IMG/VR virus record: IMGVR_UViG_3300046714_000321
Coordinates: 1 to 52,519 of that record
Length of the DNA stretch: 52,519 bases
Strand: one strand, 5' to 3'
Origin: a virus
Taxonomy: Duplodnaviria; Caudoviricetes
Position numbers and translations under genes: made by a program. Positions 1-52,519 of this stretch are shown in pieces. The notes below the pieces were generated by a model. It saw nothing but the letters and a program-made list of their open reading frames with translations, searched no databases and was not told the DNA's origin. Position 1 is the stretch's first letter. Each line of letters opens with the position of its first letter.

Positions 1-127
1 ATTGCCGAGGCCCTTGAGGCCCACGCGGCTTTCACCCTCGGCCAGGTACTTATCAAGCTTGCGCTCGAATGCACCGCGGGCCGTGGTCGCCTTTTCCACG
101 TCGATTGAGCCAGGCAGACCCTGGGTC
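1..127. repeat. Terminal direct repeat (assembly overlap), copy 1
   Basis: Identical to 52393-52519; lies inside the capsid ORF, which reads through the junction in frame. Confidence 0.95.
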
Positions 128-558
128 CGCGCAAGCATCGCTTGACGACGGAGGTCCATGATCGAGTAATCCCAGGCCACACCGAACGAGACGATCGGGG
201 TGGAGGTTTGCCCACCCGCGATATCCGCGCGCGGGAAATCGTCCGCGTAGTCGTCGATCAAGTCGGCCTCGCCGAATTCCTTGATCATGGTGTACGTGTG
301 CGACGTCGCACCGTCCGGAATCGTCCCCGTCGCGACGGGGAAGAGCGCGCGGCCCTTCGCGGACTCCGTCAGAATCCGGTACGCCTCTTGGAACTGAAAC
401 TCCAGACCTCGGGTAAAGGCCATGGTTTCGTTCGCGTCGTGGCGGACACCCGGCAAAGCCAGGTTGAGGAGGCCTTTGGAGGCCTCGTGCATGTTCCAGA
501 CCACGCCCTCTGCGTAGCGCTCGTGGTAAATGTGGTCGAAGCGGCCGAGTTTGCGCAT
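1..558 (-). CDS. Major capsid protein (DUF2184-like), 5' part; continues at 52392..51886, about 354 aa in total
   Basis: Translated by hand from ATG at 558 (AAGGAA RBS): MRKLGRFDHIY...SHTYTMIKEFGEADLIDDYADDFPRADI...FGVAWDYSIMDLRRQA; joins the 51886 ORF in frame; follows protease and decoration genes. Confidence 0.9.
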   Translation of the reverse strand, partial: MRKLGRFDHIYHERYAEGVVWNMHEASKGLLNLALPGVRHDANETMAFTRGLEFQFQEAYRILTESAKGRALFPVATGTIPDGATSHTYTMIKEFGEADLIDDYADDFPRADIAGGQTSTPIVSFGVAWDYSIMDLRRQAMLARTQGLPGSIDVEKATTARGAFERKLDKYLAEGESRVGLKGLGN

Positions 559-567
559 GGGAGTTCC

Positions 568-1077
568 TTACTGAAGCGGTCCTTCCAAAACCGCGATGCA
601 GAGAGACGTGTCCGAAACATCCTTCTTGAAAAGGATCTTGGTGAGGTAGACCTCTTGTCCGGTCGTGGTGGAGGTGCTCGCGTCCGTGAGCTTGCCCCGG
701 TGCTGAGCTTCCGAGTTACTGTCGTCGCTCGCGCTACGAACCTTGGCCGCCGTCAGAGGCGCATCCGTCGTGCCGGTAAACGACACGTAGATTTCACCCT
801 GTCGCATGACCGGGACCTGATCGCCCGCCGCGTAACCGCCGCTCTGGCGGACGCTGTCGAACATGGTCACACCGGCCAGCTTGCCCACGGCCGAGGCCGT
901 TTTGGGAAGGCGGACGTTACCCGCGGTGTTCGGGTCCAGTTCCACGACCACGCCGAAGGGGAGAGCCTCGGTCGCGATGTAGTGGTGAACCTTCTTGCCC
1001 GCGTTGCATGCCACCATGCCCGGCAATGCTGCCGTGGTGTCAAGACCGACTGCACTGGTTTGGGGACCGATCGACAT
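568..1077 (-). CDS. Capsid decoration/cement protein
   Basis: 169 aa between head protease and capsid; ALPFGVVV...AGDQVPVMRQGEIYV pattern typical of decoration proteins. Confidence 0.7.
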   Translation of the reverse strand: MSIGPQTSAVGLDTTAALPGMVACNAGKKVHHYIATEALPFGVVVELDPNTAGNVRLPKTASAVGKLAGVTMFDSVRQSGGYAAGDQVPVMRQGEIYVSFTGTTDAPLTAAKVRSASDDSNSEAQHRGKLTDASTSTTTGQEVYLTKILFKKDVSDTSLCIAVLEGPLQ

Positions 1078-1079
1078 GA

Positions 1080-2156
1080 TTACTTACCGCCCTTTTCGAA
1101 GGCCTTTCGATTGGCCTCCATCATCTTTTCGCGCGCGCTCCAAGCTGACGGTTCGTCGCTGGAGTCTTCGCGGGTGATTTCCTCCGTGGTGCCAGTGGCG
1201 GCCCGGCGGACCTCCGAAAGGCTTTCCTCGTTTTCGTCCTTACGCGCGTTCTCGCACGCGATATCGAAACGAACCTGGAGGTACGTATCCGAGAGGCCGT
1301 CCATCTTGAGGGCGGGGCTCTCCTTCTTGATCACGGCCTCAAGGATCTGACGATCCGTCTTACCGGCCAGGTCGGCGTCCGCGCCGAGCACCACGCGAGC
1401 GTCCTCACGGAGCTTCAACGCAGCGACCAGGAGGCCGGGGAGTTTATCCTCCGCGTCCTTGCGAGCCGACTTTGCCTTATCGAGCTCCGCTTGGAGGGAG
1501 TCAGCGCGCGCCGTCTGCTTCTCGGCTTCCGCCTTAGCAGCATCGCGCTCCGCTTCGACCTTGGCCAGTAGGGCCTTCGTTGCTTCGTCCATGCCCAAAG
1601 GTGTAGAAGCGGGCGAAATAACAGCAGAGTCTGTTACCTGATCGCCCTTGCCATCCAACCGGAGGCGCACATCCGACCCCGCGCGGCCACGATCGACCAA
1701 AGCCGTGTGGTTGTATCGGATATGCGTCTGAACGGCATCGTAACGACCCCCTTCATAATCCCCAGGAGTGTCGTTCAGGCTGACGTCATAACCGCAAGAA
1801 AGTTCAACCTTCCCGGATTTCACAACGGAGCATGCCTTAGCGTCTTGCACATAAACGGTCGCCCGGACAAATGCCCCGTCCTGTCTCACATCATCGCCAA
1901 TGTGACCCACTGCGTATTTCTTCCAATTATCTGGCGTAACCAAACCGGGATGATCGACAGTTAAAGGTGCCCCCTTCAAGGAGTCCAAACTGTCCTTCTT
2001 GAAAACTTCTTCCGGAGTGCGGAGCTCGCGTCGCTCCGTTCCGTCCTCGTTGTAATAAACGAAGATACCAGTCCGGGTCAGCGTTGCATCTGCCACCATT
2101 CCACCGGACGGCGATTCGCGAACCGAGTCCAATCGGAATTTATCGAATCGGAGCAT
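1080..2156 (-). CDS. Prohead protease/scaffold (DUF2213 family)
   Basis: TRTGIFVY, LTVDHP, ELSCGY, YNHTALVDRGRAG motifs plus a coiled-coil C-terminal half; ATG at 2156 preferred to TTG at 2162. Confidence 0.9.
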   Translation of the reverse strand: MLRFDKFRLDSVRESPSGGMVADATLTRTGIFVYYNEDGTERRELRTPEEVFKKDSLDSLKGAPLTVDHPGLVTPDNWKKYAVGHIGDDVRQDGAFVRATVYVQDAKACSVVKSGKVELSCGYDVSLNDTPGDYEGGRYDAVQTHIRYNHTALVDRGRAGSDVRLRLDGKGDQVTDSAVISPASTPLGMDEATKALLAKVEAERDAAKAEAEKQTARADSLQAELDKAKSARKDAEDKLPGLLVAALKLREDARVVLGADADLAGKTDRQILEAVIKKESPALKMDGLSDTYLQVRFDIACENARKDENEESLSEVRRAATGTTEEITREDSSDEPSAWSAREKMMEANRKAFEKGGK

Positions 2157-2173
2157 ACCCAAAGGGGTAGCCT

Positions 2174-2743
2174 TTACCGGAGAAGAGCATTCAACCGATG
2201 CCGATTTTCATAGGCCAAGCAGTCTTTTCGCCACGCATAGGACGCATCGGATTTCCGGCGATTGCAACCCCCGCAAAGCCAGGAAACATTGTCCGACACG
2301 TATCCCCGGTCAGGATCCACCCTATCGATGCTGGGTCGATCTTGAACCGATCCTGAAGAAGTCCCCGCCAGCAATTTTTGGCATAGGGGGCACTTGTCCG
2401 GAATGGGGCCAAGTGCAGCCAGCAAAGCCCCAATTTCGTCGAAAGCCCAGCCTGCTTTCTTCGCACGGTGGCGCGCCGCGCAAACTAGATAAGTGGGCGT
2501 GCACGCACGCCGGTACCCCGCCTGCATTTCGGCGTAGTAGCCAGGATGCTCCTGACGCCACTTGCGCTGATCATACCTGTTACGCGCCTTGTAGGCCTCT
2601 CTGAACGCCTCGTTCCCGTTGTGAGCCTGGTAGTGAGGCTCCTTGCCGCGCGATTTGTACGCCGCGTTTTGATTCCTCAAGCAGTCTCTACAAGCGCCGT
2701 CCGGACGGAGGTTTTCAGACCCGCAATGTGTGCATGCAGACAT
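2174..2743 (-). CDS. HNH endonuclease
   Basis: CPLC...SIDRVDPDRGYVSDNVSWLCGGCNRRK HNH core; N-terminal CxxC...CxxC. Confidence 0.85.
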   Translation of the reverse strand: MSACTHCGSENLRPDGACRDCLRNQNAAYKSRGKEPHYQAHNGNEAFREAYKARNRYDQRKWRQEHPGYYAEMQAGYRRACTPTYLVCAARHRAKKAGWAFDEIGALLAALGPIPDKCPLCQKLLAGTSSGSVQDRPSIDRVDPDRGYVSDNVSWLCGGCNRRKSDASYAWRKDCLAYENRHRLNALLR

Positions 2744-2759
2744 CTAGTAACAGTATAGT

Positions 2760-2962
2760 CGGCTACTCAGCTACCCAAGGATCTTACGTTCCATATATAA
2801 TGCCTTTTCCATACCCACCACGCCCGCCCCACCCATTACCCCTCCCCCTCTTATTTCTCTTCTTATACACATAAAGATGGGTAGCTTAGGTAACATGTGG
2901 AGAATCACTCACTTTTTCGATAAGTAGCGGTTAGGTAGCCTACCCATCTGCCTAGGTAGCGA
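2760..2962. other. Candidate replication origin with opposed hexamer repeats
   Basis: GCTAC(T/C) x2 on the left and (G/A)GTA(G/A)C x5 on the right of an AT/pyrimidine-rich core, just downstream of the primase-helicase. Confidence 0.5.
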
Positions 2963-2964
2963 CC

Positions 2965-2998
2965 AAAGAAAAAGCCCCGGTTCTTTGGAAACCGGGGC
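2965..2998 (-). terminator. Rho-independent terminator of the primase-helicase gene
   Basis: Minus strand GCCCCGGTT-7nt-AACCGGGGC followed by TTTTTCTTT. Confidence 0.85.
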
Positions 2999-3027
2999 CG
3001 GCGAGGCCGATTGGCTGGGAAAAAGAT

Positions 3028-5157
3028 TTAATTCGGGGCTGACGGCGTGGGGTCGCGTCCTGGCACCGGCGGGAGCATCTCGGATAGGTGTGAGGGCACT
3101 TCCCAGAATTTCTGGTTATGGCCATCGACCTTTCGCACACGGACCTTGCACCCCAGACGCCGGAGTATTGAGGACACGCGGTTGGTCTCCCTTCGACCCA
3201 CACCCTTCAAGTCCGAAGGCTGGCCGATGCACCCCGTGAATACCTCGCCGGCCGTGCGGAACTCTTTTCGACCCCGGAGCCACGCCTCGATCTTTGGAGA
3301 CCAGGCATCCACCTCCACGAAGGGCGAGCGGACTACCTCCAGAACCCCGTCGTCCTCGTAGTGGTGCTCGAAACGGGGATCTCGGGCCAGCTCGTACGCG
3401 GCGGCCCAGATCCGGTCCCGGTTGGCCTTCACGTATTCGATGTCCACCTTCCCGGGTATGGGAATGGGCCAGTAACGACGGTCCCCGGTGGCGTCTCGTA
3501 GAAAGTCATCGTCATTGGTGGTCCCCACGAAAACCACCTGGCGAGGTACCTCCACCTCCGCGCGTTCGTAGGGCGGTCGGTAGGCGTCCACCGTCCGAGA
3601 CAGGAACTCCTTCGCCGTCTGGTTTTCCTGGCGCAGCATGGCATCCAGCTCGCCTACCTCCACGGCCCAGCACCCCCGGAGCGCGCCGCACGCGTCCTTG
3701 CTTCGCAGGTCGGGCAAGCTCTCGCGGTACCAGGGAAACATGGCCCGGACGAAACGAGACTTACCCACACCCTGGCCACCCTGCAAAACCAGCATGGTGT
3801 CCACCTGGCACCCCGGCTGCAAAACACGGCGCACGGCCGCGACCAGGAACTTACGCAGCATGTCGTCGTAAACCGGATCCGCCGTGCCGAACACACGCGC
3901 CGACAACCCATCCAGGATGGCACCCCGGTTTTCGGCTGGCCCCAAGCTGTCCAGGTACTCGACCACCGTATGGAAGGCGTTCGTGTGCGCGACCTTCAAA
4001 ACAGCCCGTCGGATATCGTCCACCGGCGCCAAAATGCCGTTCACGCTCAACCAGAGCCGGACCCCGGAAATGTCCTCATCGCTCAACCCTCGCCCGTTCT
4101 CCGAATCCCGCATATCGACCGGGGGATCGACGGCGAAAACCTTCCGCTGGAATTCGTCATACTGGAGCACACCCTCCCAGTCGGGGTGGTTTTTTAGACC
4201 CGCAATCAGGTCATCAAAGGCCACCTTTCGCCGTTGACCCTGGGCCGTGTCGCCGTTCTGCACCGAATACTTATGCGCCGGGTTTTTCGTACGACGTTTC
4301 GGCTCCGGCGCCCGCTCCACCTCTGGCCTCGGCCGTTCAATCATCGTCCAGTCAGCGCCCAGGTACCCCCAGTCCATCTCGGTCTCGGTCTGGATGATCT
4401 TCCGCATCAGGTCGGCCTCACCCCACGGCGGCTGGCATGCGGAGTTCCACTCCTCCAGGAGCTCCAGCACGACAGGACGCGGCAAGCCCAGCTCCCGGCG
4501 AAGTTTCCCGGCGAGGATAAACGTGTGCGTTGAGCCACCCTGGCCCTCGATGGCTGGCCCCCACCGGTCGATCAGGGCACGCGCCTCCAGGAGGTTCCGA
4601 CCCATCTGGCTTGCGGTGCACGTGTAAGGCTCCGTCCCCTGGCGCTCTTTGGCCTGGTTTCTCAATAAGGCCGACAAGAGCCACGGCGGCAGTTTCGAGG
4701 GGGCCATGGCCAGCACCACCTCGTAAGTTCCGCCCGCCAAATTAACGCCGGGACCCACAACCTGGCCTCCGTCACCCCGGATATCCACACCGACGCACGG
4801 CCGCCCCTGGGTATTCCTCACGGGAAACCCGGGGTGTGCAAAGTACAGGTGAAAACCGCCCGTCGGCGTCCGGACCGTTAGGGTCGGGGGCACCGTCTGG
4901 CCCTGCTCGGCCACCCACTCGGCCCAGTTGCGTAGGCCGTTTTTCCCGTCTTTTTCATCGATATCGATGACCACGACGCCGGACGGCGCGCCCGTTACCA
5001 CTCCATACGGCTGGCCCTCCGCGACACCCTCCGTCCACTCTTGCCAGTTCGCGACAGTCGGGTGCTTACCCGTCGATTTGCCGCATGATTCGCCCGCGGG
5101 ACACTCGCAAATCCCGTCCGGGCCGACACCCCACAAGGGGATTTTGCGCACGGCCAT
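3028..5157 (-). CDS. Bifunctional primase-polymerase fused to a VapE-like SF3 helicase
   Basis: N-terminal prim-pol motifs (VVIDID, TPTGGFHLYF, DIRGDGG); Walker A QGGQGVGKS, VEVGE, GTTN, GDRRYWP. Confidence 0.9.
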   Translation of the reverse strand: MAVRKIPLWGVGPDGICECPAGESCGKSTGKHPTVANWQEWTEGVAEGQPYGVVTGAPSGVVVIDIDEKDGKNGLRNWAEWVAEQGQTVPPTLTVRTPTGGFHLYFAHPGFPVRNTQGRPCVGVDIRGDGGQVVGPGVNLAGGTYEVVLAMAPSKLPPWLLSALLRNQAKERQGTEPYTCTASQMGRNLLEARALIDRWGPAIEGQGGSTHTFILAGKLRRELGLPRPVVLELLEEWNSACQPPWGEADLMRKIIQTETEMDWGYLGADWTMIERPRPEVERAPEPKRRTKNPAHKYSVQNGDTAQGQRRKVAFDDLIAGLKNHPDWEGVLQYDEFQRKVFAVDPPVDMRDSENGRGLSDEDISGVRLWLSVNGILAPVDDIRRAVLKVAHTNAFHTVVEYLDSLGPAENRGAILDGLSARVFGTADPVYDDMLRKFLVAAVRRVLQPGCQVDTMLVLQGGQGVGKSRFVRAMFPWYRESLPDLRSKDACGALRGCWAVEVGELDAMLRQENQTAKEFLSRTVDAYRPPYERAEVEVPRQVVFVGTTNDDDFLRDATGDRRYWPIPIPGKVDIEYVKANRDRIWAAAYELARDPRFEHHYEDDGVLEVVRSPFVEVDAWSPKIEAWLRGRKEFRTAGEVFTGCIGQPSDLKGVGRRETNRVSSILRRLGCKVRVRKVDGHNQKFWEVPSHLSEMLPPVPGRDPTPSAPN

Positions 5158-5200
5158 GGGCGAACCCTAGCCGAAACTTTTTATACCTACCTGTTATCTC

Positions 5201-6805
5201 ATGTCCGATATCGAGGACCTGAGACCCTGGGACGGAAAAGCCTACTGCGACGAGGAGGTCAGCCCCACCCAAATTGGCACCTGGCGCGAATGCCAGCGGA
5301 AATGGGCGTGGAAACGGATCGGGAAAATCGACGTCGGCCAGAAGGCCTCGGCCGCGCTTGGTACGCGCACGCATAAACAGCTGGAGCATTACCTGGCTGG
5401 CCAGTCCGTGGATTTCATGGATGAAACGGGCGAGATACTGGCCCCCGCGGTGGAGCATTTTCCCGCCCCTGGCCTCCCCGGCATGAAAAGCGAGTGGGAA
5501 TTTCGCCTGGAGGCGCCCAAGGCGGGCGTGATTCTGCATGGCCTCATGGATATTTGGGTGCCCCCAACCCCCGAGGATCCCTGGGCAAATATCTTCGATC
5601 TGAAAACCACGAGCGATATTAACCGCTGGGCGAAAACGCCGGAGGACCTCCAGACGGACCCCCAGGGCGTTATCTACGCGGGCGTCGGCATGGCTTACGG
5701 CACGACGGACCGCGTTAACCTCAATTGGGTCTATACCCAGACGCGAGGAACCAAGAAATCCAAGAAGGTGCATCTCCCCGTAATCGCTGGGGAAGGCGTC
5801 TTTAGAGAAAACTGGAAAAATAATCTCGATACCGCCCAGGAAATCGTCCGTAACTACAAGCGCGACAAGCGGGAGCGAGGCTCTCCGGCCTGCAAGCCTG
5901 GGGACGAGGTTTCTAAGATAATTGTTACCAGGTATCAACCAAACCCCGCCGCGTGCGATGGGTTCGGTGGGTGCCCGTACCGGGAGTTTTGTCCGGACGT
6001 TGACCCCTTTTCCGGCCTTTTCGGCGAAAACAAGGAAGACATGAGCCAAGCGAATATCGATGACCTGATCAAGGGCCTCGGGGCGCAGCACCCGACCGGA
6101 GGCGCGCCCGTGCAGATCAACCCACCGGAGCGAAGCCCCGAGCCGAACGCTGATCCCATGGCGGCCCTTCGGGCGAAGGTGGCGAGCGGGAATAGCGTGC
6201 AGCTGAGTCCGGCGGAGATCGCTCTTCTCCTGGGCCAGCCCCCGCCGGCCGCGCCGACCGTGACGGCCACGACCCCCATTCCGACGTCCCTCCCGTCCTT
6301 GTCTGAGGTCCTGCCGGCCCCTCGAGCGTCCCAGGCCGTCGCGGCCGCGGTGGGAGGCGGGGTGTCACCCCCGGCCGAGAAGCCCAAGCGAGGGCGTCCC
6401 AAGAAGGAAACGGCCCTTTCGGAGATATCCACCCCCATTATCCCGGCTTCAGAGGAAGCGGAAGCCGTGGTGAGCGGTATGCTTGCGTCGAGTAAAGCGG
6501 CCCAGGTCACGTCGGCCGACCCCATCGGGTGCCTTTACGTCAATTGCGCCCCGCTCGGGGAGGCGTGCGCGTCGCTGGGGGATATCCTCCCGGACCTGGC
6601 GGATGGTATCCGTGCCAAGCATGGCAAGGCTGATTACCGTTTCTTCGAATACGGCCAGGGCCCCGGCCATCTCTCCGAGGAGCTCAAGTCCTATCTGGAG
6701 GGGAAGAGCATCCCGGCCCTCGCCGTGGACACGCGCACGCCGGAAGGTGCCATTCTCCTGTACGCCCTTTTCCAGGCGTCCGCGCGGGTGGTCCAGGCCC
6801 GATGA
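5201..6805 (+). CDS. Cas4/RecB-like PD-(D/E)XK exonuclease with a long Pro/Ala-rich, AT-hook-containing C-terminal extension
   Basis: SPTQI...C...GTRTH, MD...FDLKT, Q...Y, and CDGFGGCPYREFC Fe-S-type cysteines; KPKRGRPKK in the tail. Confidence 0.8.
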   Translation: MSDIEDLRPWDGKAYCDEEVSPTQIGTWRECQRKWAWKRIGKIDVGQKASAALGTRTHKQLEHYLAGQSVDFMDETGEILAPAVEHFPAPGLPGMKSEWEFRLEAPKAGVILHGLMDIWVPPTPEDPWANIFDLKTTSDINRWAKTPEDLQTDPQGVIYAGVGMAYGTTDRVNLNWVYTQTRGTKKSKKVHLPVIAGEGVFRENWKNNLDTAQEIVRNYKRDKRERGSPACKPGDEVSKIIVTRYQPNPAACDGFGGCPYREFCPDVDPFSGLFGENKEDMSQANIDDLIKGLGAQHPTGGAPVQINPPERSPEPNADPMAALRAKVASGNSVQLSPAEIALLLGQPPPAAPTVTATTPIPTSLPSLSEVLPAPRASQAVAAAVGGGVSPPAEKPKRGRPKKETALSEISTPIIPASEEAEAVVSGMLASSKAAQVTSADPIGCLYVNCAPLGEACASLGDILPDLADGIRAKHGKADYRFFEYGQGPGHLSEELKSYLEGKSIPALAVDTRTPEGAILLYALFQASARVVQAR

Positions 6806-7035
6806 AAACGCCCAAATACGAGATCCACGCGGGCCCCTTCGTGGCTACCGGTTATTGCGTTCTCAATAAGGAGATTACTGTCCTTTTCTCCCACACCGCA
6901 TCCGGGACCAAACCCTGGCGCCTCGGCCCCGAGCTCGCGGAGGCCATGGTGGAGCGGGCGCGCGCCGAGGGCTGGGACGGTGCCGCCGTCCAGGTCGTGC
7001 CCCCGCCGATCCCGATCTTGGACGAAATCCAGTGA
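6802..7035 (+). CDS. Hypothetical protein
   Basis: ATGA overlap with the upstream gene; part of a translationally coupled chain. Confidence 0.65.
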   Translation: MKTPKYEIHAGPFVATGYCVLNKEITVLFSHTASGTKPWRLGPELAEAMVERARAEGWDGAAVQVVPPPIPILDEIQ

Positions 7036-7247
7036 GCGATCTCGAGAAAAGGCTGGCCCTAAGCCGCGTTTTCGAGGCGTGGAGGGTGGTCCCGCACCTT
7101 TCTCTTGCCAACCTGGTCGCCCTCCGCAAGCCCCTCGAGGGCGAGCTGGAGGACGTCTGGCTGGATAACCTCCACGAGGCCGCGCTGAAAGAGCGCATGA
7201 GAATGGCCCGGAAGCACCTACCCAAGGTCGCGCACCGGGTCCGATAA
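7032..7247 (+). CDS. Hypothetical protein
   Basis: GTGA overlap coupling. Confidence 0.65.
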   Translation: MSDLEKRLALSRVFEAWRVVPHLSLANLVALRKPLEGELEDVWLDNLHEAALKERMRMARKHLPKVAHRVR

Positions 7248-7255
7248 GGCGAAAA

Positions 7256-7450
7256 ATGAACCTCGGCCGCCACCTTTACGCCATCAAAGACAGGGTATAC
7301 GGGGAGTGGTATTGCGCCGTAACTGGCCGATATCTCACGAAATACAAGCAGTCTAGGACCCTCCTACCCAAACCCCACGCGGTTGCCATTATGAAACTCC
7401 TCCGCGAGGAGTGGCCGGAGCTGGATTTCGTCCTCGTGCGTGTCCCGTGA
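7256..7450 (+). CDS. Hypothetical protein
   Basis: In operon, AAGG upstream, coupled to the next ORF. Confidence 0.6.
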   Translation: MNLGRHLYAIKDRVYGEWYCAVTGRYLTKYKQSRTLLPKPHAVAIMKLLREEWPELDFVLVRVP

Positions 7451-7644
7451 AAGTCACCTGGCGCCCGATTCGCCCGAACGCGACGACGGCGCACGCTTTC
7501 CGCGTCGTTTGCGAGGGGATTTGGGTCCGTTTTGAGGCCCGTTCCGTTTGCAATCGTGACGGGAAGCCTAGATTTCAGGAAAATAACCAGCTCCGTAAGT
7601 GTCCGGAATGCCTGGCTCTAATCGCAGCCGCGAGGAAAAAATGA
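7447..7644 (+). CDS. Small Cys-containing protein (possible Zn finger)
   Basis: GTGA overlap at 7447; H...C...CPEC. Confidence 0.55.
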   Translation: MKVTWRPIRPNATTAHAFRVVCEGIWVRFEARSVCNRDGKPRFQENNQLRKCPECLALIAAARKK

Positions 7645-7781
7645 GACTCAATCCGTCTGCCGTGACTTTCTGGATTTTTACTGGCTCCGTCGGTTACGCC
7701 GTCAATGGCGCCCATGGGGCGGCCGTCGGCCTGGCTATCGGTACCGGCGTGTCGTATTTGATTACCTGGCTGGGCTGGTGA
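7641..7781 (+). CDS. Small membrane protein
   Basis: ATGA overlap, GAGG RBS; two hydrophobic segments in 46 aa. Confidence 0.55.
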   Translation: MRLNPSAVTFWIFTGSVGYAVNGAHGAAVGLAIGTGVSYLITWLGW

Positions 7782-8074
7782 AGACGGCCGCGAAATTCCG
7801 GGAGGAGTTTTGGAGGATCGCCCGCAACTGGCGACGCCTCCCGATTATCACTAACCCGGGCCCTGGCGATGCAGATCCGGGACCCCATTGCATGACTACG
7901 GCCAAAGCCCACGGCACCGTTTCCGGGCTACTCCAAGAGGCCGTCAAGCGGGGGGACATCCCACAATTTCAGCCGGACTGGGTATCTGTCCATTTCGACG
8001 CTTTTACCAGACACCTAGGCATAATTCCGTCCTCGGCCGCCCCTTCGTGGTTCAGGGAGTGGTGGGGGCTTTGA
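7778..8074 (+). CDS. Hypothetical protein
   Basis: Coupled on both sides by 4-nt overlaps. Confidence 0.55.
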   Translation: MKTAAKFREEFWRIARNWRRLPIITNPGPGDADPGPHCMTTAKAHGTVSGLLQEAVKRGDIPQFQPDWVSVHFDAFTRHLGIIPSSAAPSWFREWWGL

Positions 8075-9882
8075 GTGACTGGCTTACGTCCACGTTCGCG
8101 GCGGACAAGGCCCTGGGCTCCAGCCCGGAGTTTCACCGGATCGACCGCGTCCCGCGCCGCACATGGACGGCCCAGGAGGGCGAGGACCTCCGGGTGCGCA
8201 TGACCTCCGTACTCCGTACGCCCGGGGGGTCCCAGGAGCTCCGTCTGCCCCAGGCCATCGCGCTAGCGGAAATCGGTACCCAGGGGGCGGGTTTCTTCCC
8301 CCTCAAGGTCGGCGCGGGAAAGACCCTGATCTCCCTCCTGGCCGCCTACGTGCTGGGTGCCAAGCGGCCTTTGCTTCTCATGCCGGCCGCTCTCCTGGCC
8401 CGTACCCAGCGGGAGATGGGGCCACTCATGAAGGAGTGGCTGATTCCCCGGTCGATCCGGCCCATGTCGTACCAGTTCCTCTCCCAGGAGGCGAACGCCA
8501 ACGTCCTGGAGTTCTGGCGACCTGACCTGATTATCTGCGATGAGGCCCACAAGCTGAAAAATCGACGGGCCGCGTGCACGCGCCGCGTCAAAAAGTTTCT
8601 CGAGAAATATCCTGAGACCCGGTTCGTTGTCCTATCCGGGACCATGCAGAAGCACGGCGTGAAGGATTATGCCCACCTCCTCCGCTGGTCCATGAAGCAA
8701 AACGCCACCCTTCCCGCGAACGAGGGGGAGCTGGAGCAGTGGGCGGAAATCCTGGATGAGGGTGTGCAGTTCCGGCGGATGCGCCCTGGCGTCCTTCTGA
8801 ATTGGTGCACGGACGAGGACCATGCCAAGGCCAAGGGCGACGAGACGCGGTCCGCGCGCCTGGGTTTCCAGCGCCGGCTCCTGGAGACCCCAGGCGTTTT
8901 CGCGACACCCGGCGAGGAAGTGGCGGCCAGCCTGATAGTCGGCGCCATCCGCTACCAGGCCAACCCGTCCACCGAGGCCAATTTCGGGAAGCTCCGTAAG
9001 GAGTGGACGACACCCGACGGGTGGACCCTGGCCCTGGCCCCTCACGTGTGGGCGAAAGCCCGGGAGCTCGCGCTTGGTTTTCATCATATTTGGGACCCTC
9101 GCCCGCCCGAAAAGTGGCTCAACGCGCGCAAGGCCTGGGCTAAATACGTCCGTTCCATCCTGGCCGACTCCCGTCACCTGGATTCGGAGCTCCAGGTCTG
9201 GAACGCGGTCCGGCGCGGGGAGCTGGGGGACCCGGACGGCGAGGCCCTTCAGGCCGCGTGGGCCGCAATCAAGGACACCTTCACGCCGCACGTGAAAGCG
9301 GTCTGGCACGACGATACCGCCCTCAAGGTGGCCCACCGGTGGATTGAGGACGGACCGGGGATCGTGTGGGTGGAACACGTCCTTTTCGGGGAACGATTGG
9401 CCTCGTTAACTGGATGCGATTACTACGGGAGCCAAGGCGTTAACAGCAAAGGACGTCCAATCGAAGACGAGAGGGGGGACCGTCCCGTGATCGCCTCGAT
9501 TCAGGCCAATGGCACCGGCCGAAACCTACAGCGTTTCGCCCGCAACCTGATCACGTCCCTGCCCCAGGGGGCGGATATCCTGGAGCAACTAATCGGCCGC
9601 ACGCATCGCGATGGCCAGACGGCGGACGAGGTTACCGTCGATTTTCTCGTGGGTTGCGCGGAGCACCTGGAGGGCTTCTGGAAAGCCCGCGCGGACGCGG
9701 AGATGGCCCGCGACACCATGGGCCAGCCCCAGAAACTCCTCCTGGCCGATATCGACGTCCCGTCCGTGGACGAGATGAGGCTCTGGCCTGGCGCCCGTTG
9801 GACGCGCACGGCCCAGGCCGCGGGGGCGGAGGGGATTACTAATATGATGCTGTTAGCAGCTCTGGAAAACATACGAGGATAA
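8071..9882 (+). CDS. SF2 (SNF2-like) DNA helicase
   Basis: VGAGKT, DEAH, LSGT, QLIGRTHR motifs; TTG start at 8071 coupled to the upstream stop. Confidence 0.9.
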   Translation: MSDWLTSTFAADKALGSSPEFHRIDRVPRRTWTAQEGEDLRVRMTSVLRTPGGSQELRLPQAIALAEIGTQGAGFFPLKVGAGKTLISLLAAYVLGAKRPLLLMPAALLARTQREMGPLMKEWLIPRSIRPMSYQFLSQEANANVLEFWRPDLIICDEAHKLKNRRAACTRRVKKFLEKYPETRFVVLSGTMQKHGVKDYAHLLRWSMKQNATLPANEGELEQWAEILDEGVQFRRMRPGVLLNWCTDEDHAKAKGDETRSARLGFQRRLLETPGVFATPGEEVAASLIVGAIRYQANPSTEANFGKLRKEWTTPDGWTLALAPHVWAKARELALGFHHIWDPRPPEKWLNARKAWAKYVRSILADSRHLDSELQVWNAVRRGELGDPDGEALQAAWAAIKDTFTPHVKAVWHDDTALKVAHRWIEDGPGIVWVEHVLFGERLASLTGCDYYGSQGVNSKGRPIEDERGDRPVIASIQANGTGRNLQRFARNLITSLPQGADILEQLIGRTHRDGQTADEVTVDFLVGCAEHLEGFWKARADAEMARDTMGQPQKLLLADIDVPSVDEMRLWPGARWTRTAQAAGAEGITNMMLLAALENIRG

Positions 9883-9885
9883 AAC

Positions 9886-10368
9886 ATGCAGGCAGATAAT
9901 TTTTTCGGCGGAATGAAGGATACGGAGCTCTCCAAAAAGGGGACCTACCTCACGGACGGCATTTTTCGCCTTCGTGTGAAGTCTACCGAGCGGGTGGATT
10001 TCCGTGACGGTGTGAAAAAGGGTTACGCGGTCACCGTGGAGGTCATCGAGACCCCGGATCCCGTCAAGCACCCGGTGGGTTCCGAGCGCTCCTACTTCGT
10101 GACACTTCGGCCCGGCGACGACGGCCGCAAGATGTTTATGCAGAGCGTCAAATCCTTTATCGTCGCGGCCCTCGGTTATGACGCGAAGGTAGACGAGGAA
10201 AAGATCAAGTCGGAACTCGATCCGAAAATCGAGCAACTGGCTCTCGCCTCCACGCAAAACAAGGCACTTCTCGCGGGTCGCGAAGTGATCTGCGAAGTGA
10301 AATCCGTCCCCAAGAAATCGAAGCCGACGGAGATGTTTTCCCGGCACACATTCTCCCCCGCAAAATAA
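9886..10368 (+). CDS. Putative single-stranded DNA-binding protein
   Basis: 160 aa beta-rich protein between helicase and polymerase, GAGG RBS; function inferred from position and composition. Confidence 0.5.
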   Translation: MQADNFFGGMKDTELSKKGTYLTDGIFRLRVKSTERVDFRDGVKKGYAVTVEVIETPDPVKHPVGSERSYFVTLRPGDDGRKMFMQSVKSFIVAALGYDAKVDEEKIKSELDPKIEQLALASTQNKALLAGREVICEVKSVPKKSKPTEMFSRHTFSPAK

Positions 10369-10390
10369 TCGACGGCTGGGCTGAAAAAGG

Positions 10391-10419
10391 TTGCCCGTAA
10401 TCTAGCGTCGCGCTAGATA
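10391..10419 (+). promoter_or_regulatory. Sigma-70-like promoter overlapped by palindromic operator A
   Basis: TTGCCC-17nt-TAGATA; ATCTAGCG-TCG-CGCTAGAT perfect inverted repeat; near-identical arrangement at 36387-36415. Confidence 0.6.
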
Positions 10420-10440
10420 CACCTTGTCCCCTTGCAGCTC

Positions 10441-10502
10441 ATGCGGGGGTTGACGCCGGTCAAGGAAACCGGCCGCCATGGTTGGCAAGTCGACCCCCGT
10501 AT
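10441..10502 (+). ncRNA. Structured RNA element 1 (three-way junction)
   Basis: 14-bp closing stem with two G-U pairs enclosing hairpins GCCGGT/ACCGGC and GCCA/TGGC. Confidence 0.6.
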
Positions 10503-10524
10503 TTCACTGTATCTGTAATCACTA

Positions 10525-10663
10525 CCGGGGATAAGCCTCGGTTTCTGGGTATGGTGCGCCCTGGCGTAAGCCTTGCCGCATCGGCCATGTAGGCCCACAA
10601 GCGCCCTCCGTTCTCCGGGGCGTTCGGGCCCCAGTGCACCCAGAAGCCGAGGCTTATCCCTGG
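10525..10663 (+). ncRNA. Structured RNA element 2 (26-bp closing stem, multibranched interior)
   Basis: 10525-10550 pairs with 10638-10663 with only two G-U wobbles; internal hairpins GGC-GTAA-GCC, GGCC-ATGTA-GGCC, GGGGC-GTTCGG-GCCCC. Confidence 0.65.
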
Positions 10664-10677
10664 AAGGGAAATAGTCC

Positions 10678-11082
10678 ATGGTCACTGAGATTACCGAGAA
10701 GAAAAAGCAAATCCCGGGTGCAGAGGATATCCCCGGCTGGATGCGCACGGCGGCCAAGCTAGTGGCCGATGGCCTCGATCCCATTCACGACCTGGCGATC
10801 AGCATCTCCGAGAAGGGCGCCACCCTCGTGGGCCGCATGGTCCTGGGCCGCACCATGCGGGCCATGGCCGAAGAGACGAAGGACCCCGAGTACAAGGTCG
10901 GCCTCCTGACGATGGCCGCCACGGTCGAGAAGTTCCCGGAGCCGCACCCCGAGGGCCACCCGGCGATCTGTTTCGTCCTTTTTGAGTGGTCGACCGGGAC
11001 CCTTCTCTGCCGCTTTTTTGACAAGCAGGCGACGCCCGAGGTGGTCGAGTTCAAGCCGAACGCGGTCGGGGGCCAGGCCTGA
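10678..11082 (+). CDS. Hypothetical protein
   Basis: AAGGGA RBS; 134 aa directly upstream of the polymerase. Confidence 0.7.
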   Translation: MVTEITEKKKQIPGAEDIPGWMRTAAKLVADGLDPIHDLAISISEKGATLVGRMVLGRTMRAMAEETKDPEYKVGLLTMAATVEKFPEPHPEGHPAICFVLFEWSTGTLLCRFFDKQATPEVVEFKPNAVGGQA

Positions 11083-11084
11083 TC

Positions 11085-13034
11085 GTGCGCTTCACGTTCG
11101 ATACGGAAACCGCCCGGTTTCGCCCCGGGGTCATGGCCCCGGAGCTGGCGTGCGTTTCCTACGTGGTGGCCGGCCAATACCCCCAGCTGGTACACGTGAA
11201 CAACTCCCGGGACGTTATCTGTACCTGGCTGAGAGACGCCGATCTGATCGTCGCCCACCACGCCCCTTACGACCTGGCCGTAATCTGCGCCCACTGGCCC
11301 GACCTTATCCCGGCCGTTTTCGCGGCCCTTTCAGCCGACCGGATTACGGACACGAAAATCCGGGAGCAACTGATCATGCTCGGATTCGGCCGGTTCAAGG
11401 GCCACCGGGACAAGTCGGGCAAGTGGACGAAAACCCAGTACTCGCTGGACATGCTGGCCCGGCGGTACCTGGGGCACCAGATCGACAAGAAGGACCCTGA
11501 GATCGAGGCCATCCGCCTGGGTTTCGGCCCCCTCCGACACCTCCCGCTGGACCAGTGGCCGCCCAAGGCCGTGGCCTATGCGAAAGAGGACGCCGATCTT
11601 ACGGACCGGATTTTCCAGCTCCAAGAGAAGGCGCCCCCGGAATTCCTGGTCAACCAGTACGCCCAGACCCGTTACGCGTTTTGGCTCCACCTGGCGAAAA
11701 CCTGGGGCCTCCGGACGCGCACGGAAGGCGTTACCGCCCTGACCCAGGAGGTCGAACGGCGGAAAGAGGACGTCAAGAAGGAGCTCATGGGCCACGGCCT
11801 CGTGCGCGACGACGGGAGCCGGGACACGAAGGAGGCCGCCGCGTTGATGATCAAGGTCTGCACGGAGGCCCAGAAGGAGGTCCGCCGGAACGACCCCACC
11901 GAGAAGATGCTGCGGGACGGCCAGACCCAGGGATCCGTCCAGCTGGACGAGGACGCGTGCCGTTACTCCGAGGACGACACCATGCTCCTTTATGCGGAGT
12001 ACACGGTCCTGGGGTCGATTCTGTCCAAGGACGTGCCGGCCCTGGCCGCGGGGGTGGAGTTTCCGATCCACACCGATTTCGGCCTGGCCGAGTCAGGTCG
12101 GACGACGTCCGCCAGCCCCAACGTCCAGAACTTCCGTCGATCGTCGGACGAGGAAGGGAGCCTAACGGCCGGCCTCCAGGGGATTCGGGAGTGTTTCGTG
12201 CCGCGCGCCGGCCACGTCTATTTCCAGGCCGATTACCCGTCCCTGGAGCTCCGGACCCTGGCCCAGGCCTGCATGAGCCTGGTTGGGCACTCGGAACTGG
12301 CCAAGGTCCTCAACGCGGACGTGGACCCGCACACTTCCCTGGCCGCGGAGATCCTCGGGATCCCCTACGACGAATGCAAGGCGCGCCTCAAGGCGGAAAA
12401 GGACCTACCGAAAGGCTCGCAAAAGCCGTGTGATAACGCCCGTCAGACGGCCAAGGTCGCGAACTTTGGGTTTCCCGGAGGCCTCGGTTACAAGTCCCTG
12501 ATTTCTTTCGCCCGTAAGTCCTACAAGGTAATTCTGTCGGAGGACCAGGCACGGGATCTGAAACGCAGGTGGCTCGCCCGATGGCCGGAAATGCGGGAGT
12601 ACTTCGATTTCGTCGCCCGCCTGACGGACGAGGACCGGCCCGTGGTCCAGCTGTTTTCCAACCGGATCCGGCGCGGCTGCACGTACACGAGCGCCTGCAA
12701 CACCTACTTTCAGGGCCTGGGCGCCGACTGCTCCAAGCTCGCGGGCTGGGAAGTTTCGAAGCGCTGTTACCTGGAGCACTTGAAATCCCCGCTTTTTGGC
12801 TCTCGGATCGTGAACTTCGTGCACGACGAAATTATTGGGGAGTGCCTGGATAACGATCAGGCCCACGACGTGGCCACGGAGCTGGCCAAGGTCATGAAAG
12901 ATGCGGCGAATCGGCTCCTTCCGGACGTGCCGTTTATCGACGTGGAGCCGGCCCTCATGGCCTACTGGAGCAAAAACGCGAAGACGATCCGGGACGAAAA
13001 CGGCCGCCTCAAGGTCTGGGGGCGCGACAAATGA
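11085..13034 (+). CDS. polA: Family A DNA polymerase with 3'-5' exonuclease
   Basis: Exo motifs DTET, HHAPYD, YAKED; motif A ADYPSLE, motif B RQTAKVANFG, motif C VHDEI. Confidence 0.95.
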   Translation: MRFTFDTETARFRPGVMAPELACVSYVVAGQYPQLVHVNNSRDVICTWLRDADLIVAHHAPYDLAVICAHWPDLIPAVFAALSADRITDTKIREQLIMLGFGRFKGHRDKSGKWTKTQYSLDMLARRYLGHQIDKKDPEIEAIRLGFGPLRHLPLDQWPPKAVAYAKEDADLTDRIFQLQEKAPPEFLVNQYAQTRYAFWLHLAKTWGLRTRTEGVTALTQEVERRKEDVKKELMGHGLVRDDGSRDTKEAAALMIKVCTEAQKEVRRNDPTEKMLRDGQTQGSVQLDEDACRYSEDDTMLLYAEYTVLGSILSKDVPALAAGVEFPIHTDFGLAESGRTTSASPNVQNFRRSSDEEGSLTAGLQGIRECFVPRAGHVYFQADYPSLELRTLAQACMSLVGHSELAKVLNADVDPHTSLAAEILGIPYDECKARLKAEKDLPKGSQKPCDNARQTAKVANFGFPGGLGYKSLISFARKSYKVILSEDQARDLKRRWLARWPEMREYFDFVARLTDEDRPVVQLFSNRIRRGCTYTSACNTYFQGLGADCSKLAGWEVSKRCYLEHLKSPLFGSRIVNFVHDEIIGECLDNDQAHDVATELAKVMKDAANRLLPDVPFIDVEPALMAYWSKNAKTIRDENGRLKVWGRDK

Positions 13035-13297
13035 CTACCGCGGAGATGGCCCGGGCCCTCCGGATCACGGAAGCGGCCGCCTACTGGCGACGCAAGCACT
13101 GGCCCCCGGAGCGCTGGTTTGAACCCCCTCGGGAGTACGGGCGCGAGAAGCCCCCGGCACCCAAGGTGGCGCGGCCCCGGGCCCAAAGTCTGGTTTCTCA
13201 GCTGGCCCAAAAGGCCGGGATTACGCGACGAGCGATGGCCTACCGCATGAAGCGATGGCCCATGGACCTCTGGCTGAAAGGTGCGGAATCATCATGA
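13031..13297 (+). CDS. Small protein with two tandem HTH-like repeats
   Basis: AEMARALRITEAAAYWRRKHWP and SQLAQKAGITRRAMAYRMKRWP. Confidence 0.6.
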   Translation: MTTAEMARALRITEAAAYWRRKHWPPERWFEPPREYGREKPPAPKVARPRAQSLVSQLAQKAGITRRAMAYRMKRWPMDLWLKGAESS

Positions 13298-13998
13298 GTT
13301 TTCGAGCGGGTGACCGGGTCCTGATCAACGCGAACGCCTATGGCCAAAACGGCAAATTCGGCGTGATTTCCCACGAACACGCTCCCCAGATGTGGGTGGT
13401 AAAGCACGAGGAAGCGCGCCTATTTCCTGAGTATCCCGAGGGGTACTATTTCGAAGGGGAGCTATCCCGGGTCACGGAAATCGAGGCCAAAACCCTCCCC
13501 AGTGGCCAGCTCCCCCAGCCCCCGCCGCTCCCCCGCGAGGTCCGGCCCACGGCCCCGAGCGCGAAGGATTTCAAGGCGACCAACCCCAAGGACGGCGCGG
13601 CCACGGCACGCCTGGCCCTCTCCCTCTTTCCCCAGACCGCTATCGCGTACGGGGCGCTGGCCATGACGGAGGGCCACCAAAAGTACGGTGGTTATAACTA
13701 TCGGGAGGCCGGCGTTAATGCATCGGTTTACGTGGACGCCTGCATGCGCCACCTTTTCAAGTGGTACAACGGCCAGGAGGCGGACGGGGCCACGGGAGTT
13801 CCAGAACTTGCCTCCGCCCTGGCCTGTCTGGCCGTCCTGATCGACGCCGTCGAGTGCCAGAAACTGAAGGACGACCGGCCGCCCGTCGGACCTATGGCTG
13901 GTCTATTGGCCCGCATGGAGCAGAGCACGAAAGCCCTCCAGGAGAGGTTCCCGGGAAGCCCCGGACGCTGCGTCGCGAAGAAACCCGAGGCCGCGTGA
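13294..13998 (+). CDS. dATP/dGTP diphosphohydrolase domain protein (DUF5664)
   Basis: TNPKD...GHQKYGGYNYRE...YVDACMRHLFKWYNGQEAD..TGVPELASA...DDRP signature; N-terminal SH3-like FRAGDRV segment. Confidence 0.85.
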   Translation: MSFRAGDRVLINANAYGQNGKFGVISHEHAPQMWVVKHEEARLFPEYPEGYYFEGELSRVTEIEAKTLPSGQLPQPPPLPREVRPTAPSAKDFKATNPKDGAATARLALSLFPQTAIAYGALAMTEGHQKYGGYNYREAGVNASVYVDACMRHLFKWYNGQEADGATGVPELASALACLAVLIDAVECQKLKDDRPPVGPMAGLLARMEQSTKALQERFPGSPGRCVAKKPEAA

Positions 13999-14333
13999 AA
14001 GATTCGGCCGTCCCGACCGAGGTCCAGGTGGTCGATACCCTCTACTCCGTGGAGGTCCGGCCCAAGGTTTTCGTGGATCGGGAGCAGACGGCCGGGTCCT
14101 TTTCCGGGACGGAGATGGCTATCCAGATCGCCCGTGCCACCCGGGAGCGAATGCGCTGGGCGTGCCGGCATGAGACGTTCCACGCGGCGGAGCACGAGGT
14201 GGCAGAGAAGGAGCTAAACGACCTTCTGGGCCAGCGCTTGGCCATCAAAGTGTCCGAGATTTACGCCGGCAAAGTTATCCCCGCCTACCTGGCCGCTCTA
14301 GAAAACGCCGGCCTAATTGAAATCAAGAGATGA
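13995..14333 (+). CDS. Small HExxH metallopeptidase-like protein
   Basis: GTGA-coupled start; RHETFHA motif. Confidence 0.6.
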   Translation: MKDSAVPTEVQVVDTLYSVEVRPKVFVDREQTAGSFSGTEMAIQIARATRERMRWACRHETFHAAEHEVAEKELNDLLGQRLAIKVSEIYAGKVIPAYLAALENAGLIEIKR

Positions 14334-15385
14334 AAACCTCCGACCTTCTCAAGTTTCGCCGCGTTCAGGACCAGCTATCGGAGGCCAGGGCTGCCCACGC
14401 GGAGCTCCTGGAGGCCCTGGAGGAGTACAAGATCCGCCAGAAGTTCCTGGATCGGGCGGCGCTTTACAGCCCCACGCCCCGGATCATGAAGAAAGAGAAG
14501 GGGAGCCGGGTCCGGGAGTGTACGGCCGTCGCGCTTCTGTCGGACGTCCATTTCGAGGAAACCGTGGAGCCCGAGACGATCGACTGGCTCAATGCGTACA
14601 GTATCCCGATCGCGACACTTCGGCTCAAAAAGTTTTTTGAGGCCGTTATCTGGAATGTGGAGCACCACCGGGCGGACGGAAACATCCGCATCCGCTCGCT
14701 TGTCCTCTCCCTCCTGGGGGACCTGATCACTGGCTACATCCACCGGGAGCTGGTCGAGTCTAACGGGTGCAGCCCCACCCTGGCCACGTTCCAGTTGATG
14801 CGGATCCTCCGGGACGGGATCGCCACCCTCCTGGAACACGGGGGTTTCGAGAAAATCGTTATCCCTTGCAGCATCGGTAACCACGGCCGGACGACAGATA
14901 AACAGCAGATTTCGACGGGTTACGCGAATTCGTTTGAGTGGCTCCTTTACAACCTTCTAAAGGACATGTTCGCCCATGAAAAACGAGTCCATTTCGAGGT
15001 TACCGCCGACCGACACCAGTACGTCGAAGTGTACGGAAAGACCCTCGGATTCCACCACGGGGACTCGGTGCGTTCTCTCGGAGGTGTGGGCGGGATTGCG
15101 GTTCCGCTCCTCCGAGCCATCCCCCGTTGGGACTCCGTTCGACGCTGTCATATTCGACATGTGGGCCACTTCCACCAATATCGAGACTTTGGATCGCTTG
15201 TGGTCAACGGCCCACTTATCGGCTTCGCCCCGTACTCCCAGTTTATCGGAGCCGGTTACGAAGAGCCGTCGCAAGCCTTCTACCTGATCGACTCCGAGGC
15301 GGGAAAGTGCCAGTCCACGCCCCTCTGGGTTAAGTCCTCGAAAGAACCGAAGATTAAGCGGCCGCCGTCGGCCATCGCGGGGTGA
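14330..15385 (+). CDS. Calcineurin-like metallophosphoesterase
   Basis: SDVH, LGD, GNHG, HHGD, GHFH motifs. Confidence 0.9.
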   Translation: MKTSDLLKFRRVQDQLSEARAAHAELLEALEEYKIRQKFLDRAALYSPTPRIMKKEKGSRVRECTAVALLSDVHFEETVEPETIDWLNAYSIPIATLRLKKFFEAVIWNVEHHRADGNIRIRSLVLSLLGDLITGYIHRELVESNGCSPTLATFQLMRILRDGIATLLEHGGFEKIVIPCSIGNHGRTTDKQQISTGYANSFEWLLYNLLKDMFAHEKRVHFEVTADRHQYVEVYGKTLGFHHGDSVRSLGGVGGIAVPLLRAIPRWDSVRRCHIRHVGHFHQYRDFGSLVVNGPLIGFAPYSQFIGAGYEEPSQAFYLIDSEAGKCQSTPLWVKSSKEPKIKRPPSAIAG

Positions 15386-15549
15386 GCGTGGATATCGATC
15401 CTCAAGGGGACCCCAGGGTCGAGGCTTGTCTGGCCCTCTGGGTCCTCATGGTCCCTTGGGCGCTTTCCGGCTCTTTTTGGGTCGGGGTCGGTACCTGGGT
15501 TGGCGTCGTGGGTGGGGTGGCCGCCGTGGAGCATTACCTGTATGGCTAA
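15382..15549 (+). CDS. Small membrane protein (55 aa, absent from the ORF track)
   Basis: MSVDIDPQGDPRVEACLALWVLMVPW...VEHYLYG; overlaps both neighbours. Confidence 0.5.
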   Translation: MSVDIDPQGDPRVEACLALWVLMVPWALSGSFWVGVGTWVGVVGGVAAVEHYLYG

Positions 15550-16342
15550 AGGGAAGTTCGACCAGGACACGTACGATCAGTTTCGCGCCGCCCGAGAGGC
15601 GGGGGACCGAAAAACCGCCGACCGCCATCGTAATACGCTGGTCGAGGAAAACCGCTTCCTGGCCGTCAAGATGGCCAACAATTTCCGGAAGTTCACGGCC
15701 CGGCATATGGACCTCCAGGACCTGATTCAGGCTGGCATTGTGGGCCTGATTACGGCCATCGAACGCTTCGACCCCAACCGAGGCAAGTTCGGCACCTACG
15801 CGGCCCAATACATCCACATGGAGATGCAGGACGCGTCTCTCCGCGACCAGCCGGTTTACCGCCCCCGGTCCGATTACCTCCGCCAGGTCCAGATCAAGGT
15901 CATGGAGCGTATCCGGGCCAAGGAAGGCCGGGAGGCCACGCCCGAGGAGCTGGGGTGCAGCCCCGAGGCCCTCCGCCGGCACCTGGAGAGGGTGAAACCC
16001 CTTCACATGGTCACGTCGGCCAAGGACGAGGGCGAGGACGGGCGCACGCGGACCGTCGAAAACCTGATCCCCTCGACGTCCAGCACGGAGGAGCTCCTGG
16101 CCACCCTGAACCGGGAGACGGCCCTGGCTGGCATCTCCGAGGCGGACCGCCTGCTTTTCCTCGAGAAATACCAGGAAAATATCCCCTACAAGGATCTCGA
16201 GAAGAAGTACGGCCAGACCAAATACATGCTGGGAATGCGGCTCATGAGGGCCCGTCGGCGCCTAGAGCTGTTATTACATGGCGAGCAAACTAACCGCCGA
16301 TATCGTAAGCGTGGCCGTCGATCGGGAGCTCTGTCGGCGTAG
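15542..16342 (+). CDS. Phage-encoded sigma-70 family RNA polymerase sigma factor
   Basis: Region 2 DLQDLIQAGIVGLITAIERFDPNRGKFGTYA; region 3 GREATPEEL; region 4 HTH-like C-terminus. Confidence 0.9.
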   Translation: MAKGKFDQDTYDQFRAAREAGDRKTADRHRNTLVEENRFLAVKMANNFRKFTARHMDLQDLIQAGIVGLITAIERFDPNRGKFGTYAAQYIHMEMQDASLRDQPVYRPRSDYLRQVQIKVMERIRAKEGREATPEELGCSPEALRRHLERVKPLHMVTSAKDEGEDGRTRTVENLIPSTSSTEELLATLNRETALAGISEADRLLFLEKYQENIPYKDLEKKYGQTKYMLGMRLMRARRRLELLLHGEQTNRRYRKRGRRSGALSA

Positions 16343-17723
16343 CTTTCACGAATTCGTCAAGCGCGCGTGGCATATCATCGAGCCGGGCGTCCCATTCTCC
16401 GATAACTGGCACATTGAGCTGGTCTGTCGGAAACTTGAGGCGGTTTTCCGGGGCGAGATAAAAAAGCTGGTCATAAACCAGCCCCCGGGCACGTCGAAAT
16501 CCACCGTGGTTTCCGTGCTTTTCAAGGTTTGGACCTGGATCAACCAGCCGGGCCACAAGTTTCTGGCGGCCAGTTTCGATGGGTCCCTAACTCTCCGAGA
16601 CGCCCGTAAGTGCCTGACTTTGCTCCAGTCTGATTGGTTCAAAGCAAGGTGGGGCGACACGGTGGCGGCCGTGGAGAAAAACCTGGCCGTCTCGGATTTC
16701 GCGACCACGGCCGGGGGCCAGCTGTTTTCCACGTCGGTGGGTGGCAAGGTCACGGGTCGCCACTTCGACACCCACATTATCGACGATCCGACCAAACCCC
16801 TGGCCGTGTCCCCCGTGACCCTGGAGCAGGCCCAGAAGTGGTTCCAAGGCACGTTGGCCTCCCGTTTCCGGGACCCGAAAAACGGCCGGACGGTCCTGAT
16901 CATGCAGCGTCTGCATGAGAACGACCTGGCCGGCTTCCTCGAGAGGGAGCACGGGTATTACGTCGTCAGGCTCCCCATGGAGTACGAGCCGGCGGAGGCT
17001 CACCCCGAGGACCCGCGCACGGAAGAGGGTGAGCTCCTCTGGCCGGACCGGATCCCGCTGCACGTGGTCCTGGAGCTCAAAAAAACGATGGGGTCGATCG
17101 TGTACGCGGCCCAGGAACAGCAGAGGCCGGTCCCCGAGGGAGGCGCCGTTTTCCGCCGGGAATGGTTCCAGTACTACAAGGGCGTCCCGGCCAAGTTCGA
17201 CCAGCTCCTTATGTCGGTGGACTGCTCTTTCAAGGACCTCGAAACCTCGGACTGGGTCGTTATCCAGGTCTGGGGCCGGAGGGGCGGGGAGTTCTGGCTA
17301 CTGGACCAGACGCGGGAGCGCATGGGTTTCTCGGCTACGTGCGTCGCGATCCGGGCCATGGCGAAAAAATGGCCTCGGGCCGTGAAAAAAATCGTGGAGG
17401 ATAAAGCCAACGGATCCGCGGTGGTCGAGACCCTGAATAAAAAAATCAGCGGTATGAGGCCAGTTAACCCCGAGGGTGGCAAGCTCGCGCGCGCTAATGC
17501 CGTGAGCCCTCTTTTCGAGGCGAAAAACGTCTGGCTACCGGACCCCGAGCTGGCCCCCTGGATCGGCGACTACACCAAGGAACTCCAGTCGTTCCCGATG
17601 GGGACGAACGACGACCAGGTGGACGCGACCACCCAGGCTTTGAACCACATGTATATGGGCAAAAGTCGGGTGAAAGAGGCGATGGCGGCCATGGCTCGCG
17701 GGTATATGCCTGGCATCCGATAA
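16278..17723 (+). CDS. terL: Terminase large subunit
   Basis: INQPPGTSKS Walker A, IIDDP, IMQRLHENDL, QQRP, nuclease SVD...EDKANG...DDQVDA. Confidence 0.95.
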   Translation: MASKLTADIVSVAVDRELCRRSFHEFVKRAWHIIEPGVPFSDNWHIELVCRKLEAVFRGEIKKLVINQPPGTSKSTVVSVLFKVWTWINQPGHKFLAASFDGSLTLRDARKCLTLLQSDWFKARWGDTVAAVEKNLAVSDFATTAGGQLFSTSVGGKVTGRHFDTHIIDDPTKPLAVSPVTLEQAQKWFQGTLASRFRDPKNGRTVLIMQRLHENDLAGFLEREHGYYVVRLPMEYEPAEAHPEDPRTEEGELLWPDRIPLHVVLELKKTMGSIVYAAQEQQRPVPEGGAVFRREWFQYYKGVPAKFDQLLMSVDCSFKDLETSDWVVIQVWGRRGGEFWLLDQTRERMGFSATCVAIRAMAKKWPRAVKKIVEDKANGSAVVETLNKKISGMRPVNPEGGKLARANAVSPLFEAKNVWLPDPELAPWIGDYTKELQSFPMGTNDDQVDATTQALNHMYMGKSRVKEAMAAMARGYMPGIR

Positions 17724-17743
17724 CAGGTACCTAGTATCTGATT
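17719..17743 (+). promoter_or_regulatory. Pseudo-palindromic site B with -10 box TAGTAT (leaderless promoter)
   Basis: GATAACAG-GTAC-CTAGTATC; near-identical copy at 22975, both 25 nt before an ATG. Confidence 0.65.
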
Positions 17744-18354
<611 letters not shown>

Positions 18355-18358
<4 letters not shown>

Positions 18359-18606
18359 CGGAGCACGAACTAAAAACCTGGCGCCCGTATTTCGAGGACG
18401 TCTGGGAGGGCCGGAAGGCTTTCGAGGTCCGGAAAAACGACCGGGACTTTCAGGTAGGCGACCGGGTCATTCTGAGGGAGACGGGCCCCCGGGACCCCCG
18501 CCGAATCTACGCGACCGTGGGGTACGTCCTATCGGGCGGTCAGTTCGGTATCGAGCCGGGATACGCGGTTTTGGGTCTGACGGATATCCACCGGAGGGCT
18601 GAGTGA
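18355..18606 (+). CDS. DUF3850 (ASCH/PUA-like) protein
   Basis: HELKTWRPYFEDVWEGRKAFEVRKNDRDFQVGD. Confidence 0.85.
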
Positions 18607-18947
18607 TGCTGGTCATCATCGAGTCGCCTTTCGGGGCCAAGGATCCGGCCGTCCTTGAAGAAAACAAGCGCTACCTGGACGAGTGCCTGGCCGACTCACT
18701 CAAGCGCGGCGAGGCGCCCTACGCCAGCCACAAGCTCTATCCCGGCGTGCTGGACGATAACGTTCCGGACCAGAGGCGCCAGGGCATGGAAGCCGGCTTC
18801 GCGTGGGGCGAGAGGGGCGACCTGGTCGCGGTCTACGTCGATCGGGGCCTATCGGCCGGCATGGTCGAAGGGGTCAAGAAGGCCCAGGCGCGCGGCCAGA
18901 AGGTCGTTTTCCGGTCCGTCAAGCTGGGCAACATGGGGACGCTATGA
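18606..18947 (+). CDS. Nucleoside deoxyribosyltransferase-like protein (DUF4406/DUF7768-like)
   Basis: VIIESPF...GEAPYASH..YP..LDD...VYVDRGLSAGM. Confidence 0.65.
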   Translation: MLVIIESPFGAKDPAVLEENKRYLDECLADSLKRGEAPYASHKLYPGVLDDNVPDQRRQGMEAGFAWGERGDLVAVYVDRGLSAGMVEGVKKAQARGQKVVFRSVKLGNMGTL

Positions 18948-19282
18948 GATTCTTCCTCCTGTACGGCCTTATCTGTCTTGGGGTTTTCGCTGGAATCTGG
19001 ACCATGGGGGCCCTGCTCCGTCACCTGGATGAGAAGCCCCCGGCCCCCGACGTGTGCGAGGCCCAAGCGCGCAAGCTTTACGCCGCGGCCGAGACGTTCC
19101 AAGGCAAAGAGTACTGTTATTTCCGGGTAAAGCTGGGCACGAACTGGTTTTTCTTCACGTCGCTCGGCGATGTGGGCCGTCTGCCCTTGATCGTCGATCG
19201 TCCCGAGGACGTCGAAATACCGGCCCATGCCCCCGGCATGGACCGCTCTACTGGCTACGTGCAGCCGTGGAAGGGGCCGTAA
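18944..19282 (+). CDS. Membrane-anchored hypothetical protein
   Basis: ATGA coupling; N-terminal transmembrane helix. Confidence 0.6.
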   Translation: MRFFLLYGLICLGVFAGIWTMGALLRHLDEKPPAPDVCEAQARKLYAAAETFQGKEYCYFRVKLGTNWFFFTSLGDVGRLPLIVDRPEDVEIPAHAPGMDRSTGYVQPWKGP

Positions 19283-19364
19283 TGGGAACCTTCCTGCTGA
19301 TCGTCGCGCTAGCCACGATAGTGGTCTGTTTGAGCCCCTCCACGCGCCCGAAAGGACCACGATA

Positions 19365-19607
19365 GTGGGCTGGAAAAAGTGCCCGGACCCGTGCGGCGGA
19401 GATTGCGCTCCCGACACGGAGCCACCGGATACCGACCAGAACGCGCCGAGCCCCCGGCCCTCGTATTGGGACCTCTGGGAGGTTCGGGAGGCTCTGAGGG
19501 CCTTCCTTTACGACCCCGACGGCAAAAGCACGCCAGCGCACCTGAGTAAACTCCGTCGCCTCGTGCCGCTCCACGATCCGCCTCACTGGCGCAAGGAACG
19601 GCCGTGA
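19365..19607 (+). CDS. Hypothetical protein
   Basis: Coupled to the next ORF by GTGA; start uncertain. Confidence 0.45.
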   Translation: MGWKKCPDPCGGDCAPDTEPPDTDQNAPSPRPSYWDLWEVREALRAFLYDPDGKSTPAHLSKLRRLVPLHDPPHWRKERP

Positions 19608-19840
19608 GTATCACCTTTCATGGAGAAGATGAGCTCTGGTTTTACTGTTTTCTGACGGAAAACGTAAAACTGGACGAGTCCGAATTCGTGTGCCTGGACG
19701 AGGGTATCCTACCCCCTGAAAAGGCGCCCCCGCCCGGTGGGGAGGTTCCTTTCCACGCGGTACTCGAGGTGCGGGAGCCGCGCCCTTACGGAGGCCCTGG
19801 CGACCCTTGGGGGCCCTACTGGCCTCGGGGGGAGATATGA
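19604..19840 (+). CDS. Hypothetical protein
   Basis: AAGGA RBS, GTGA coupling. Confidence 0.5.
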   Translation: MSITFHGEDELWFYCFLTENVKLDESEFVCLDEGILPPEKAPPPGGEVPFHAVLEVREPRPYGGPGDPWGPYWPRGEI

Positions 19841-19984
19841 GGTTCCTCCGGCTCTCCTCCCTCAGTTACCCGATGCTGGCCTCTCTCCTGGAGGTCTACT
19901 TCCGCGCCCCCGCGCGCCCGTACACCTTCAACCCCCGATCGGCCGTCTACACGGTGGGGGAGTACCAGTTTTCTAACGTCCCGG

Positions 19985-20740
19985 TCACTCGGGCAAAACA
20001 GCTATCGCCACGCACCGGCACTGGTAGTCCTCTCCCGGGTGACCCGTCTCTGGAGGCGAGTCCCAGCGAAAGCGTTTCCCCTCGTTCGCCTGGTGCGTCT
20101 CCCGCACCCGCTCGTCCCCCGATGTAGACCACTCGTACTCTTCCACGCCCGCGTCCTCCTGACGGGCCTGGGTGATAGCGCCGTTGAGTTTCAGGGTCTG
20201 GTCACGCGCGATTAGCTCGGCCCGGGACTCCGAGACGTTGCCCCGTTCGATCAGATCGTCCCGGATATCCTCCACGCGCTTTCCGAAGGTCGAGGGATCT
20301 TCCATGACGGCCCGAACGTCCGTGGCGTACACCCGGTGCGCTTTCTCGACCAGGCGGATGCTGGCCTCCCGGGCCGCGTCGATCGCCGTCTTTACTCCCG
20401 TGCCCTCCTGGGTCACACCCACGGCGCGCCAGGCATTTTCCTCGACCTTCCGGGCCATGGGATCGAACGCGGCGCGCACGCGGGAGGCCAGGCCTAGCTG
20501 GATTCGCTGGGTCAGAGCTTCGATGATCGACCCCGCGCCATCGGTCCTCGTCTGGGCGTCCGTTCGGCGTTTCAGGAGCGGGGCCAGCTCCGCCATGTAG
20601 GTCCGGTGGATGCCTCGAAGGGTGGCCCGGATTAGCCGGACGTACTGGAGTTCACTGGCTCGAATTGCCTGGGGGTTGCTTGTCGGCTGGAGCTTGCGGG
20701 GCCGGCTTTGCCGGGGCGTTCGGATCGTTCGGCGCGGCAT
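19985..20740 (-). CDS. Minor head morphogenesis protein (Mu gpF/SPP1 gp7 family)
   Basis: RAELIARDQ...YEWSTSGDERVRETH...HPGEDYQCRC. Confidence 0.92.
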   Translation of the reverse strand: MPRRTIRTPRQSRPRKLQPTSNPQAIRASELQYVRLIRATLRGIHRTYMAELAPLLKRRTDAQTRTDGAGSIIEALTQRIQLGLASRVRAAFDPMARKVEENAWRAVGVTQEGTGVKTAIDAAREASIRLVEKAHRVYATDVRAVMEDPSTFGKRVEDIRDDLIERGNVSESRAELIARDQTLKLNGAITQARQEDAGVEEYEWSTSGDERVRETHQANEGKRFRWDSPPETGHPGEDYQCRCVAIAVLPE

Positions 20741-22136
20741 TGCTGTTACCAGGATTCATAGCCGGATCGGGCTGGACCCAAGCCTGGCTTAGACGATCCT
20801 CAGTTTTCAAGGACTCGCGAGCGGCGTCGATCCAGTCTTTTTCGGCCTTCAACGTGAGGGAGAACGGCACACCCTGGCCGAACCGGGCGATCTTCACTTC
20901 CTCGGGTGTGAAAACCTGGTTCGTAACCAAGATCGCGTCCCGCTCGGCGCACGTTTTCTCTAGGGCCGCGCGTTCGTCGTCGGTCAGGGAGATCAGGGAA
21001 TTGTGCTCGATTTCCACTTTTTCCGGGTCGGCGCTAACCAGGCGGGCGATCATCCGGTAGATTTTCAGGAGCTTGGGCGTAAGGCCGTTTTTCTGCTCCG
21101 ACTCGATCGAACCATAAAACGACCGAAAGTCCGCGTCACCCGTGGCATTCATGCCAGCCGGGGACCGACCCATTAGAATGGTTACGGGCATGCCAGCCGC
21201 GGCGGCCAGCCTCTGCTGCCACCGGTCCAGGAGCTCCGGGATCCCTCCGAACTGGGTGGGCTTGCGGTCGAAGTCCTCGTTTTCGTCGGCGTCCAGCAGA
21301 ATGGCCCGCGCCGCCGATCGCTGCAGCTCCATGACCTGCATGCGCCGGTTGAGGGTCTCCTGGTCATTGGCGATCTGGTCCATGAGGCCAGCCAGTTTCC
21401 AGACAGCTTGGCTCGCGTCCGAGAGCAGGATGGCCGTGGCCCCGTAAGCCTGGCCGAACTGCCGGAGGACGTTGTAAGGGCGCTGTAGGACGCTGTAGGT
21501 CCAACCCTTGAGGCGCACACGCTCCATGCGGTCCGTCGGCGCACCCTCAAAGCGGATGCAACGGGACTCGTGCACGAGGATCGGCTTACCCGTGGGGCCA
21601 CCGTCCCGGCCGGCCAGGGTCTGGGGCGTGATCGAGTAAAGCTCTGGATCCCCGAAATTGGGTTTGAGAGGATCGTTATAGTACGAGAAAACCTCTGCCG
21701 AGCGGCGGTCCACGACCGTCAGGAACGTGATATCCTTAACGCTTTCCTCGTCCAGTGGCTGGGCCGCTTTCTTGCCATCCTGGGCCCCGATAATCAGAAG
21801 CGCGCCCCCGCGGAGCCGGCCCCACCGGTAACCATCCAGGAAGTTATCGTTGACCTTCAAGGCCTTGGCCTTGTCCGTCATCTCCTGGGACTTGTCGGAA
21901 ATTACGCGGTAGCCAGCCCGAAACATTTCCTCCGGTCGCGTATCGACGATCCGGCCGGCCATGTCGTCCGAGGAGTACATGGCCGTGAGTTCCTCATCGT
22001 CCAGCTGGATCTCGCGCTCGTAGAACGCGGACATGGTCTTGTCCCGCCCCAGCTGGCCCAGTCCCGTCGTAAAGTTAACCCACCCGTCGGCTCGGGGGCG
22101 CTTGCGGGAGGTAGGCTTTTTTGCGGGGCGACCCAT
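20652..22136 (-). CDS. Portal protein (DUF1073 family)
   Basis: DGWVN..TGLG..RDK, VHESRCIRF, AAAAGMPVTILMGRSPAGMNATGDADFRSFY; adjacent to the minor head gene. Confidence 0.9.
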   Translation of the reverse strand: MGRPAKKPTSRKRPRADGWVNFTTGLGQLGRDKTMSAFYEREIQLDDEELTAMYSSDDMAGRIVDTRPEEMFRAGYRVISDKSQEMTDKAKALKVNDNFLDGYRWGRLRGGALLIIGAQDGKKAAQPLDEESVKDITFLTVVDRRSAEVFSYYNDPLKPNFGDPELYSITPQTLAGRDGGPTGKPILVHESRCIRFEGAPTDRMERVRLKGWTYSVLQRPYNVLRQFGQAYGATAILLSDASQAVWKLAGLMDQIANDQETLNRRMQVMELQRSAARAILLDADENEDFDRKPTQFGGIPELLDRWQQRLAAAAGMPVTILMGRSPAGMNATGDADFRSFYGSIESEQKNGLTPKLLKIYRMIARLVSADPEKVEIEHNSLISLTDDERAALEKTCAERDAILVTNQVFTPEEVKIARFGQGVPFSLTLKAEKDWIDAARESLKTEDRLSQAWVQPDPAMNPGNSNAAPNDPNAPAKPAPQAPADKQPPGNSSQ

Positions 22137-22179
22137 GCCCTAAACGTAGGATACTGTTACCTGCTAATATGTGGTTATC

Positions 22180-22380
22180 ATGTCTGACGATTTGCTGAAA
22201 ACCGCAGCGGGGCGCCTCACGGAAAAGGGTGTCAAGCGCATCCTGGAGCTGCGCCAGGCTGGGAAAACCTACCAGGCCATCGCGATTGAAATGAACGTAT
22301 CCATGGGGACGGTTTTCAACGCGGTCCGAGGGAAGACCCACCCGCACCTGACCCGCCCGGCCAGCCCCGCCCAGCCGTGA
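22180..22380 (+). CDS. HTH DNA-binding protein
   Basis: LTEKGVKRILELRQAGKTYQAIAIEMNVSMGTVFNAVRGKT. Confidence 0.75.
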   Translation: MSDDLLKTAAGRLTEKGVKRILELRQAGKTYQAIAIEMNVSMGTVFNAVRGKTHPHLTRPASPAQP

Positions 22381-22976
22381 GCCTGGTCCCGGTGGCCCCG
22401 GCCCCCGTACGCATCTGGGAGCGCCAAGATCAGGAGAGCGAGGCCTCCTGGGCCGGCTTTCAGGCGTACCGCGATGGCCAGCGCCCGCGCCAGCTAGAGG
22501 ACGTGGCCCGCAAGTTCCGGGTCCCCCTCCACAAGATAATCGACCTCTGCAATGATAATTCCTGGCGCCAGAGGGTCCTGGAATTCGACCGGTGGGAGGA
22601 CGCCAACCTCCTGGAGGACCGCCTGGCCGTGCTCCAGGAGACTCAGAGGGACGTCACGATCCGACACCTCCGCTTGATTCGCATGGCCTCCGAGGTGGCG
22701 GCCGAGGATATGTCGAAGCTCCTGGCCACCGCGAAAGAGTCCGAGCAACCAGTGGTTAACCGTGTCGCGGACCTGATCAAACTCATGGACGCGGCCGTGA
22801 AACTGGACCGACTCGAACGGGGCCAGGCCACGGAAATACTTCAGGCTGGCGCCCCCGTGCTGGATCTGTCTCAGTTTACGCCCGAGGAGCTCCTGGTTTT
22901 CGAAAAGCTGGCCACGAAGGCCGGTATCCCCCTGGGCGCCGAAACGACCCAGGTCCCTGCCCTCCCGGCGAAGTGA
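22377..22976 (+). CDS. terS: Putative terminase small subunit
   Basis: WERQDQES..SWAGFQAYRD N-terminus, HTH, WRQRV..FD, helical oligomerisation region. Confidence 0.6.
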   Translation: MSLVPVAPAPVRIWERQDQESEASWAGFQAYRDGQRPRQLEDVARKFRVPLHKIIDLCNDNSWRQRVLEFDRWEDANLLEDRLAVLQETQRDVTIRHLRLIRMASEVAAEDMSKLLATAKESEQPVVNRVADLIKLMDAAVKLDRLERGQATEILQAGAPVLDLSQFTPEELLVFEKLATKAGIPLGAETTQVPALPAK

Positions 22977-22999
22977 TAACAGGTTTCTAGTATCTGGTT
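22975..22999 (+). promoter_or_regulatory. Pseudo-palindromic site B with -10 box TAGTAT
   Basis: GATAACAG-GTTT-CTAGTATC-TGGTT-ATG. Confidence 0.65.
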
Positions 23000-23356
23000 A
23001 TGGGGCTCGGCGGAGGTAATCGCTGGATTTGTGAAAAGCCTGGTCGCCGTTCGACCTCCCAGAACGCGCTGGATCTGGCTCTAGCCCAGGCCACTTTCGC
23101 CAAATACCGGAAAAGTGTCCGAGCGGTACACATAAATAAAGACCCCTATAAGGGCGTAACTACTTACATTTATCTGGCCGCCAAGGACCTCTGTCGAAAG
23201 CTTGCCCAAAACCCGTTTTTGCAGCTCACCCAAAAGCAACGGGCCATGTTCGAGCGGGCCCTAGGGCCGGAGGTCGTGGCCCAAATAAAGGCCCAATTGG
23301 GGCCCCCGGAGATACCGGCCCAGGCCCTCCCCCTAAAACCCCCGGGTCGCGAATGA
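23000..23356 (+). CDS. Hypothetical protein
   Basis: Leaderless-type start; coupled to the next ORF. Confidence 0.6.
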   Translation: MGLGGGNRWICEKPGRRSTSQNALDLALAQATFAKYRKSVRAVHINKDPYKGVTTYIYLAAKDLCRKLAQNPFLQLTQKQRAMFERALGPEVVAQIKAQLGPPEIPAQALPLKPPGRE

Positions 23357-23553
23357 GGCCGAAGCATGTTCGCGCCCAGATAATCGCCGAAGACGGCCGG
23401 AAAATCCTGATCGATATCGAGGGGTCGGAAGCCTACGTGGCTGAGCGGCTTACCTACATCGGCGAGTTATCTCTGCTCCGGTTCGACTCGGGGCGCGAGG
23501 GCACGGCCGTTTACAACTTCAAGGAGCCAGTGAAATGTATCGGATCGGCGTAG
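23353..23553 (+). CDS. Hypothetical protein
   Basis: ATGA coupling. Confidence 0.55.
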   Translation: MRPKHVRAQIIAEDGRKILIDIEGSEAYVAERLTYIGELSLLRFDSGREGTAVYNFKEPVKCIGSA

Positions 23554-23942
23554 CGGGAAGTGCGGCCCACGACCAGCCCACGTGCGGGACCCGGGAGATG
23601 GCCATCGAGTCGGCCAAGAAGGCGTCCCGGTCGATCACGGTCTTTCAGTTTTGCGTGTGGGACATGAGCCAGAGACCACCTCGCCAGGTGGGGTACGCGC
23701 ACAGGGGGAATTGGTTCTGGGACGCCTCGTTCACGGGGACCCACGGCCGGAACGCCTACAAGGAATCGTGCGACGAGCACCATACCCCGCCCGAAACGCC
23801 GCGCATGTCTTTGGGAGAGGCCTTCGCGATACAAATCTACACCCCCGCCGGCCCCGTCGTCGGTGTGTATCAGGAGAGCGTCGGCTGGATCGTGCCTGAA
23901 GCCATCCGGATGGTCGAGATCAAGGCGAAGGTCGTGGTGTGA
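23535..23942 (+). CDS. Hypothetical protein
   Basis: AAGGAG RBS; coupled to the resolvase gene. Confidence 0.55.
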   Translation: MYRIGVAGSAAHDQPTCGTREMAIESAKKASRSITVFQFCVWDMSQRPPRQVGYAHRGNWFWDASFTGTHGRNAYKESCDEHHTPPETPRMSLGEAFAIQIYTPAGPVVGVYQESVGWIVPEAIRMVEIKAKVVV

Positions 23943-24424
23943 GCGTTCTTCTGGCCATCGACCCTGGCCGCTGCACCGGGTGGGCGTTCTCCGTCGACGG
24001 CCGGATCCGGGACGCGGGGGTTCTCAAATACGACCCGTGGGGACGGGTAACATTTGTGAACCATTCCATTTATCAGCCGGACACGGTCGTGATCGAATAC
24101 CCGTGCGTTCGCCGTGGACGAAGTAGCAAGGGCGACCCTAACGACCTTATCCCCCTCGCTGGCCAGGCCTGGACCATGAAGTTTTTCCACGAGACTTTCG
24201 ACCGTTGCAAAGTGCACCTCGTCACCCCCGAGGGGTGGAAGGGCCAGCTGGATAAGAAGGTCCATCATGCCCAGCTCTGGCCCCAGCTGACGACCGAGGA
24301 ACGTGCAGCTGTTTCCGCCGCTGCCTTGCCCATTGCCGAGAGTTACAGGCACAATCTATACGACGCGGTCGCTCTAGCCGTCTGGGGCGCGCGCCAGTAC
24401 CAGGGGCGAAAAAATGGCACGTGA
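23939..24424 (+). CDS. ruvC: RuvC-like Holliday junction resolvase
   Basis: LLAIDPG..TGWA, VVIE, P..WK, YDAVALA. Confidence 0.8.
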   Translation: MSVLLAIDPGRCTGWAFSVDGRIRDAGVLKYDPWGRVTFVNHSIYQPDTVVIEYPCVRRGRSSKGDPNDLIPLAGQAWTMKFFHETFDRCKVHLVTPEGWKGQLDKKVHHAQLWPQLTTEERAAVSAAALPIAESYRHNLYDAVALAVWGARQYQGRKNGT

Positions 24425-24614
24425 GATAGGGGCCCGAGGACCCTGGCGCGATCTGATTCTGGCCTACGGGACGTTAAAGGAATTCGCGGCTTTAGTCGGC
24501 GTCACGCCCAGCACGATTACCAAATGGGAGCGGGGCACCCACCCCGTTTCGAAACTGGCCGTGTCCCGTATTCGAGCCCTCGCGAAACGCAAGGGTTTAC
24601 CGTCGCCCGTCTAA
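24414..24614 (+). CDS. XRE/Cro-family HTH regulator
   Basis: TLKEFAALVGVTPSTITKWERG. Confidence 0.85.
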   Translation: MAREIGARGPWRDLILAYGTLKEFAALVGVTPSTITKWERGTHPVSKLAVSRIRALAKRKGLPSPV

Positions 24615-25216
24615 CGCGGAGGCGCCCAGCCGCACGAGCGGAGGTGGTCGTAACGCCACGCCGGCCGGATACTTGCGAGGGCCCGGATCGTCACATCGTC
24701 GATGCACGGCGCCCCGAAGGTGTAACCCGGAAACATGAGGGTCCCCACGATACCGATGTGGTTCATACCCAGCGTGTGCCCGATCTCATGCATCATGATT
24801 GCCTTTAAATTCCGCTCACCTACGGCCAGGCTGCACACGTAAATCACGGGGGAGCCAAGGTCCGTAACGAAAGCCAGGGTGCCATCATCGCACGAGAGGT
24901 TGTCCCCGAGGCGGATAACCAGGCGCCCCTGGCCCGTGGCCTGTACGTCCTTCAGGGCGTCCTCCAGCATCGGGAAATCCGCGGCGTCCTCCCGGATGCC
25001 GAAGTAGTCGTAACCGTTGAGGGCCAGGTTCCACTCGGAGAATGCGGCCTTGATCTGGTCTCGCTCGTTTTCCGTGAAATCCGCGTCGATGGTTACCGGC
25101 TGATACCGAGCCACGTAATCCACCGGGGGCGTGGCTGGCCTGTAGGTTAAAGCGCTCTCCGTGGAGAAACAGGCGACCAAAACGAGGGCGAGAAACAGAA
25201 AAAACGCGTACCGCAT
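24611..25216 (-). CDS. Matrixin-like (metzincin) zinc metalloprotease, lipoprotein
   Basis: Lipobox LVAC; HEIGHTLGMNH; Met-turn LMFP. Confidence 0.85.
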   Translation of the reverse strand: MRYAFFLFLALVLVACFSTESALTYRPATPPVDYVARYQPVTIDADFTENERDQIKAAFSEWNLALNGYDYFGIREDAADFPMLEDALKDVQATGQGRLVIRLGDNLSCDDGTLAFVTDLGSPVIYVCSLAVGERNLKAIMMHEIGHTLGMNHIGIVGTLMFPGYTFGAPCIDDVTIRALASIRPAWRYDHLRSCGWAPPR

Positions 25217-25252
25217 TGCAAAGCGGTAGCCGATAACTATTAGTTAACAGAC

Positions 25253-25849
25253 ATGCGTTATCTGATCGGCGTCCTGGTTTTCCTCGTGGTCTGGCTCCTC
25301 GGTTGTTCGTCCGGCGTGACGGATCCTCCGGTAGTTAAGGAATATCCAGAGGTTTGCTCACTAATCGACCAGGCCCCGGCCGAGTCTTTAACGGCCGTTC
25401 GGCTGGTTATGGAGCCCACGATTACGCCCCTGGAGGCCGTGCTTATCGTCGACGCCGCGGCCGAGTGGGAGCAAGCGGGGTGCCGCCTCCACTTCGTTCT
25501 CGAGTACTCGGACGTCGTCCACGGCGCCAACGAACCTCACACGATTCGCTTCCGGCACGGGGACCCGGTGGGTCACGAGGGCTTGGGAGCGAAGGCCTTC
25601 TCCCCGCACCTGCTCCAGACCGATATCGAAATCTACGCCACCTGGCACCCCCGCCTTCGGACGATCGTCCTTCACGAGCTTGGGCACGCCCTGGACCTCG
25701 GTTGGGGCGGTTCCGACCACTACCGCGGGGAAAAAGCGGCCGTCATGCACCCGGCCCTGGAGGACGCGGCCGACCACCTCGAGGACGTGGACGTGCTGGC
25801 CCTACGCGAAATCTGGCAGTGTTCTACCGAAGGAACCGGCCAGCCGTGA
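25253..25849 (+). CDS. Matrixin-like (metzincin) zinc metalloprotease, lipoprotein
   Basis: Lipobox LLGC; HELGHALDLGWGGSDH; Met-turn VMHP. Confidence 0.75.
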   Translation: MRYLIGVLVFLVVWLLGCSSGVTDPPVVKEYPEVCSLIDQAPAESLTAVRLVMEPTITPLEAVLIVDAAAEWEQAGCRLHFVLEYSDVVHGANEPHTIRFRHGDPVGHEGLGAKAFSPHLLQTDIEIYATWHPRLRTIVLHELGHALDLGWGGSDHYRGEKAAVMHPALEDAADHLEDVDVLALREIWQCSTEGTGQP

Positions 25850-27194
25850 GGCTGAGGGCCAGGGCCGCCGTATTGTACGCGCAAAACTGGTAAGCCCCGT
25901 CCTGGTCGCGCGCGCACGTGACCTGGGGATAGATAAACTTGGAGTTCCCGAGGCTCACGCTCGCGTGGGGGAGGACGAACGTGGGCACCCGGTGCGGGGT
26001 GTAACTCAGTTCGGACGTGGTGTACCAGAGGCCACAAGGGTTTTCGTTCCACCCGAAAGCGGCGGTATCCATCTCGGCCATGCAGATCAGGTCCCCGCAC
26101 GCCGACACGCCGGTCAGGTGGTGCGCCGTGAGGGTGAACCGGAGCGTCCAGCTGGTGCCGTTGGTCGAGGTGTAAAGCTTGGAGTCCGTGCCGTCGCTGG
26201 CCAGGAGGATAAATCCGTGCTGGTCGCTGTAGGCCAGGGCGCGGCATCGGTAGGAGCCGGAGTAGGGCACGGTTTCGCAGGTCTGGCCAAGGCTGAAAGA
26301 ATTGGTGACCAGGATGTAGCCCGCGCACGTGGCGGCCGTCAGGCCAGTGAAAGCCACGTTGAGGCCGGTCGCGCCGCCGCTGACGAATTTCCAGCCGTTG
26401 TCCTGCATGTCTCCGGTGGACGTGTCCGCGGCCTGGAGATCGACGGGGGACGTTGGGATAAAGGTCGAAACGTCCGAGTAGGAGGACCCGTCCGGAGTGG
26501 TGAACATGTGGTTTTTATTGTCATCGGCGCTGTAACCGATGGCCACTATACCGGTAATCCCGCCGGACGAGAACGTGGACTCCATGCACGACCACTCCAT
26601 GGAGATGGCCCCCACCGGCTGGATGAGGGAGTCGGCGATCACGCCCGAGGAGGCCGTGTAAACCGAAACCTTCGTGTCGTCGTTACTGGTGCCGACTACG
26701 CTACCGTCCCGGCCGACCGCGAAGACGGTGGGGGAGCTCCAGGAGTCCGTGAGGACCCCGATCAGGTTCCAGTTCACCTGGTCCACGGAGTAGAAAAGAT
26801 TCGTGTCGTCGTCGGTAACTGACGTCTGGGTCATGTACCAGATACCCTGGTTGAATGGCTTGGTACCGCTTCCGCCCAGCGCGGCCATGGGGGCGGCCCA
26901 GCGCACGCGCGAGAAACGACGGGTGCCCACGCCGACGGCGAAAGGCGTCTGATACCCGTGCCAGTTATTGACCTGCAACTGGCCAAGAAACTGCATGAAG
27001 GCATCGGCCGCGTTCTGACCCTCCTCGCCACGCTGGGCCAGGACGTCGTTTACCTCGTCCACGGCGATGGGGCGGCTGGGAACAAAACCATCGTCAGCCG
27101 GCACGACTCGCTTGGGCAGTCCGTCCCACTCCTCGCCCGGATCGGAGTAGTTTCCACTGGCCCATTCGGCAAATACGGGGGTTTGCGGCTTCAT
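25824..27194 (-). CDS. Baseplate-attached tail fibre/receptor-binding protein (beta-propeller-like)
   Basis: Follows the wedge genes; Asp-box-like repeats SVDQVNW, TPDGSSY, STNGTSW. Confidence 0.6.
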   Translation of the reverse strand: MKPQTPVFAEWASGNYSDPGEEWDGLPKRVVPADDGFVPSRPIAVDEVNDVLAQRGEEGQNAADAFMQFLGQLQVNNWHGYQTPFAVGVGTRRFSRVRWAAPMAALGGSGTKPFNQGIWYMTQTSVTDDDTNLFYSVDQVNWNLIGVLTDSWSSPTVFAVGRDGSVVGTSNDDTKVSVYTASSGVIADSLIQPVGAISMEWSCMESTFSSGGITGIVAIGYSADDNKNHMFTTPDGSSYSDVSTFIPTSPVDLQAADTSTGDMQDNGWKFVSGGATGLNVAFTGLTAATCAGYILVTNSFSLGQTCETVPYSGSYRCRALAYSDQHGFILLASDGTDSKLYTSTNGTSWTLRFTLTAHHLTGVSACGDLICMAEMDTAAFGWNENPCGLWYTTSELSYTPHRVPTFVLPHASVSLGNSKFIYPQVTCARDQDGAYQFCAYNTAALALSLTAGRFLR

Positions 27195-27784
27195 GTGACT
27201 CCGATAGATGCGGCCGTAGGCATTCCGACCGTGTTATCCCCGGACCAGCCGGTGGTGTTATCGTTTAGGCTAGGGTCCCCGGTCCAGCCCCAGCGGGCCA
27301 CGTCGGCCGGGTCGCCTCCCCAGTATTCGAGGACCGCGTAAACGCCCTGGGGCTTCACGCGCTTCAGGAGCTTGGCGATCTCCTGGGGCTGGTCCACGTT
27401 GACCAGGGTGAGGGTAAACGCCGCGATGGCCCCTTCCGTGTAGTCCACGGTTTCGGCCAGGGTCAGGTCCCCGAACTTGATCACGTCCTCGGGCCGCCCG
27501 GTGGAGCGGTTAACATGAATCCGTAACCTGATAGCAGCGCGGTAAGCCTCATCGGTGCGGCCCTCGCGGTCCTGGCCGACGATCTCCCCGAGGGCTTCTA
27601 GCTGCACCCCGACCGCGTCATCCAGGTTGAAGCGGGCCAGGAGTTCCCAGAAAAGGGCCTCGATGCGGTCACACCACGCGACCAGCGCGCGCATGAGGGC
27701 GGCCGTATTCGGGAGGTTCCGGTACTTCTGCGTTAGCGAAGCAACGGCCTCTGTCTGGTGACTGGCGATCGGCTCGGGGATCAT
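27191..27784 (-). CDS. Baseplate wedge protein (DUF2612-like)
   Basis: LDDAVGVQLEALGEIVGQDR...DEAYRAAIRLRI; downstream of baseplate J. Confidence 0.8.
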   Translation of the reverse strand: MIPEPIASHQTEAVASLTQKYRNLPNTAALMRALVAWCDRIEALFWELLARFNLDDAVGVQLEALGEIVGQDREGRTDEAYRAAIRLRIHVNRSTGRPEDVIKFGDLTLAETVDYTEGAIAAFTLTLVNVDQPQEIAKLLKRVKPQGVYAVLEYWGGDPADVARWGWTGDPSLNDNTTGWSGDNTVGMPTAASIGVT

Positions 27785-28962
27785 ACGTGGGTGACCGTGA
27801 TCCGCCCGGTATCGAACGTGGCGATCTGCCGGGACCCGACCGGGATATTTGCCGTGGCCGTGGGCGACGAGCCGAAATCGAGCTCCAGGGCTGGCACGTC
27901 GGTAACGCCGCGCACGGTGAGGCCAGCCGCACGGAAGGCCAGGGCGATCACGTCGTCCCCCATCTCGAGGGCGTCACCCAGGGCCACGAGGGCGTCCTTG
28001 ATCTGGTCGTCGCCGTCCGCCGGGAAGGAGGTCAGGTCCACCGTGGCGAACACATCGAAGTAAATCGGGACCTGGGTCGCGCGCGTAAAGCTCACGTCCC
28101 GGAGGCGCCCCTTGGAGTCCCTGGCCTGGGCCGTCGTGGTCCCGTACGCGCGCATACCCGCGGGCTTGTTATCCCAGATGGCTTGGGCAATTTCCGTGTC
28201 GTCCGCGTCCATTCCGACGTCGTCCCAGACCACGATTTCGAACGACTTGCCCGGGAGGCCATCGTCGTCCGTGGTGAGCAAAACGTTTTCGAAACCGGCC
28301 ACGGCCAGCACCCCGTCCAGCTCCTCCACGGCGGCCACGCACGAGTCCAAGGTACAGTCACCCTGGGCCGGCAGTTCCTGCTTGCGGCGGATCCGGAGGT
28401 CCGTGTCTTCCTCGAGATTGTTCCCCAGCTCCGCGTCCAGGGGATTGGTCACGGTATTCCAGCCCGACACGGTCGAAACGATGTTGATCAGGGTCCCCGA
28501 ATTCGCGGCCGTGGGGCCAGTGGTCGTACACTCGAAATCCCCGACGTACGTGCCGGCCGTGGTCGAGGTCACATCGGCCATGAGGGAGAAGAGGACGCCC
28601 GGAATATCCGGATTGTTGATCAGGGACCCGGCCGGGACCGTCGTGGACGCGTCCAGATCCAGCTCCACGTCCCGGGCGATGCTGGCCTTCGGCTCCTTCC
28701 GGCGCGTGCCAGTGAGAGCGCAAACATTGTCCAGGAGGCGCTTCTCGGCCGCCTTGGGGTTCATTTGGTTGTGACAGGTGGCCCCCAGCTCCCAGAGGCG
28801 TTGTTCCCGAAGCGCGATGCGGCCGACGATCTGGCCAAGCGGGCTGGTCTCCCCCAGGTCCTGGCCAGCGTCGATATTGGCCCAGATATCCGCCTTCAGG
28901 GCGTCCTGGATTTCCGTAACTGTCGGGACCGTAAGGCCCTCATCCGTGAGTCCGTATGTCAT
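27781..28962 (-). CDS. Baseplate J/gp47-like protein
   Basis: YGLTDEG, LDNVCALTGTRR, VTNPLDAELG..EEDTDLRIR, IAQAIWDNKPAG. Confidence 0.9.
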   Translation of the reverse strand: MTYGLTDEGLTVPTVTEIQDALKADIWANIDAGQDLGETSPLGQIVGRIALREQRLWELGATCHNQMNPKAAEKRLLDNVCALTGTRRKEPKASIARDVELDLDASTTVPAGSLINNPDIPGVLFSLMADVTSTTAGTYVGDFECTTTGPTAANSGTLINIVSTVSGWNTVTNPLDAELGNNLEEDTDLRIRRKQELPAQGDCTLDSCVAAVEELDGVLAVAGFENVLLTTDDDGLPGKSFEIVVWDDVGMDADDTEIAQAIWDNKPAGMRAYGTTTAQARDSKGRLRDVSFTRATQVPIYFDVFATVDLTSFPADGDDQIKDALVALGDALEMGDDVIALAFRAAGLTVRGVTDVPALELDFGSSPTATANIPVGSRQIATFDTGRITVTHV

Positions 28963-29342
28963 GGCGCCGTCACGATAAAGGGCCGCACGGACCCTCCGGT
29001 AACCGTAGACCCGTCATTGATTTTGGCCTCAAATTCAAAGTCCAGACTCCTCGTGGCCTTGTCAAACGTCAGCTCCATGACCGGCACGGAAACGACGTTT
29101 TCCACGGAGAGGATTATCTTCTGGAAAAGGCCTCGGATAATCGCCAGGTTAGGGCGCTTGACCAGGACCAGGTCCAGGTACGGGACGCCGATCCGGCTGT
29201 CCAGAACCGACTCCCCCAGGCCGATTCCAAAGGCGTTTTTGATGCGAATGGCGGCCACCTCTCCGGGGTCGTCCTCGATCAGGAGGCGCCCGTTCTCGAA
29301 AACAATGTCCCCCGTCGCGTCCTGTTTAATGCACGTAATCAT
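28959..29342 (-). CDS. Baseplate wedge initiator (gp25/gp46-like)
   Basis: GESVLDSRIGVPY motif; position before baseplate J. Confidence 0.8.
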   Translation of the reverse strand: MITCIKQDATGDIVFENGRLLIEDDPGEVAAIRIKNAFGIGLGESVLDSRIGVPYLDLVLVKRPNLAIIRGLFQKIILSVENVVSVPVMELTFDKATRSLDFEFEAKINDGSTVTGGSVRPFIVTAP

Positions 29343-29346
29343 GGGG

Positions 29347-30018
29347 TTACAGAGCCTTTACGGTGGCCGCGGCCGTGGTCGGCTGGGCGCCCAGGGGGGT
29401 GATCGGGCTTGAAGTGGTACCGCCACCTCCAGGGGCCGTGTGGGTGTGGGCGTTGATGTAAGTCCGCATCGCCGCGATAACCCCATCGACCTTGGAGGCC
29501 AGGGCGACGTAATCCACGGCCATCCGATTCAGGAGGATTTCCAGCTCCTTAACCTGGATCTGGGTCCCGCCCGAGATCCCCAGGATAGCCGCGGCCTGGC
29601 GTTCGAAAGCCTCCGCGGGCGAGCGCGGTTCGGCCATGGGCTTCAGGCGCGGAACCCAGTAACAGGACTGGTAAGCGTGCCGGCTTACGTTCTCCGGCTC
29701 CAGTCCAGGTATCCCCTCGATATCCCAGTGGGAAGTGTCGAAGGTCGAAAAGTGCAGCATGCCCACGTCCCCCTGGCTAAGCGGAAACGTGAGGTCGAAA
29801 ATCCCTCCGCCCGGAAAGCAGACGAGGACTTTCGGGATGGCCGGAGGGTCCCGGTACTCCCACCCGTCCGCCGTGGGGACGGGAATCTGGGCCACCGGCT
29901 GGACGTCCACGGTCCCCAAGGCCGGGTCAAAGGTAATCACCCGCGCGGGGATCGACGTCCAGATATCGTGCCGGGCGCTTTCCATGTGCGCCTGGATAAC
30001 TTCGGGGAGAGACGTCAC
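29347..30018 (-). CDS. Baseplate central spike (gp138/gpV-like)
   Basis: N-terminal OB fold TSIPARVITFD..VDVQP; C-terminal HTH metal-binding tip (NAHTH). Confidence 0.85.
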   Translation of the reverse strand: MTSLPEVIQAHMESARHDIWTSIPARVITFDPALGTVDVQPVAQIPVPTADGWEYRDPPAIPKVLVCFPGGGIFDLTFPLSQGDVGMLHFSTFDTSHWDIEGIPGLEPENVSRHAYQSCYWVPRLKPMAEPRSPAEAFERQAAAILGISGGTQIQVKELEILLNRMAVDYVALASKVDGVIAAMRTYINAHTHTAPGGGGTTSSPITPLGAQPTTAAATVKAL

Positions 30019-30034
30019 CCCCAGAAACTAGCTA

Positions 30035-30847
30035 TCAGAACTTTTTGCAGACCAGCGTGCAGCTCCAGTCATCGCCGCGGGTGTCGCCGGTAAACTCAGT
30101 TTCTTCAATGCGATAGCCACCCTTGACCCCATGGCTATTGAAAAGCACGATCTGTCCAGGGATGAGGTCCGGGATCAGCTGGGTCTGGGCATGGACCTTC
30201 CCCTCGTTATCCACCGACGGGGAGCCCAGGAGACCCGTCCCGGGGCTTAGCAAGTAGGCCAGGCCCTCCCGAGGCTTGCCCTTGTCCAGAATCTGTACCT
30301 GGCCGTTTTGGATGGACCACTCCAGGCCGGCGCTTTCACAGAAGTCAGTCATGCGCGAGGCCACGTTGCCCACGATGACCTGGCGGCCACCGAGGCTCAC
30401 CACACCCTTGGCCCTCAGCTTGGCCAGCGCGAAAGGGAGGTTTCCCGTACCCACGCCCAGGGCCTTTACGATGGCCGTCAGGGCCAGGTCCGGGGGCGTC
30501 TTCGGCCCGATGACCTGGTAAAGGCCGTTTTTACGCGCGCTCTCCCCGTCGCCCGAGGAAAGTTCCGTCACCCAGTCCGCGCCGTCTTTGACCGTGGGGG
30601 CCGTCCGGAGCTCCCCGAGGTAAATCTGGCCGATGTTAGATTTGTACCCCGCGCGAAGTTTGACGGCCGCCTTTTTCTTCGCAGATCCAAGGGCTTTCTG
30701 GGTCGACGGGGCCAGGTTGAAGATATTGATCTCCGCCGTATTCGGCTCCGGCTTCAGGTTCTTTTTGACCCGAAAGGTACAGTCGAAGTCCGAAAGCTCG
30801 TAAGTATCGACAACCAGCTCTATTTTTCGGTCGAAAAGAAGGGCCAT
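30035..30847 (-). CDS. Baseplate hub protein
   Basis: PNTAEINIFNL, LRAGY, WSIQNG, TGLLGSP, GDTRGDDW. Confidence 0.85.
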   Translation of the reverse strand: MALLFDRKIELVVDTYELSDFDCTFRVKKNLKPEPNTAEINIFNLAPSTQKALGSAKKKAAVKLRAGYKSNIGQIYLGELRTAPTVKDGADWVTELSSGDGESARKNGLYQVIGPKTPPDLALTAIVKALGVGTGNLPFALAKLRAKGVVSLGGRQVIVGNVASRMTDFCESAGLEWSIQNGQVQILDKGKPREGLAYLLSPGTGLLGSPSVDNEGKVHAQTQLIPDLIPGQIVLFNSHGVKGGYRIEETEFTGDTRGDDWSCTLVCKKF

Positions 30848-31182
30848 TATGCCCCCGCCAGGTCTTCGACCGTCGCGTAAACCAGCTCCACGCGCTTCCC
30901 CTCGCCCAGCTCCGTCAGGCCCGGGGGCGACTTATCGGCGCCGGACGCGGAGGCCAGCATCTCCCCCTGGGGCATGAGGGGGTTGGCCTTGTAGTCCTCG
31001 AGTAGCGGGACCTCGCAAACGACCTTGATCCCCTTGAGAAGTTCGGTCCCGTCGATCTGGAGAATGTCGAAATACCAGCACGATTCCCGTTCGTTGAACC
31101 GGAAATCCAGGATGTAGTCCGTCCCGTCCATGGCCACGATCTGGGTATAAAACGGGTCTTCGAAGGTCTCGATCAGGATCAT
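30847..31182 (-). CDS. Baseplate plug/small baseplate protein
   Basis: DGTDYILDFRFNERESCWYFDI; conserved position between Dit-like and hub genes. Confidence 0.75.
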   Translation of the reverse strand: MILIETFEDPFYTQIVAMDGTDYILDFRFNERESCWYFDILQIDGTELLKGIKVVCEVPLLEDYKANPLMPQGEMLASASGADKSPPGLTELGEGKRVELVYATVEDLAGA

Positions 31183-31183
31183 T

Positions 31184-31900
31184 TTACAGGCCCATTTTCT
31201 TGAGCATGGACTGTTTCTTGACCGGGTCCGTTATCTCTTTGCCCTGGGTGGACTTCTTTTTCGGAGGCGTCGCGCGGAGCTCCGTTGGCACGGGCGCGTC
31301 CACGAGGAGAGACTCCACGAACCGGACCTTTTTGAACTCCAGGGAGAACTTCGCCCCGGTGCCCTCGGACGGCGTTTTATTCAGTACGACGCCCGTCAGA
31401 ACCATGTCCTCGTACGTGCGCGTGGACGTGTAGACGGTCAGGACTTCGCCGTCCTCTTTCAGCGTGATCAGCTTTTCGTGCACGGCCAGGACCGCGTCGA
31501 AAGGCACCGCGAACTGGAGCACCCGGGCCACGTACTCCGGCTTTCCGAAGAGAACGTTTCGGATGGCCGACCCCGCCGCATGGAAGAGGGAGCCAGGGGT
31601 AGGCTGTAGCGGGGGCTCGTACGAGGGGACGTCTAGGAGTGACGGCGCTTGCTCGATACCGAAGTTCTCGTTTCCCCCGAAATTGTCCTCCGCGAAAAGT
31701 GGCTCGTTTGAAACCATGCACTCGAAGGAGACGCGGTCCCCGTTCTGGCGGATGTGATCGGCCACATCGGCGCCCTTTTCCACGGCCTTCTCCGTGACCT
31801 CGGACGTGCCCTCGTGGGTCTGGTTCGTTACCGCGTTGAATTTGACAACGTGCGGGAGGCCGATCTTGTCCGACCACTGGATGAAACAGGCCTCATTCAT
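31184..31900 (-). CDS. Tail tube initiator/Dit-like baseplate protein
   Basis: VTEKAVEKGADVADHI...YEDMVLT; follows the tape measure gene. Confidence 0.8.
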   Translation of the reverse strand: MNEACFIQWSDKIGLPHVVKFNAVTNQTHEGTSEVTEKAVEKGADVADHIRQNGDRVSFECMVSNEPLFAEDNFGGNENFGIEQAPSLLDVPSYEPPLQPTPGSLFHAAGSAIRNVLFGKPEYVARVLQFAVPFDAVLAVHEKLITLKEDGEVLTVYTSTRTYEDMVLTGVVLNKTPSEGTGAKFSLEFKKVRFVESLLVDAPVPTELRATPPKKKSTQGKEITDPVKKQSMLKKMGL

Positions 31901-33429
31901 CGGATTGACCCCGCCTCAAGGGCGCTACGGAGGTCCGTATTGTCCCGCTGGAAACTCTGGACCTTGCGCGCCACGGCCGTCGGGTCTCCCGCGCCATTGA
32001 CGTTGATTTCCACCTGATTCGTCTGGGTGACGTTCGGGGAGACCATGCCACCCCACTGGGGCCCGTTCGCGCTGGGCGCGGGGACCGAGAGGAGGCCGGG
32101 GTTAGAGCCGGAGCCGAAAACTGTATCCCCGGCCTTATCAATGGCCTTGCCGGCCTTGCCCTCGGGCGTAAGCAGGGACCCGGCCGCGCCGGCCTTGGAA
32201 AAGATGGCATCGAAGACGGAGCCACCCTTTTTACGGACGTCGCCGAAGGCGTTCGCCATCTCCCCAATGGCCGTAACCAGGCCCCCGAGAAGCGTGAGGG
32301 CCGAGGCCATGATTTTCACGAGCCAGACGAACACATTGAGGATCGGGGGGAGCACGGCTTTGCCCACGTCCCCCAGGGCCTGGAGGGCCGGGCTGGCCGC
32401 GTTGAAGGCCACCACGAGTTGGTCCCACACGCCCCAGAGCTGTTTCGCGAATTCCGAAGCGGCGCCCGCACCGAAAAGCTTGTCCATCGTCTCGCCGATG
32501 ACCGACTCCCCGCCCGTCATGAGCGTGTAGAGGTCCTCGAAAAGCAGGAAAAGCCCGGTCGCAAACAGGATGATCGGGGACTTAGCCAGGATCCCCATGA
32601 CGTTCACGAGGCGGCCGATGGCGAACGCGCCACCCAGGCCCATGGCCACGAGGCCAGCCTGGACCACGTTGGTTTCAGACGCGAGCTTACGCGCCTTGGC
32701 CGCCCACTCGGTGAGCTTTACGGCGATGTTTTTGACGATGGGAAGGAGGGCCAAGGCCACCTGAGACTTGAGGGCGCGCGTCACGAAACCCAGCCGGTCC
32801 AGCTGGTCGCCCGCCTCATCGGCCGCGTGGATAAAGTCGTGGCCGAGGATAATCCCCAGGTCGTCCGCTTCCTTGAAAAGCTTTTCGAAACCCTCACGAC
32901 CCTCGGCCAAGGCCGGGAGGAGAGCCGCGCCGCCGCGCCCGAAAAGCTTCATGGCCGCCGCGGTCCGCTGGGCCTGGCTGTCCATGCTGTCCAGGGCGTC
33001 CACGACGTCCAGGAACACGTCCGACGTCTCCCGGGGGCCCTGGCTGTCCTTGAGGGCGATACCCAGCCCTGCGAAGCTCTGGACCGCTTCCTTGTTCCCG
33101 TCGGCCGCGTTGCCGATATTCTTGTTCAGGAACCCCAGGGCCGTGCCCATGGTGTCGGCCGAGATGCCAGCCAGTTTCCCGGCATACTCGAATTTCTGGA
33201 GCTCATCCGTGCCCACGCCCAGGCGAAGAGCCGTATCGTTGATCCGGGAGCCAAGCTCGATTTGCTCGTGGATGAGGTCCTTGATCCCGACCACGACGGC
33301 CGCGCCCGCGATGGCTGCGCCGAAACCCTTGATCGAGTCAAGGGCGCCGCCCATGCGCTTTTCGAAGGTATCCAGGTCCTTCGAATCGACCTCAACGCCA
33401 AGGGTCGCCAGGATTTCGCGGAGTGCCAT
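31897..33429 (-). CDS. Tape measure protein
   Basis: 510 aa Ala/Gly-rich helical protein after the chaperones; AMKLFGRGG. Confidence 0.9.
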   Translation of the reverse strand: MALREILATLGVEVDSKDLDTFEKRMGGALDSIKGFGAAIAGAAVVVGIKDLIHEQIELGSRINDTALRLGVGTDELQKFEYAGKLAGISADTMGTALGFLNKNIGNAADGNKEAVQSFAGLGIALKDSQGPRETSDVFLDVVDALDSMDSQAQRTAAAMKLFGRGGAALLPALAEGREGFEKLFKEADDLGIILGHDFIHAADEAGDQLDRLGFVTRALKSQVALALLPIVKNIAVKLTEWAAKARKLASETNVVQAGLVAMGLGGAFAIGRLVNVMGILAKSPIILFATGLFLLFEDLYTLMTGGESVIGETMDKLFGAGAASEFAKQLWGVWDQLVVAFNAASPALQALGDVGKAVLPPILNVFVWLVKIMASALTLLGGLVTAIGEMANAFGDVRKKGGSVFDAIFSKAGAAGSLLTPEGKAGKAIDKAGDTVFGSGSNPGLLSVPAPSANGPQWGGMVSPNVTQTNQVEINVNGAGDPTAVARKVQSFQRDNTDLRSALEAGSIR

Positions 33430-33431
33430 GG

Positions 33432-33704
33432 TTATCGCCCGGATTTCTGGGCCTTAGCCTCGGCCTCGGCGCGCGCCCGCTCTTCCAGTTCCTCGTATAG
33501 ATTTAGGACGTCGTGGGCCTCCAGGAGGTCGTCATGGCACCAGTATTCCCCGAGTTCCTGGCGGGAAACCTTAATGGTTCCCGTACGATCGTACAGGATG
33601 CGGCCTACGCCCCAGTCTAGGTGGTCGGGGATTCTGACGGTGGGTCCGCTTGGCCGGGCTTCACGACCGAAGCAATTCCGCCCGCCAAGATACCGCGAAA
33701 AAAA
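33432..33704 (-). CDS. Tail assembly chaperone -1 frameshift extension (G-T type)
   Basis: Open -1 frame from T-TTT-TTT at 33704-33698 to a stop just before the tape measure gene; WCHDDLLEAHDVL. Confidence 0.7.
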   Translation of the reverse strand, partial: FFSRYLGGRNCFGREARPSGPTVRIPDHLDWGVGRILYDRTGTIKVSRQELGEYWCHDDLLEAHDVLNLYEELEERARAEAEAKAQKSGR

Positions 33705-34060
33705 CCGCCGAAATTCACCCCCATGGCGAACACGAACCACTGGACCAGCTCGAAATACCGGCCGGCGAAATGCTCCCCGTAGATAGCCGAGAGGGCCCCA
33801 GGCTTGCCGCCCGCGGGCTGGCAAATCGTGTTTTCGGCCATCGTCTTGGCCAGCTCTTCGAAGGTGTCGGGGTCGATCGCGTCGGCCAGGCCAGCGATAA
33901 AACCCGCGTCCTTCTCGCCACCCTTGGAGGTCTGGGCCTTGGCGATGGCCGGCCCAAAAAACCGCATGAGCCGAACGATAACCCGCTGGCCCTCGATAGC
34001 CCCAAGCTGGTTGACCGTGTACCGGTCCCCGCCGATAACCTTGGATTCCGATTTCCGCAT
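33617..34060 (-). CDS. Tail assembly chaperone
   Basis: Between tube and tape measure; EHFAGRY...VNFGGFF. Confidence 0.85.
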   Translation of the reverse strand: MRKSESKVIGGDRYTVNQLGAIEGQRVIVRLMRFFGPAIAKAQTSKGGEKDAGFIAGLADAIDPDTFEELAKTMAENTICQPAGGKPGALSAIYGEHFAGRYFELVQWFVFAMGVNFGGFFRGILAGGIASVVKPGQADPPSESPTT

Positions 34061-34087
34061 ACCCTACAGGGTAGCGGGTAGCGGATA

Positions 34088-34516
34088 TCAGTTACCGCCG
34101 TCGTGGCGTAGGACGAGGTTCGCGATACGAACCGTCCACTCTCGGGCGCCAGCCTGGCGATCGAAATCGACGTCCGGAGCCTTGGAGATCCAGCACGACT
34201 CGGCCGAGTAGACCGACGTACCTTGGCGGTCGGCCAGGTAGAAGGGGCCCACGCCCGCGCCGTTGCCCGCGAGCTTGTCCAGCTCATGGAGGGCCGAGAG
34301 AGCATCGTTGATCTCGCTCGACTGCATGAGCTTGACCTTGACCTCTGCCCGGTTGTCGTTCGTCTTGGACCGGGTGACCTCACCGTCGGTGCCGATCACG
34401 TCCGAAAACGCGTCGCTGACCATCGAGAGGGTCACGAAGGAGCCATCCGCGAAGCCTCGATCCACGAGGATTCCGCCGACAACCAAAGTGACTTCGTTCG
34501 CGTCGTATACCTTCAT
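34088..34516 (-). CDS. Tail tube protein (DUF3277-like)
   Basis: YDANEV...GFADG...GTDGEV...LMQSS...REW. Confidence 0.88.
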   Translation of the reverse strand: MKVYDANEVTLVVGGILVDRGFADGSFVTLSMVSDAFSDVIGTDGEVTRSKTNDNRAEVKVKLMQSSEINDALSALHELDKLAGNGAGVGPFYLADRQGTSVYSAESCWISKAPDVDFDRQAGAREWTVRIANLVLRHDGGN

Positions 34517-34519
34517 GGG

Positions 34520-35839
34520 TTACACCGAAACCAGGCCGGAGATTGAAACCGTGTGGACCGCGCCCTCGAGGACGGCGGAAAACTCGATATCCGGGAGGTG
34601 CCGGTCTAGACGATCCGCCTCCGAGATATCCGCGACCTTGGGGGCCGTAACCGTGGGGGCCGGGGACTTGGCCAGGAGCGTCACGCGCACGCCCGCCTGG
34701 AGAGCGCCCATGATGACGCCCTTGATCAGGTCCACGCCCGCGTCCGTGTAGCCAATTTTCTTGGCGTTAACGAGCGCGGTCAGGAGCCGGATTTTGATCT
34801 CCGACTTGAGCCAGTCGAGGCCTCGGATAACGTCGAGATACTCTCCGGACGTCGTCTTACCCCCGCCCTGGGTAATGTTCAGACCCTGGACCGAGTCGAG
34901 GAAGTTGACCCGCTTGGTTACGAGGGTGTTGCGCGGGCCAGCCTGAATCTCGAAGGCCGGGACGCCCGAGAGCTGCTTAAACTCCCAGGTATCCTCGCCC
35001 GGACGGTACGGGAGACGGTCGCCCGCGATGGCCGCGTCCAGCTGGGACGGGCACTTGCGGCCGTTCCAGTAGATTGCGACGTGGTCGTACGCGTTTGACT
35101 TGAGGTCGCTCGCGACGTCCGTGGTCGTACCGCTGTCCTGTACGCCCCAGTCGGACGTGGACGCGATGTAGAGTTTCCCGTTGGCTTGCGCCCAGGCGGC
35201 CGCTGCGTTGATAACCGCTTCGCTGCAACCGTCGACCAGGAGGACGTACCAGCCCGAATCGACCTCGAGGATATCGGCCAGGTCATTGGCGATACCCGCG
35301 TCCGCGGTCGTATCCGTGAAGTGGAAATTGTCCGACCAGTTCGCGTAGACCGCGGTTTTTCCGGCCGTGGTCGTGACCGTAATCGTGTCGGTCGTGGGGC
35401 TGGACGTGATTTCCGAAAGCGCTTCGATCAGGGCCTCGATGGCCGTCGCGACGGTCGTGGTCGTTTCGGACGAAACCACCGTGTAGGAGATGGTCGTGGA
35501 CGTGCCGCCCGGGGGCGTAACGTCGATCGTGTAAACGTCACCCTCGACCGCGGACATGCACTTGAGAGTGACCGTCTGGGTGGGGATGCTCTGGAGGCGG
35601 CCAAGCTTGAAATTCTTGGGCTTATTCCTCTGGCTGCACATAACGGCCGCCTTGAGGTACGCGCCTTCCGAAACCGAGAAACCGGCCGAGATGAGGTCCG
35701 CGGGTTTCTTGTACGTCGAGACCAGCGTGGGGAGGCCGTGGACGTGGTAACTGGCGATCAACGGGACGCCGAAACCCTCACGGGTCGGGGCCGCGGTCGC
35801 CGCCGTTACGACCAAATCAACGATATCATCGAGGGCCAT
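34520..35839 (-). CDS. Tail sheath protein (DUF3383-like)
   Basis: GFGVPLI, TWEFKQLSGV, GEYLDVIRGLDWL, KIGYTDAG, GAVH. Confidence 0.92.
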   Translation of the reverse strand: MALDDIVDLVVTAATAAPTREGFGVPLIASYHVHGLPTLVSTYKKPADLISAGFSVSEGAYLKAAVMCSQRNKPKNFKLGRLQSIPTQTVTLKCMSAVEGDVYTIDVTPPGGTSTTISYTVVSSETTTTVATAIEALIEALSEITSSPTTDTITVTTTAGKTAVYANWSDNFHFTDTTADAGIANDLADILEVDSGWYVLLVDGCSEAVINAAAAWAQANGKLYIASTSDWGVQDSGTTTDVASDLKSNAYDHVAIYWNGRKCPSQLDAAIAGDRLPYRPGEDTWEFKQLSGVPAFEIQAGPRNTLVTKRVNFLDSVQGLNITQGGGKTTSGEYLDVIRGLDWLKSEIKIRLLTALVNAKKIGYTDAGVDLIKGVIMGALQAGVRVTLLAKSPAPTVTAPKVADISEADRLDRHLPDIEFSAVLEGAVHTVSISGLVSV

Positions 35840-35872
35840 CCCCCAAACAGGTAGAAACCCTCGAGATATCTG

Positions 35873-36064
35873 CTACTTGATAACCTTTAACAGTTTCGAG
35901 ATTCGTCCTAGGTCGCGCTTCGCGGACACGAAATTGGCGATAAAGTCGGGGTCCTCGCCCGCGACCAGGAGAGCCAGGGCCTGGGTCAGGTGGGAGTGGA
36001 GCTCCCTCGTTTCCATGAGGGCGAGCTCCAGGGGTCGCTGGATATCGGCGCGTTTCAAAGGCAC
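35873..36064 (-). CDS. Hypothetical protein
   Basis: 63 aa helical ORF overlapping the end of the methyltransferase remnant. Confidence 0.45.
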   Translation of the reverse strand: MPLKRADIQRPLELALMETRELHSHLTQALALLVAGEDPDFIANFVSAKRDLGRISKLLKVIK

Positions 36065-36171
36065 CCGGGGACCCAGTGGGCCAGCCTGGCCAGGGCGATC
36101 TCCACGTACTTATCCGGGATGCGGCGGAGGACCTCGAGGACGTCTCCCCGGACCAGGCGAGCCTTGGGCAT
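36055..36171 (-). pseudogene. Internally deleted DNA methyltransferase remnant (38 aa)
   Basis: MPKARLVRGDVLEVLRRIPD resembles an N4/N6 MTase N-terminus and YVEIALARLAHW its C-terminus; no catalytic motifs between them. Confidence 0.55.
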
Positions 36172-36207
36172 AATCTGATAATAGGTGGCTGTTACTAGTA
36201 TCCCCTG

Positions 36208-36390
36208 GTGACTATCTCGGACCGACTGAGGGAGGAAGCACGGACGCTACTGGAGCTGGCCGACGAATTGGACCGGACCGAGAAAAAGGCGAAAACCGAC
36301 CGGCGGAAATCCGTTGTCCTTCCCGAGATATCCGAAACGCGCCGGGAAAAAGCGGCAGATAAGCTCCGAAAAATGGGTCTGGTTACTTGA
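36208..36390 (+). CDS. Small basic hypothetical protein
   Basis: TAGTAT 6 nt upstream of GTG; 60 aa helical. Confidence 0.6.
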   Translation: MTISDRLREEARTLLELADELDRTEKKAKTDRRKSVVLPEISETRREKAADKLRKMGLVT

Positions 36391-36415
36391 CCGAATCCAG
36401 CGCGGCGCTAGATTC
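36387..36415 (+). promoter_or_regulatory. Sigma-70-like promoter overlapped by palindromic operator A
   Basis: TTGACC-16nt-TAGATT; GAATCCAGCG-CGG-CGCTAGATTC. Confidence 0.65.
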
Positions 36416-36423
36416 AACGGACC

Positions 36424-37323
36424 ATGAAAAACTCGAAACGCACCGACTGCCACCGTCCCGGCGCGATTATCCCGAGCGACTATGAAGAGGTCCTTATCGA
36501 GGGCTGGGGTTTCGTGGCCTACATCCAGGGCCGCCAGGGGGAGCCCCCGTTCGGCGTCCGGGAAACCGTTAATTTCCTCATGGCCGAACGGGCCAAGGGG
36601 CGCCAGGTTTTCGGCGGTATCGGTAAGTGCGGCGTGTGCGGCGCGTGGTTTATGGAGGGCGTCGTCCTCCGCCATGTGCCGACCGGGGATTACGTCCACC
36701 TAGGCCACATGTGCGCGGAGAAGTACGAGATGCTGGCCGATTGCGACTGGGACGCGGCCACGAGCATGGTCCGCCGTCAGCGCGCCGCGGAGCTCACCCG
36801 CATCGAAAACGAGCGCCTCAAGGTCTGGGCCTGGAGCGAGGTGGACAAGGTCGAAGGCCTCCGCGCGGCCCTCGAAACTAACCACCACATCGTGGCCGAT
36901 ATCAAGGCGCGCGTGGACAAGGGTCGCGTACCGAGCGAACGCCAGACGGCCCTGGTTTTCAAGCTGGCCAAGGAAGCGGTGGAGCGCGTGCCCGAGGTCT
37001 ATGCGACGGCGCCGACGGGTCGCGTCACGGTCCGCGGCGTCGTCGTTTCCACCCGCACGGACGAGGGTCCCTGGGGTACCGCCCAGAAAATGGTGGTCAA
37101 GGTCACGGAGGCGGACGGCTCTATCTGGCTGGTTTGGAGCACCGCGCCCCAGTCAATCTACGACTCCCTCCATACGACTTTCGGCCACGGTGAGCCCCTC
37201 AAGGGCAAAGAGGTCGAGTTCACGGCCACTCTCTCACCGGGCAAGGACAAGCATTTCGCGTTTTGCAAACGACCCACCAAAGGCCGCGTGGTTACCACCC
37301 CGGCCGTCGCGGAGGCATCTTGA
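36424..37323 (+). CDS. Phage protein with a Zn-binding segment and C-terminal OB-fold-like domain
   Basis: CGVCG...GHMC; PSERQ helix; GRVTVRGVVVS...VEFTATL. Confidence 0.7.
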   Translation: MKNSKRTDCHRPGAIIPSDYEEVLIEGWGFVAYIQGRQGEPPFGVRETVNFLMAERAKGRQVFGGIGKCGVCGAWFMEGVVLRHVPTGDYVHLGHMCAEKYEMLADCDWDAATSMVRRQRAAELTRIENERLKVWAWSEVDKVEGLRAALETNHHIVADIKARVDKGRVPSERQTALVFKLAKEAVERVPEVYATAPTGRVTVRGVVVSTRTDEGPWGTAQKMVVKVTEADGSIWLVWSTAPQSIYDSLHTTFGHGEPLKGKEVEFTATLSPGKDKHFAFCKRPTKGRVVTTPAVAEAS

Positions 37324-37475
37324 AAAACGGCTTTATCGAAATCTCCGTGGACCAGACCCCCGAGGGTTTCCTCTGGCGGGTTTGGCTCCTCGGCCAGCTC
37401 CGATTTTTCGGCGTCCAGGAGACATTCTGGGGCGCGCACCGCGAGGCGGCCACGGCCGCGGGGGGCTTGTCATGA
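37320..37475 (+). CDS. Hypothetical protein
   Basis: GGAGG RBS, TTGA coupling. Confidence 0.45.
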   Translation: MKNGFIEISVDQTPEGFLWRVWLLGQLRFFGVQETFWGAHREAATAAGGLS

Positions 37476-37636
37476 GCTCCGGCGCCATGACCCTGAACCT
37501 GGCCGACCAGGCGTTTCAGAACGTCCGTTCCAAGCTTCCCCCGGACCAGGCCGCGGCCTGGGACACCCTCGCGAAAGGCCAACCCCTCAACGTTTTGGTG
37601 CGCCTCGCTCGTCTCTGGCGCGTGGAGATTACGTAA
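37472..37636 (+). CDS. Hypothetical protein
   Basis: ATGA and TAATG coupling. Confidence 0.5.
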   Translation: MSSGAMTLNLADQAFQNVRSKLPPDQAAAWDTLAKGQPLNVLVRLARLWRVEIT

Positions 37637-37908
37637 TGGCCCGGATTACGGCGCGACAGAGCCGCACCCTGACACACGGCTGGCACGAAAAGGGTGGCCT
37701 GGAAATCTCCGTGAATGGGGAGTGGGTTGCAGTCGTATATCCGAGCAAGGCCCGAATCGGCCAGTGGCGCTGGGCCATCCAAATGGGCCTATCGATTCCG
37801 ACCCCTCCGCCAACGGAGCGAGATAACTTTTACGAGACCCGGGACGAAGCAAAAGCCGCGTGCGTCGAATACATCCGCGCCCAGCTGGCCAAGGTCGAGG
37901 GCCTATGA
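37636..37908 (+). CDS. Hypothetical protein
   Basis: GGAG RBS; coupled on both sides. Confidence 0.65.
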   Translation: MARITARQSRTLTHGWHEKGGLEISVNGEWVAVVYPSKARIGQWRWAIQMGLSIPTPPPTERDNFYETRDEAKAACVEYIRAQLAKVEGL

Positions 37909-38087
37909 AACCGGGCGATACCGTGCGCGTAAGCGAGACTGCCAATATCAAACTCCTCCAGCCGGGCGAACTGGGCCAGGTCGTGGAGGTCTCCCCGGTC
38001 GTGGACTCCAAGCCGGCCGTGCGCGTCGCGTTCGCCACCGGGTGGATCGTCTGGCTTTTCCCCTCCGAATACGAGGCCGTCCCGTGA
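37905..38087 (+). CDS. Small SH3/KOW-like protein
   Basis: MKPGDTVRV...GELGQVVEV. Confidence 0.55.
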   Translation: MKPGDTVRVSETANIKLLQPGELGQVVEVSPVVDSKPAVRVAFATGWIVWLFPSEYEAVP

Positions 38088-39247
38088 CCCGGCCCCCCGG
38101 AAACGTGACGGAGCTCGCTCCCGGCCGCTGGCGCGCGCGGGTGTTCCATGACGGAAAGCTGAAGCACCTGGGCGTCCATGCGACAGAGTCCGAGGCCTGG
38201 GACATGATCGTGGTCTGGCACGAGACGCGGGCCAAGCGCGGCGGGTCTGACTCGTTTCTGAACTTCGGGGAGTCGGTCCTCGAGTCTCGGGAGCTGGAGG
38301 GTACCTCGGACGCCCAGACGGACGCGGGCCGCTTCCGCAAGCACATCGCCACGGCGCCGTGGGCCAGCCAGCCGGTGGACAAGATCGAAACCCCGGAGCT
38401 GGTCGACTGGCTCCGAAAGTCCCTCTACCGGCGTAAGGCTGACGACCAGCGGGGGTCCCGCCTGATCAAGCGGCGCACGGTCCAGCGGATCATGTCCCTC
38501 GTCTCGGTCATCTTCTCGGAGGCCGTGCTCCATGGAAAGCGCTCAACCAACCCGTGCGCGGCCATCGAGGTCAAGCTGACGTCCGAAGAGATCGCGGACC
38601 AGGAAGAGGCCTGGGACTGGATCCGACCGGCGGAGCAGAAGAAGTTCCTTGCAGCCACGGAGGTCCCCGAGGCCTTCCGCGTCATGTCCTGGTTCGCGTG
38701 GCGGACCGGACTCCGTCAGGGGGAGCAGTGGAGCCTCACCCTGGACCGCGTGATCATGGAAGCCGAGCGCCCCCACCTCGTGGTTAACAAGGGGTCGGCT
38801 AAGGGCTCCACCAAAACGCGGCGCACGCGTCGGGTGCCATTGTTTGGGGAGGGGCTGGACGCGGCCAAGGCCTGGCTGGAAATCCTCCCTCACTACGCGA
38901 AGGAGAACCCCCGCGGCCTGGTCTTCCCCCGCGCGTGCGGAACGCACCGGGGCAAGGGTCCGCCCAAGCTGGGAATCACGGTAGACGGGAAGCCCCAGAA
39001 GGTGCTGGCCCTGGACCACTACATGAAACTGGCGGGCGTGGATCGCTACCTCCGGTGGCACGACCTCCGCCACTCCTTCGCCGCGAACCTGGTCTCGGGC
39101 CTCTGGGGCCGGCCGCGTTCGCTCCTGGAGATCAAGGCTCTCATGGGCCATGGGTCGATCAAAACAACGGAGATTTACGCTCACCTGGCAGACGGTTTCG
39201 TGGACGTCGCGGCGAGTGAGGAAGGCTGGAAGGAAGATGAAATGTGA
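38084..39247 (+). CDS. int: Tyrosine integrase with an AP2-like N-terminal arm-binding domain
   Basis: TGLRQGE, TKT, HDLRH, LMGH, TEIY catalytic set; GRWRARVFHDGKLKHLG...EA N-terminus; GTG start at 38084. Confidence 0.93.
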   Translation: MTRPPGNVTELAPGRWRARVFHDGKLKHLGVHATESEAWDMIVVWHETRAKRGGSDSFLNFGESVLESRELEGTSDAQTDAGRFRKHIATAPWASQPVDKIETPELVDWLRKSLYRRKADDQRGSRLIKRRTVQRIMSLVSVIFSEAVLHGKRSTNPCAAIEVKLTSEEIADQEEAWDWIRPAEQKKFLAATEVPEAFRVMSWFAWRTGLRQGEQWSLTLDRVIMEAERPHLVVNKGSAKGSTKTRRTRRVPLFGEGLDAAKAWLEILPHYAKENPRGLVFPRACGTHRGKGPPKLGITVDGKPQKVLALDHYMKLAGVDRYLRWHDLRHSFAANLVSGLWGRPRSLLEIKALMGHGSIKTTEIYAHLADGFVDVAASEEGWKEDEM

Positions 39248-39623
39248 TTGGTGCGCCTCCCCCGTGAATCCCTTGAAAGCAAGCCGGATGGTGGGTTTCT
39301 CCCAGACGTTCTGCTGCCCGGATTGCGCGTACGCCTGGCAGTTGGCACTAGCCCGGCCTCCAGCCCCAGCCCCTCCCTCGCCCAAGTGCGACCAGTGCAA
39401 GCGTGCTTTGCCCCCAACCAACTACCAGATCCAGGGCCACGTCGAATTTTTCTGTAGCATCGGATGCGCAAACAACTGGACGATCAGCCAGAGCCGGGTC
39501 CAGGCCCCACCTCTCGCACCGGAGCCCAAGCCCGAGCCCGAGGACTGGCGCGCGTGGGCCCGCGTGCGCGAGGGCGAGTGTGCTTGCGGCATCCCCCGGG
39601 CGTCGTGCGAGTACCACCGATGA
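39237..39623 (+). CDS. Multi-zinc-finger (TRASH/MYM-like) protein
   Basis: CDWC...FCCPDC, CDQC...FCSIGC, CACG....CEYH. Confidence 0.65.
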   Translation: MKCDWCASPVNPLKASRMVGFSQTFCCPDCAYAWQLALARPPAPAPPSPKCDQCKRALPPTNYQIQGHVEFFCSIGCANNWTISQSRVQAPPLAPEPKPEPEDWRAWARVREGECACGIPRASCEYHR

Positions 39624-39635
39624 CCAGACCGATCG

Positions 39636-39807
39636 GTCACTTGACACGGGACTTGACACGGTCCGGAGTGACGATATGCCCAAGTCCTCGTAATCTTGGG
39701 CGCGCTCGGCGCGACTTGAACGCGCGACCTACGGTTTAGGAATGCTAATATCAGGTTAATGATAACAGGAGTTTGGGCGCGATCATGTCAAGTGACGGTC
39801 AAGTGAC
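39636..39807. other. attP: core matching the 3' half of tRNA-Arg(CCT) (39701-39742, minus strand) with flanking arm-type repeats
   Basis: Minus strand TT-CCT-AA ACCGT AGGTC GCGCG-TTCAAGT-CGCGC CGAGCGC G; GTCACTTGAC/GGGACTTGAC on the left, GTCAAGTGAC x2 on the right. Confidence 0.85.
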
Positions 39808-40018
39808 GTATGAAGTCTTCCTCAGGGTCTCCCCGCGCAATGGGGAATGGCTCGTGATTCTGGAGGAAGCCTCGCACCCCTCGGCCCACTACTTACGATC
39901 CGAATGCGTCACCCTCGCGCGATTCGATTGCGAAGAGTCGGCCCACGCGTACGTCCGAGAGTGGTTTAAGCTGGCGCGGAACATGCCCGAGGACCGAGAG
40001 GAGGTGCGCCGTGGATGA
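39785..40018 (+). CDS. Hypothetical protein
   Basis: 77 aa ORF after attP, overlapping the right arm repeats. Confidence 0.45.
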   Translation: MSSDGQVTYEVFLRVSPRNGEWLVILEEASHPSAHYLRSECVTLARFDCEESAHAYVREWFKLARNMPEDREEVRRG

Positions 40019-40077
40019 AGTTCGCCCACAAGCATTTGCCTGCTTGCGTACGCGTACTTCCTCTGGCGTGGAGGGGA

Positions 40078-40656
40078 CTAGGGCGCCGTGTACGAGGCGT
40101 AACCGTCGCCACCGACGGACCAGCCCGCATCGAACGTCACGCCCGTAACGTCCGCATCTCCGAAGTAGCAGCCACGAAGGTTGGCCGTGGTCAGAATGCA
40201 GTCCGTCATGTCCGTCCCAGCGAAGGACGCGCCACGGAGGTCGGCACTCGTGAGGTCACACCCCAGCAAGGCGCCGTCCGTAACGATGCAGCCTCGGAGG
40301 TCGGCACCGGTGAGGTCCGTATCCTCGTCCGCCGTGAGCTCCGACATAACCGAACCGGCCAGCTTAGCGCCCGAGAGGTCCGCCCCGGAGACGTCCGCCC
40401 GGGACAAGAAACAGCCGACCAGGAGAGCATCCGAGAGGTCCGCGCCCGTGAGGGTCGCGCCCTTCATGTTAACAGCTTGCCCCGTCACACCGGCCAGGCT
40501 CGCCTCCGATAGATCCGCCCCCTCGAGGGACGCACACTGAAGGTTGGCGCCGTCCAGGGTCAGGTCCGAGAGGTCCATTCCATTCATGGACTCGCCCCGC
40601 AGATTCGCGAGATGCAGATCCGTGATACCTGCTTGAAGCCGGGCCAGGTCGCTCAT
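40078..40656 (-). CDS. Pentapeptide repeat protein
   Basis: Continuous A(D/N)LxG repeats across the whole protein. Confidence 0.9.
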   Translation of the reverse strand: MSDLARLQAGITDLHLANLRGESMNGMDLSDLTLDGANLQCASLEGADLSEASLAGVTGQAVNMKGATLTGADLSDALLVGCFLSRADVSGADLSGAKLAGSVMSELTADEDTDLTGADLRGCIVTDGALLGCDLTSADLRGASFAGTDMTDCILTTANLRGCYFGDADVTGVTFDAGWSVGGDGYASYTAP

Positions 40657-40665
40657 GGCCAAAAG

Positions 40666-41436
40666 CTAGCTGCCGAGCAAGGCCAGGCGAGCGGCGCCGT
40701 CCAGTCGCTGGTAGGGCTTCCCTTGCGCCCAGGCCTTGAATGCAGCCAGGGAGAGGGGGCCGATGGCTCCGTCCTCGACCAGGTTCGCGCCCGCGCGATT
40801 GAGGCCAGCCTGGGCCATCTTATTCAAGCTGGTAACAGCTGTCTTATAGACCTGGAGGCCTCGGCAGAGTTCCACCGTAACGATCAGGTCCCGGACGTTG
40901 ATGTAGCCCTTGCGCTTGATCCGTGGGTCCACGGGATCGGGGATCTCCGGGTGGCCAGCTTGGGGGCGGTCGAGGCCGCGATTGACGCGCCAGGTCGCGG
41001 CTTCCTTGGCCTTCCGACTGTCGAAAATAATGAAGTCCGGATCGTCCTTGTGGCCAAGGTGCGCCGGGGCGAAGTTCAGGAGATAGAGCGCGCCGCCCGT
41101 CCGGAACTCCCCGAAATGGAACCGACCGCGCCAGTCCTCCACGTACTTCGAAAACCACTCCAGCTGGGTCTGAATTCCCACCTCTCGAAAGTCGGCATGC
41201 GTCCCAGGGAAGCCCAGGTTGTGCAGGATCTCGGGCATCGCTTGCCAGAGGCCGGAAGCGTGGCCCGAAAGGTTGTGCGCATAGGGCCCGCGCGGGGGCG
41301 TGCGCGTAGTTACCAGGCCGCTTTCGTTCGTAGCGAAAGCCAGGAAATCCTCGGGCTGGTAGCGCGCGCTGTACGCCTCACGTACAAGCGTCGCGTAGTC
41401 CTCGGGCGTCCAGCCGTTGGCGTCACGTTCGAACAT
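40666..41436 (-). CDS. Endolysin (lysozyme/transglycosylase-like catalytic domain plus peptidoglycan-binding domain)
   Basis: NESG, ASGLWQAMP; C-terminal QAGLN...LVEDGAIGPLSLAAF; ATG at 41436. Confidence 0.8.
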   Translation of the reverse strand: MFERDANGWTPEDYATLVREAYSARYQPEDFLAFATNESGLVTTRTPPRGPYAHNLSGHASGLWQAMPEILHNLGFPGTHADFREVGIQTQLEWFSKYVEDWRGRFHFGEFRTGGALYLLNFAPAHLGHKDDPDFIIFDSRKAKEAATWRVNRGLDRPQAGHPEIPDPVDPRIKRKGYINVRDLIVTVELCRGLQVYKTAVTSLNKMAQAGLNRAGANLVEDGAIGPLSLAAFKAWAQGKPYQRLDGAARLALLGS

Positions 41437-41683
41437 GGAACTTGAGGACCTCGTGGAGAATGGCGGCCGCCTCGGCCGAGTCCTTGGCCGCTTCGATCTC
41501 AGCCTTGACGTCGCGGCCACCGTTGAGGGCGTCCAGGAGCGCCGGCACGAGGCTCGGCAAAAGGGCCACGAGGGTCTCAGCGATGAGGGGCGCCTTGTCG
41601 TCCGGGGCGTCGTGCGACCCCAGATCCACGAACGTGTCGTTAGGCCCGTCGTAGTACGTGATCGCTACGGAGGACGGATTCAC
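41423..41683 (-). CDS. Lysis-cassette hypothetical protein
   Basis: GTGA-coupled start at 41683; amphipathic helix. Confidence 0.5.
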   Translation of the reverse strand: MNPSSVAITYYDGPNDTFVDLGSHDAPDDKAPLIAETLVALLPSLVPALLDALNGGRDVKAEIEAAKDSAEAAAILHEVLKFHVRT

Positions 41684-42123
41684 GGCGCCCCCGCGTCGGC
41701 GCAAACGAGGGTGCTTCCGTCCACGTGGCAGTGAGCGGGGACCGGGGTGCACGGGCGCCCGTCGGCCAGGTTGACCCGGCACCGGCATTCCTGAGACTGG
41801 GCCAGGGTGGCCGCCGTGGACACGCACATTTCCAGCTGGGCCGCGTAGGTGGTCGGGGGGATAGCCTCGGCGCACGCGGCCACGAGAACCAGGAGCGCCC
41901 CGCCCGAGATGAGGGTAAGGTTCGGCCCTCCGCCGTTGCTCCCGTCAGCCGGGGGAGGGGGCGACGGCGGGTTTTTCCGGCCCAGTACGGCCGGCCCGAG
42001 AGCCGCGATAACGGTTCCGATTACGACGATCAGCTCCTTTTGGTCCGGGAAATACCGGAGCAGGGCCATCTCGCAAACCACGAGGGCGACCAGAAGAATG
42101 GCCGCGGGGTAGTTAATGGTCAT
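41680..42123 (-). CDS. Membrane protein of the lysis cassette (holin/spanin-like)
   Basis: Two N-terminal transmembrane segments, Pro linker, third hydrophobic segment ending VAAC, Cys-rich tail. Confidence 0.6.
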   Translation of the reverse strand: MTINYPAAILLVALVVCEMALLRYFPDQKELIVVIGTVIAALGPAVLGRKNPPSPPPPADGSNGGGPNLTLISGGALLVLVAACAEAIPPTTYAAQLEMCVSTAATLAQSQECRCRVNLADGRPCTPVPAHCHVDGSTLVCADAGAP

Positions 42124-42135
42124 TGCTAACAGAAG

Positions 42136-42303
42136 TTAGCGAAGGGCGCGTGCACGCTCGCGCGCGGGGGCAGCTTTCTTTTCCGGGAAACGCTTCTCCA
42201 AGCGCTCCAAACGGGCGTCCAGTTTCGCCAGTTTCGTAGCCAGAAACCAGGTGGCGACGATAACAGAGCCCAGCTGTAGACCCAGGTCCACGAGGGGGTG
42301 CAT
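42136..42303 (-). CDS. Small single-TM coiled-coil protein (holin-like, 55 aa, absent from the ORF track)
   Basis: MHPLVDLGLQLGSVIVATWFLATKLAKLDARLERLEKRF...; TAATG coupling. Confidence 0.6.
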   Translation of the reverse strand: MHPLVDLGLQLGSVIVATWFLATKLAKLDARLERLEKRFPEKKAAPARERARALR

Positions 42304-42866
42304 TACTGCTCCACGACGAGACTGGTTGCGGTTGTGCCGTTTGCGGTCGAAGCGATGGCCACGATTTCGCCCGTGATATACGAGCCGGCCAGGGCCTTGT
42401 AGGTGCGCCAGCCGACCGTGAGGCCTCCGCCGTTGTCCACGTCCTCCTGCATTTTGATCAGGACGTCACCCGCGCCGCCCACGAAAATACGCCGCGCGAA
42501 GGGGGCGAAGTATCCGGGGTTACGCGAGATCCGGAACTTCTGACTCGTGAGGCTCGAAAACGAGACGCTGGAAGCCAGGGTTACGGTCGTGGCCGTCGTG
42601 CTGACGATGGTGTATTCGCCCGCGTTCGCGCCGCCGAAGATCGTGAGGGTGCCACCCGCATAGGTCGCATCCGTTGGGATACCGCCACCGGCCGAGGTCA
42701 GGACGTGGCCAGCCGCGCTGGTAGACCCGTCGGTGCCAGTCTTGTTTTCGCTTCCGAGTTTCGTCAGATCGACGTCCCCCACGTCCAGCGCGGCGGCCGC
42801 CGAACGGCTCGGAATGACCTGCGAAGGGCTCCGGAGAAAGCTGGCCGTTTTGGTGCGCATGGTCAT
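42303..42866 (-). CDS. Putative virion/tail-associated protein
   Basis: Thr/Gly-rich beta protein, RRIFVGGAGDV; in the fibre operon. Confidence 0.6.
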   Translation of the reverse strand: MTMRTKTASFLRSPSQVIPSRSAAAALDVGDVDLTKLGSENKTGTDGSTSAAGHVLTSAGGGIPTDATYAGGTLTIFGGANAGEYTIVSTTATTVTLASSVSFSSLTSQKFRISRNPGYFAPFARRIFVGGAGDVLIKMQEDVDNGGGLTVGWRTYKALAGSYITGEIVAIASTANGTTATSLVVEQ

Positions 42867-42867
42867 G

Positions 42868-43269
42868 TTACGCGTTGCCCGCGGTCAGGGTGAAACTCGT
42901 GATCGTGAAAAGCTGGCCCGAAGCGAGGGAGGTCGTATCCAGGGTCATATCCCCGCCCCCGCCCGTGGCGGTAATCGAGCCTTGGATATGACACGTGGAA
43001 CTGACCTTGATCCGGAAGTGTCCGGCCGTCCCGGTGCCATCCGCGCTGGAGTCCGACCAGGTCCCCGAGAGGGCTTTCGCACCGGAGGCCGCGGCGGCCA
43101 TCCAGTCGCTGGGGAGGGTCAGTGTCGCGAGGACCGATCCAGCGTCCGCCGCAGCGCAGTTAGCGGGCTTGGTACTGGTGCGGATTTCGAGGGTGGGAGA
43201 GGTACTGATCGTCGACTCGATCACATCGAGCATCGCGTTCCGTACCGTGGTCGAAAACTGAATTCCCAT
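42868..43269 (-). CDS. Putative tail-associated structural protein
   Basis: FSTTVRNAMLD...ADGTGTAGHFRI...FTLTAGNA. Confidence 0.65.
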   Translation of the reverse strand: MGIQFSTTVRNAMLDVIESTISTSPTLEIRTSTKPANCAAADAGSVLATLTLPSDWMAAAASGAKALSGTWSDSSADGTGTAGHFRIKVSSTCHIQGSITATGGGGDMTLDTTSLASGQLFTITSFTLTAGNA

Positions 43270-43276
43270 GGTGCTA

Positions 43277-44239
43277 TTAACCGTAGAGAGCGGCCAGCTG
43301 GGCGTCCAAATAGGCCACCTGGGCGTCCGTTAGGTACGCATCGAAAGCACCGCACGCCGCGATATCGCAGCTGGGACCGGAGGTGGTGTTATTGCTTCCC
43401 ACGATCGTAACGGACGTGGTGACATGTTTCCAAAACCAAGGGCTTCCGGAAACAGTTGTATTCACACCGTTTATCGCGGCCTTAAACCAGGTCGTGGAGT
43501 CGACGTCGTCCGAGCCTCCGCCCCAGTTACGGATAATCCAGCGCTCCCAGGTGCCGTTGGAGTAGGTGCCGAATTGGCAGGACTTGACGGTGCCTCCCGA
43601 GGTTCGGGCCTGCATCTGGCGAGTATTCGTTGATAGCTCCAGCTGCCAGCCGCCTCGCACGCTGTTATTATTGTGGAGGAACATGAGTCCCCCCGACCCG
43701 GCCGTACGCTTAAAAACGAGATAAGCCGTATACCCGTTGGCCACGCTGAAACAGGCCGTGGAATTGGAGTGGGACGCGAACTTGCCGTTAGTTCCGTCCG
43801 GCGCTGACCGCATGATATCTTTGGCGGAATTGCTGGACCCATTATCGATCCAGGTCATTTTCCGGCCCGAGGTTCCTTGGGTCGGGGACCGGCCACCGGT
43901 CGAAAGGTCGTTCACGGTGCCGATGAGATCGGACCCGTCTTTTACGACACCCACCGTCGCGTCCGCGTTGTAAGTCATCGCCTCCGCTGGCATTTGGAGG
44001 CCCGCGGAAACCAGCGTCACGTCGTCCAGGGTCGCGGAAAGGTCTCCGTACGCGGAGGCCAGGCCGGCCGAGGACACGGTCACATCGTCCAGGGTCGCGG
44101 AAAGGTCCCCGTAGGCTCCGGCTTTGCCGACCGATGCCAGGGTGACGTCGTCCAGCGTGGCCGCCAAACCGGCCAGCGTGGAGGGGAGGATAACCGACGA
44201 CGGGTTATCGAGGCCTATGCCAAACGTAAATGCCCACAT
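43277..44239 (-). CDS. Fibre/adhesin protein with 21-aa repeats and a C-terminal lectin (ConA/LamG)-like domain
   Basis: ATLDDVT repeated three times at a 63-bp period; ends FDAYLTDAQV..L...YG. Confidence 0.65.
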   Translation of the reverse strand: MWAFTFGIGLDNPSSVILPSTLAGLAATLDDVTLASVGKAGAYGDLSATLDDVTVSSAGLASAYGDLSATLDDVTLVSAGLQMPAEAMTYNADATVGVVKDGSDLIGTVNDLSTGGRSPTQGTSGRKMTWIDNGSSNSAKDIMRSAPDGTNGKFASHSNSTACFSVANGYTAYLVFKRTAGSGGLMFLHNNNSVRGGWQLELSTNTRQMQARTSGGTVKSCQFGTYSNGTWERWIIRNWGGGSDDVDSTTWFKAAINGVNTTVSGSPWFWKHVTTSVTIVGSNNTTSGPSCDIAACGAFDAYLTDAQVAYLDAQLAALYG

Positions 44240-44240
44240 G

Positions 44241-47200
44241 TTACGGCATTAGGATGTAGAGGAGCTCGCAAGAGAACGTCCCATCCCCCCAGGTTGAAAG
44301 GTTGACGTCACTGGCCAGGCTGATAATCGCCTGGGTCGCGGCCGTACCGAACGAAACGCCCGCGTTTGCATTGGAGTTTTTGACGCCCGTCGTTTTCAAA
44401 TCAGCCGCGGAAATCCCTAGCGTCGTGGCTCCAGACTTACCGACGGACGCGGTCGCGGTGGTCCCTGCGCTGACGGCCGCGGTAACGTCCACGATGCACG
44501 CGACCAGACGGGTATTCGGGGGTAGCGCGGTGCTGAGATTGATCGTGGCCGTGGTGGCCGCCGCGAACGTCCCGCTGGTAAGCGTCACCCCGTGGGAAAC
44601 AGCCGCCCAGTGTCCGCTGGACGTAACGGTGACCGTCGTTTTTCGCCGACGGATCTCGCCCGACTCGTAGCCAGCCGAGGGGATATCCGTCCCGTAAACC
44701 TTCCCATTCAAAGCCGGGAGAGCCTCAACCGAACCAACGGCCGTGGTGCGATTGCAGCCAGACAGGGTAACGCGCACGGTGGTAATGCCTCCGGGCACGC
44801 CATCGTTTCGATTGGCAATGTGACCGCCCGAGTCGGCTTCACACTCGCTCGCGTCGAATCCACCGGCCGTAGACCCGGGCGTCAGGTTGAAGACGGAGGC
44901 AAGAATGTCGGTTTTCCCCGAACGAGAATGAGCGAGGGTCTTCAGGCGCGCGGTGGATCCGGTGTTCGTGGAGGCGAACCAAATCGCCTGCTGATCCCCG
45001 ATCACATACGAAGTAATCGGCCAGCCGTAACGCTGGGAAATGTACTTCGTAATCCGGGCCATGTGCATCGCGTAAACCTCGGGCAAACCGAAGTCCACGA
45101 GGGGAAAAACGTTGTCAACGATCAGGTCCCCGGTGTCGTTCGCGGCGGCCGTGAGGATCGTCGAATCAATCCAGAAAGTGCGGCCGTGCCAGACGAAAAT
45201 CTGGTCGAGGACAGGATTCGTGGAGTAGGTTCCAGTGACCTTAAAACGCCAGGAGTAACCAGACGTCGCGCCGTTGATCACGGACGCGGCCCAGTTAGTC
45301 GGAAGCTTCGTACAGCGAATCGTGTAACCGTCCGCGGGCGCGGCCGTGAACCCGCTGGTCCCATCGACCACCCCGGTAAGCGCCGTCCACGCGGAGCCGT
45401 TCCAGTACTCGATGGCCATCGTCCCACCGATGCCCGCGGTACCGTTGGCGTAGTCGATCGTCAGCTGCTGAAAACGGAAAGGCGCGGTAACTACGCAGTA
45501 ATCCCCGACCACTTCGGACGTGGGAAAGGGTTGGGTGTCAGCATTGGTCGCGTTCGCGGCGAAAGCCGTGATATCCGTGTACGTCGGCCCCGAGGCGACC
45601 ACTTGCCAGACCTTGGCCGGGGCCACGCCGCTAGAAGTCGCCTGCAGCGGATCCGAGACAGTGTCCCCCGGCTCCAGGTCCCACTCCTCGGTCCCGTCGA
45701 AAGCCCAGATACCGTAAATCGAATTCCCCAGATGGCGCGCGGGGCCAGCCGGAGGGGAGGAATCAAACTTCCCATCGAAGTGGGTGCCAAAGGCGCCGAA
45801 TTCCGCGCACTTGCCGCTGACGCTTCCGAGCCGAACGGAGCTGAATCCCGTCGTTACGGAGGTATTGGTCGTCCCGATAATTCCGCCATGGAGCGAAAGG
45901 TTACCCAGGCCGGTGTGCAGAATGACCGTGCCGGAGGAGTGGGGGTACGCCGGGACGACGTGGGGTGACCAGATAGAAATGTCCGAGAACCCGGTGGATG
46001 AGACATAAAGGAACCCACCGACCGCCTCGATATAAGGCTTTTCGATGGTCATGTTTCGCGAAAGCGAGGTCAGTTCCAGCGCGAAACAGTCGCCCGGCGA
46101 GAGGAGGACTTCGTTATTGAAATCGCACGCGGCCAGGGCCGAGAAGCGGGCCGGCTGCAAGTAACAGCTGCCGGTGCCGAAGAAAATGCACCCATCGTTG
46201 ATCTTGCACTGGACACTTTGCCCAGAGCTGGACCCGTGCTGGACGTGCGTGTACCAGCCGCCCCCGCCCGCGGGGAAGTAGCAGCTGGACATTTCCAGGG
46301 TGTCGCAATTGCCGTTACCCTCGGCCACGGTGTTCGCAACGCGGGTAACGAACGCAGTCCCGTCGTGGGCGGATTGCTGGTAATAAACGTTTCCAGGCTT
46401 GGGGACGTACGCCGGGGCCCAATTGACGTTTACGCGAGTGATCGAATTGAGGCCGAATCCGTAGCAACCAAAGAGACAATTCTTGTGCTTGACCGCTGTG
46501 ACCAGGCTGGCCGAGGTGCCACCCGGATTGACCACATCGATCAGGCAACCGAGGCGGGTGCTAATCCCCGCGAAAATCTCGCACCGCACGATCTCGATAG
46601 CGCGGCCAGCGAAGATGAAACCGACCATATCGATGTGCGCGGAGATGGATCCGGACGCCGAAGAGTCATCGAACGGGCTGGAAATGTGCGGGTTATAGAG
46701 GGAAACCGTGGTCCCTCCGCTAGTAACCACATCCCCCGCGTCGTTATAAACGCCGGAAACGTACCACTCGCCCGCGTTTAGAACGCTGTTTCGAAGGCCC
46801 CAAACCCAGCATCGGCGCCCGATGTGGTGGCTACCGAGGTTCGTGAACCCCCGAAGGCGCCAGTGTTTCTGGGATCCGGAGGTGCCACGGGAGACGTAAG
46901 TGCCGGTCGTAGTGTGCGGTTCCGTGCACTTGAACGTGATCGTGGATCCGTTAAAGCCGTTGATCCGCTCGTTGGAATGGGCGCCAAGGATGAGGACGCC
47001 GCGTTTCTGGCCACCCTCGATATCGTCGGCCAGCTCCAGGGGCGCGCCGGTCCCGATATCGACGATCGTGTTTCCGCAAGGAACGCGGAGGGTGCAGTTC
47101 TGGGGGATATCCGTGAAGCATTGGCGCCATGCCGCGACGTCATTGGTCGAACCGTCGCACAAGGCGCCCCAGCTGCGGATATCGAATTCGATTTTTCGCC

Positions 47201-48260
47201 GGGCTTCCCAGTTGGTTCCGTTATGGACCAGCTCGTATTCCCGATCGGCGGTAAACAGGGCATGGAGCTCGCCCGCGCGACGCGGATCGATGACCGTATT
47301 TCCCTGCTTGTCGCAGATACCCACGATCCACTGATCCGTGGTGGCCGCCGCAAGCGTCGTCCTCACGGGCCGGCCGGTGGCCGTATTCACCGTCACGCGA
47401 CCATCCGCGGCACCCGAGGAAATCGAAAGGACGCTGGGGGCCACGATATCCCCCGGCTTCGCGGCCAGTTTCTGATCCCCGGCCACGCCCGTCTGGAGCA
47501 TGATCTTGATGCCAGCCGCGCCGACGTCGGCCAGGTTGGCGGCCGTGGCCAGTTTCACCTTGAGGGGTGCGCCGGTGTTATCGTTGGCGGAGCAGACGAC
47601 GTCTCCGATGGCGAACGCGCCCGCGGGTCCGGTGCCGGTTCCGACCAGGGTAACGAGGACGCCCGATCCCGCGACCAGGCCGGGGGCCCACTGGGCGCCG
47701 TCCCAGACCAGGCCCTGACCCGTCGTCGGTGCCGTGGACGCGACCGTTCGGCCGGCCAGGATGTTATCTGGACCCGCCGCGCCGGTCGGTCCCGTGGGGC
47801 CAGAGGGGCCCGTGGCTCCGTCCGCGCCGGCCGGTCCCGTGGCTCCGTCCGAGCCCCTTGCGCCGGTCGTGCCGGCCGGTCCCGTGCGTCCGGTGGGGCC
47901 GATGGGGCCAAACGGGCCGATGAGACCCTGGGGGCCAACGGGGCCGGTAGCTCCCTGAGATCCCGTGTCGCCCTTGTCGCCCTTGGCTCCGGTCGGTCCA
48001 TGGGGTCCCGTCGGCCCCTGGGGGCCTGTTTCGCCCTGAGGGCCGGTCGGTCCCGCCTCGCCCTGGGGTCCGGTGGGTCCGCCTTCGGGTCCCGTGGGGC
48101 CAGACGGGCCGGTAGGTCCTACGTCTCCCGTGTCGCCTTTGACGCCGCGCGGGCCCGTGGGTCCCGTGGGGCCGGCAGGACCGGACGATCCGCGGGGGCC
48201 AGCGTGGCCCGAAACAGCCACCGACGTGGTCGGGCCGCGTACGACGATACGATCAGTCAC
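44241..48260 (-). CDS. Long tail fibre/tailspike with collagen-like stalk and beta-helix-like domain
   Basis: Gly-X-Y repeats near the N-terminus; [15 protein letters not shown] beta-helix cap motif; 1339 aa. Confidence 0.85.
47770..48210 (-). repeat. Collagen-like (Gly-X-Y)n coding repeat
   Basis: GPT/GPQ/GAT triplets with a 9-bp period. Confidence 0.9.
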
Positions 48261-48627
48261 GCGTAACCTCGCGTTTCAGCGCACATTCGCCGTCCACGAC
48301 GGGCAGGACGATCTCGTGGTCGTCCTCGAATTCCGCCGGGATAAAAAGCTCCAGGTCCCAAACCCCGAGGTAGAAATCCAGGGCCGCCGTGGTTTCCGCC
48401 AGGATAAGAATCCGAACGGTCCCCTCTCCCACGTCGATATCGATCCCCTCGTCACCCACGATGGGGGACGTCAGGGAGATAAGGGCCGTTTCCGAGTTCA
48501 CGCCCTCGCGCACCTGGGCGCGCGCGGAGTACCCCGTAAGGTCGATGGGGTCTCCGTTTTCTGAGGTTAACTCCAGGGTTAGATCAAAGGTCCCGCCCTG
48601 GCGAATCGTGATCGGGTAATCGGCCAC
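48253..48627 (-). CDS. BppU-like fibre attachment protein
   Basis: ITIRQGGTF...[14 protein letters not shown]...WDLEL...EVTR. Confidence 0.75.
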
Positions 48628-48643
48628 GATTGAAAAGTAGCCT

Positions 48644-49210
48644 TTAAGGGTCGGGCACCGTCGTATCCGGAATTACCTTGGAGCCAGGGTCCACCTCGCC
48701 CCGGTACGTGACGCTTTCGATCCAACCGCTTTGGGTGTCCTGGGTCCCCTCGACCGTGCCGTAAAACTTCAGGTCCAGCTGGGCCACGGTGATATCTCGA
48801 CCGTCCACATTGCCGTCCAGGGTCGCGGTCGCCCCCAGCTCCCGGAGGGCGATCTCGTCCCCCCTCAGGCGCGCGCGGGAGGCCTTCCCCTGGATATCGA
48901 TCCGGAGGGCCTCCAGGCAATCGTACGGATCCCCGGTCCCCGAGGGCAGGGCGGAGCAGAGAACGCTCACCGTGAAGTCTCGGAGGCCATGCGTGCTCTC
49001 GATCCGCCGGGGCGCGCTGACGGCCGGGGGGTCGAAATACTGCACGCGGTCCTCGTCCCACCCGACACCCTTCATGGTCGGCACGTTGAGCTTGATCAGG
49101 AGACCCTTGTCGGGGTTGATCATGGGCTCCGAGTCGCCGTCCCAGATGGTCGGAACGCCAGTTAGGTCCTCGATAATGCTGAGAATTGCGTCCCAGTTAA
49201 TGAGCCTCAT
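48644..49210 (-). CDS. Neck/tail terminator protein
   Basis: Position after the neck gene; size and pattern typical. Confidence 0.6.
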   Translation of the reverse strand: MRLINWDAILSIIEDLTGVPTIWDGDSEPMINPDKGLLIKLNVPTMKGVGWDEDRVQYFDPPAVSAPRRIESTHGLRDFTVSVLCSALPSGTGDPYDCLEALRIDIQGKASRARLRGDEIALRELGATATLDGNVDGRDITVAQLDLKFYGTVEGTQDTQSGWIESVTYRGEVDPGSKVIPDTTVPDP

Positions 49211-49698
49211 CCGCCGTCACCCCCGCCAATTTGGTAGGTTATGGAGGAGCGGAGCTGACCCGTATTTATCAGGGGCGTGGACGACCCCTTGAGGGCCACC
49301 GTGCGGGGCGCGTTCGGAGGGTCGATGCCAGCCGCGATCCGCTTCTGAATCTCACCCTGGGCCCAGAGGCCAAGGTAATTCATCGCCTGGGCCTCGGAAA
49401 TCTTGCCTTTCACGATCCAGCCGAGTAGTTCCTTAATCTTCTTGCGTATCTGGGACTCGCTCTGGTCAACCCACGCCCGAATGAAGGACCTTTCAGGGCG
49501 GCCGATCCCGAATTCGTTGGCCGTGGCCACCTCGAGAATGGTCTGGGGGTCGGCCAGGGGGTCGCCTTCGTGGATCTGGTCGCCCTCGGCCGCGAAGATA
49601 CCGACGGTTACCTGGTCATGGTCGGCCTTGGCCAGCTGGGCCCGGAGCTTGCGATAACCCCGGTCCTTGTCCTTGATCGACGATTTACCGTGAGCCAC
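49207..49698 (-). CDS. Neck/tail completion protein
   Basis: NEFG...PERSFIR...PPNAPRTV..KGSSTPLINTGQLRSSITY. Confidence 0.85.
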   Translation of the reverse strand: MAHGKSSIKDKDRGYRKLRAQLAKADHDQVTVGIFAAEGDQIHEGDPLADPQTILEVATANEFGIGRPERSFIRAWVDQSESQIRKKIKELLGWIVKGKISEAQAMNYLGLWAQGEIQKRIAAGIDPPNAPRTVALKGSSTPLINTGQLRSSITYQIGGGDGG

Positions 49699-49976
49699 TA
49701 GACCACCCGAAAGCCACTGGCTGATTTACGGATGATTGCTTTAAAGTGCCGGCTGTATGTAGTTGTGCCGTCTTTACTGTCGGAGAGACGCGCGTTTACG
49801 CCCGCGGGGCTGAGGGCCAGCTTGTGCGCCGCCAGGTACCCCTGGGCCGCGTCGTACTTCGTGCCCAGCACGTTGGCGTCCAGCTCCAGAGCCGCGTCGG
49901 CCATGAAAGCCTTTACCATCTCGTCCCCGATCAGCTTGAACTCAGGGAAGCGGGTCCGAAATTGCGTGAGCGTCAC
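49698..49976 (-). CDS. Head-tail adaptor (DUF4054-like)
   Basis: FRTRFPEF...YLAAHKL...TTY. Confidence 0.85.
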   Translation of the reverse strand: MTLTQFRTRFPEFKLIGDEMVKAFMADAALELDANVLGTKYDAAQGYLAAHKLALSPAGVNARLSDSKDGTTTYSRHFKAIIRKSASGFRVV

Positions 49977-50127
49977 GGGAAAGGGCTAGCCCCGAGGCGG
50001 CGCGCCTGGCCAGATCCCATGCGTCAAACCACGTATCGGCCTCAACCGTGGGGTGCCCCGGTACCTGTACCCGACACTTACCATCTTTAAATTCAAAGCG
50101 AAAACCCAGCGACTGTACGGGCCTCAC
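49942..50127 (-). CDS. Possible small HicB-N-like protein
   Basis: VPGHPTVEADTWFDAWDLARRA loosely resembles the HicB N-terminal fold; weak. Confidence 0.3.
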   Translation of the reverse strand: MRPVQSLGFRFEFKDGKCRVQVPGHPTVEADTWFDAWDLARRAASGLALSRDAHAISDPLP

Positions 50128-50220
50128 TCATATCACCCTAGCGAAATGACGCGCTGCGCTTGTCCAATTCTTAGATATCAGCTATCAGATAATGGTCCTA
50201 CGAAAGGGAGGTTAACGGCC

Positions 50221-50586
50221 ATGAGCCAACTAGAAACCCGCATCCAGGAGATCCTCACCCGCGCCGTGGCTGAAATCGTCAAGGTCTTCCAGGAGACCCC
50301 GCCGGCCATGTGGTCGATGGTCCCCCCGGGTCCGGCCCCCGCCGTGGCACGACGCGAGACGATCCAGAGCCGGGTGGCCAAGGCCAACGGAGCCATTTCC
50401 CTGGACGTGGCCGTGGCCAGGGTGAAAAAGTTCCTGGAGTCCCACCCGGGGCAGGGTCTGACCGGCATTTCCACGGGGACCGGCCTCGAAAAGGACATGG
50501 TGTCCCGGGCTACCTTGGCCCTGCTCCGAACCGGCGAGGCCCGGAGGAAGGGCGAGAAGCGGGGGACGAAGTACGTCCTAATCTGA
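50221..50586 (+). CDS. Winged-helix DNA-binding (nucleoid-associated-like) protein
   Basis: GGGAGG RBS; N-terminal helix, linker, wHTH ending GEKRGTKY. Confidence 0.75.
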   Translation: MSQLETRIQEILTRAVAEIVKVFQETPPAMWSMVPPGPAPAVARRETIQSRVAKANGAISLDVAVARVKKFLESHPGQGLTGISTGTGLEKDMVSRATLALLRTGEARRKGEKRGTKYVLI

Positions 50587-50624
50587 AGCCGGGCCCCGGT
50601 CACCGTTGTGTGGAGGCCGCCCGA

Positions 50625-50659
50625 GAAACCCCCGACCCTCAGACAGGCTCGGGGGTTTC
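50625..50659. terminator. Bidirectional terminator hairpin between convergent genes
   Basis: GAAACCCCCGA / TCGGGGGTTTC 11-bp stem. Confidence 0.7.
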
Positions 50660-50665
50660 GTCCAT

Positions 50666-50878
50666 TTACGAGTCGCCGAAGGCGTCCAGAAAACGCTGCT
50701 TGGCCTCATCCATCCTGTCTCGGAGGGCGTTGACCTCTCGGGTCAGACTCAGGATCCGGTCGCTCTGGCCATTGATTACAGCCAGGCGTGCGTCCCCTTG
50801 AGATGCCCTGCGTAGGAGATCCTCGTACTCATCTATCGGGATAATGACGGTCGCGCCCCGTTTTTTCTTGGTTGCCAC
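50666..50878 (-). CDS. Small coiled-coil protein
   Basis: TVIIPIDEYEDL followed by heptads; GTG start 2 nt after the upstream stop. Confidence 0.6.
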   Translation of the reverse strand: MATKKKRGATVIIPIDEYEDLLRRASQGDARLAVINGQSDRILSLTREVNALRDRMDEAKQRFLDAFGDS

Positions 50879-50880
50879 GG

Positions 50881-51102
50881 TCAGGCCCTCAGCTCGAACG
50901 GTACAGCCCTCATAAAGATGACGTCGATCCCGTCCCGCTGGCACGTGAGGATCTGCTCCGTCTCCCGGCCGGTGCTGGAGTACCCAAAGCCAAGGGCCTT
51001 GACCTTTTCGCGCATGATGACCTTTGCGCCAGCCAGGCTAAGGGCGACGCCCTCTGGGTAGTCGTTACACATGACCACGTACACCGTCACGGGGTTGGGC
51101 AT
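50881..51102 (-). CDS. Hypothetical protein
   Basis: TATTAT 6 nt upstream of ATG; 73 aa. Confidence 0.6.
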   Translation of the reverse strand: MPNPVTVYVVMCNDYPEGVALSLAGAKVIMREKVKALGFGYSSTGRETEQILTCQRDGIDVIFMRAVPFELRA

Positions 51103-51732
51103 GACCTGATAATAGGTACCTGCTACCTGGTGTTTGGCGCCAAGGTGACGATCCGCCCGTCGACGTGCCTATTTCAGCGTCCCTATTTCGGCTCCCCCGC
51201 GCGACAGGCGGGTGCCGGGCTTCCCCCAGCGTGGCCTTGGCGATCTGATAATAGGTATCGAGTACTGTCTTTATTTTCCGATTTTTTCTGGGCGATTTTC
51301 AAGTAGGCCGATTTATTTTTCAGGTCGCGCGTTAACTGGAGGGCCCCCGCGCGGGCGAGGGGGTGGGGGAGGGCCTACCGCTCGGAAGTCTCGCACCTAT
51401 GCACACATATTCATACACATACATACTAGACCAACGTTCTTTCTAACCCATGTACTTATCAATGATATCATATACATAGTATAATGCACTATGACATGCC
51501 TACATCTAGATATCAGTGTTCAGTAATTGAGACGTACACATGTGCACACATGGTATTACACGGTATTCTTATGGGGTTGGGCTCTAGGGCCAAATGCTGG
51601 GCCAACCCCAAAAACCCCAGGGTAAAAGATACCCCTATAGAAGCACGTCTAGCCCACACTGCAGATAACAGGTGAGCCAGCTGGTAACAGAGAGGGCTAG
51701 GCTTTACTTGCCACCTTCCCTCGTCAGTCACC

Positions 51733-51769
51733 AAACCCCTAAGCGCAAGCTTGGGGGTTTTTCTTTTTC
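51733..51769 (+). terminator. Rho-independent terminator, plus strand
   Basis: AAACCCCTAAGC-GCAA-GCTTGGGGGTTT then TTCTTTTT. Confidence 0.75.
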
Positions 51770-51832
51770 AGTAGTTCAGGGATTGGACGTATGTGTCCAA
51801 ATTCATCCTTTCAAGGGTAACCCCTGCAAAGC

Positions 51833-51860
51833 AAAAAGCCCCGACCTTGTGGGCCGAGGC
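51833..51860 (-). terminator. Rho-independent terminator of the capsid gene
   Basis: Minus strand GCCTCGGCC-CACAA-GGTCGGGGC-TTTTT, 25 nt after the stop. Confidence 0.8.
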
Positions 51861-51885
51861 TTCTCGATAGGCCATCTGGCCTTGG

Positions 51886-52519
51886 TTACGCGTGGTAGCC
51901 AGTTCCGTCCATGTAGCAGACGCCGATCGGGTAGCGCGAGATAACGCCACCGAAGCGCCCATGGCAGTTCACGAGGTAGCTCATGTTTCGGAGCTGCGGT
52001 GCCATTTGCTCGAAGTCCGTGGGGACGAATCCCTGGACGACGCGCGGATCCGGGATGAGACCGACGACTCGGCCAGTTCCGTTGCTCGCCATCGTGCTGA
52101 GGCGATTCCAGGGGCGAACCGACTCGATGAGGGGCGATTCGTTGAGGACGTCGAGGACCGACTTGTTCTGGAAGGTCGGGCTGAACAGCGTGGTCGCGAG
52201 CGCGATGTGCTGCTGCAGCGGGAGGAGAATGCGAACGGCCTTGCCTTCCGCACCGAGTTCACCGGCCATCGCGAGGCTGATCTTCTTCGCGACCAGCTCC
52301 ACGTCGGCCTTCATGTCCTCCGGGTCCGCGATAACCTCGCCACCCGAATTGAACCACTGGCCAGCCGGCGAAGCGGTCAAGGTGCTTGCGAGATTGCCGA
52401 GGCCCTTGAGGCCCACGCGGCTTTCACCCTCGGCCAGGTACTTATCAAGCTTGCGCTCGAATGCACCGCGGGCCGTGGTCGCCTTTTCCACGTCGATTGA
52501 GCCAGGCAGACCCTGGGTC
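51886..52519 (-). CDS. Major capsid protein, 3' part (begins at 558 across the junction)
   Basis: GLKGLGN...HGRFGGVISRYP.GVCYMDG C-terminus. Confidence 0.9.
   Translation of the reverse strand, partial: TQGLPGSIDVEKATTARGAFERKLDKYLAEGESRVGLKGLGNLASTLTASPAGQWFNSGGEVIADPEDMKADVELVAKKISLAMAGELGAEGKAVRILLPLQQHIALATTLFSPTFQNKSVLDVLNESPLIESVRPWNRLSTMASNGTGRVVGLIPDPRVVQGFVPTDFEQMAPQLRNMSYLVNCHGRFGGVISRYPIGVCYMDGTGYHA
52393..52519. repeat. Terminal direct repeat (assembly overlap), copy 2
   Basis: Identical to 1-127. Confidence 0.95.

What the first reader, a model, noticed from the sequence alone, without database searches (positions are those of the whole stretch)
10525..10663. Unrecognised structured RNA with a 26-bp closing stem and a tRNA-like interior, upstream of the polymerase operon
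Seen: 10525-10550 pairs with 10638-10663 over 26 bp, and both deviations from perfect complementarity are G-U pairs on the plus strand (they would be A-C mismatches on the minus strand), which favours a plus-strand RNA over a DNA cruciform. An alternative register gives 23 bp, a 5-nt bulge, then a 7-bp helix GGTGCGC/GTGCACC. Just inside that helix is GGGGC-GTTCGG-GCCCC, resembling a T-arm, plus two more hairpins (GGC-GTAA-GCC and GGCC-ATGTA-GGCC). It is not a canonical tRNA: no D-loop GG, no proper anticodon arm, no CCA. Inference: a phage small RNA such as a tRNA/Y-RNA-like mimic or defence decoy released by RNase III, or a cis-acting leader, since the stem ends immediately before the RBS of ORF 10678. 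I match it to no family I know; this is the best candidate for an undescribed system here.
Basis: partly seen in the sequence, partly recalled or inferred. Interest (0 to 1): 0.78.

Follow-up and report, generated by a model that had tools for sequence, protein, structure and literature searches.

The report
Lone long hairpin before phage polymerase operon
A soil phage carries one exceptionally long inverted repeat just before the genes for its DNA polymerase; it most likely folds in the messenger RNA as a processing or translation-control hairpin, and its supposed tRNA-like core is no better than chance.

Summary
The 26-bp helix (10525-10550 / 10638-10663, two G-U pairs on the + strand) is real. 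It is the longest helix in the 52.5-kb phage genome (next best 15 bp; 0 of 200 simulated genomes reach 26). Independent metagenome contigs carry it unchanged.

The "tRNA-like interior" does not hold up:
- The 87-nt interior folds no better than shuffles (z = -1.0).
- ARAGORN, Rfam and a model built from relatives' tRNA-like elements all miss it.

The element is single-copy. I found no sequence relative, no target duplication and no variants, so covariation cannot be tested, and no RNA runs were listed.

It lies in a non-coding 309-nt gap inside a same-strand gene block, and its base covers 6 of 8 bases of the ribosome-binding site of ORF 10678.

Best reading (about 0.4): a cis-acting mRNA hairpin, a substrate for double-strand-specific RNase III, that separates the upstream message from the polymerase operon and gates its translation. 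Rivals are a DNA-level site, a solo MITE-like insertion, and a released small RNA.

Three distant relatives do carry tRNA-like elements in the matching interval.

Moderate-to-low interest: a new instance of a known kind, unproven.

The parts
10525..10550 (+). 5' arm of the 26-bp helix
   Evidence: Mean pair probability of the helix is 0.994.
10638..10663 (+). 3' arm of the 26-bp helix
   Evidence: The two wobble pairs are G10527-U10661 and U10542-G10646.
10519..10524 (+). Imperfect outward extension of the 5' arm (4 of 6 bases paired)
   Evidence: (32-nt arms, 88%) and the dot-bracket.
10664..10669 (+). Imperfect outward extension of the 3' arm. With 10662-10663 it forms the purine-rich ribosome-binding-site-like stretch GGAAGGGA, of which 6 of 8 bases are paired in the best fold.
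   Evidence: dot-bracket. One search gives a duplex energy of -6.0 kcal/mol with a recalled anti-Shine-Dalgarno motif; 16 of 50 predicted genes score as well or better.
10551..10637 (+). 87-nt G+C-rich interior. Only the GGC-GUAA-GCC hairpin (10563-10572) is robust. Overall it is not structured beyond chance.
10503..10518 (+). A+T-rich linker between structure B and the long stem. It shares the 7-mer GTATCTG with a motif that abuts two other start codons. A promoter here is possible but not shown.
   Evidence: The sigma-70 scan finds none.
10441..10502 (+). Structure B: a 14-bp closing stem around two small hairpins, in the same gap
   Evidence: There is a weak, non-significant C4 antisense RNA match on the - strand (18.4 bits against a gathering score of 45).
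10400..10418 (.). 8-bp palindromic hairpin with a 3-nt loop, 32 nt after the stop of ORF160
9886..10368 (+). Upstream gene ORF160. No Pfam or PHROG family; DUF669-like by Atlas features and structure.
   Evidence: GC3 is 0.72.
10678..11082 (+). Downstream gene ORF134, an orphan. Its start lies 8 nt after the ribosome-binding-site-like stretch.
   Evidence: GC3 is 0.87.
11085..13034 (+). Family A DNA polymerase with a 3'-5' exonuclease domain. It starts 2 nt after ORF134.

Best explanation
The element is a cis-acting RNA hairpin in the + strand messenger that runs from ORF160 into the ORF134-polymerase operon.

When transcribed, the two arms form a 26-bp near-perfect duplex, extending imperfectly to 32 bp. 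The foot of that duplex covers most of the ribosome-binding site of ORF134. A duplex this long exceeds the minimum substrate of the host's double-strand-specific RNase III.

The expected outcome is cleavage within the stem. This would (a) separate the upstream message from the polymerase message, (b) leave stem remnants at the new ends, and (c) free the ribosome-binding site. Without cleavage, the hairpin would hold translation of ORF134 down.

A variant of the same idea: a promoter in the A+T-rich linker (10503-10518) starts the transcript at the foot of the stem, so the hairpin becomes a protective 5' cap of the polymerase mRNA.

Shown: the stem, its uniqueness, its non-coding intergenic position on the coding strand, and its overlap with the ribosome-binding site. 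Inferred: transcription through it, cleavage, and the effect on translation.

On this reading the 87-nt interior has no specific role.
For: - The 26-bp helix is unique in the genome and beyond chance.
- The + strand RNA fold is -93.6 kcal/mol, z = -7.5. The - strand fold is -85.9, z = -5.8. Both imperfections are G-U on the + strand.
- The gap 10369-10677 has no coding signal: GC by codon position is flat at 0.58/0.60/0.64, against GC3 of 0.72-0.87 in the neighbouring genes.
- The gap lies inside a block of + strand genes from 5201 to 25849. ORF134 and polA are 2 nt apart.
- In the best fold, 6 of 8 bases of GGAAGGGA (10662-10669) are paired, and the ATG follows 8 nt later.
- In the closest relative, L016 (polA 49% identical, syntenic), the same position holds a + strand RNA signal. 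It is a 13-14-bp hairpin followed by five T, lying immediately 5' of the ribosome-binding site of the gene before polA, and its only imperfection is also a G-U on the + strand.
- Another lineage, L012 (41%), has 27-nt arms around 43 nt, between the helicase gene and the next gene. The second arm ends 27 nt before that gene's ATG.
- Passages read in PMC5371410 state three things. The minimum RNase III target is 22 nt of duplex. The enzyme cuts sites in lambda, T7 and T3 messages. Cleavage can expose an occluded ribosome-binding site (adhE, lambda cIII).
Against: - There are no transcript data.
- There are no sequence variants. Contigs from four laid runs show 0 differences, and no homologous element was found. 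So there is no covariation or conservation test of any kind.
- The strand argument rests on two sites.
- As single-stranded DNA both strands fold almost equally well: -48.1, z = -6.75, against -45.8, z = -5.99. The structure itself therefore does not say RNA.
- 5 of 15 relatives examined have no gap of 60 nt or more anywhere between helicase and polA. A hairpin here is not a requirement of the gene module.
- Most genes of this phage have weak ribosome-binding sites; 34 of 50 score weaker than -6.0 kcal/mol. That makes the sequestration argument less secure.
- The host and its RNase III are unknown. The phage encodes no RNase III of its own.
Confidence: 0.4

Rival explanations
1. A DNA-level site. 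The inverted repeat would act in DNA, for example as a hairpin in single-stranded DNA that starts lagging-strand or origin priming, or as a two-arm binding or recombination site in the replication module.
For: - It lies among the replication genes: helicase 7888-9882 and polA 11085-13034, with a primase-helicase at 3028-5157.
- DNA-parameter folds are strongly non-random on both strands, z = -6.75 and -5.99.
- An A+T-rich linker adjoins it.
- The interior is unstructured. That fits a function residing only in the two arms.
Against: - No iterons or repeated motifs link this gap to others.
- The lowest-GC, most origin-like gaps are elsewhere: 2001-3000 at GC 0.548 and 51001-52000 at GC 0.532.
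- 5 of 15 relatives have no gap at all between helicase and polA, so no conserved origin sits here.
- An 87-bp spacer disfavours cruciform extrusion in duplex DNA (established knowledge).
- Both imperfections are the kind tolerated in RNA on the coding strand.
Confidence: 0.2
2. A solo miniature inverted-repeat insertion of the MITE, Correia-element or REPIN kind, or an inverted duplication made by template switching. It would have no dedicated function, although it would still be cut by RNase III if transcribed.
For: - The geometry fits. Arms of 26-32 nt enclose an element of 139-151 bp, and the arm start-to-start spacing is 113 bp.
- Passages read in PMC2649163 give Correia elements as mostly 153-157 or 104-108 bp. 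They have inverted-repeat ends, often lie 5' of genes, occur in a prophage, and are bound or cleaved by RNase III in mRNA.
- Passages read in PMC3116915 give REPINs as two inverted REPs 71 or 110 bp apart that form hairpins in ssDNA or mRNA.
- The interior is no more structured than chance.
- The relatives lack the element.
Against: - It is single-copy in the phage.
- The two 12-nt arm cores at 90-120 nt spacing occur 0 times in 185,579 species genomes and 0 times in 2.9 million viral contigs.
- There is no blastn match in 72,556 plasmids or 50,697 phage records.
- There is no target-site duplication. The flanks read CACTA and AAGGG at the core, and CTGTAA and AATAGT at the extended repeat.
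- These searches need exact or fairly close matches, so a diverged family in an unsampled host is not excluded.
Confidence: 0.2
3. A stand-alone small RNA: a tRNA-like or Y-RNA-like mimic, or a defence decoy. RNase III would cut it out of the stem and the roughly 100-nt interior would act in trans.
For: - Cutting the 26-bp stem on both strands would release the interior (inference from RNase III chemistry; PMC5371410).
- Three distant relatives carry tRNA-like elements on the + strand in the helicase-polA interval. L016 3501-3572 scores 41.1 bits on the Rfam tRNA model and has a 6-nt anticodon loop. L018 537-593 scores 25.0 bits and has no D arm. L040 2449-2514 is an ARAGORN 'tRNA-???'.
- The loop of the window's GGCC hairpin (ATGTA) resembles the L016 anticodon-like loop (ATTGTA).
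Against: - The interior has z = -1.0.
- The cloverleaf helices have at most 0.7% ensemble probability and cost 12.3 kcal/mol.
- Default ARAGORN finds nothing. The relaxed call is 1 of 89 in the window.
- No Rfam family, tRNA included, reaches E <= 10.
- Model R1, built from L016 and L018, gives at most 6.8 bits in the gap with filters off. R1 also failed to recover L040, so it is a narrow test.
- A T-arm plus acceptor descriptor finds nothing in the window.
- The phage has no TROVE/Ro gene.
Confidence: 0.08
4. An invertible DNA switch (inverton). The two arms would be recombination sites and the 87-bp segment would flip to turn the polymerase operon on or off.
For: Inverted arms flank a short segment directly upstream of an operon. 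The phage has a tyrosine recombinase at 37715-39247.
Against: - Only the reference orientation appears in the contigs of X1, X4 and X5. Contigs drop rare variants, so this is weak.
- No serine invertase is encoded.
- The one tyrosine recombinase is an ordinary integrase candidate far from the site.
- No promoter-like site lies in the segment.
- 87 bp is shorter than the invertible segments I recall for known switches (recalled, not checked).
Confidence: 0.03

Closest known systems
RNase III processing hairpins in phage polycistronic messages (T7 and T3 early mRNAs; lambda N leader, cIII and sib)
   Same: An intercistronic or leader position on the coding strand. A duplex longer than the 22-nt minimum. 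Overlap with a ribosome-binding site, as in the occlusion-and-release cases named in PMC5371410 (passages).
   Different: No sequence relation. The T7-type sites I recall are about 60-nt hairpins with an internal bubble, not a 26-bp perfect stem around an 87-nt branched interior (recalled). This is the only such site in the genome, whereas T7 has several. Cleavage is untested.
Correia repeat-enclosed elements and other bacterial MITEs
   Same: About 150 bp bounded by inverted repeats, lying 5' of a gene, and forming an mRNA hairpin that RNase III binds or cuts. One such element occurs in a prophage (PMC2649163 passages).
   Different: Those are multi-copy families with a TA target duplication and a conserved core. 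This element is single-copy, has no duplication and has no relative in any collection searched.
REPINs (REP doublets forming hairpins)
   Same: Two inverted arms about 110 bp apart start to start (113 here). The spacer matters mainly for its length, and the hairpin is predicted in ssDNA or mRNA (PMC3116915 passages).
   Different: REPINs are chromosomal populations of tens to hundreds of copies tied to a RAYT transposase. No second copy was seen here, and I did not search for a RAYT gene.
tRNA and tRNA-like elements (Rfam tRNA RF00005, mascRNA-type, bacterial Y-RNA-like RNAs)
   Same: A 7-bp acceptor-like helix can be drawn next to a 5-bp hairpin with a GTTCGG loop. Relatives have real tRNA-like elements in the matching interval.
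   Different: The T-like loop has 6 nt rather than 7. No D arm or anticodon arm is present. No model or program detects it, and the fold is thermodynamically disfavoured.
Intrinsic terminator, as in relative L016 at the same position
   Same: A strong + strand hairpin ends just 5' of the ribosome-binding site of the gene before polA.
   Different: No T/U tract follows the window's stem; the sequence after it is AAGGGAAATAGTCC. The stem-loop is 139 nt and branched.

Membership tests
tRNA (Rfam RF00005 / ARAGORN) | Cloverleaf scored above threshold by a tRNA model or finder | tested here: not met
   ARAGORN finds 0 genes in the window. No Rfam tRNA match at E <= 10 in 10000-11200. The relaxed ARAGORN call at 10554-10641 appears only at the -ps80 setting, which gives 89 calls in 52.5 kb.
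tRNA-like element as in relatives L016 and L018 | 7-bp acceptor helix directly followed by a 5-bp T stem with a 7-nt T-loop | tested here: not met
   The descriptor scan finds L016 and L018 (plus one likely chance site in L015) but nothing in the window. Model R1 scores at most 6.8 bits in the gap. The window's loop is 6 nt and a spare A separates it from the acceptor strand. R1 is narrow because it was built from 2 sequences, and it missed L040.
Bacterial Y-RNA-like RNA (Ro-associated) | Curated family match and a Ro/TROVE protein gene in the genome | tested here: not met
   No Rfam family at E <= 10 lies over the element. PF05731 TROVE gives 0 matches in the phage, while the controls ring in Deinococcus and Bacteroides. 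A host-encoded Ro cannot be excluded.
RNase III processing site | Duplex RNA of at least about 22 bp on a transcribed strand | tested here: met
   The helix has 26 uninterrupted pairs with pair probability 0.994. It lies on the strand of all neighbouring genes. The 22-nt minimum comes from passages of PMC5371410. Transcription itself is inferred.
RNase III processing site | RNase III-dependent cleavage with a 2-nt 3' overhang | not testable with these tools
   No RNA holder is listed among the sequencing runs. The host is unknown.
MITE / Correia-type element | Multiple copies sharing the terminal inverted repeats | tested here: not met
   One copy in the phage. 0 matches to the paired arm cores in genome contigs and viral contigs. 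No blastn match in plasmids or phages. These were exact or near matches only.
MITE / Correia-type element | Target-site duplication flanking the repeats | tested here: not met
   The flanks read CACTA / AAGGG at the core, and CTGTAA / AATAGT at the extended repeat. There is no direct repeat.
Intrinsic terminator | Compact G+C-rich hairpin followed by a T/U tract | tested here: not met
   The terminator scan of 9800-11200 lists nothing at the element. The 3' flank has no T run.
Retron msr-msd RNA | Flanking inverted repeats next to a reverse transcriptase gene | tested here: not met
   PF00078 gives 0 matches in the phage. ORF134 has no family.
Invertible promoter (inverton) | Both orientations present in a population, with a dedicated invertase | tested here: inconclusive
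   Only the reference orientation appears in the contigs, but contigs hide minor forms. There is no resolvase or invertase. There is one tyrosine recombinase, at 37715-39247.
C4 antisense RNA (RF01695), for neighbouring structure B | Score at or above the gathering threshold | tested here: not met
   18.4 bits against 45, E = 1.6, on the - strand at 10439-10504.

The most novel reading that the evidence does not exclude
The long stem is a processing cassette. RNase III would excise a stable RNA of about 100 nt that replaces, or descends from, the odd tRNA-like elements that relatives keep in the same helicase-polymerase interval. Those elements have 6-nt or 8-nt anticodon loops, or lack a D arm. 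The released RNA would act in trans, for instance as a decoy for a host tRNA-directed or RNA-directed defence. That would make this gap a clade-wide hot spot for phage-encoded tRNA mimics.
Probability: 0.07. Interest if true: 0.7.

Novelty: new member of a known kind. Interest (0 to 1): 0.3.

Why it matters
If the hairpin is an RNase III-gated leader, it gives a simple, testable example of post-transcriptional control of replication genes in an uncultured, G+C-rich temperate soil phage clade about which nothing is known. It would also show that such control evolves lineage by lineage. Relatives have a terminator, a different long hairpin, tRNA-like elements or no gap at all at this spot. For the scan, the useful result is a caution: in DNA of 60-70% G+C, small hairpins that look like tRNA arms arise by chance, and only the closing stem is significant here. 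The tRNA-like elements in the relatives may be the more interesting lead.

Tried and rejected
**Sequence relatives of the element**
- blastn of the gap against 50,697 phage records: none.
- blastn and nhmmer against 29 related loci: none.
- blastn against 72,556 plasmids: none.
- A 15-mer of the arm in viral contigs gave 8 loci. All were chance matches of 15-20 nt.
- The paired arm cores gave 0 hits in genome contigs and viral contigs.

**Closer phage relatives**
- ORF134 and ORF160 as queries found no locus in viral contigs.
- polA found only loci at 32-49% identity: 5 viral and 24 metagenomic, several of them duplicates. It found none in species genomes.
- The best GenBank phage hit is 28% identical.

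**Expression and natural variation**
- No RNA holder is listed among the 5 runs.
- Laying contigs of X1, X3, X4 and X5 gave no variants.
- X3 contigs stop at 10539 and resume at 10600. I draw nothing from that.

**Promoters, terminators and repeats**
- Promoter and terminator scans were at or below shuffle expectation.
- The gap-against-gap repeat search showed no motif shared with this gap beyond 10-11-mers.

**Family and gene searches**
- Rfam in gathering mode found nothing in the whole window or in 10 relatives. That mode also missed the 41-bit tRNA hit in L016, so only the E-value mode counts as a sensitive negative.
- Retron, Ro, phage RNase III, resolvase and PurZ: absent.
- The - strand ORFs over the gap (123 and 59 aa) were rejected as genes on flat codon-position GC and no Pfam hit for the 123-aa ORF.

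- No complex or structure prediction was run.

Full report
**What the window is.** The window is a complete 52,519-bp virus record with direct terminal repeats. A GC3-based gene map puts genes on the + strand from 5201 to about 25849 and mostly on the - strand after that.

The finding sits in the replication part of the genome:
- a primase-helicase at 3028-5157 on the - strand;
- an SNF2/ResIII-type helicase at 7888-9882;
- ORF160 at 9886-10368;
- a 309-nt gap at 10369-10677;
- ORF134 at 10678-11082;
- a family A DNA polymerase at 11085-13034.

ORF160 has no Pfam or PHROG hit. ORF134 is an orphan. The phage has a tyrosine integrase at 37715-39247, so it is probably temperate.

**The observation.**
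- 10525-10550 pairs with 10638-10663 over 26 uninterrupted pairs.
- The only two departures from Watson-Crick pairing are G10527-T10661 and T10542-G10646. These are G-U on the + strand.
- The repeat continues imperfectly to 10519-10669 (32 nt, 88%).

The stem is far beyond chance.
- It is the top inverted repeat in the genome.
- The next longest uninterrupted helix within 300 nt is 15 bp.
- 0 of 200 first-order Markov simulations of a genome of this size and composition reach 26 bp; the maximum was 24.
- RNA folding of 10515-10675 gives -93.6 kcal/mol, z = -7.5, with 0 of 200 shuffles as good.

It is real DNA, not an assembly artefact. Contigs from other soil and rhizosphere runs carry it unchanged. 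An X4 contig covers 10097-10800, and two X5 contigs cover 10362-10649, all with 0 differences. X1 may be the source sample.

**The interior.**
- The 87-nt interior alone folds at -38.8 kcal/mol, z = -1.02. 29 of 200 shuffles do as well on the + strand and 33 of 200 on the - strand.
- The cloverleaf-like register (23 bp, bulge, 7-bp helix, three hairpins) scores -78.2 kcal/mol against -90.5 for the best fold.
- In the ensemble, its acceptor-like, GGCC and T-like helices have probabilities of at most 0.007. The 26-bp stem has 0.994 and the GGC-GUAA-GCC hairpin has 0.997.
- ARAGORN finds no tRNA in the window. At 80% stringency it calls 10554-10641, but that setting gives 89 calls across the window, so the call is noise.
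- Rfam 15 searched in E-value mode over 10000-11200 returns 8 matches at E <= 10, none overlapping 10519-10669.

**Is it coding, repeated or mobile?**
- The gap has flat GC by codon position (0.58/0.60/0.64 for the - strand ORF over it), against GC3 of 0.72-0.87 in its neighbours. It is non-coding.
- The element is single-copy in the phage.
- Its arms do not recur elsewhere. The paired 12-nt arm cores at 90-120 nt spacing are absent from 185,579 species genomes and from 2.9 million viral contigs. blastn finds nothing in plasmids or phages.
- There is no target-site duplication.

The geometry is that of Correia elements and REPINs. Correia elements are 104-157 bp, have inverted ends and are RNase III substrates in mRNA (PMC2649163 passages). 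REPINs are inverted arms 71 or 110 bp apart (PMC3116915 passages). The defining multi-copy feature was tested and not met, within the limits of near-exact matching and an unknown host.

**Relatives.** No close relative exists in the collections.
- polA finds 5 viral and 24 metagenomic loci at 32-49% identity and none in species genomes.
- The gap has no detectable sequence similarity to any of them.
- ORF160 has a homologue only in L016 (32% identity). ORF134 has none.
- Covariation therefore cannot be tested. The four laid runs show no variants either.

I compared architecture in 15 non-duplicate relatives that had upstream sequence. Left out as duplicates or as lacking upstream DNA were L013, L017, L019, L021, L023, L025, L026, L029, L032, L034, L035, L036, L038 and L039.
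- 5 of the 15 have no gap of 60 nt or more between helicase and polA.
- L016, the closest relative and syntenic, has in the matching gap a tRNA-family hit followed by a 13-14-bp hairpin, five T, then the ribosome-binding site.
- L012 has 27-nt arms around 43 nt between the helicase gene and the next gene.
- L024 has a hairpin with a 17-bp uninterrupted run and no T tract.
- L020 and L022 have ordinary terminator hairpins.

So strong + strand hairpins recur in this module, but they are lineage-specific and dispensable.

**tRNA-like elements in relatives.**
- L016 3501-3572 scores 41.1 bits on the Rfam tRNA model (gathering score 29) and has a 6-nt anticodon loop.
- L018 537-593 scores 25.0 bits on tRNA and 20.4 bits on mascRNA. 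It has a canonical T arm and no D arm.
- L040 2449-2514 is an ARAGORN 'tRNA-???' with a canonical T-loop, but it has no Rfam hit.

All three lie on the + strand in the helicase-polA interval. A covariance model built from L016 and L018 (R1) does not find the window's element. The best score in the gap is 6.8 bits with filters off. The model also missed L040, so it is narrow. A simple acceptor-plus-T-arm descriptor finds nothing in the window either. The window therefore fails every membership test for a tRNA-like element. Descent from one cannot be excluded, but it is not supported.

**Mechanism.** What remains is one very long, nearly perfect stem with these properties:
- It is on the coding strand of a co-directional gene block.
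- It lies in a non-coding gap.
- Its foot pairs 6 of 8 bases of the purine-rich stretch GGAAGGGA (10662-10669), 8 nt before the ATG of ORF134.
- That stretch is among the stronger ribosome-binding sites of this phage. 16 of 50 genes score as well or better against a recalled anti-Shine-Dalgarno motif.

A 26-bp duplex exceeds the 22-nt minimum for RNase III. RNase III sites in lambda, T7 and T3 messages, and release of occluded ribosome-binding sites by cleavage, are established (PMC5371410 passages).

I therefore favour, at about 0.4, a cis-acting mRNA hairpin that is cut by host RNase III. Cutting would separate the ORF160 message from the ORF134-polA message and unmask the ribosome-binding site. 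A variant is a 5'-terminal protective hairpin, if a promoter sits in the A+T-rich linker. The linker shares only a 7-mer with a motif that abuts two other start codons. No sigma-70-like site is found.

**Evidence against this reading.**
- There are no RNA data and no covariation.
- The strand bias rests on two sites.
- DNA-parameter folds are almost as good on both strands.
- The feature is absent from many relatives.

**Rivals.**
- A DNA-level site such as an origin or a single-strand initiation hairpin: 0.2.
- A solo MITE-like insertion or template-switch product without dedicated function: 0.2.
- A released small RNA or tRNA mimic: 0.08.
- An inverton: 0.03.

The rest is unassigned.

**Verdict.** The stem is real and striking. 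The tRNA-like interior is not supported. Nothing places the element outside known kinds of intercistronic RNA hairpins or inverted-repeat insertions. Interest is 0.3.

Tools that were closed or gave nothing are listed under Tried and rejected. No supplementary files were consulted.

Noticed in passing
L016:3501-3572; L018:537-593; L040:2449-2514: Three distant relatives carry tRNA-like elements on the + strand between helicase and polA. L016 scores 41.1 bits on Rfam tRNA and has a 6-nt anticodon loop, and is followed by a terminator. L018 has no D arm (25.0 bits tRNA, 20.4 bits mascRNA). L040 is an ARAGORN 'tRNA-???' with a canonical T-loop. They could be unusual phage tRNAs, processing signals or mimics.
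   Followed up: partly
window 10441-10502: A second structured element lies in the same gap: a 14-bp closing stem around two small hairpins, followed by an A+T-rich stretch. On the - strand it gives a weak, non-significant match to C4 antisense RNA (18.4 bits against a gathering score of 45, E = 1.6).
   Followed up: partly
window 17719-17746 and 22975-23002; also 5191-5198, 39761, 42259, 51664: A repeated motif, GATAACAGGT..CTAGTATCTG.TT, runs directly into the ATG of two genes (17744 and 23000). Its GATAACAG core recurs at four other sites. It is probably a phage promoter or operator with leaderless or very short-leader starts. Most genes have weak ribosome-binding sites.
   Followed up: partly
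window 13255-13998: This ORF carries the N-terminal domain of dATP/dGTP diphosphohydrolase (PF18909, 1.5e-19). No PurZ-like adenylosuccinate synthetase is present in the genome, so a 2-aminoadenine genome is not indicated.
   Followed up: partly
window 2875-2949 and 324-341: There are two other palindromic features in low-GC non-coding regions. One is a 20-nt inverted repeat (80%) with a 35-nt spacer next to the primase-helicase gene. The other is an 18-bp perfect palindrome near the left end. Both are candidates for origin or operator sites.
   Followed up: no
L012:2270-2366 (same in L013, L017, L032): In a lineage with polA 41% identical, 27-nt inverted arms (89%) around a 43-nt interior lie between the helicase gene and the next gene. 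The architecture resembles the window's element but the sequence is unrelated.
   Followed up: partly
window 10551-10592: A 13-codon ORF (ATG at 10551, TAG at 10590) starts at the first base inside the long stem. No ribosome-binding site precedes it, so it is probably chance.
   Followed up: no
window 10539-10600: Contigs of run X3 stop at 10539 and resume at 10600, inside the element. X4 and X5 contigs cross it. This is most likely a low-depth assembly break.
   Followed up: no
L016 and Rfam search modes: Rfam 'gathering' mode over whole loci missed the 41.1-bit tRNA hit in L016 that 'evalue' mode found on a 301-nt slice. Gathering-mode blanks on G+C-rich loci are therefore not sensitive negatives.
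   Followed up: yes
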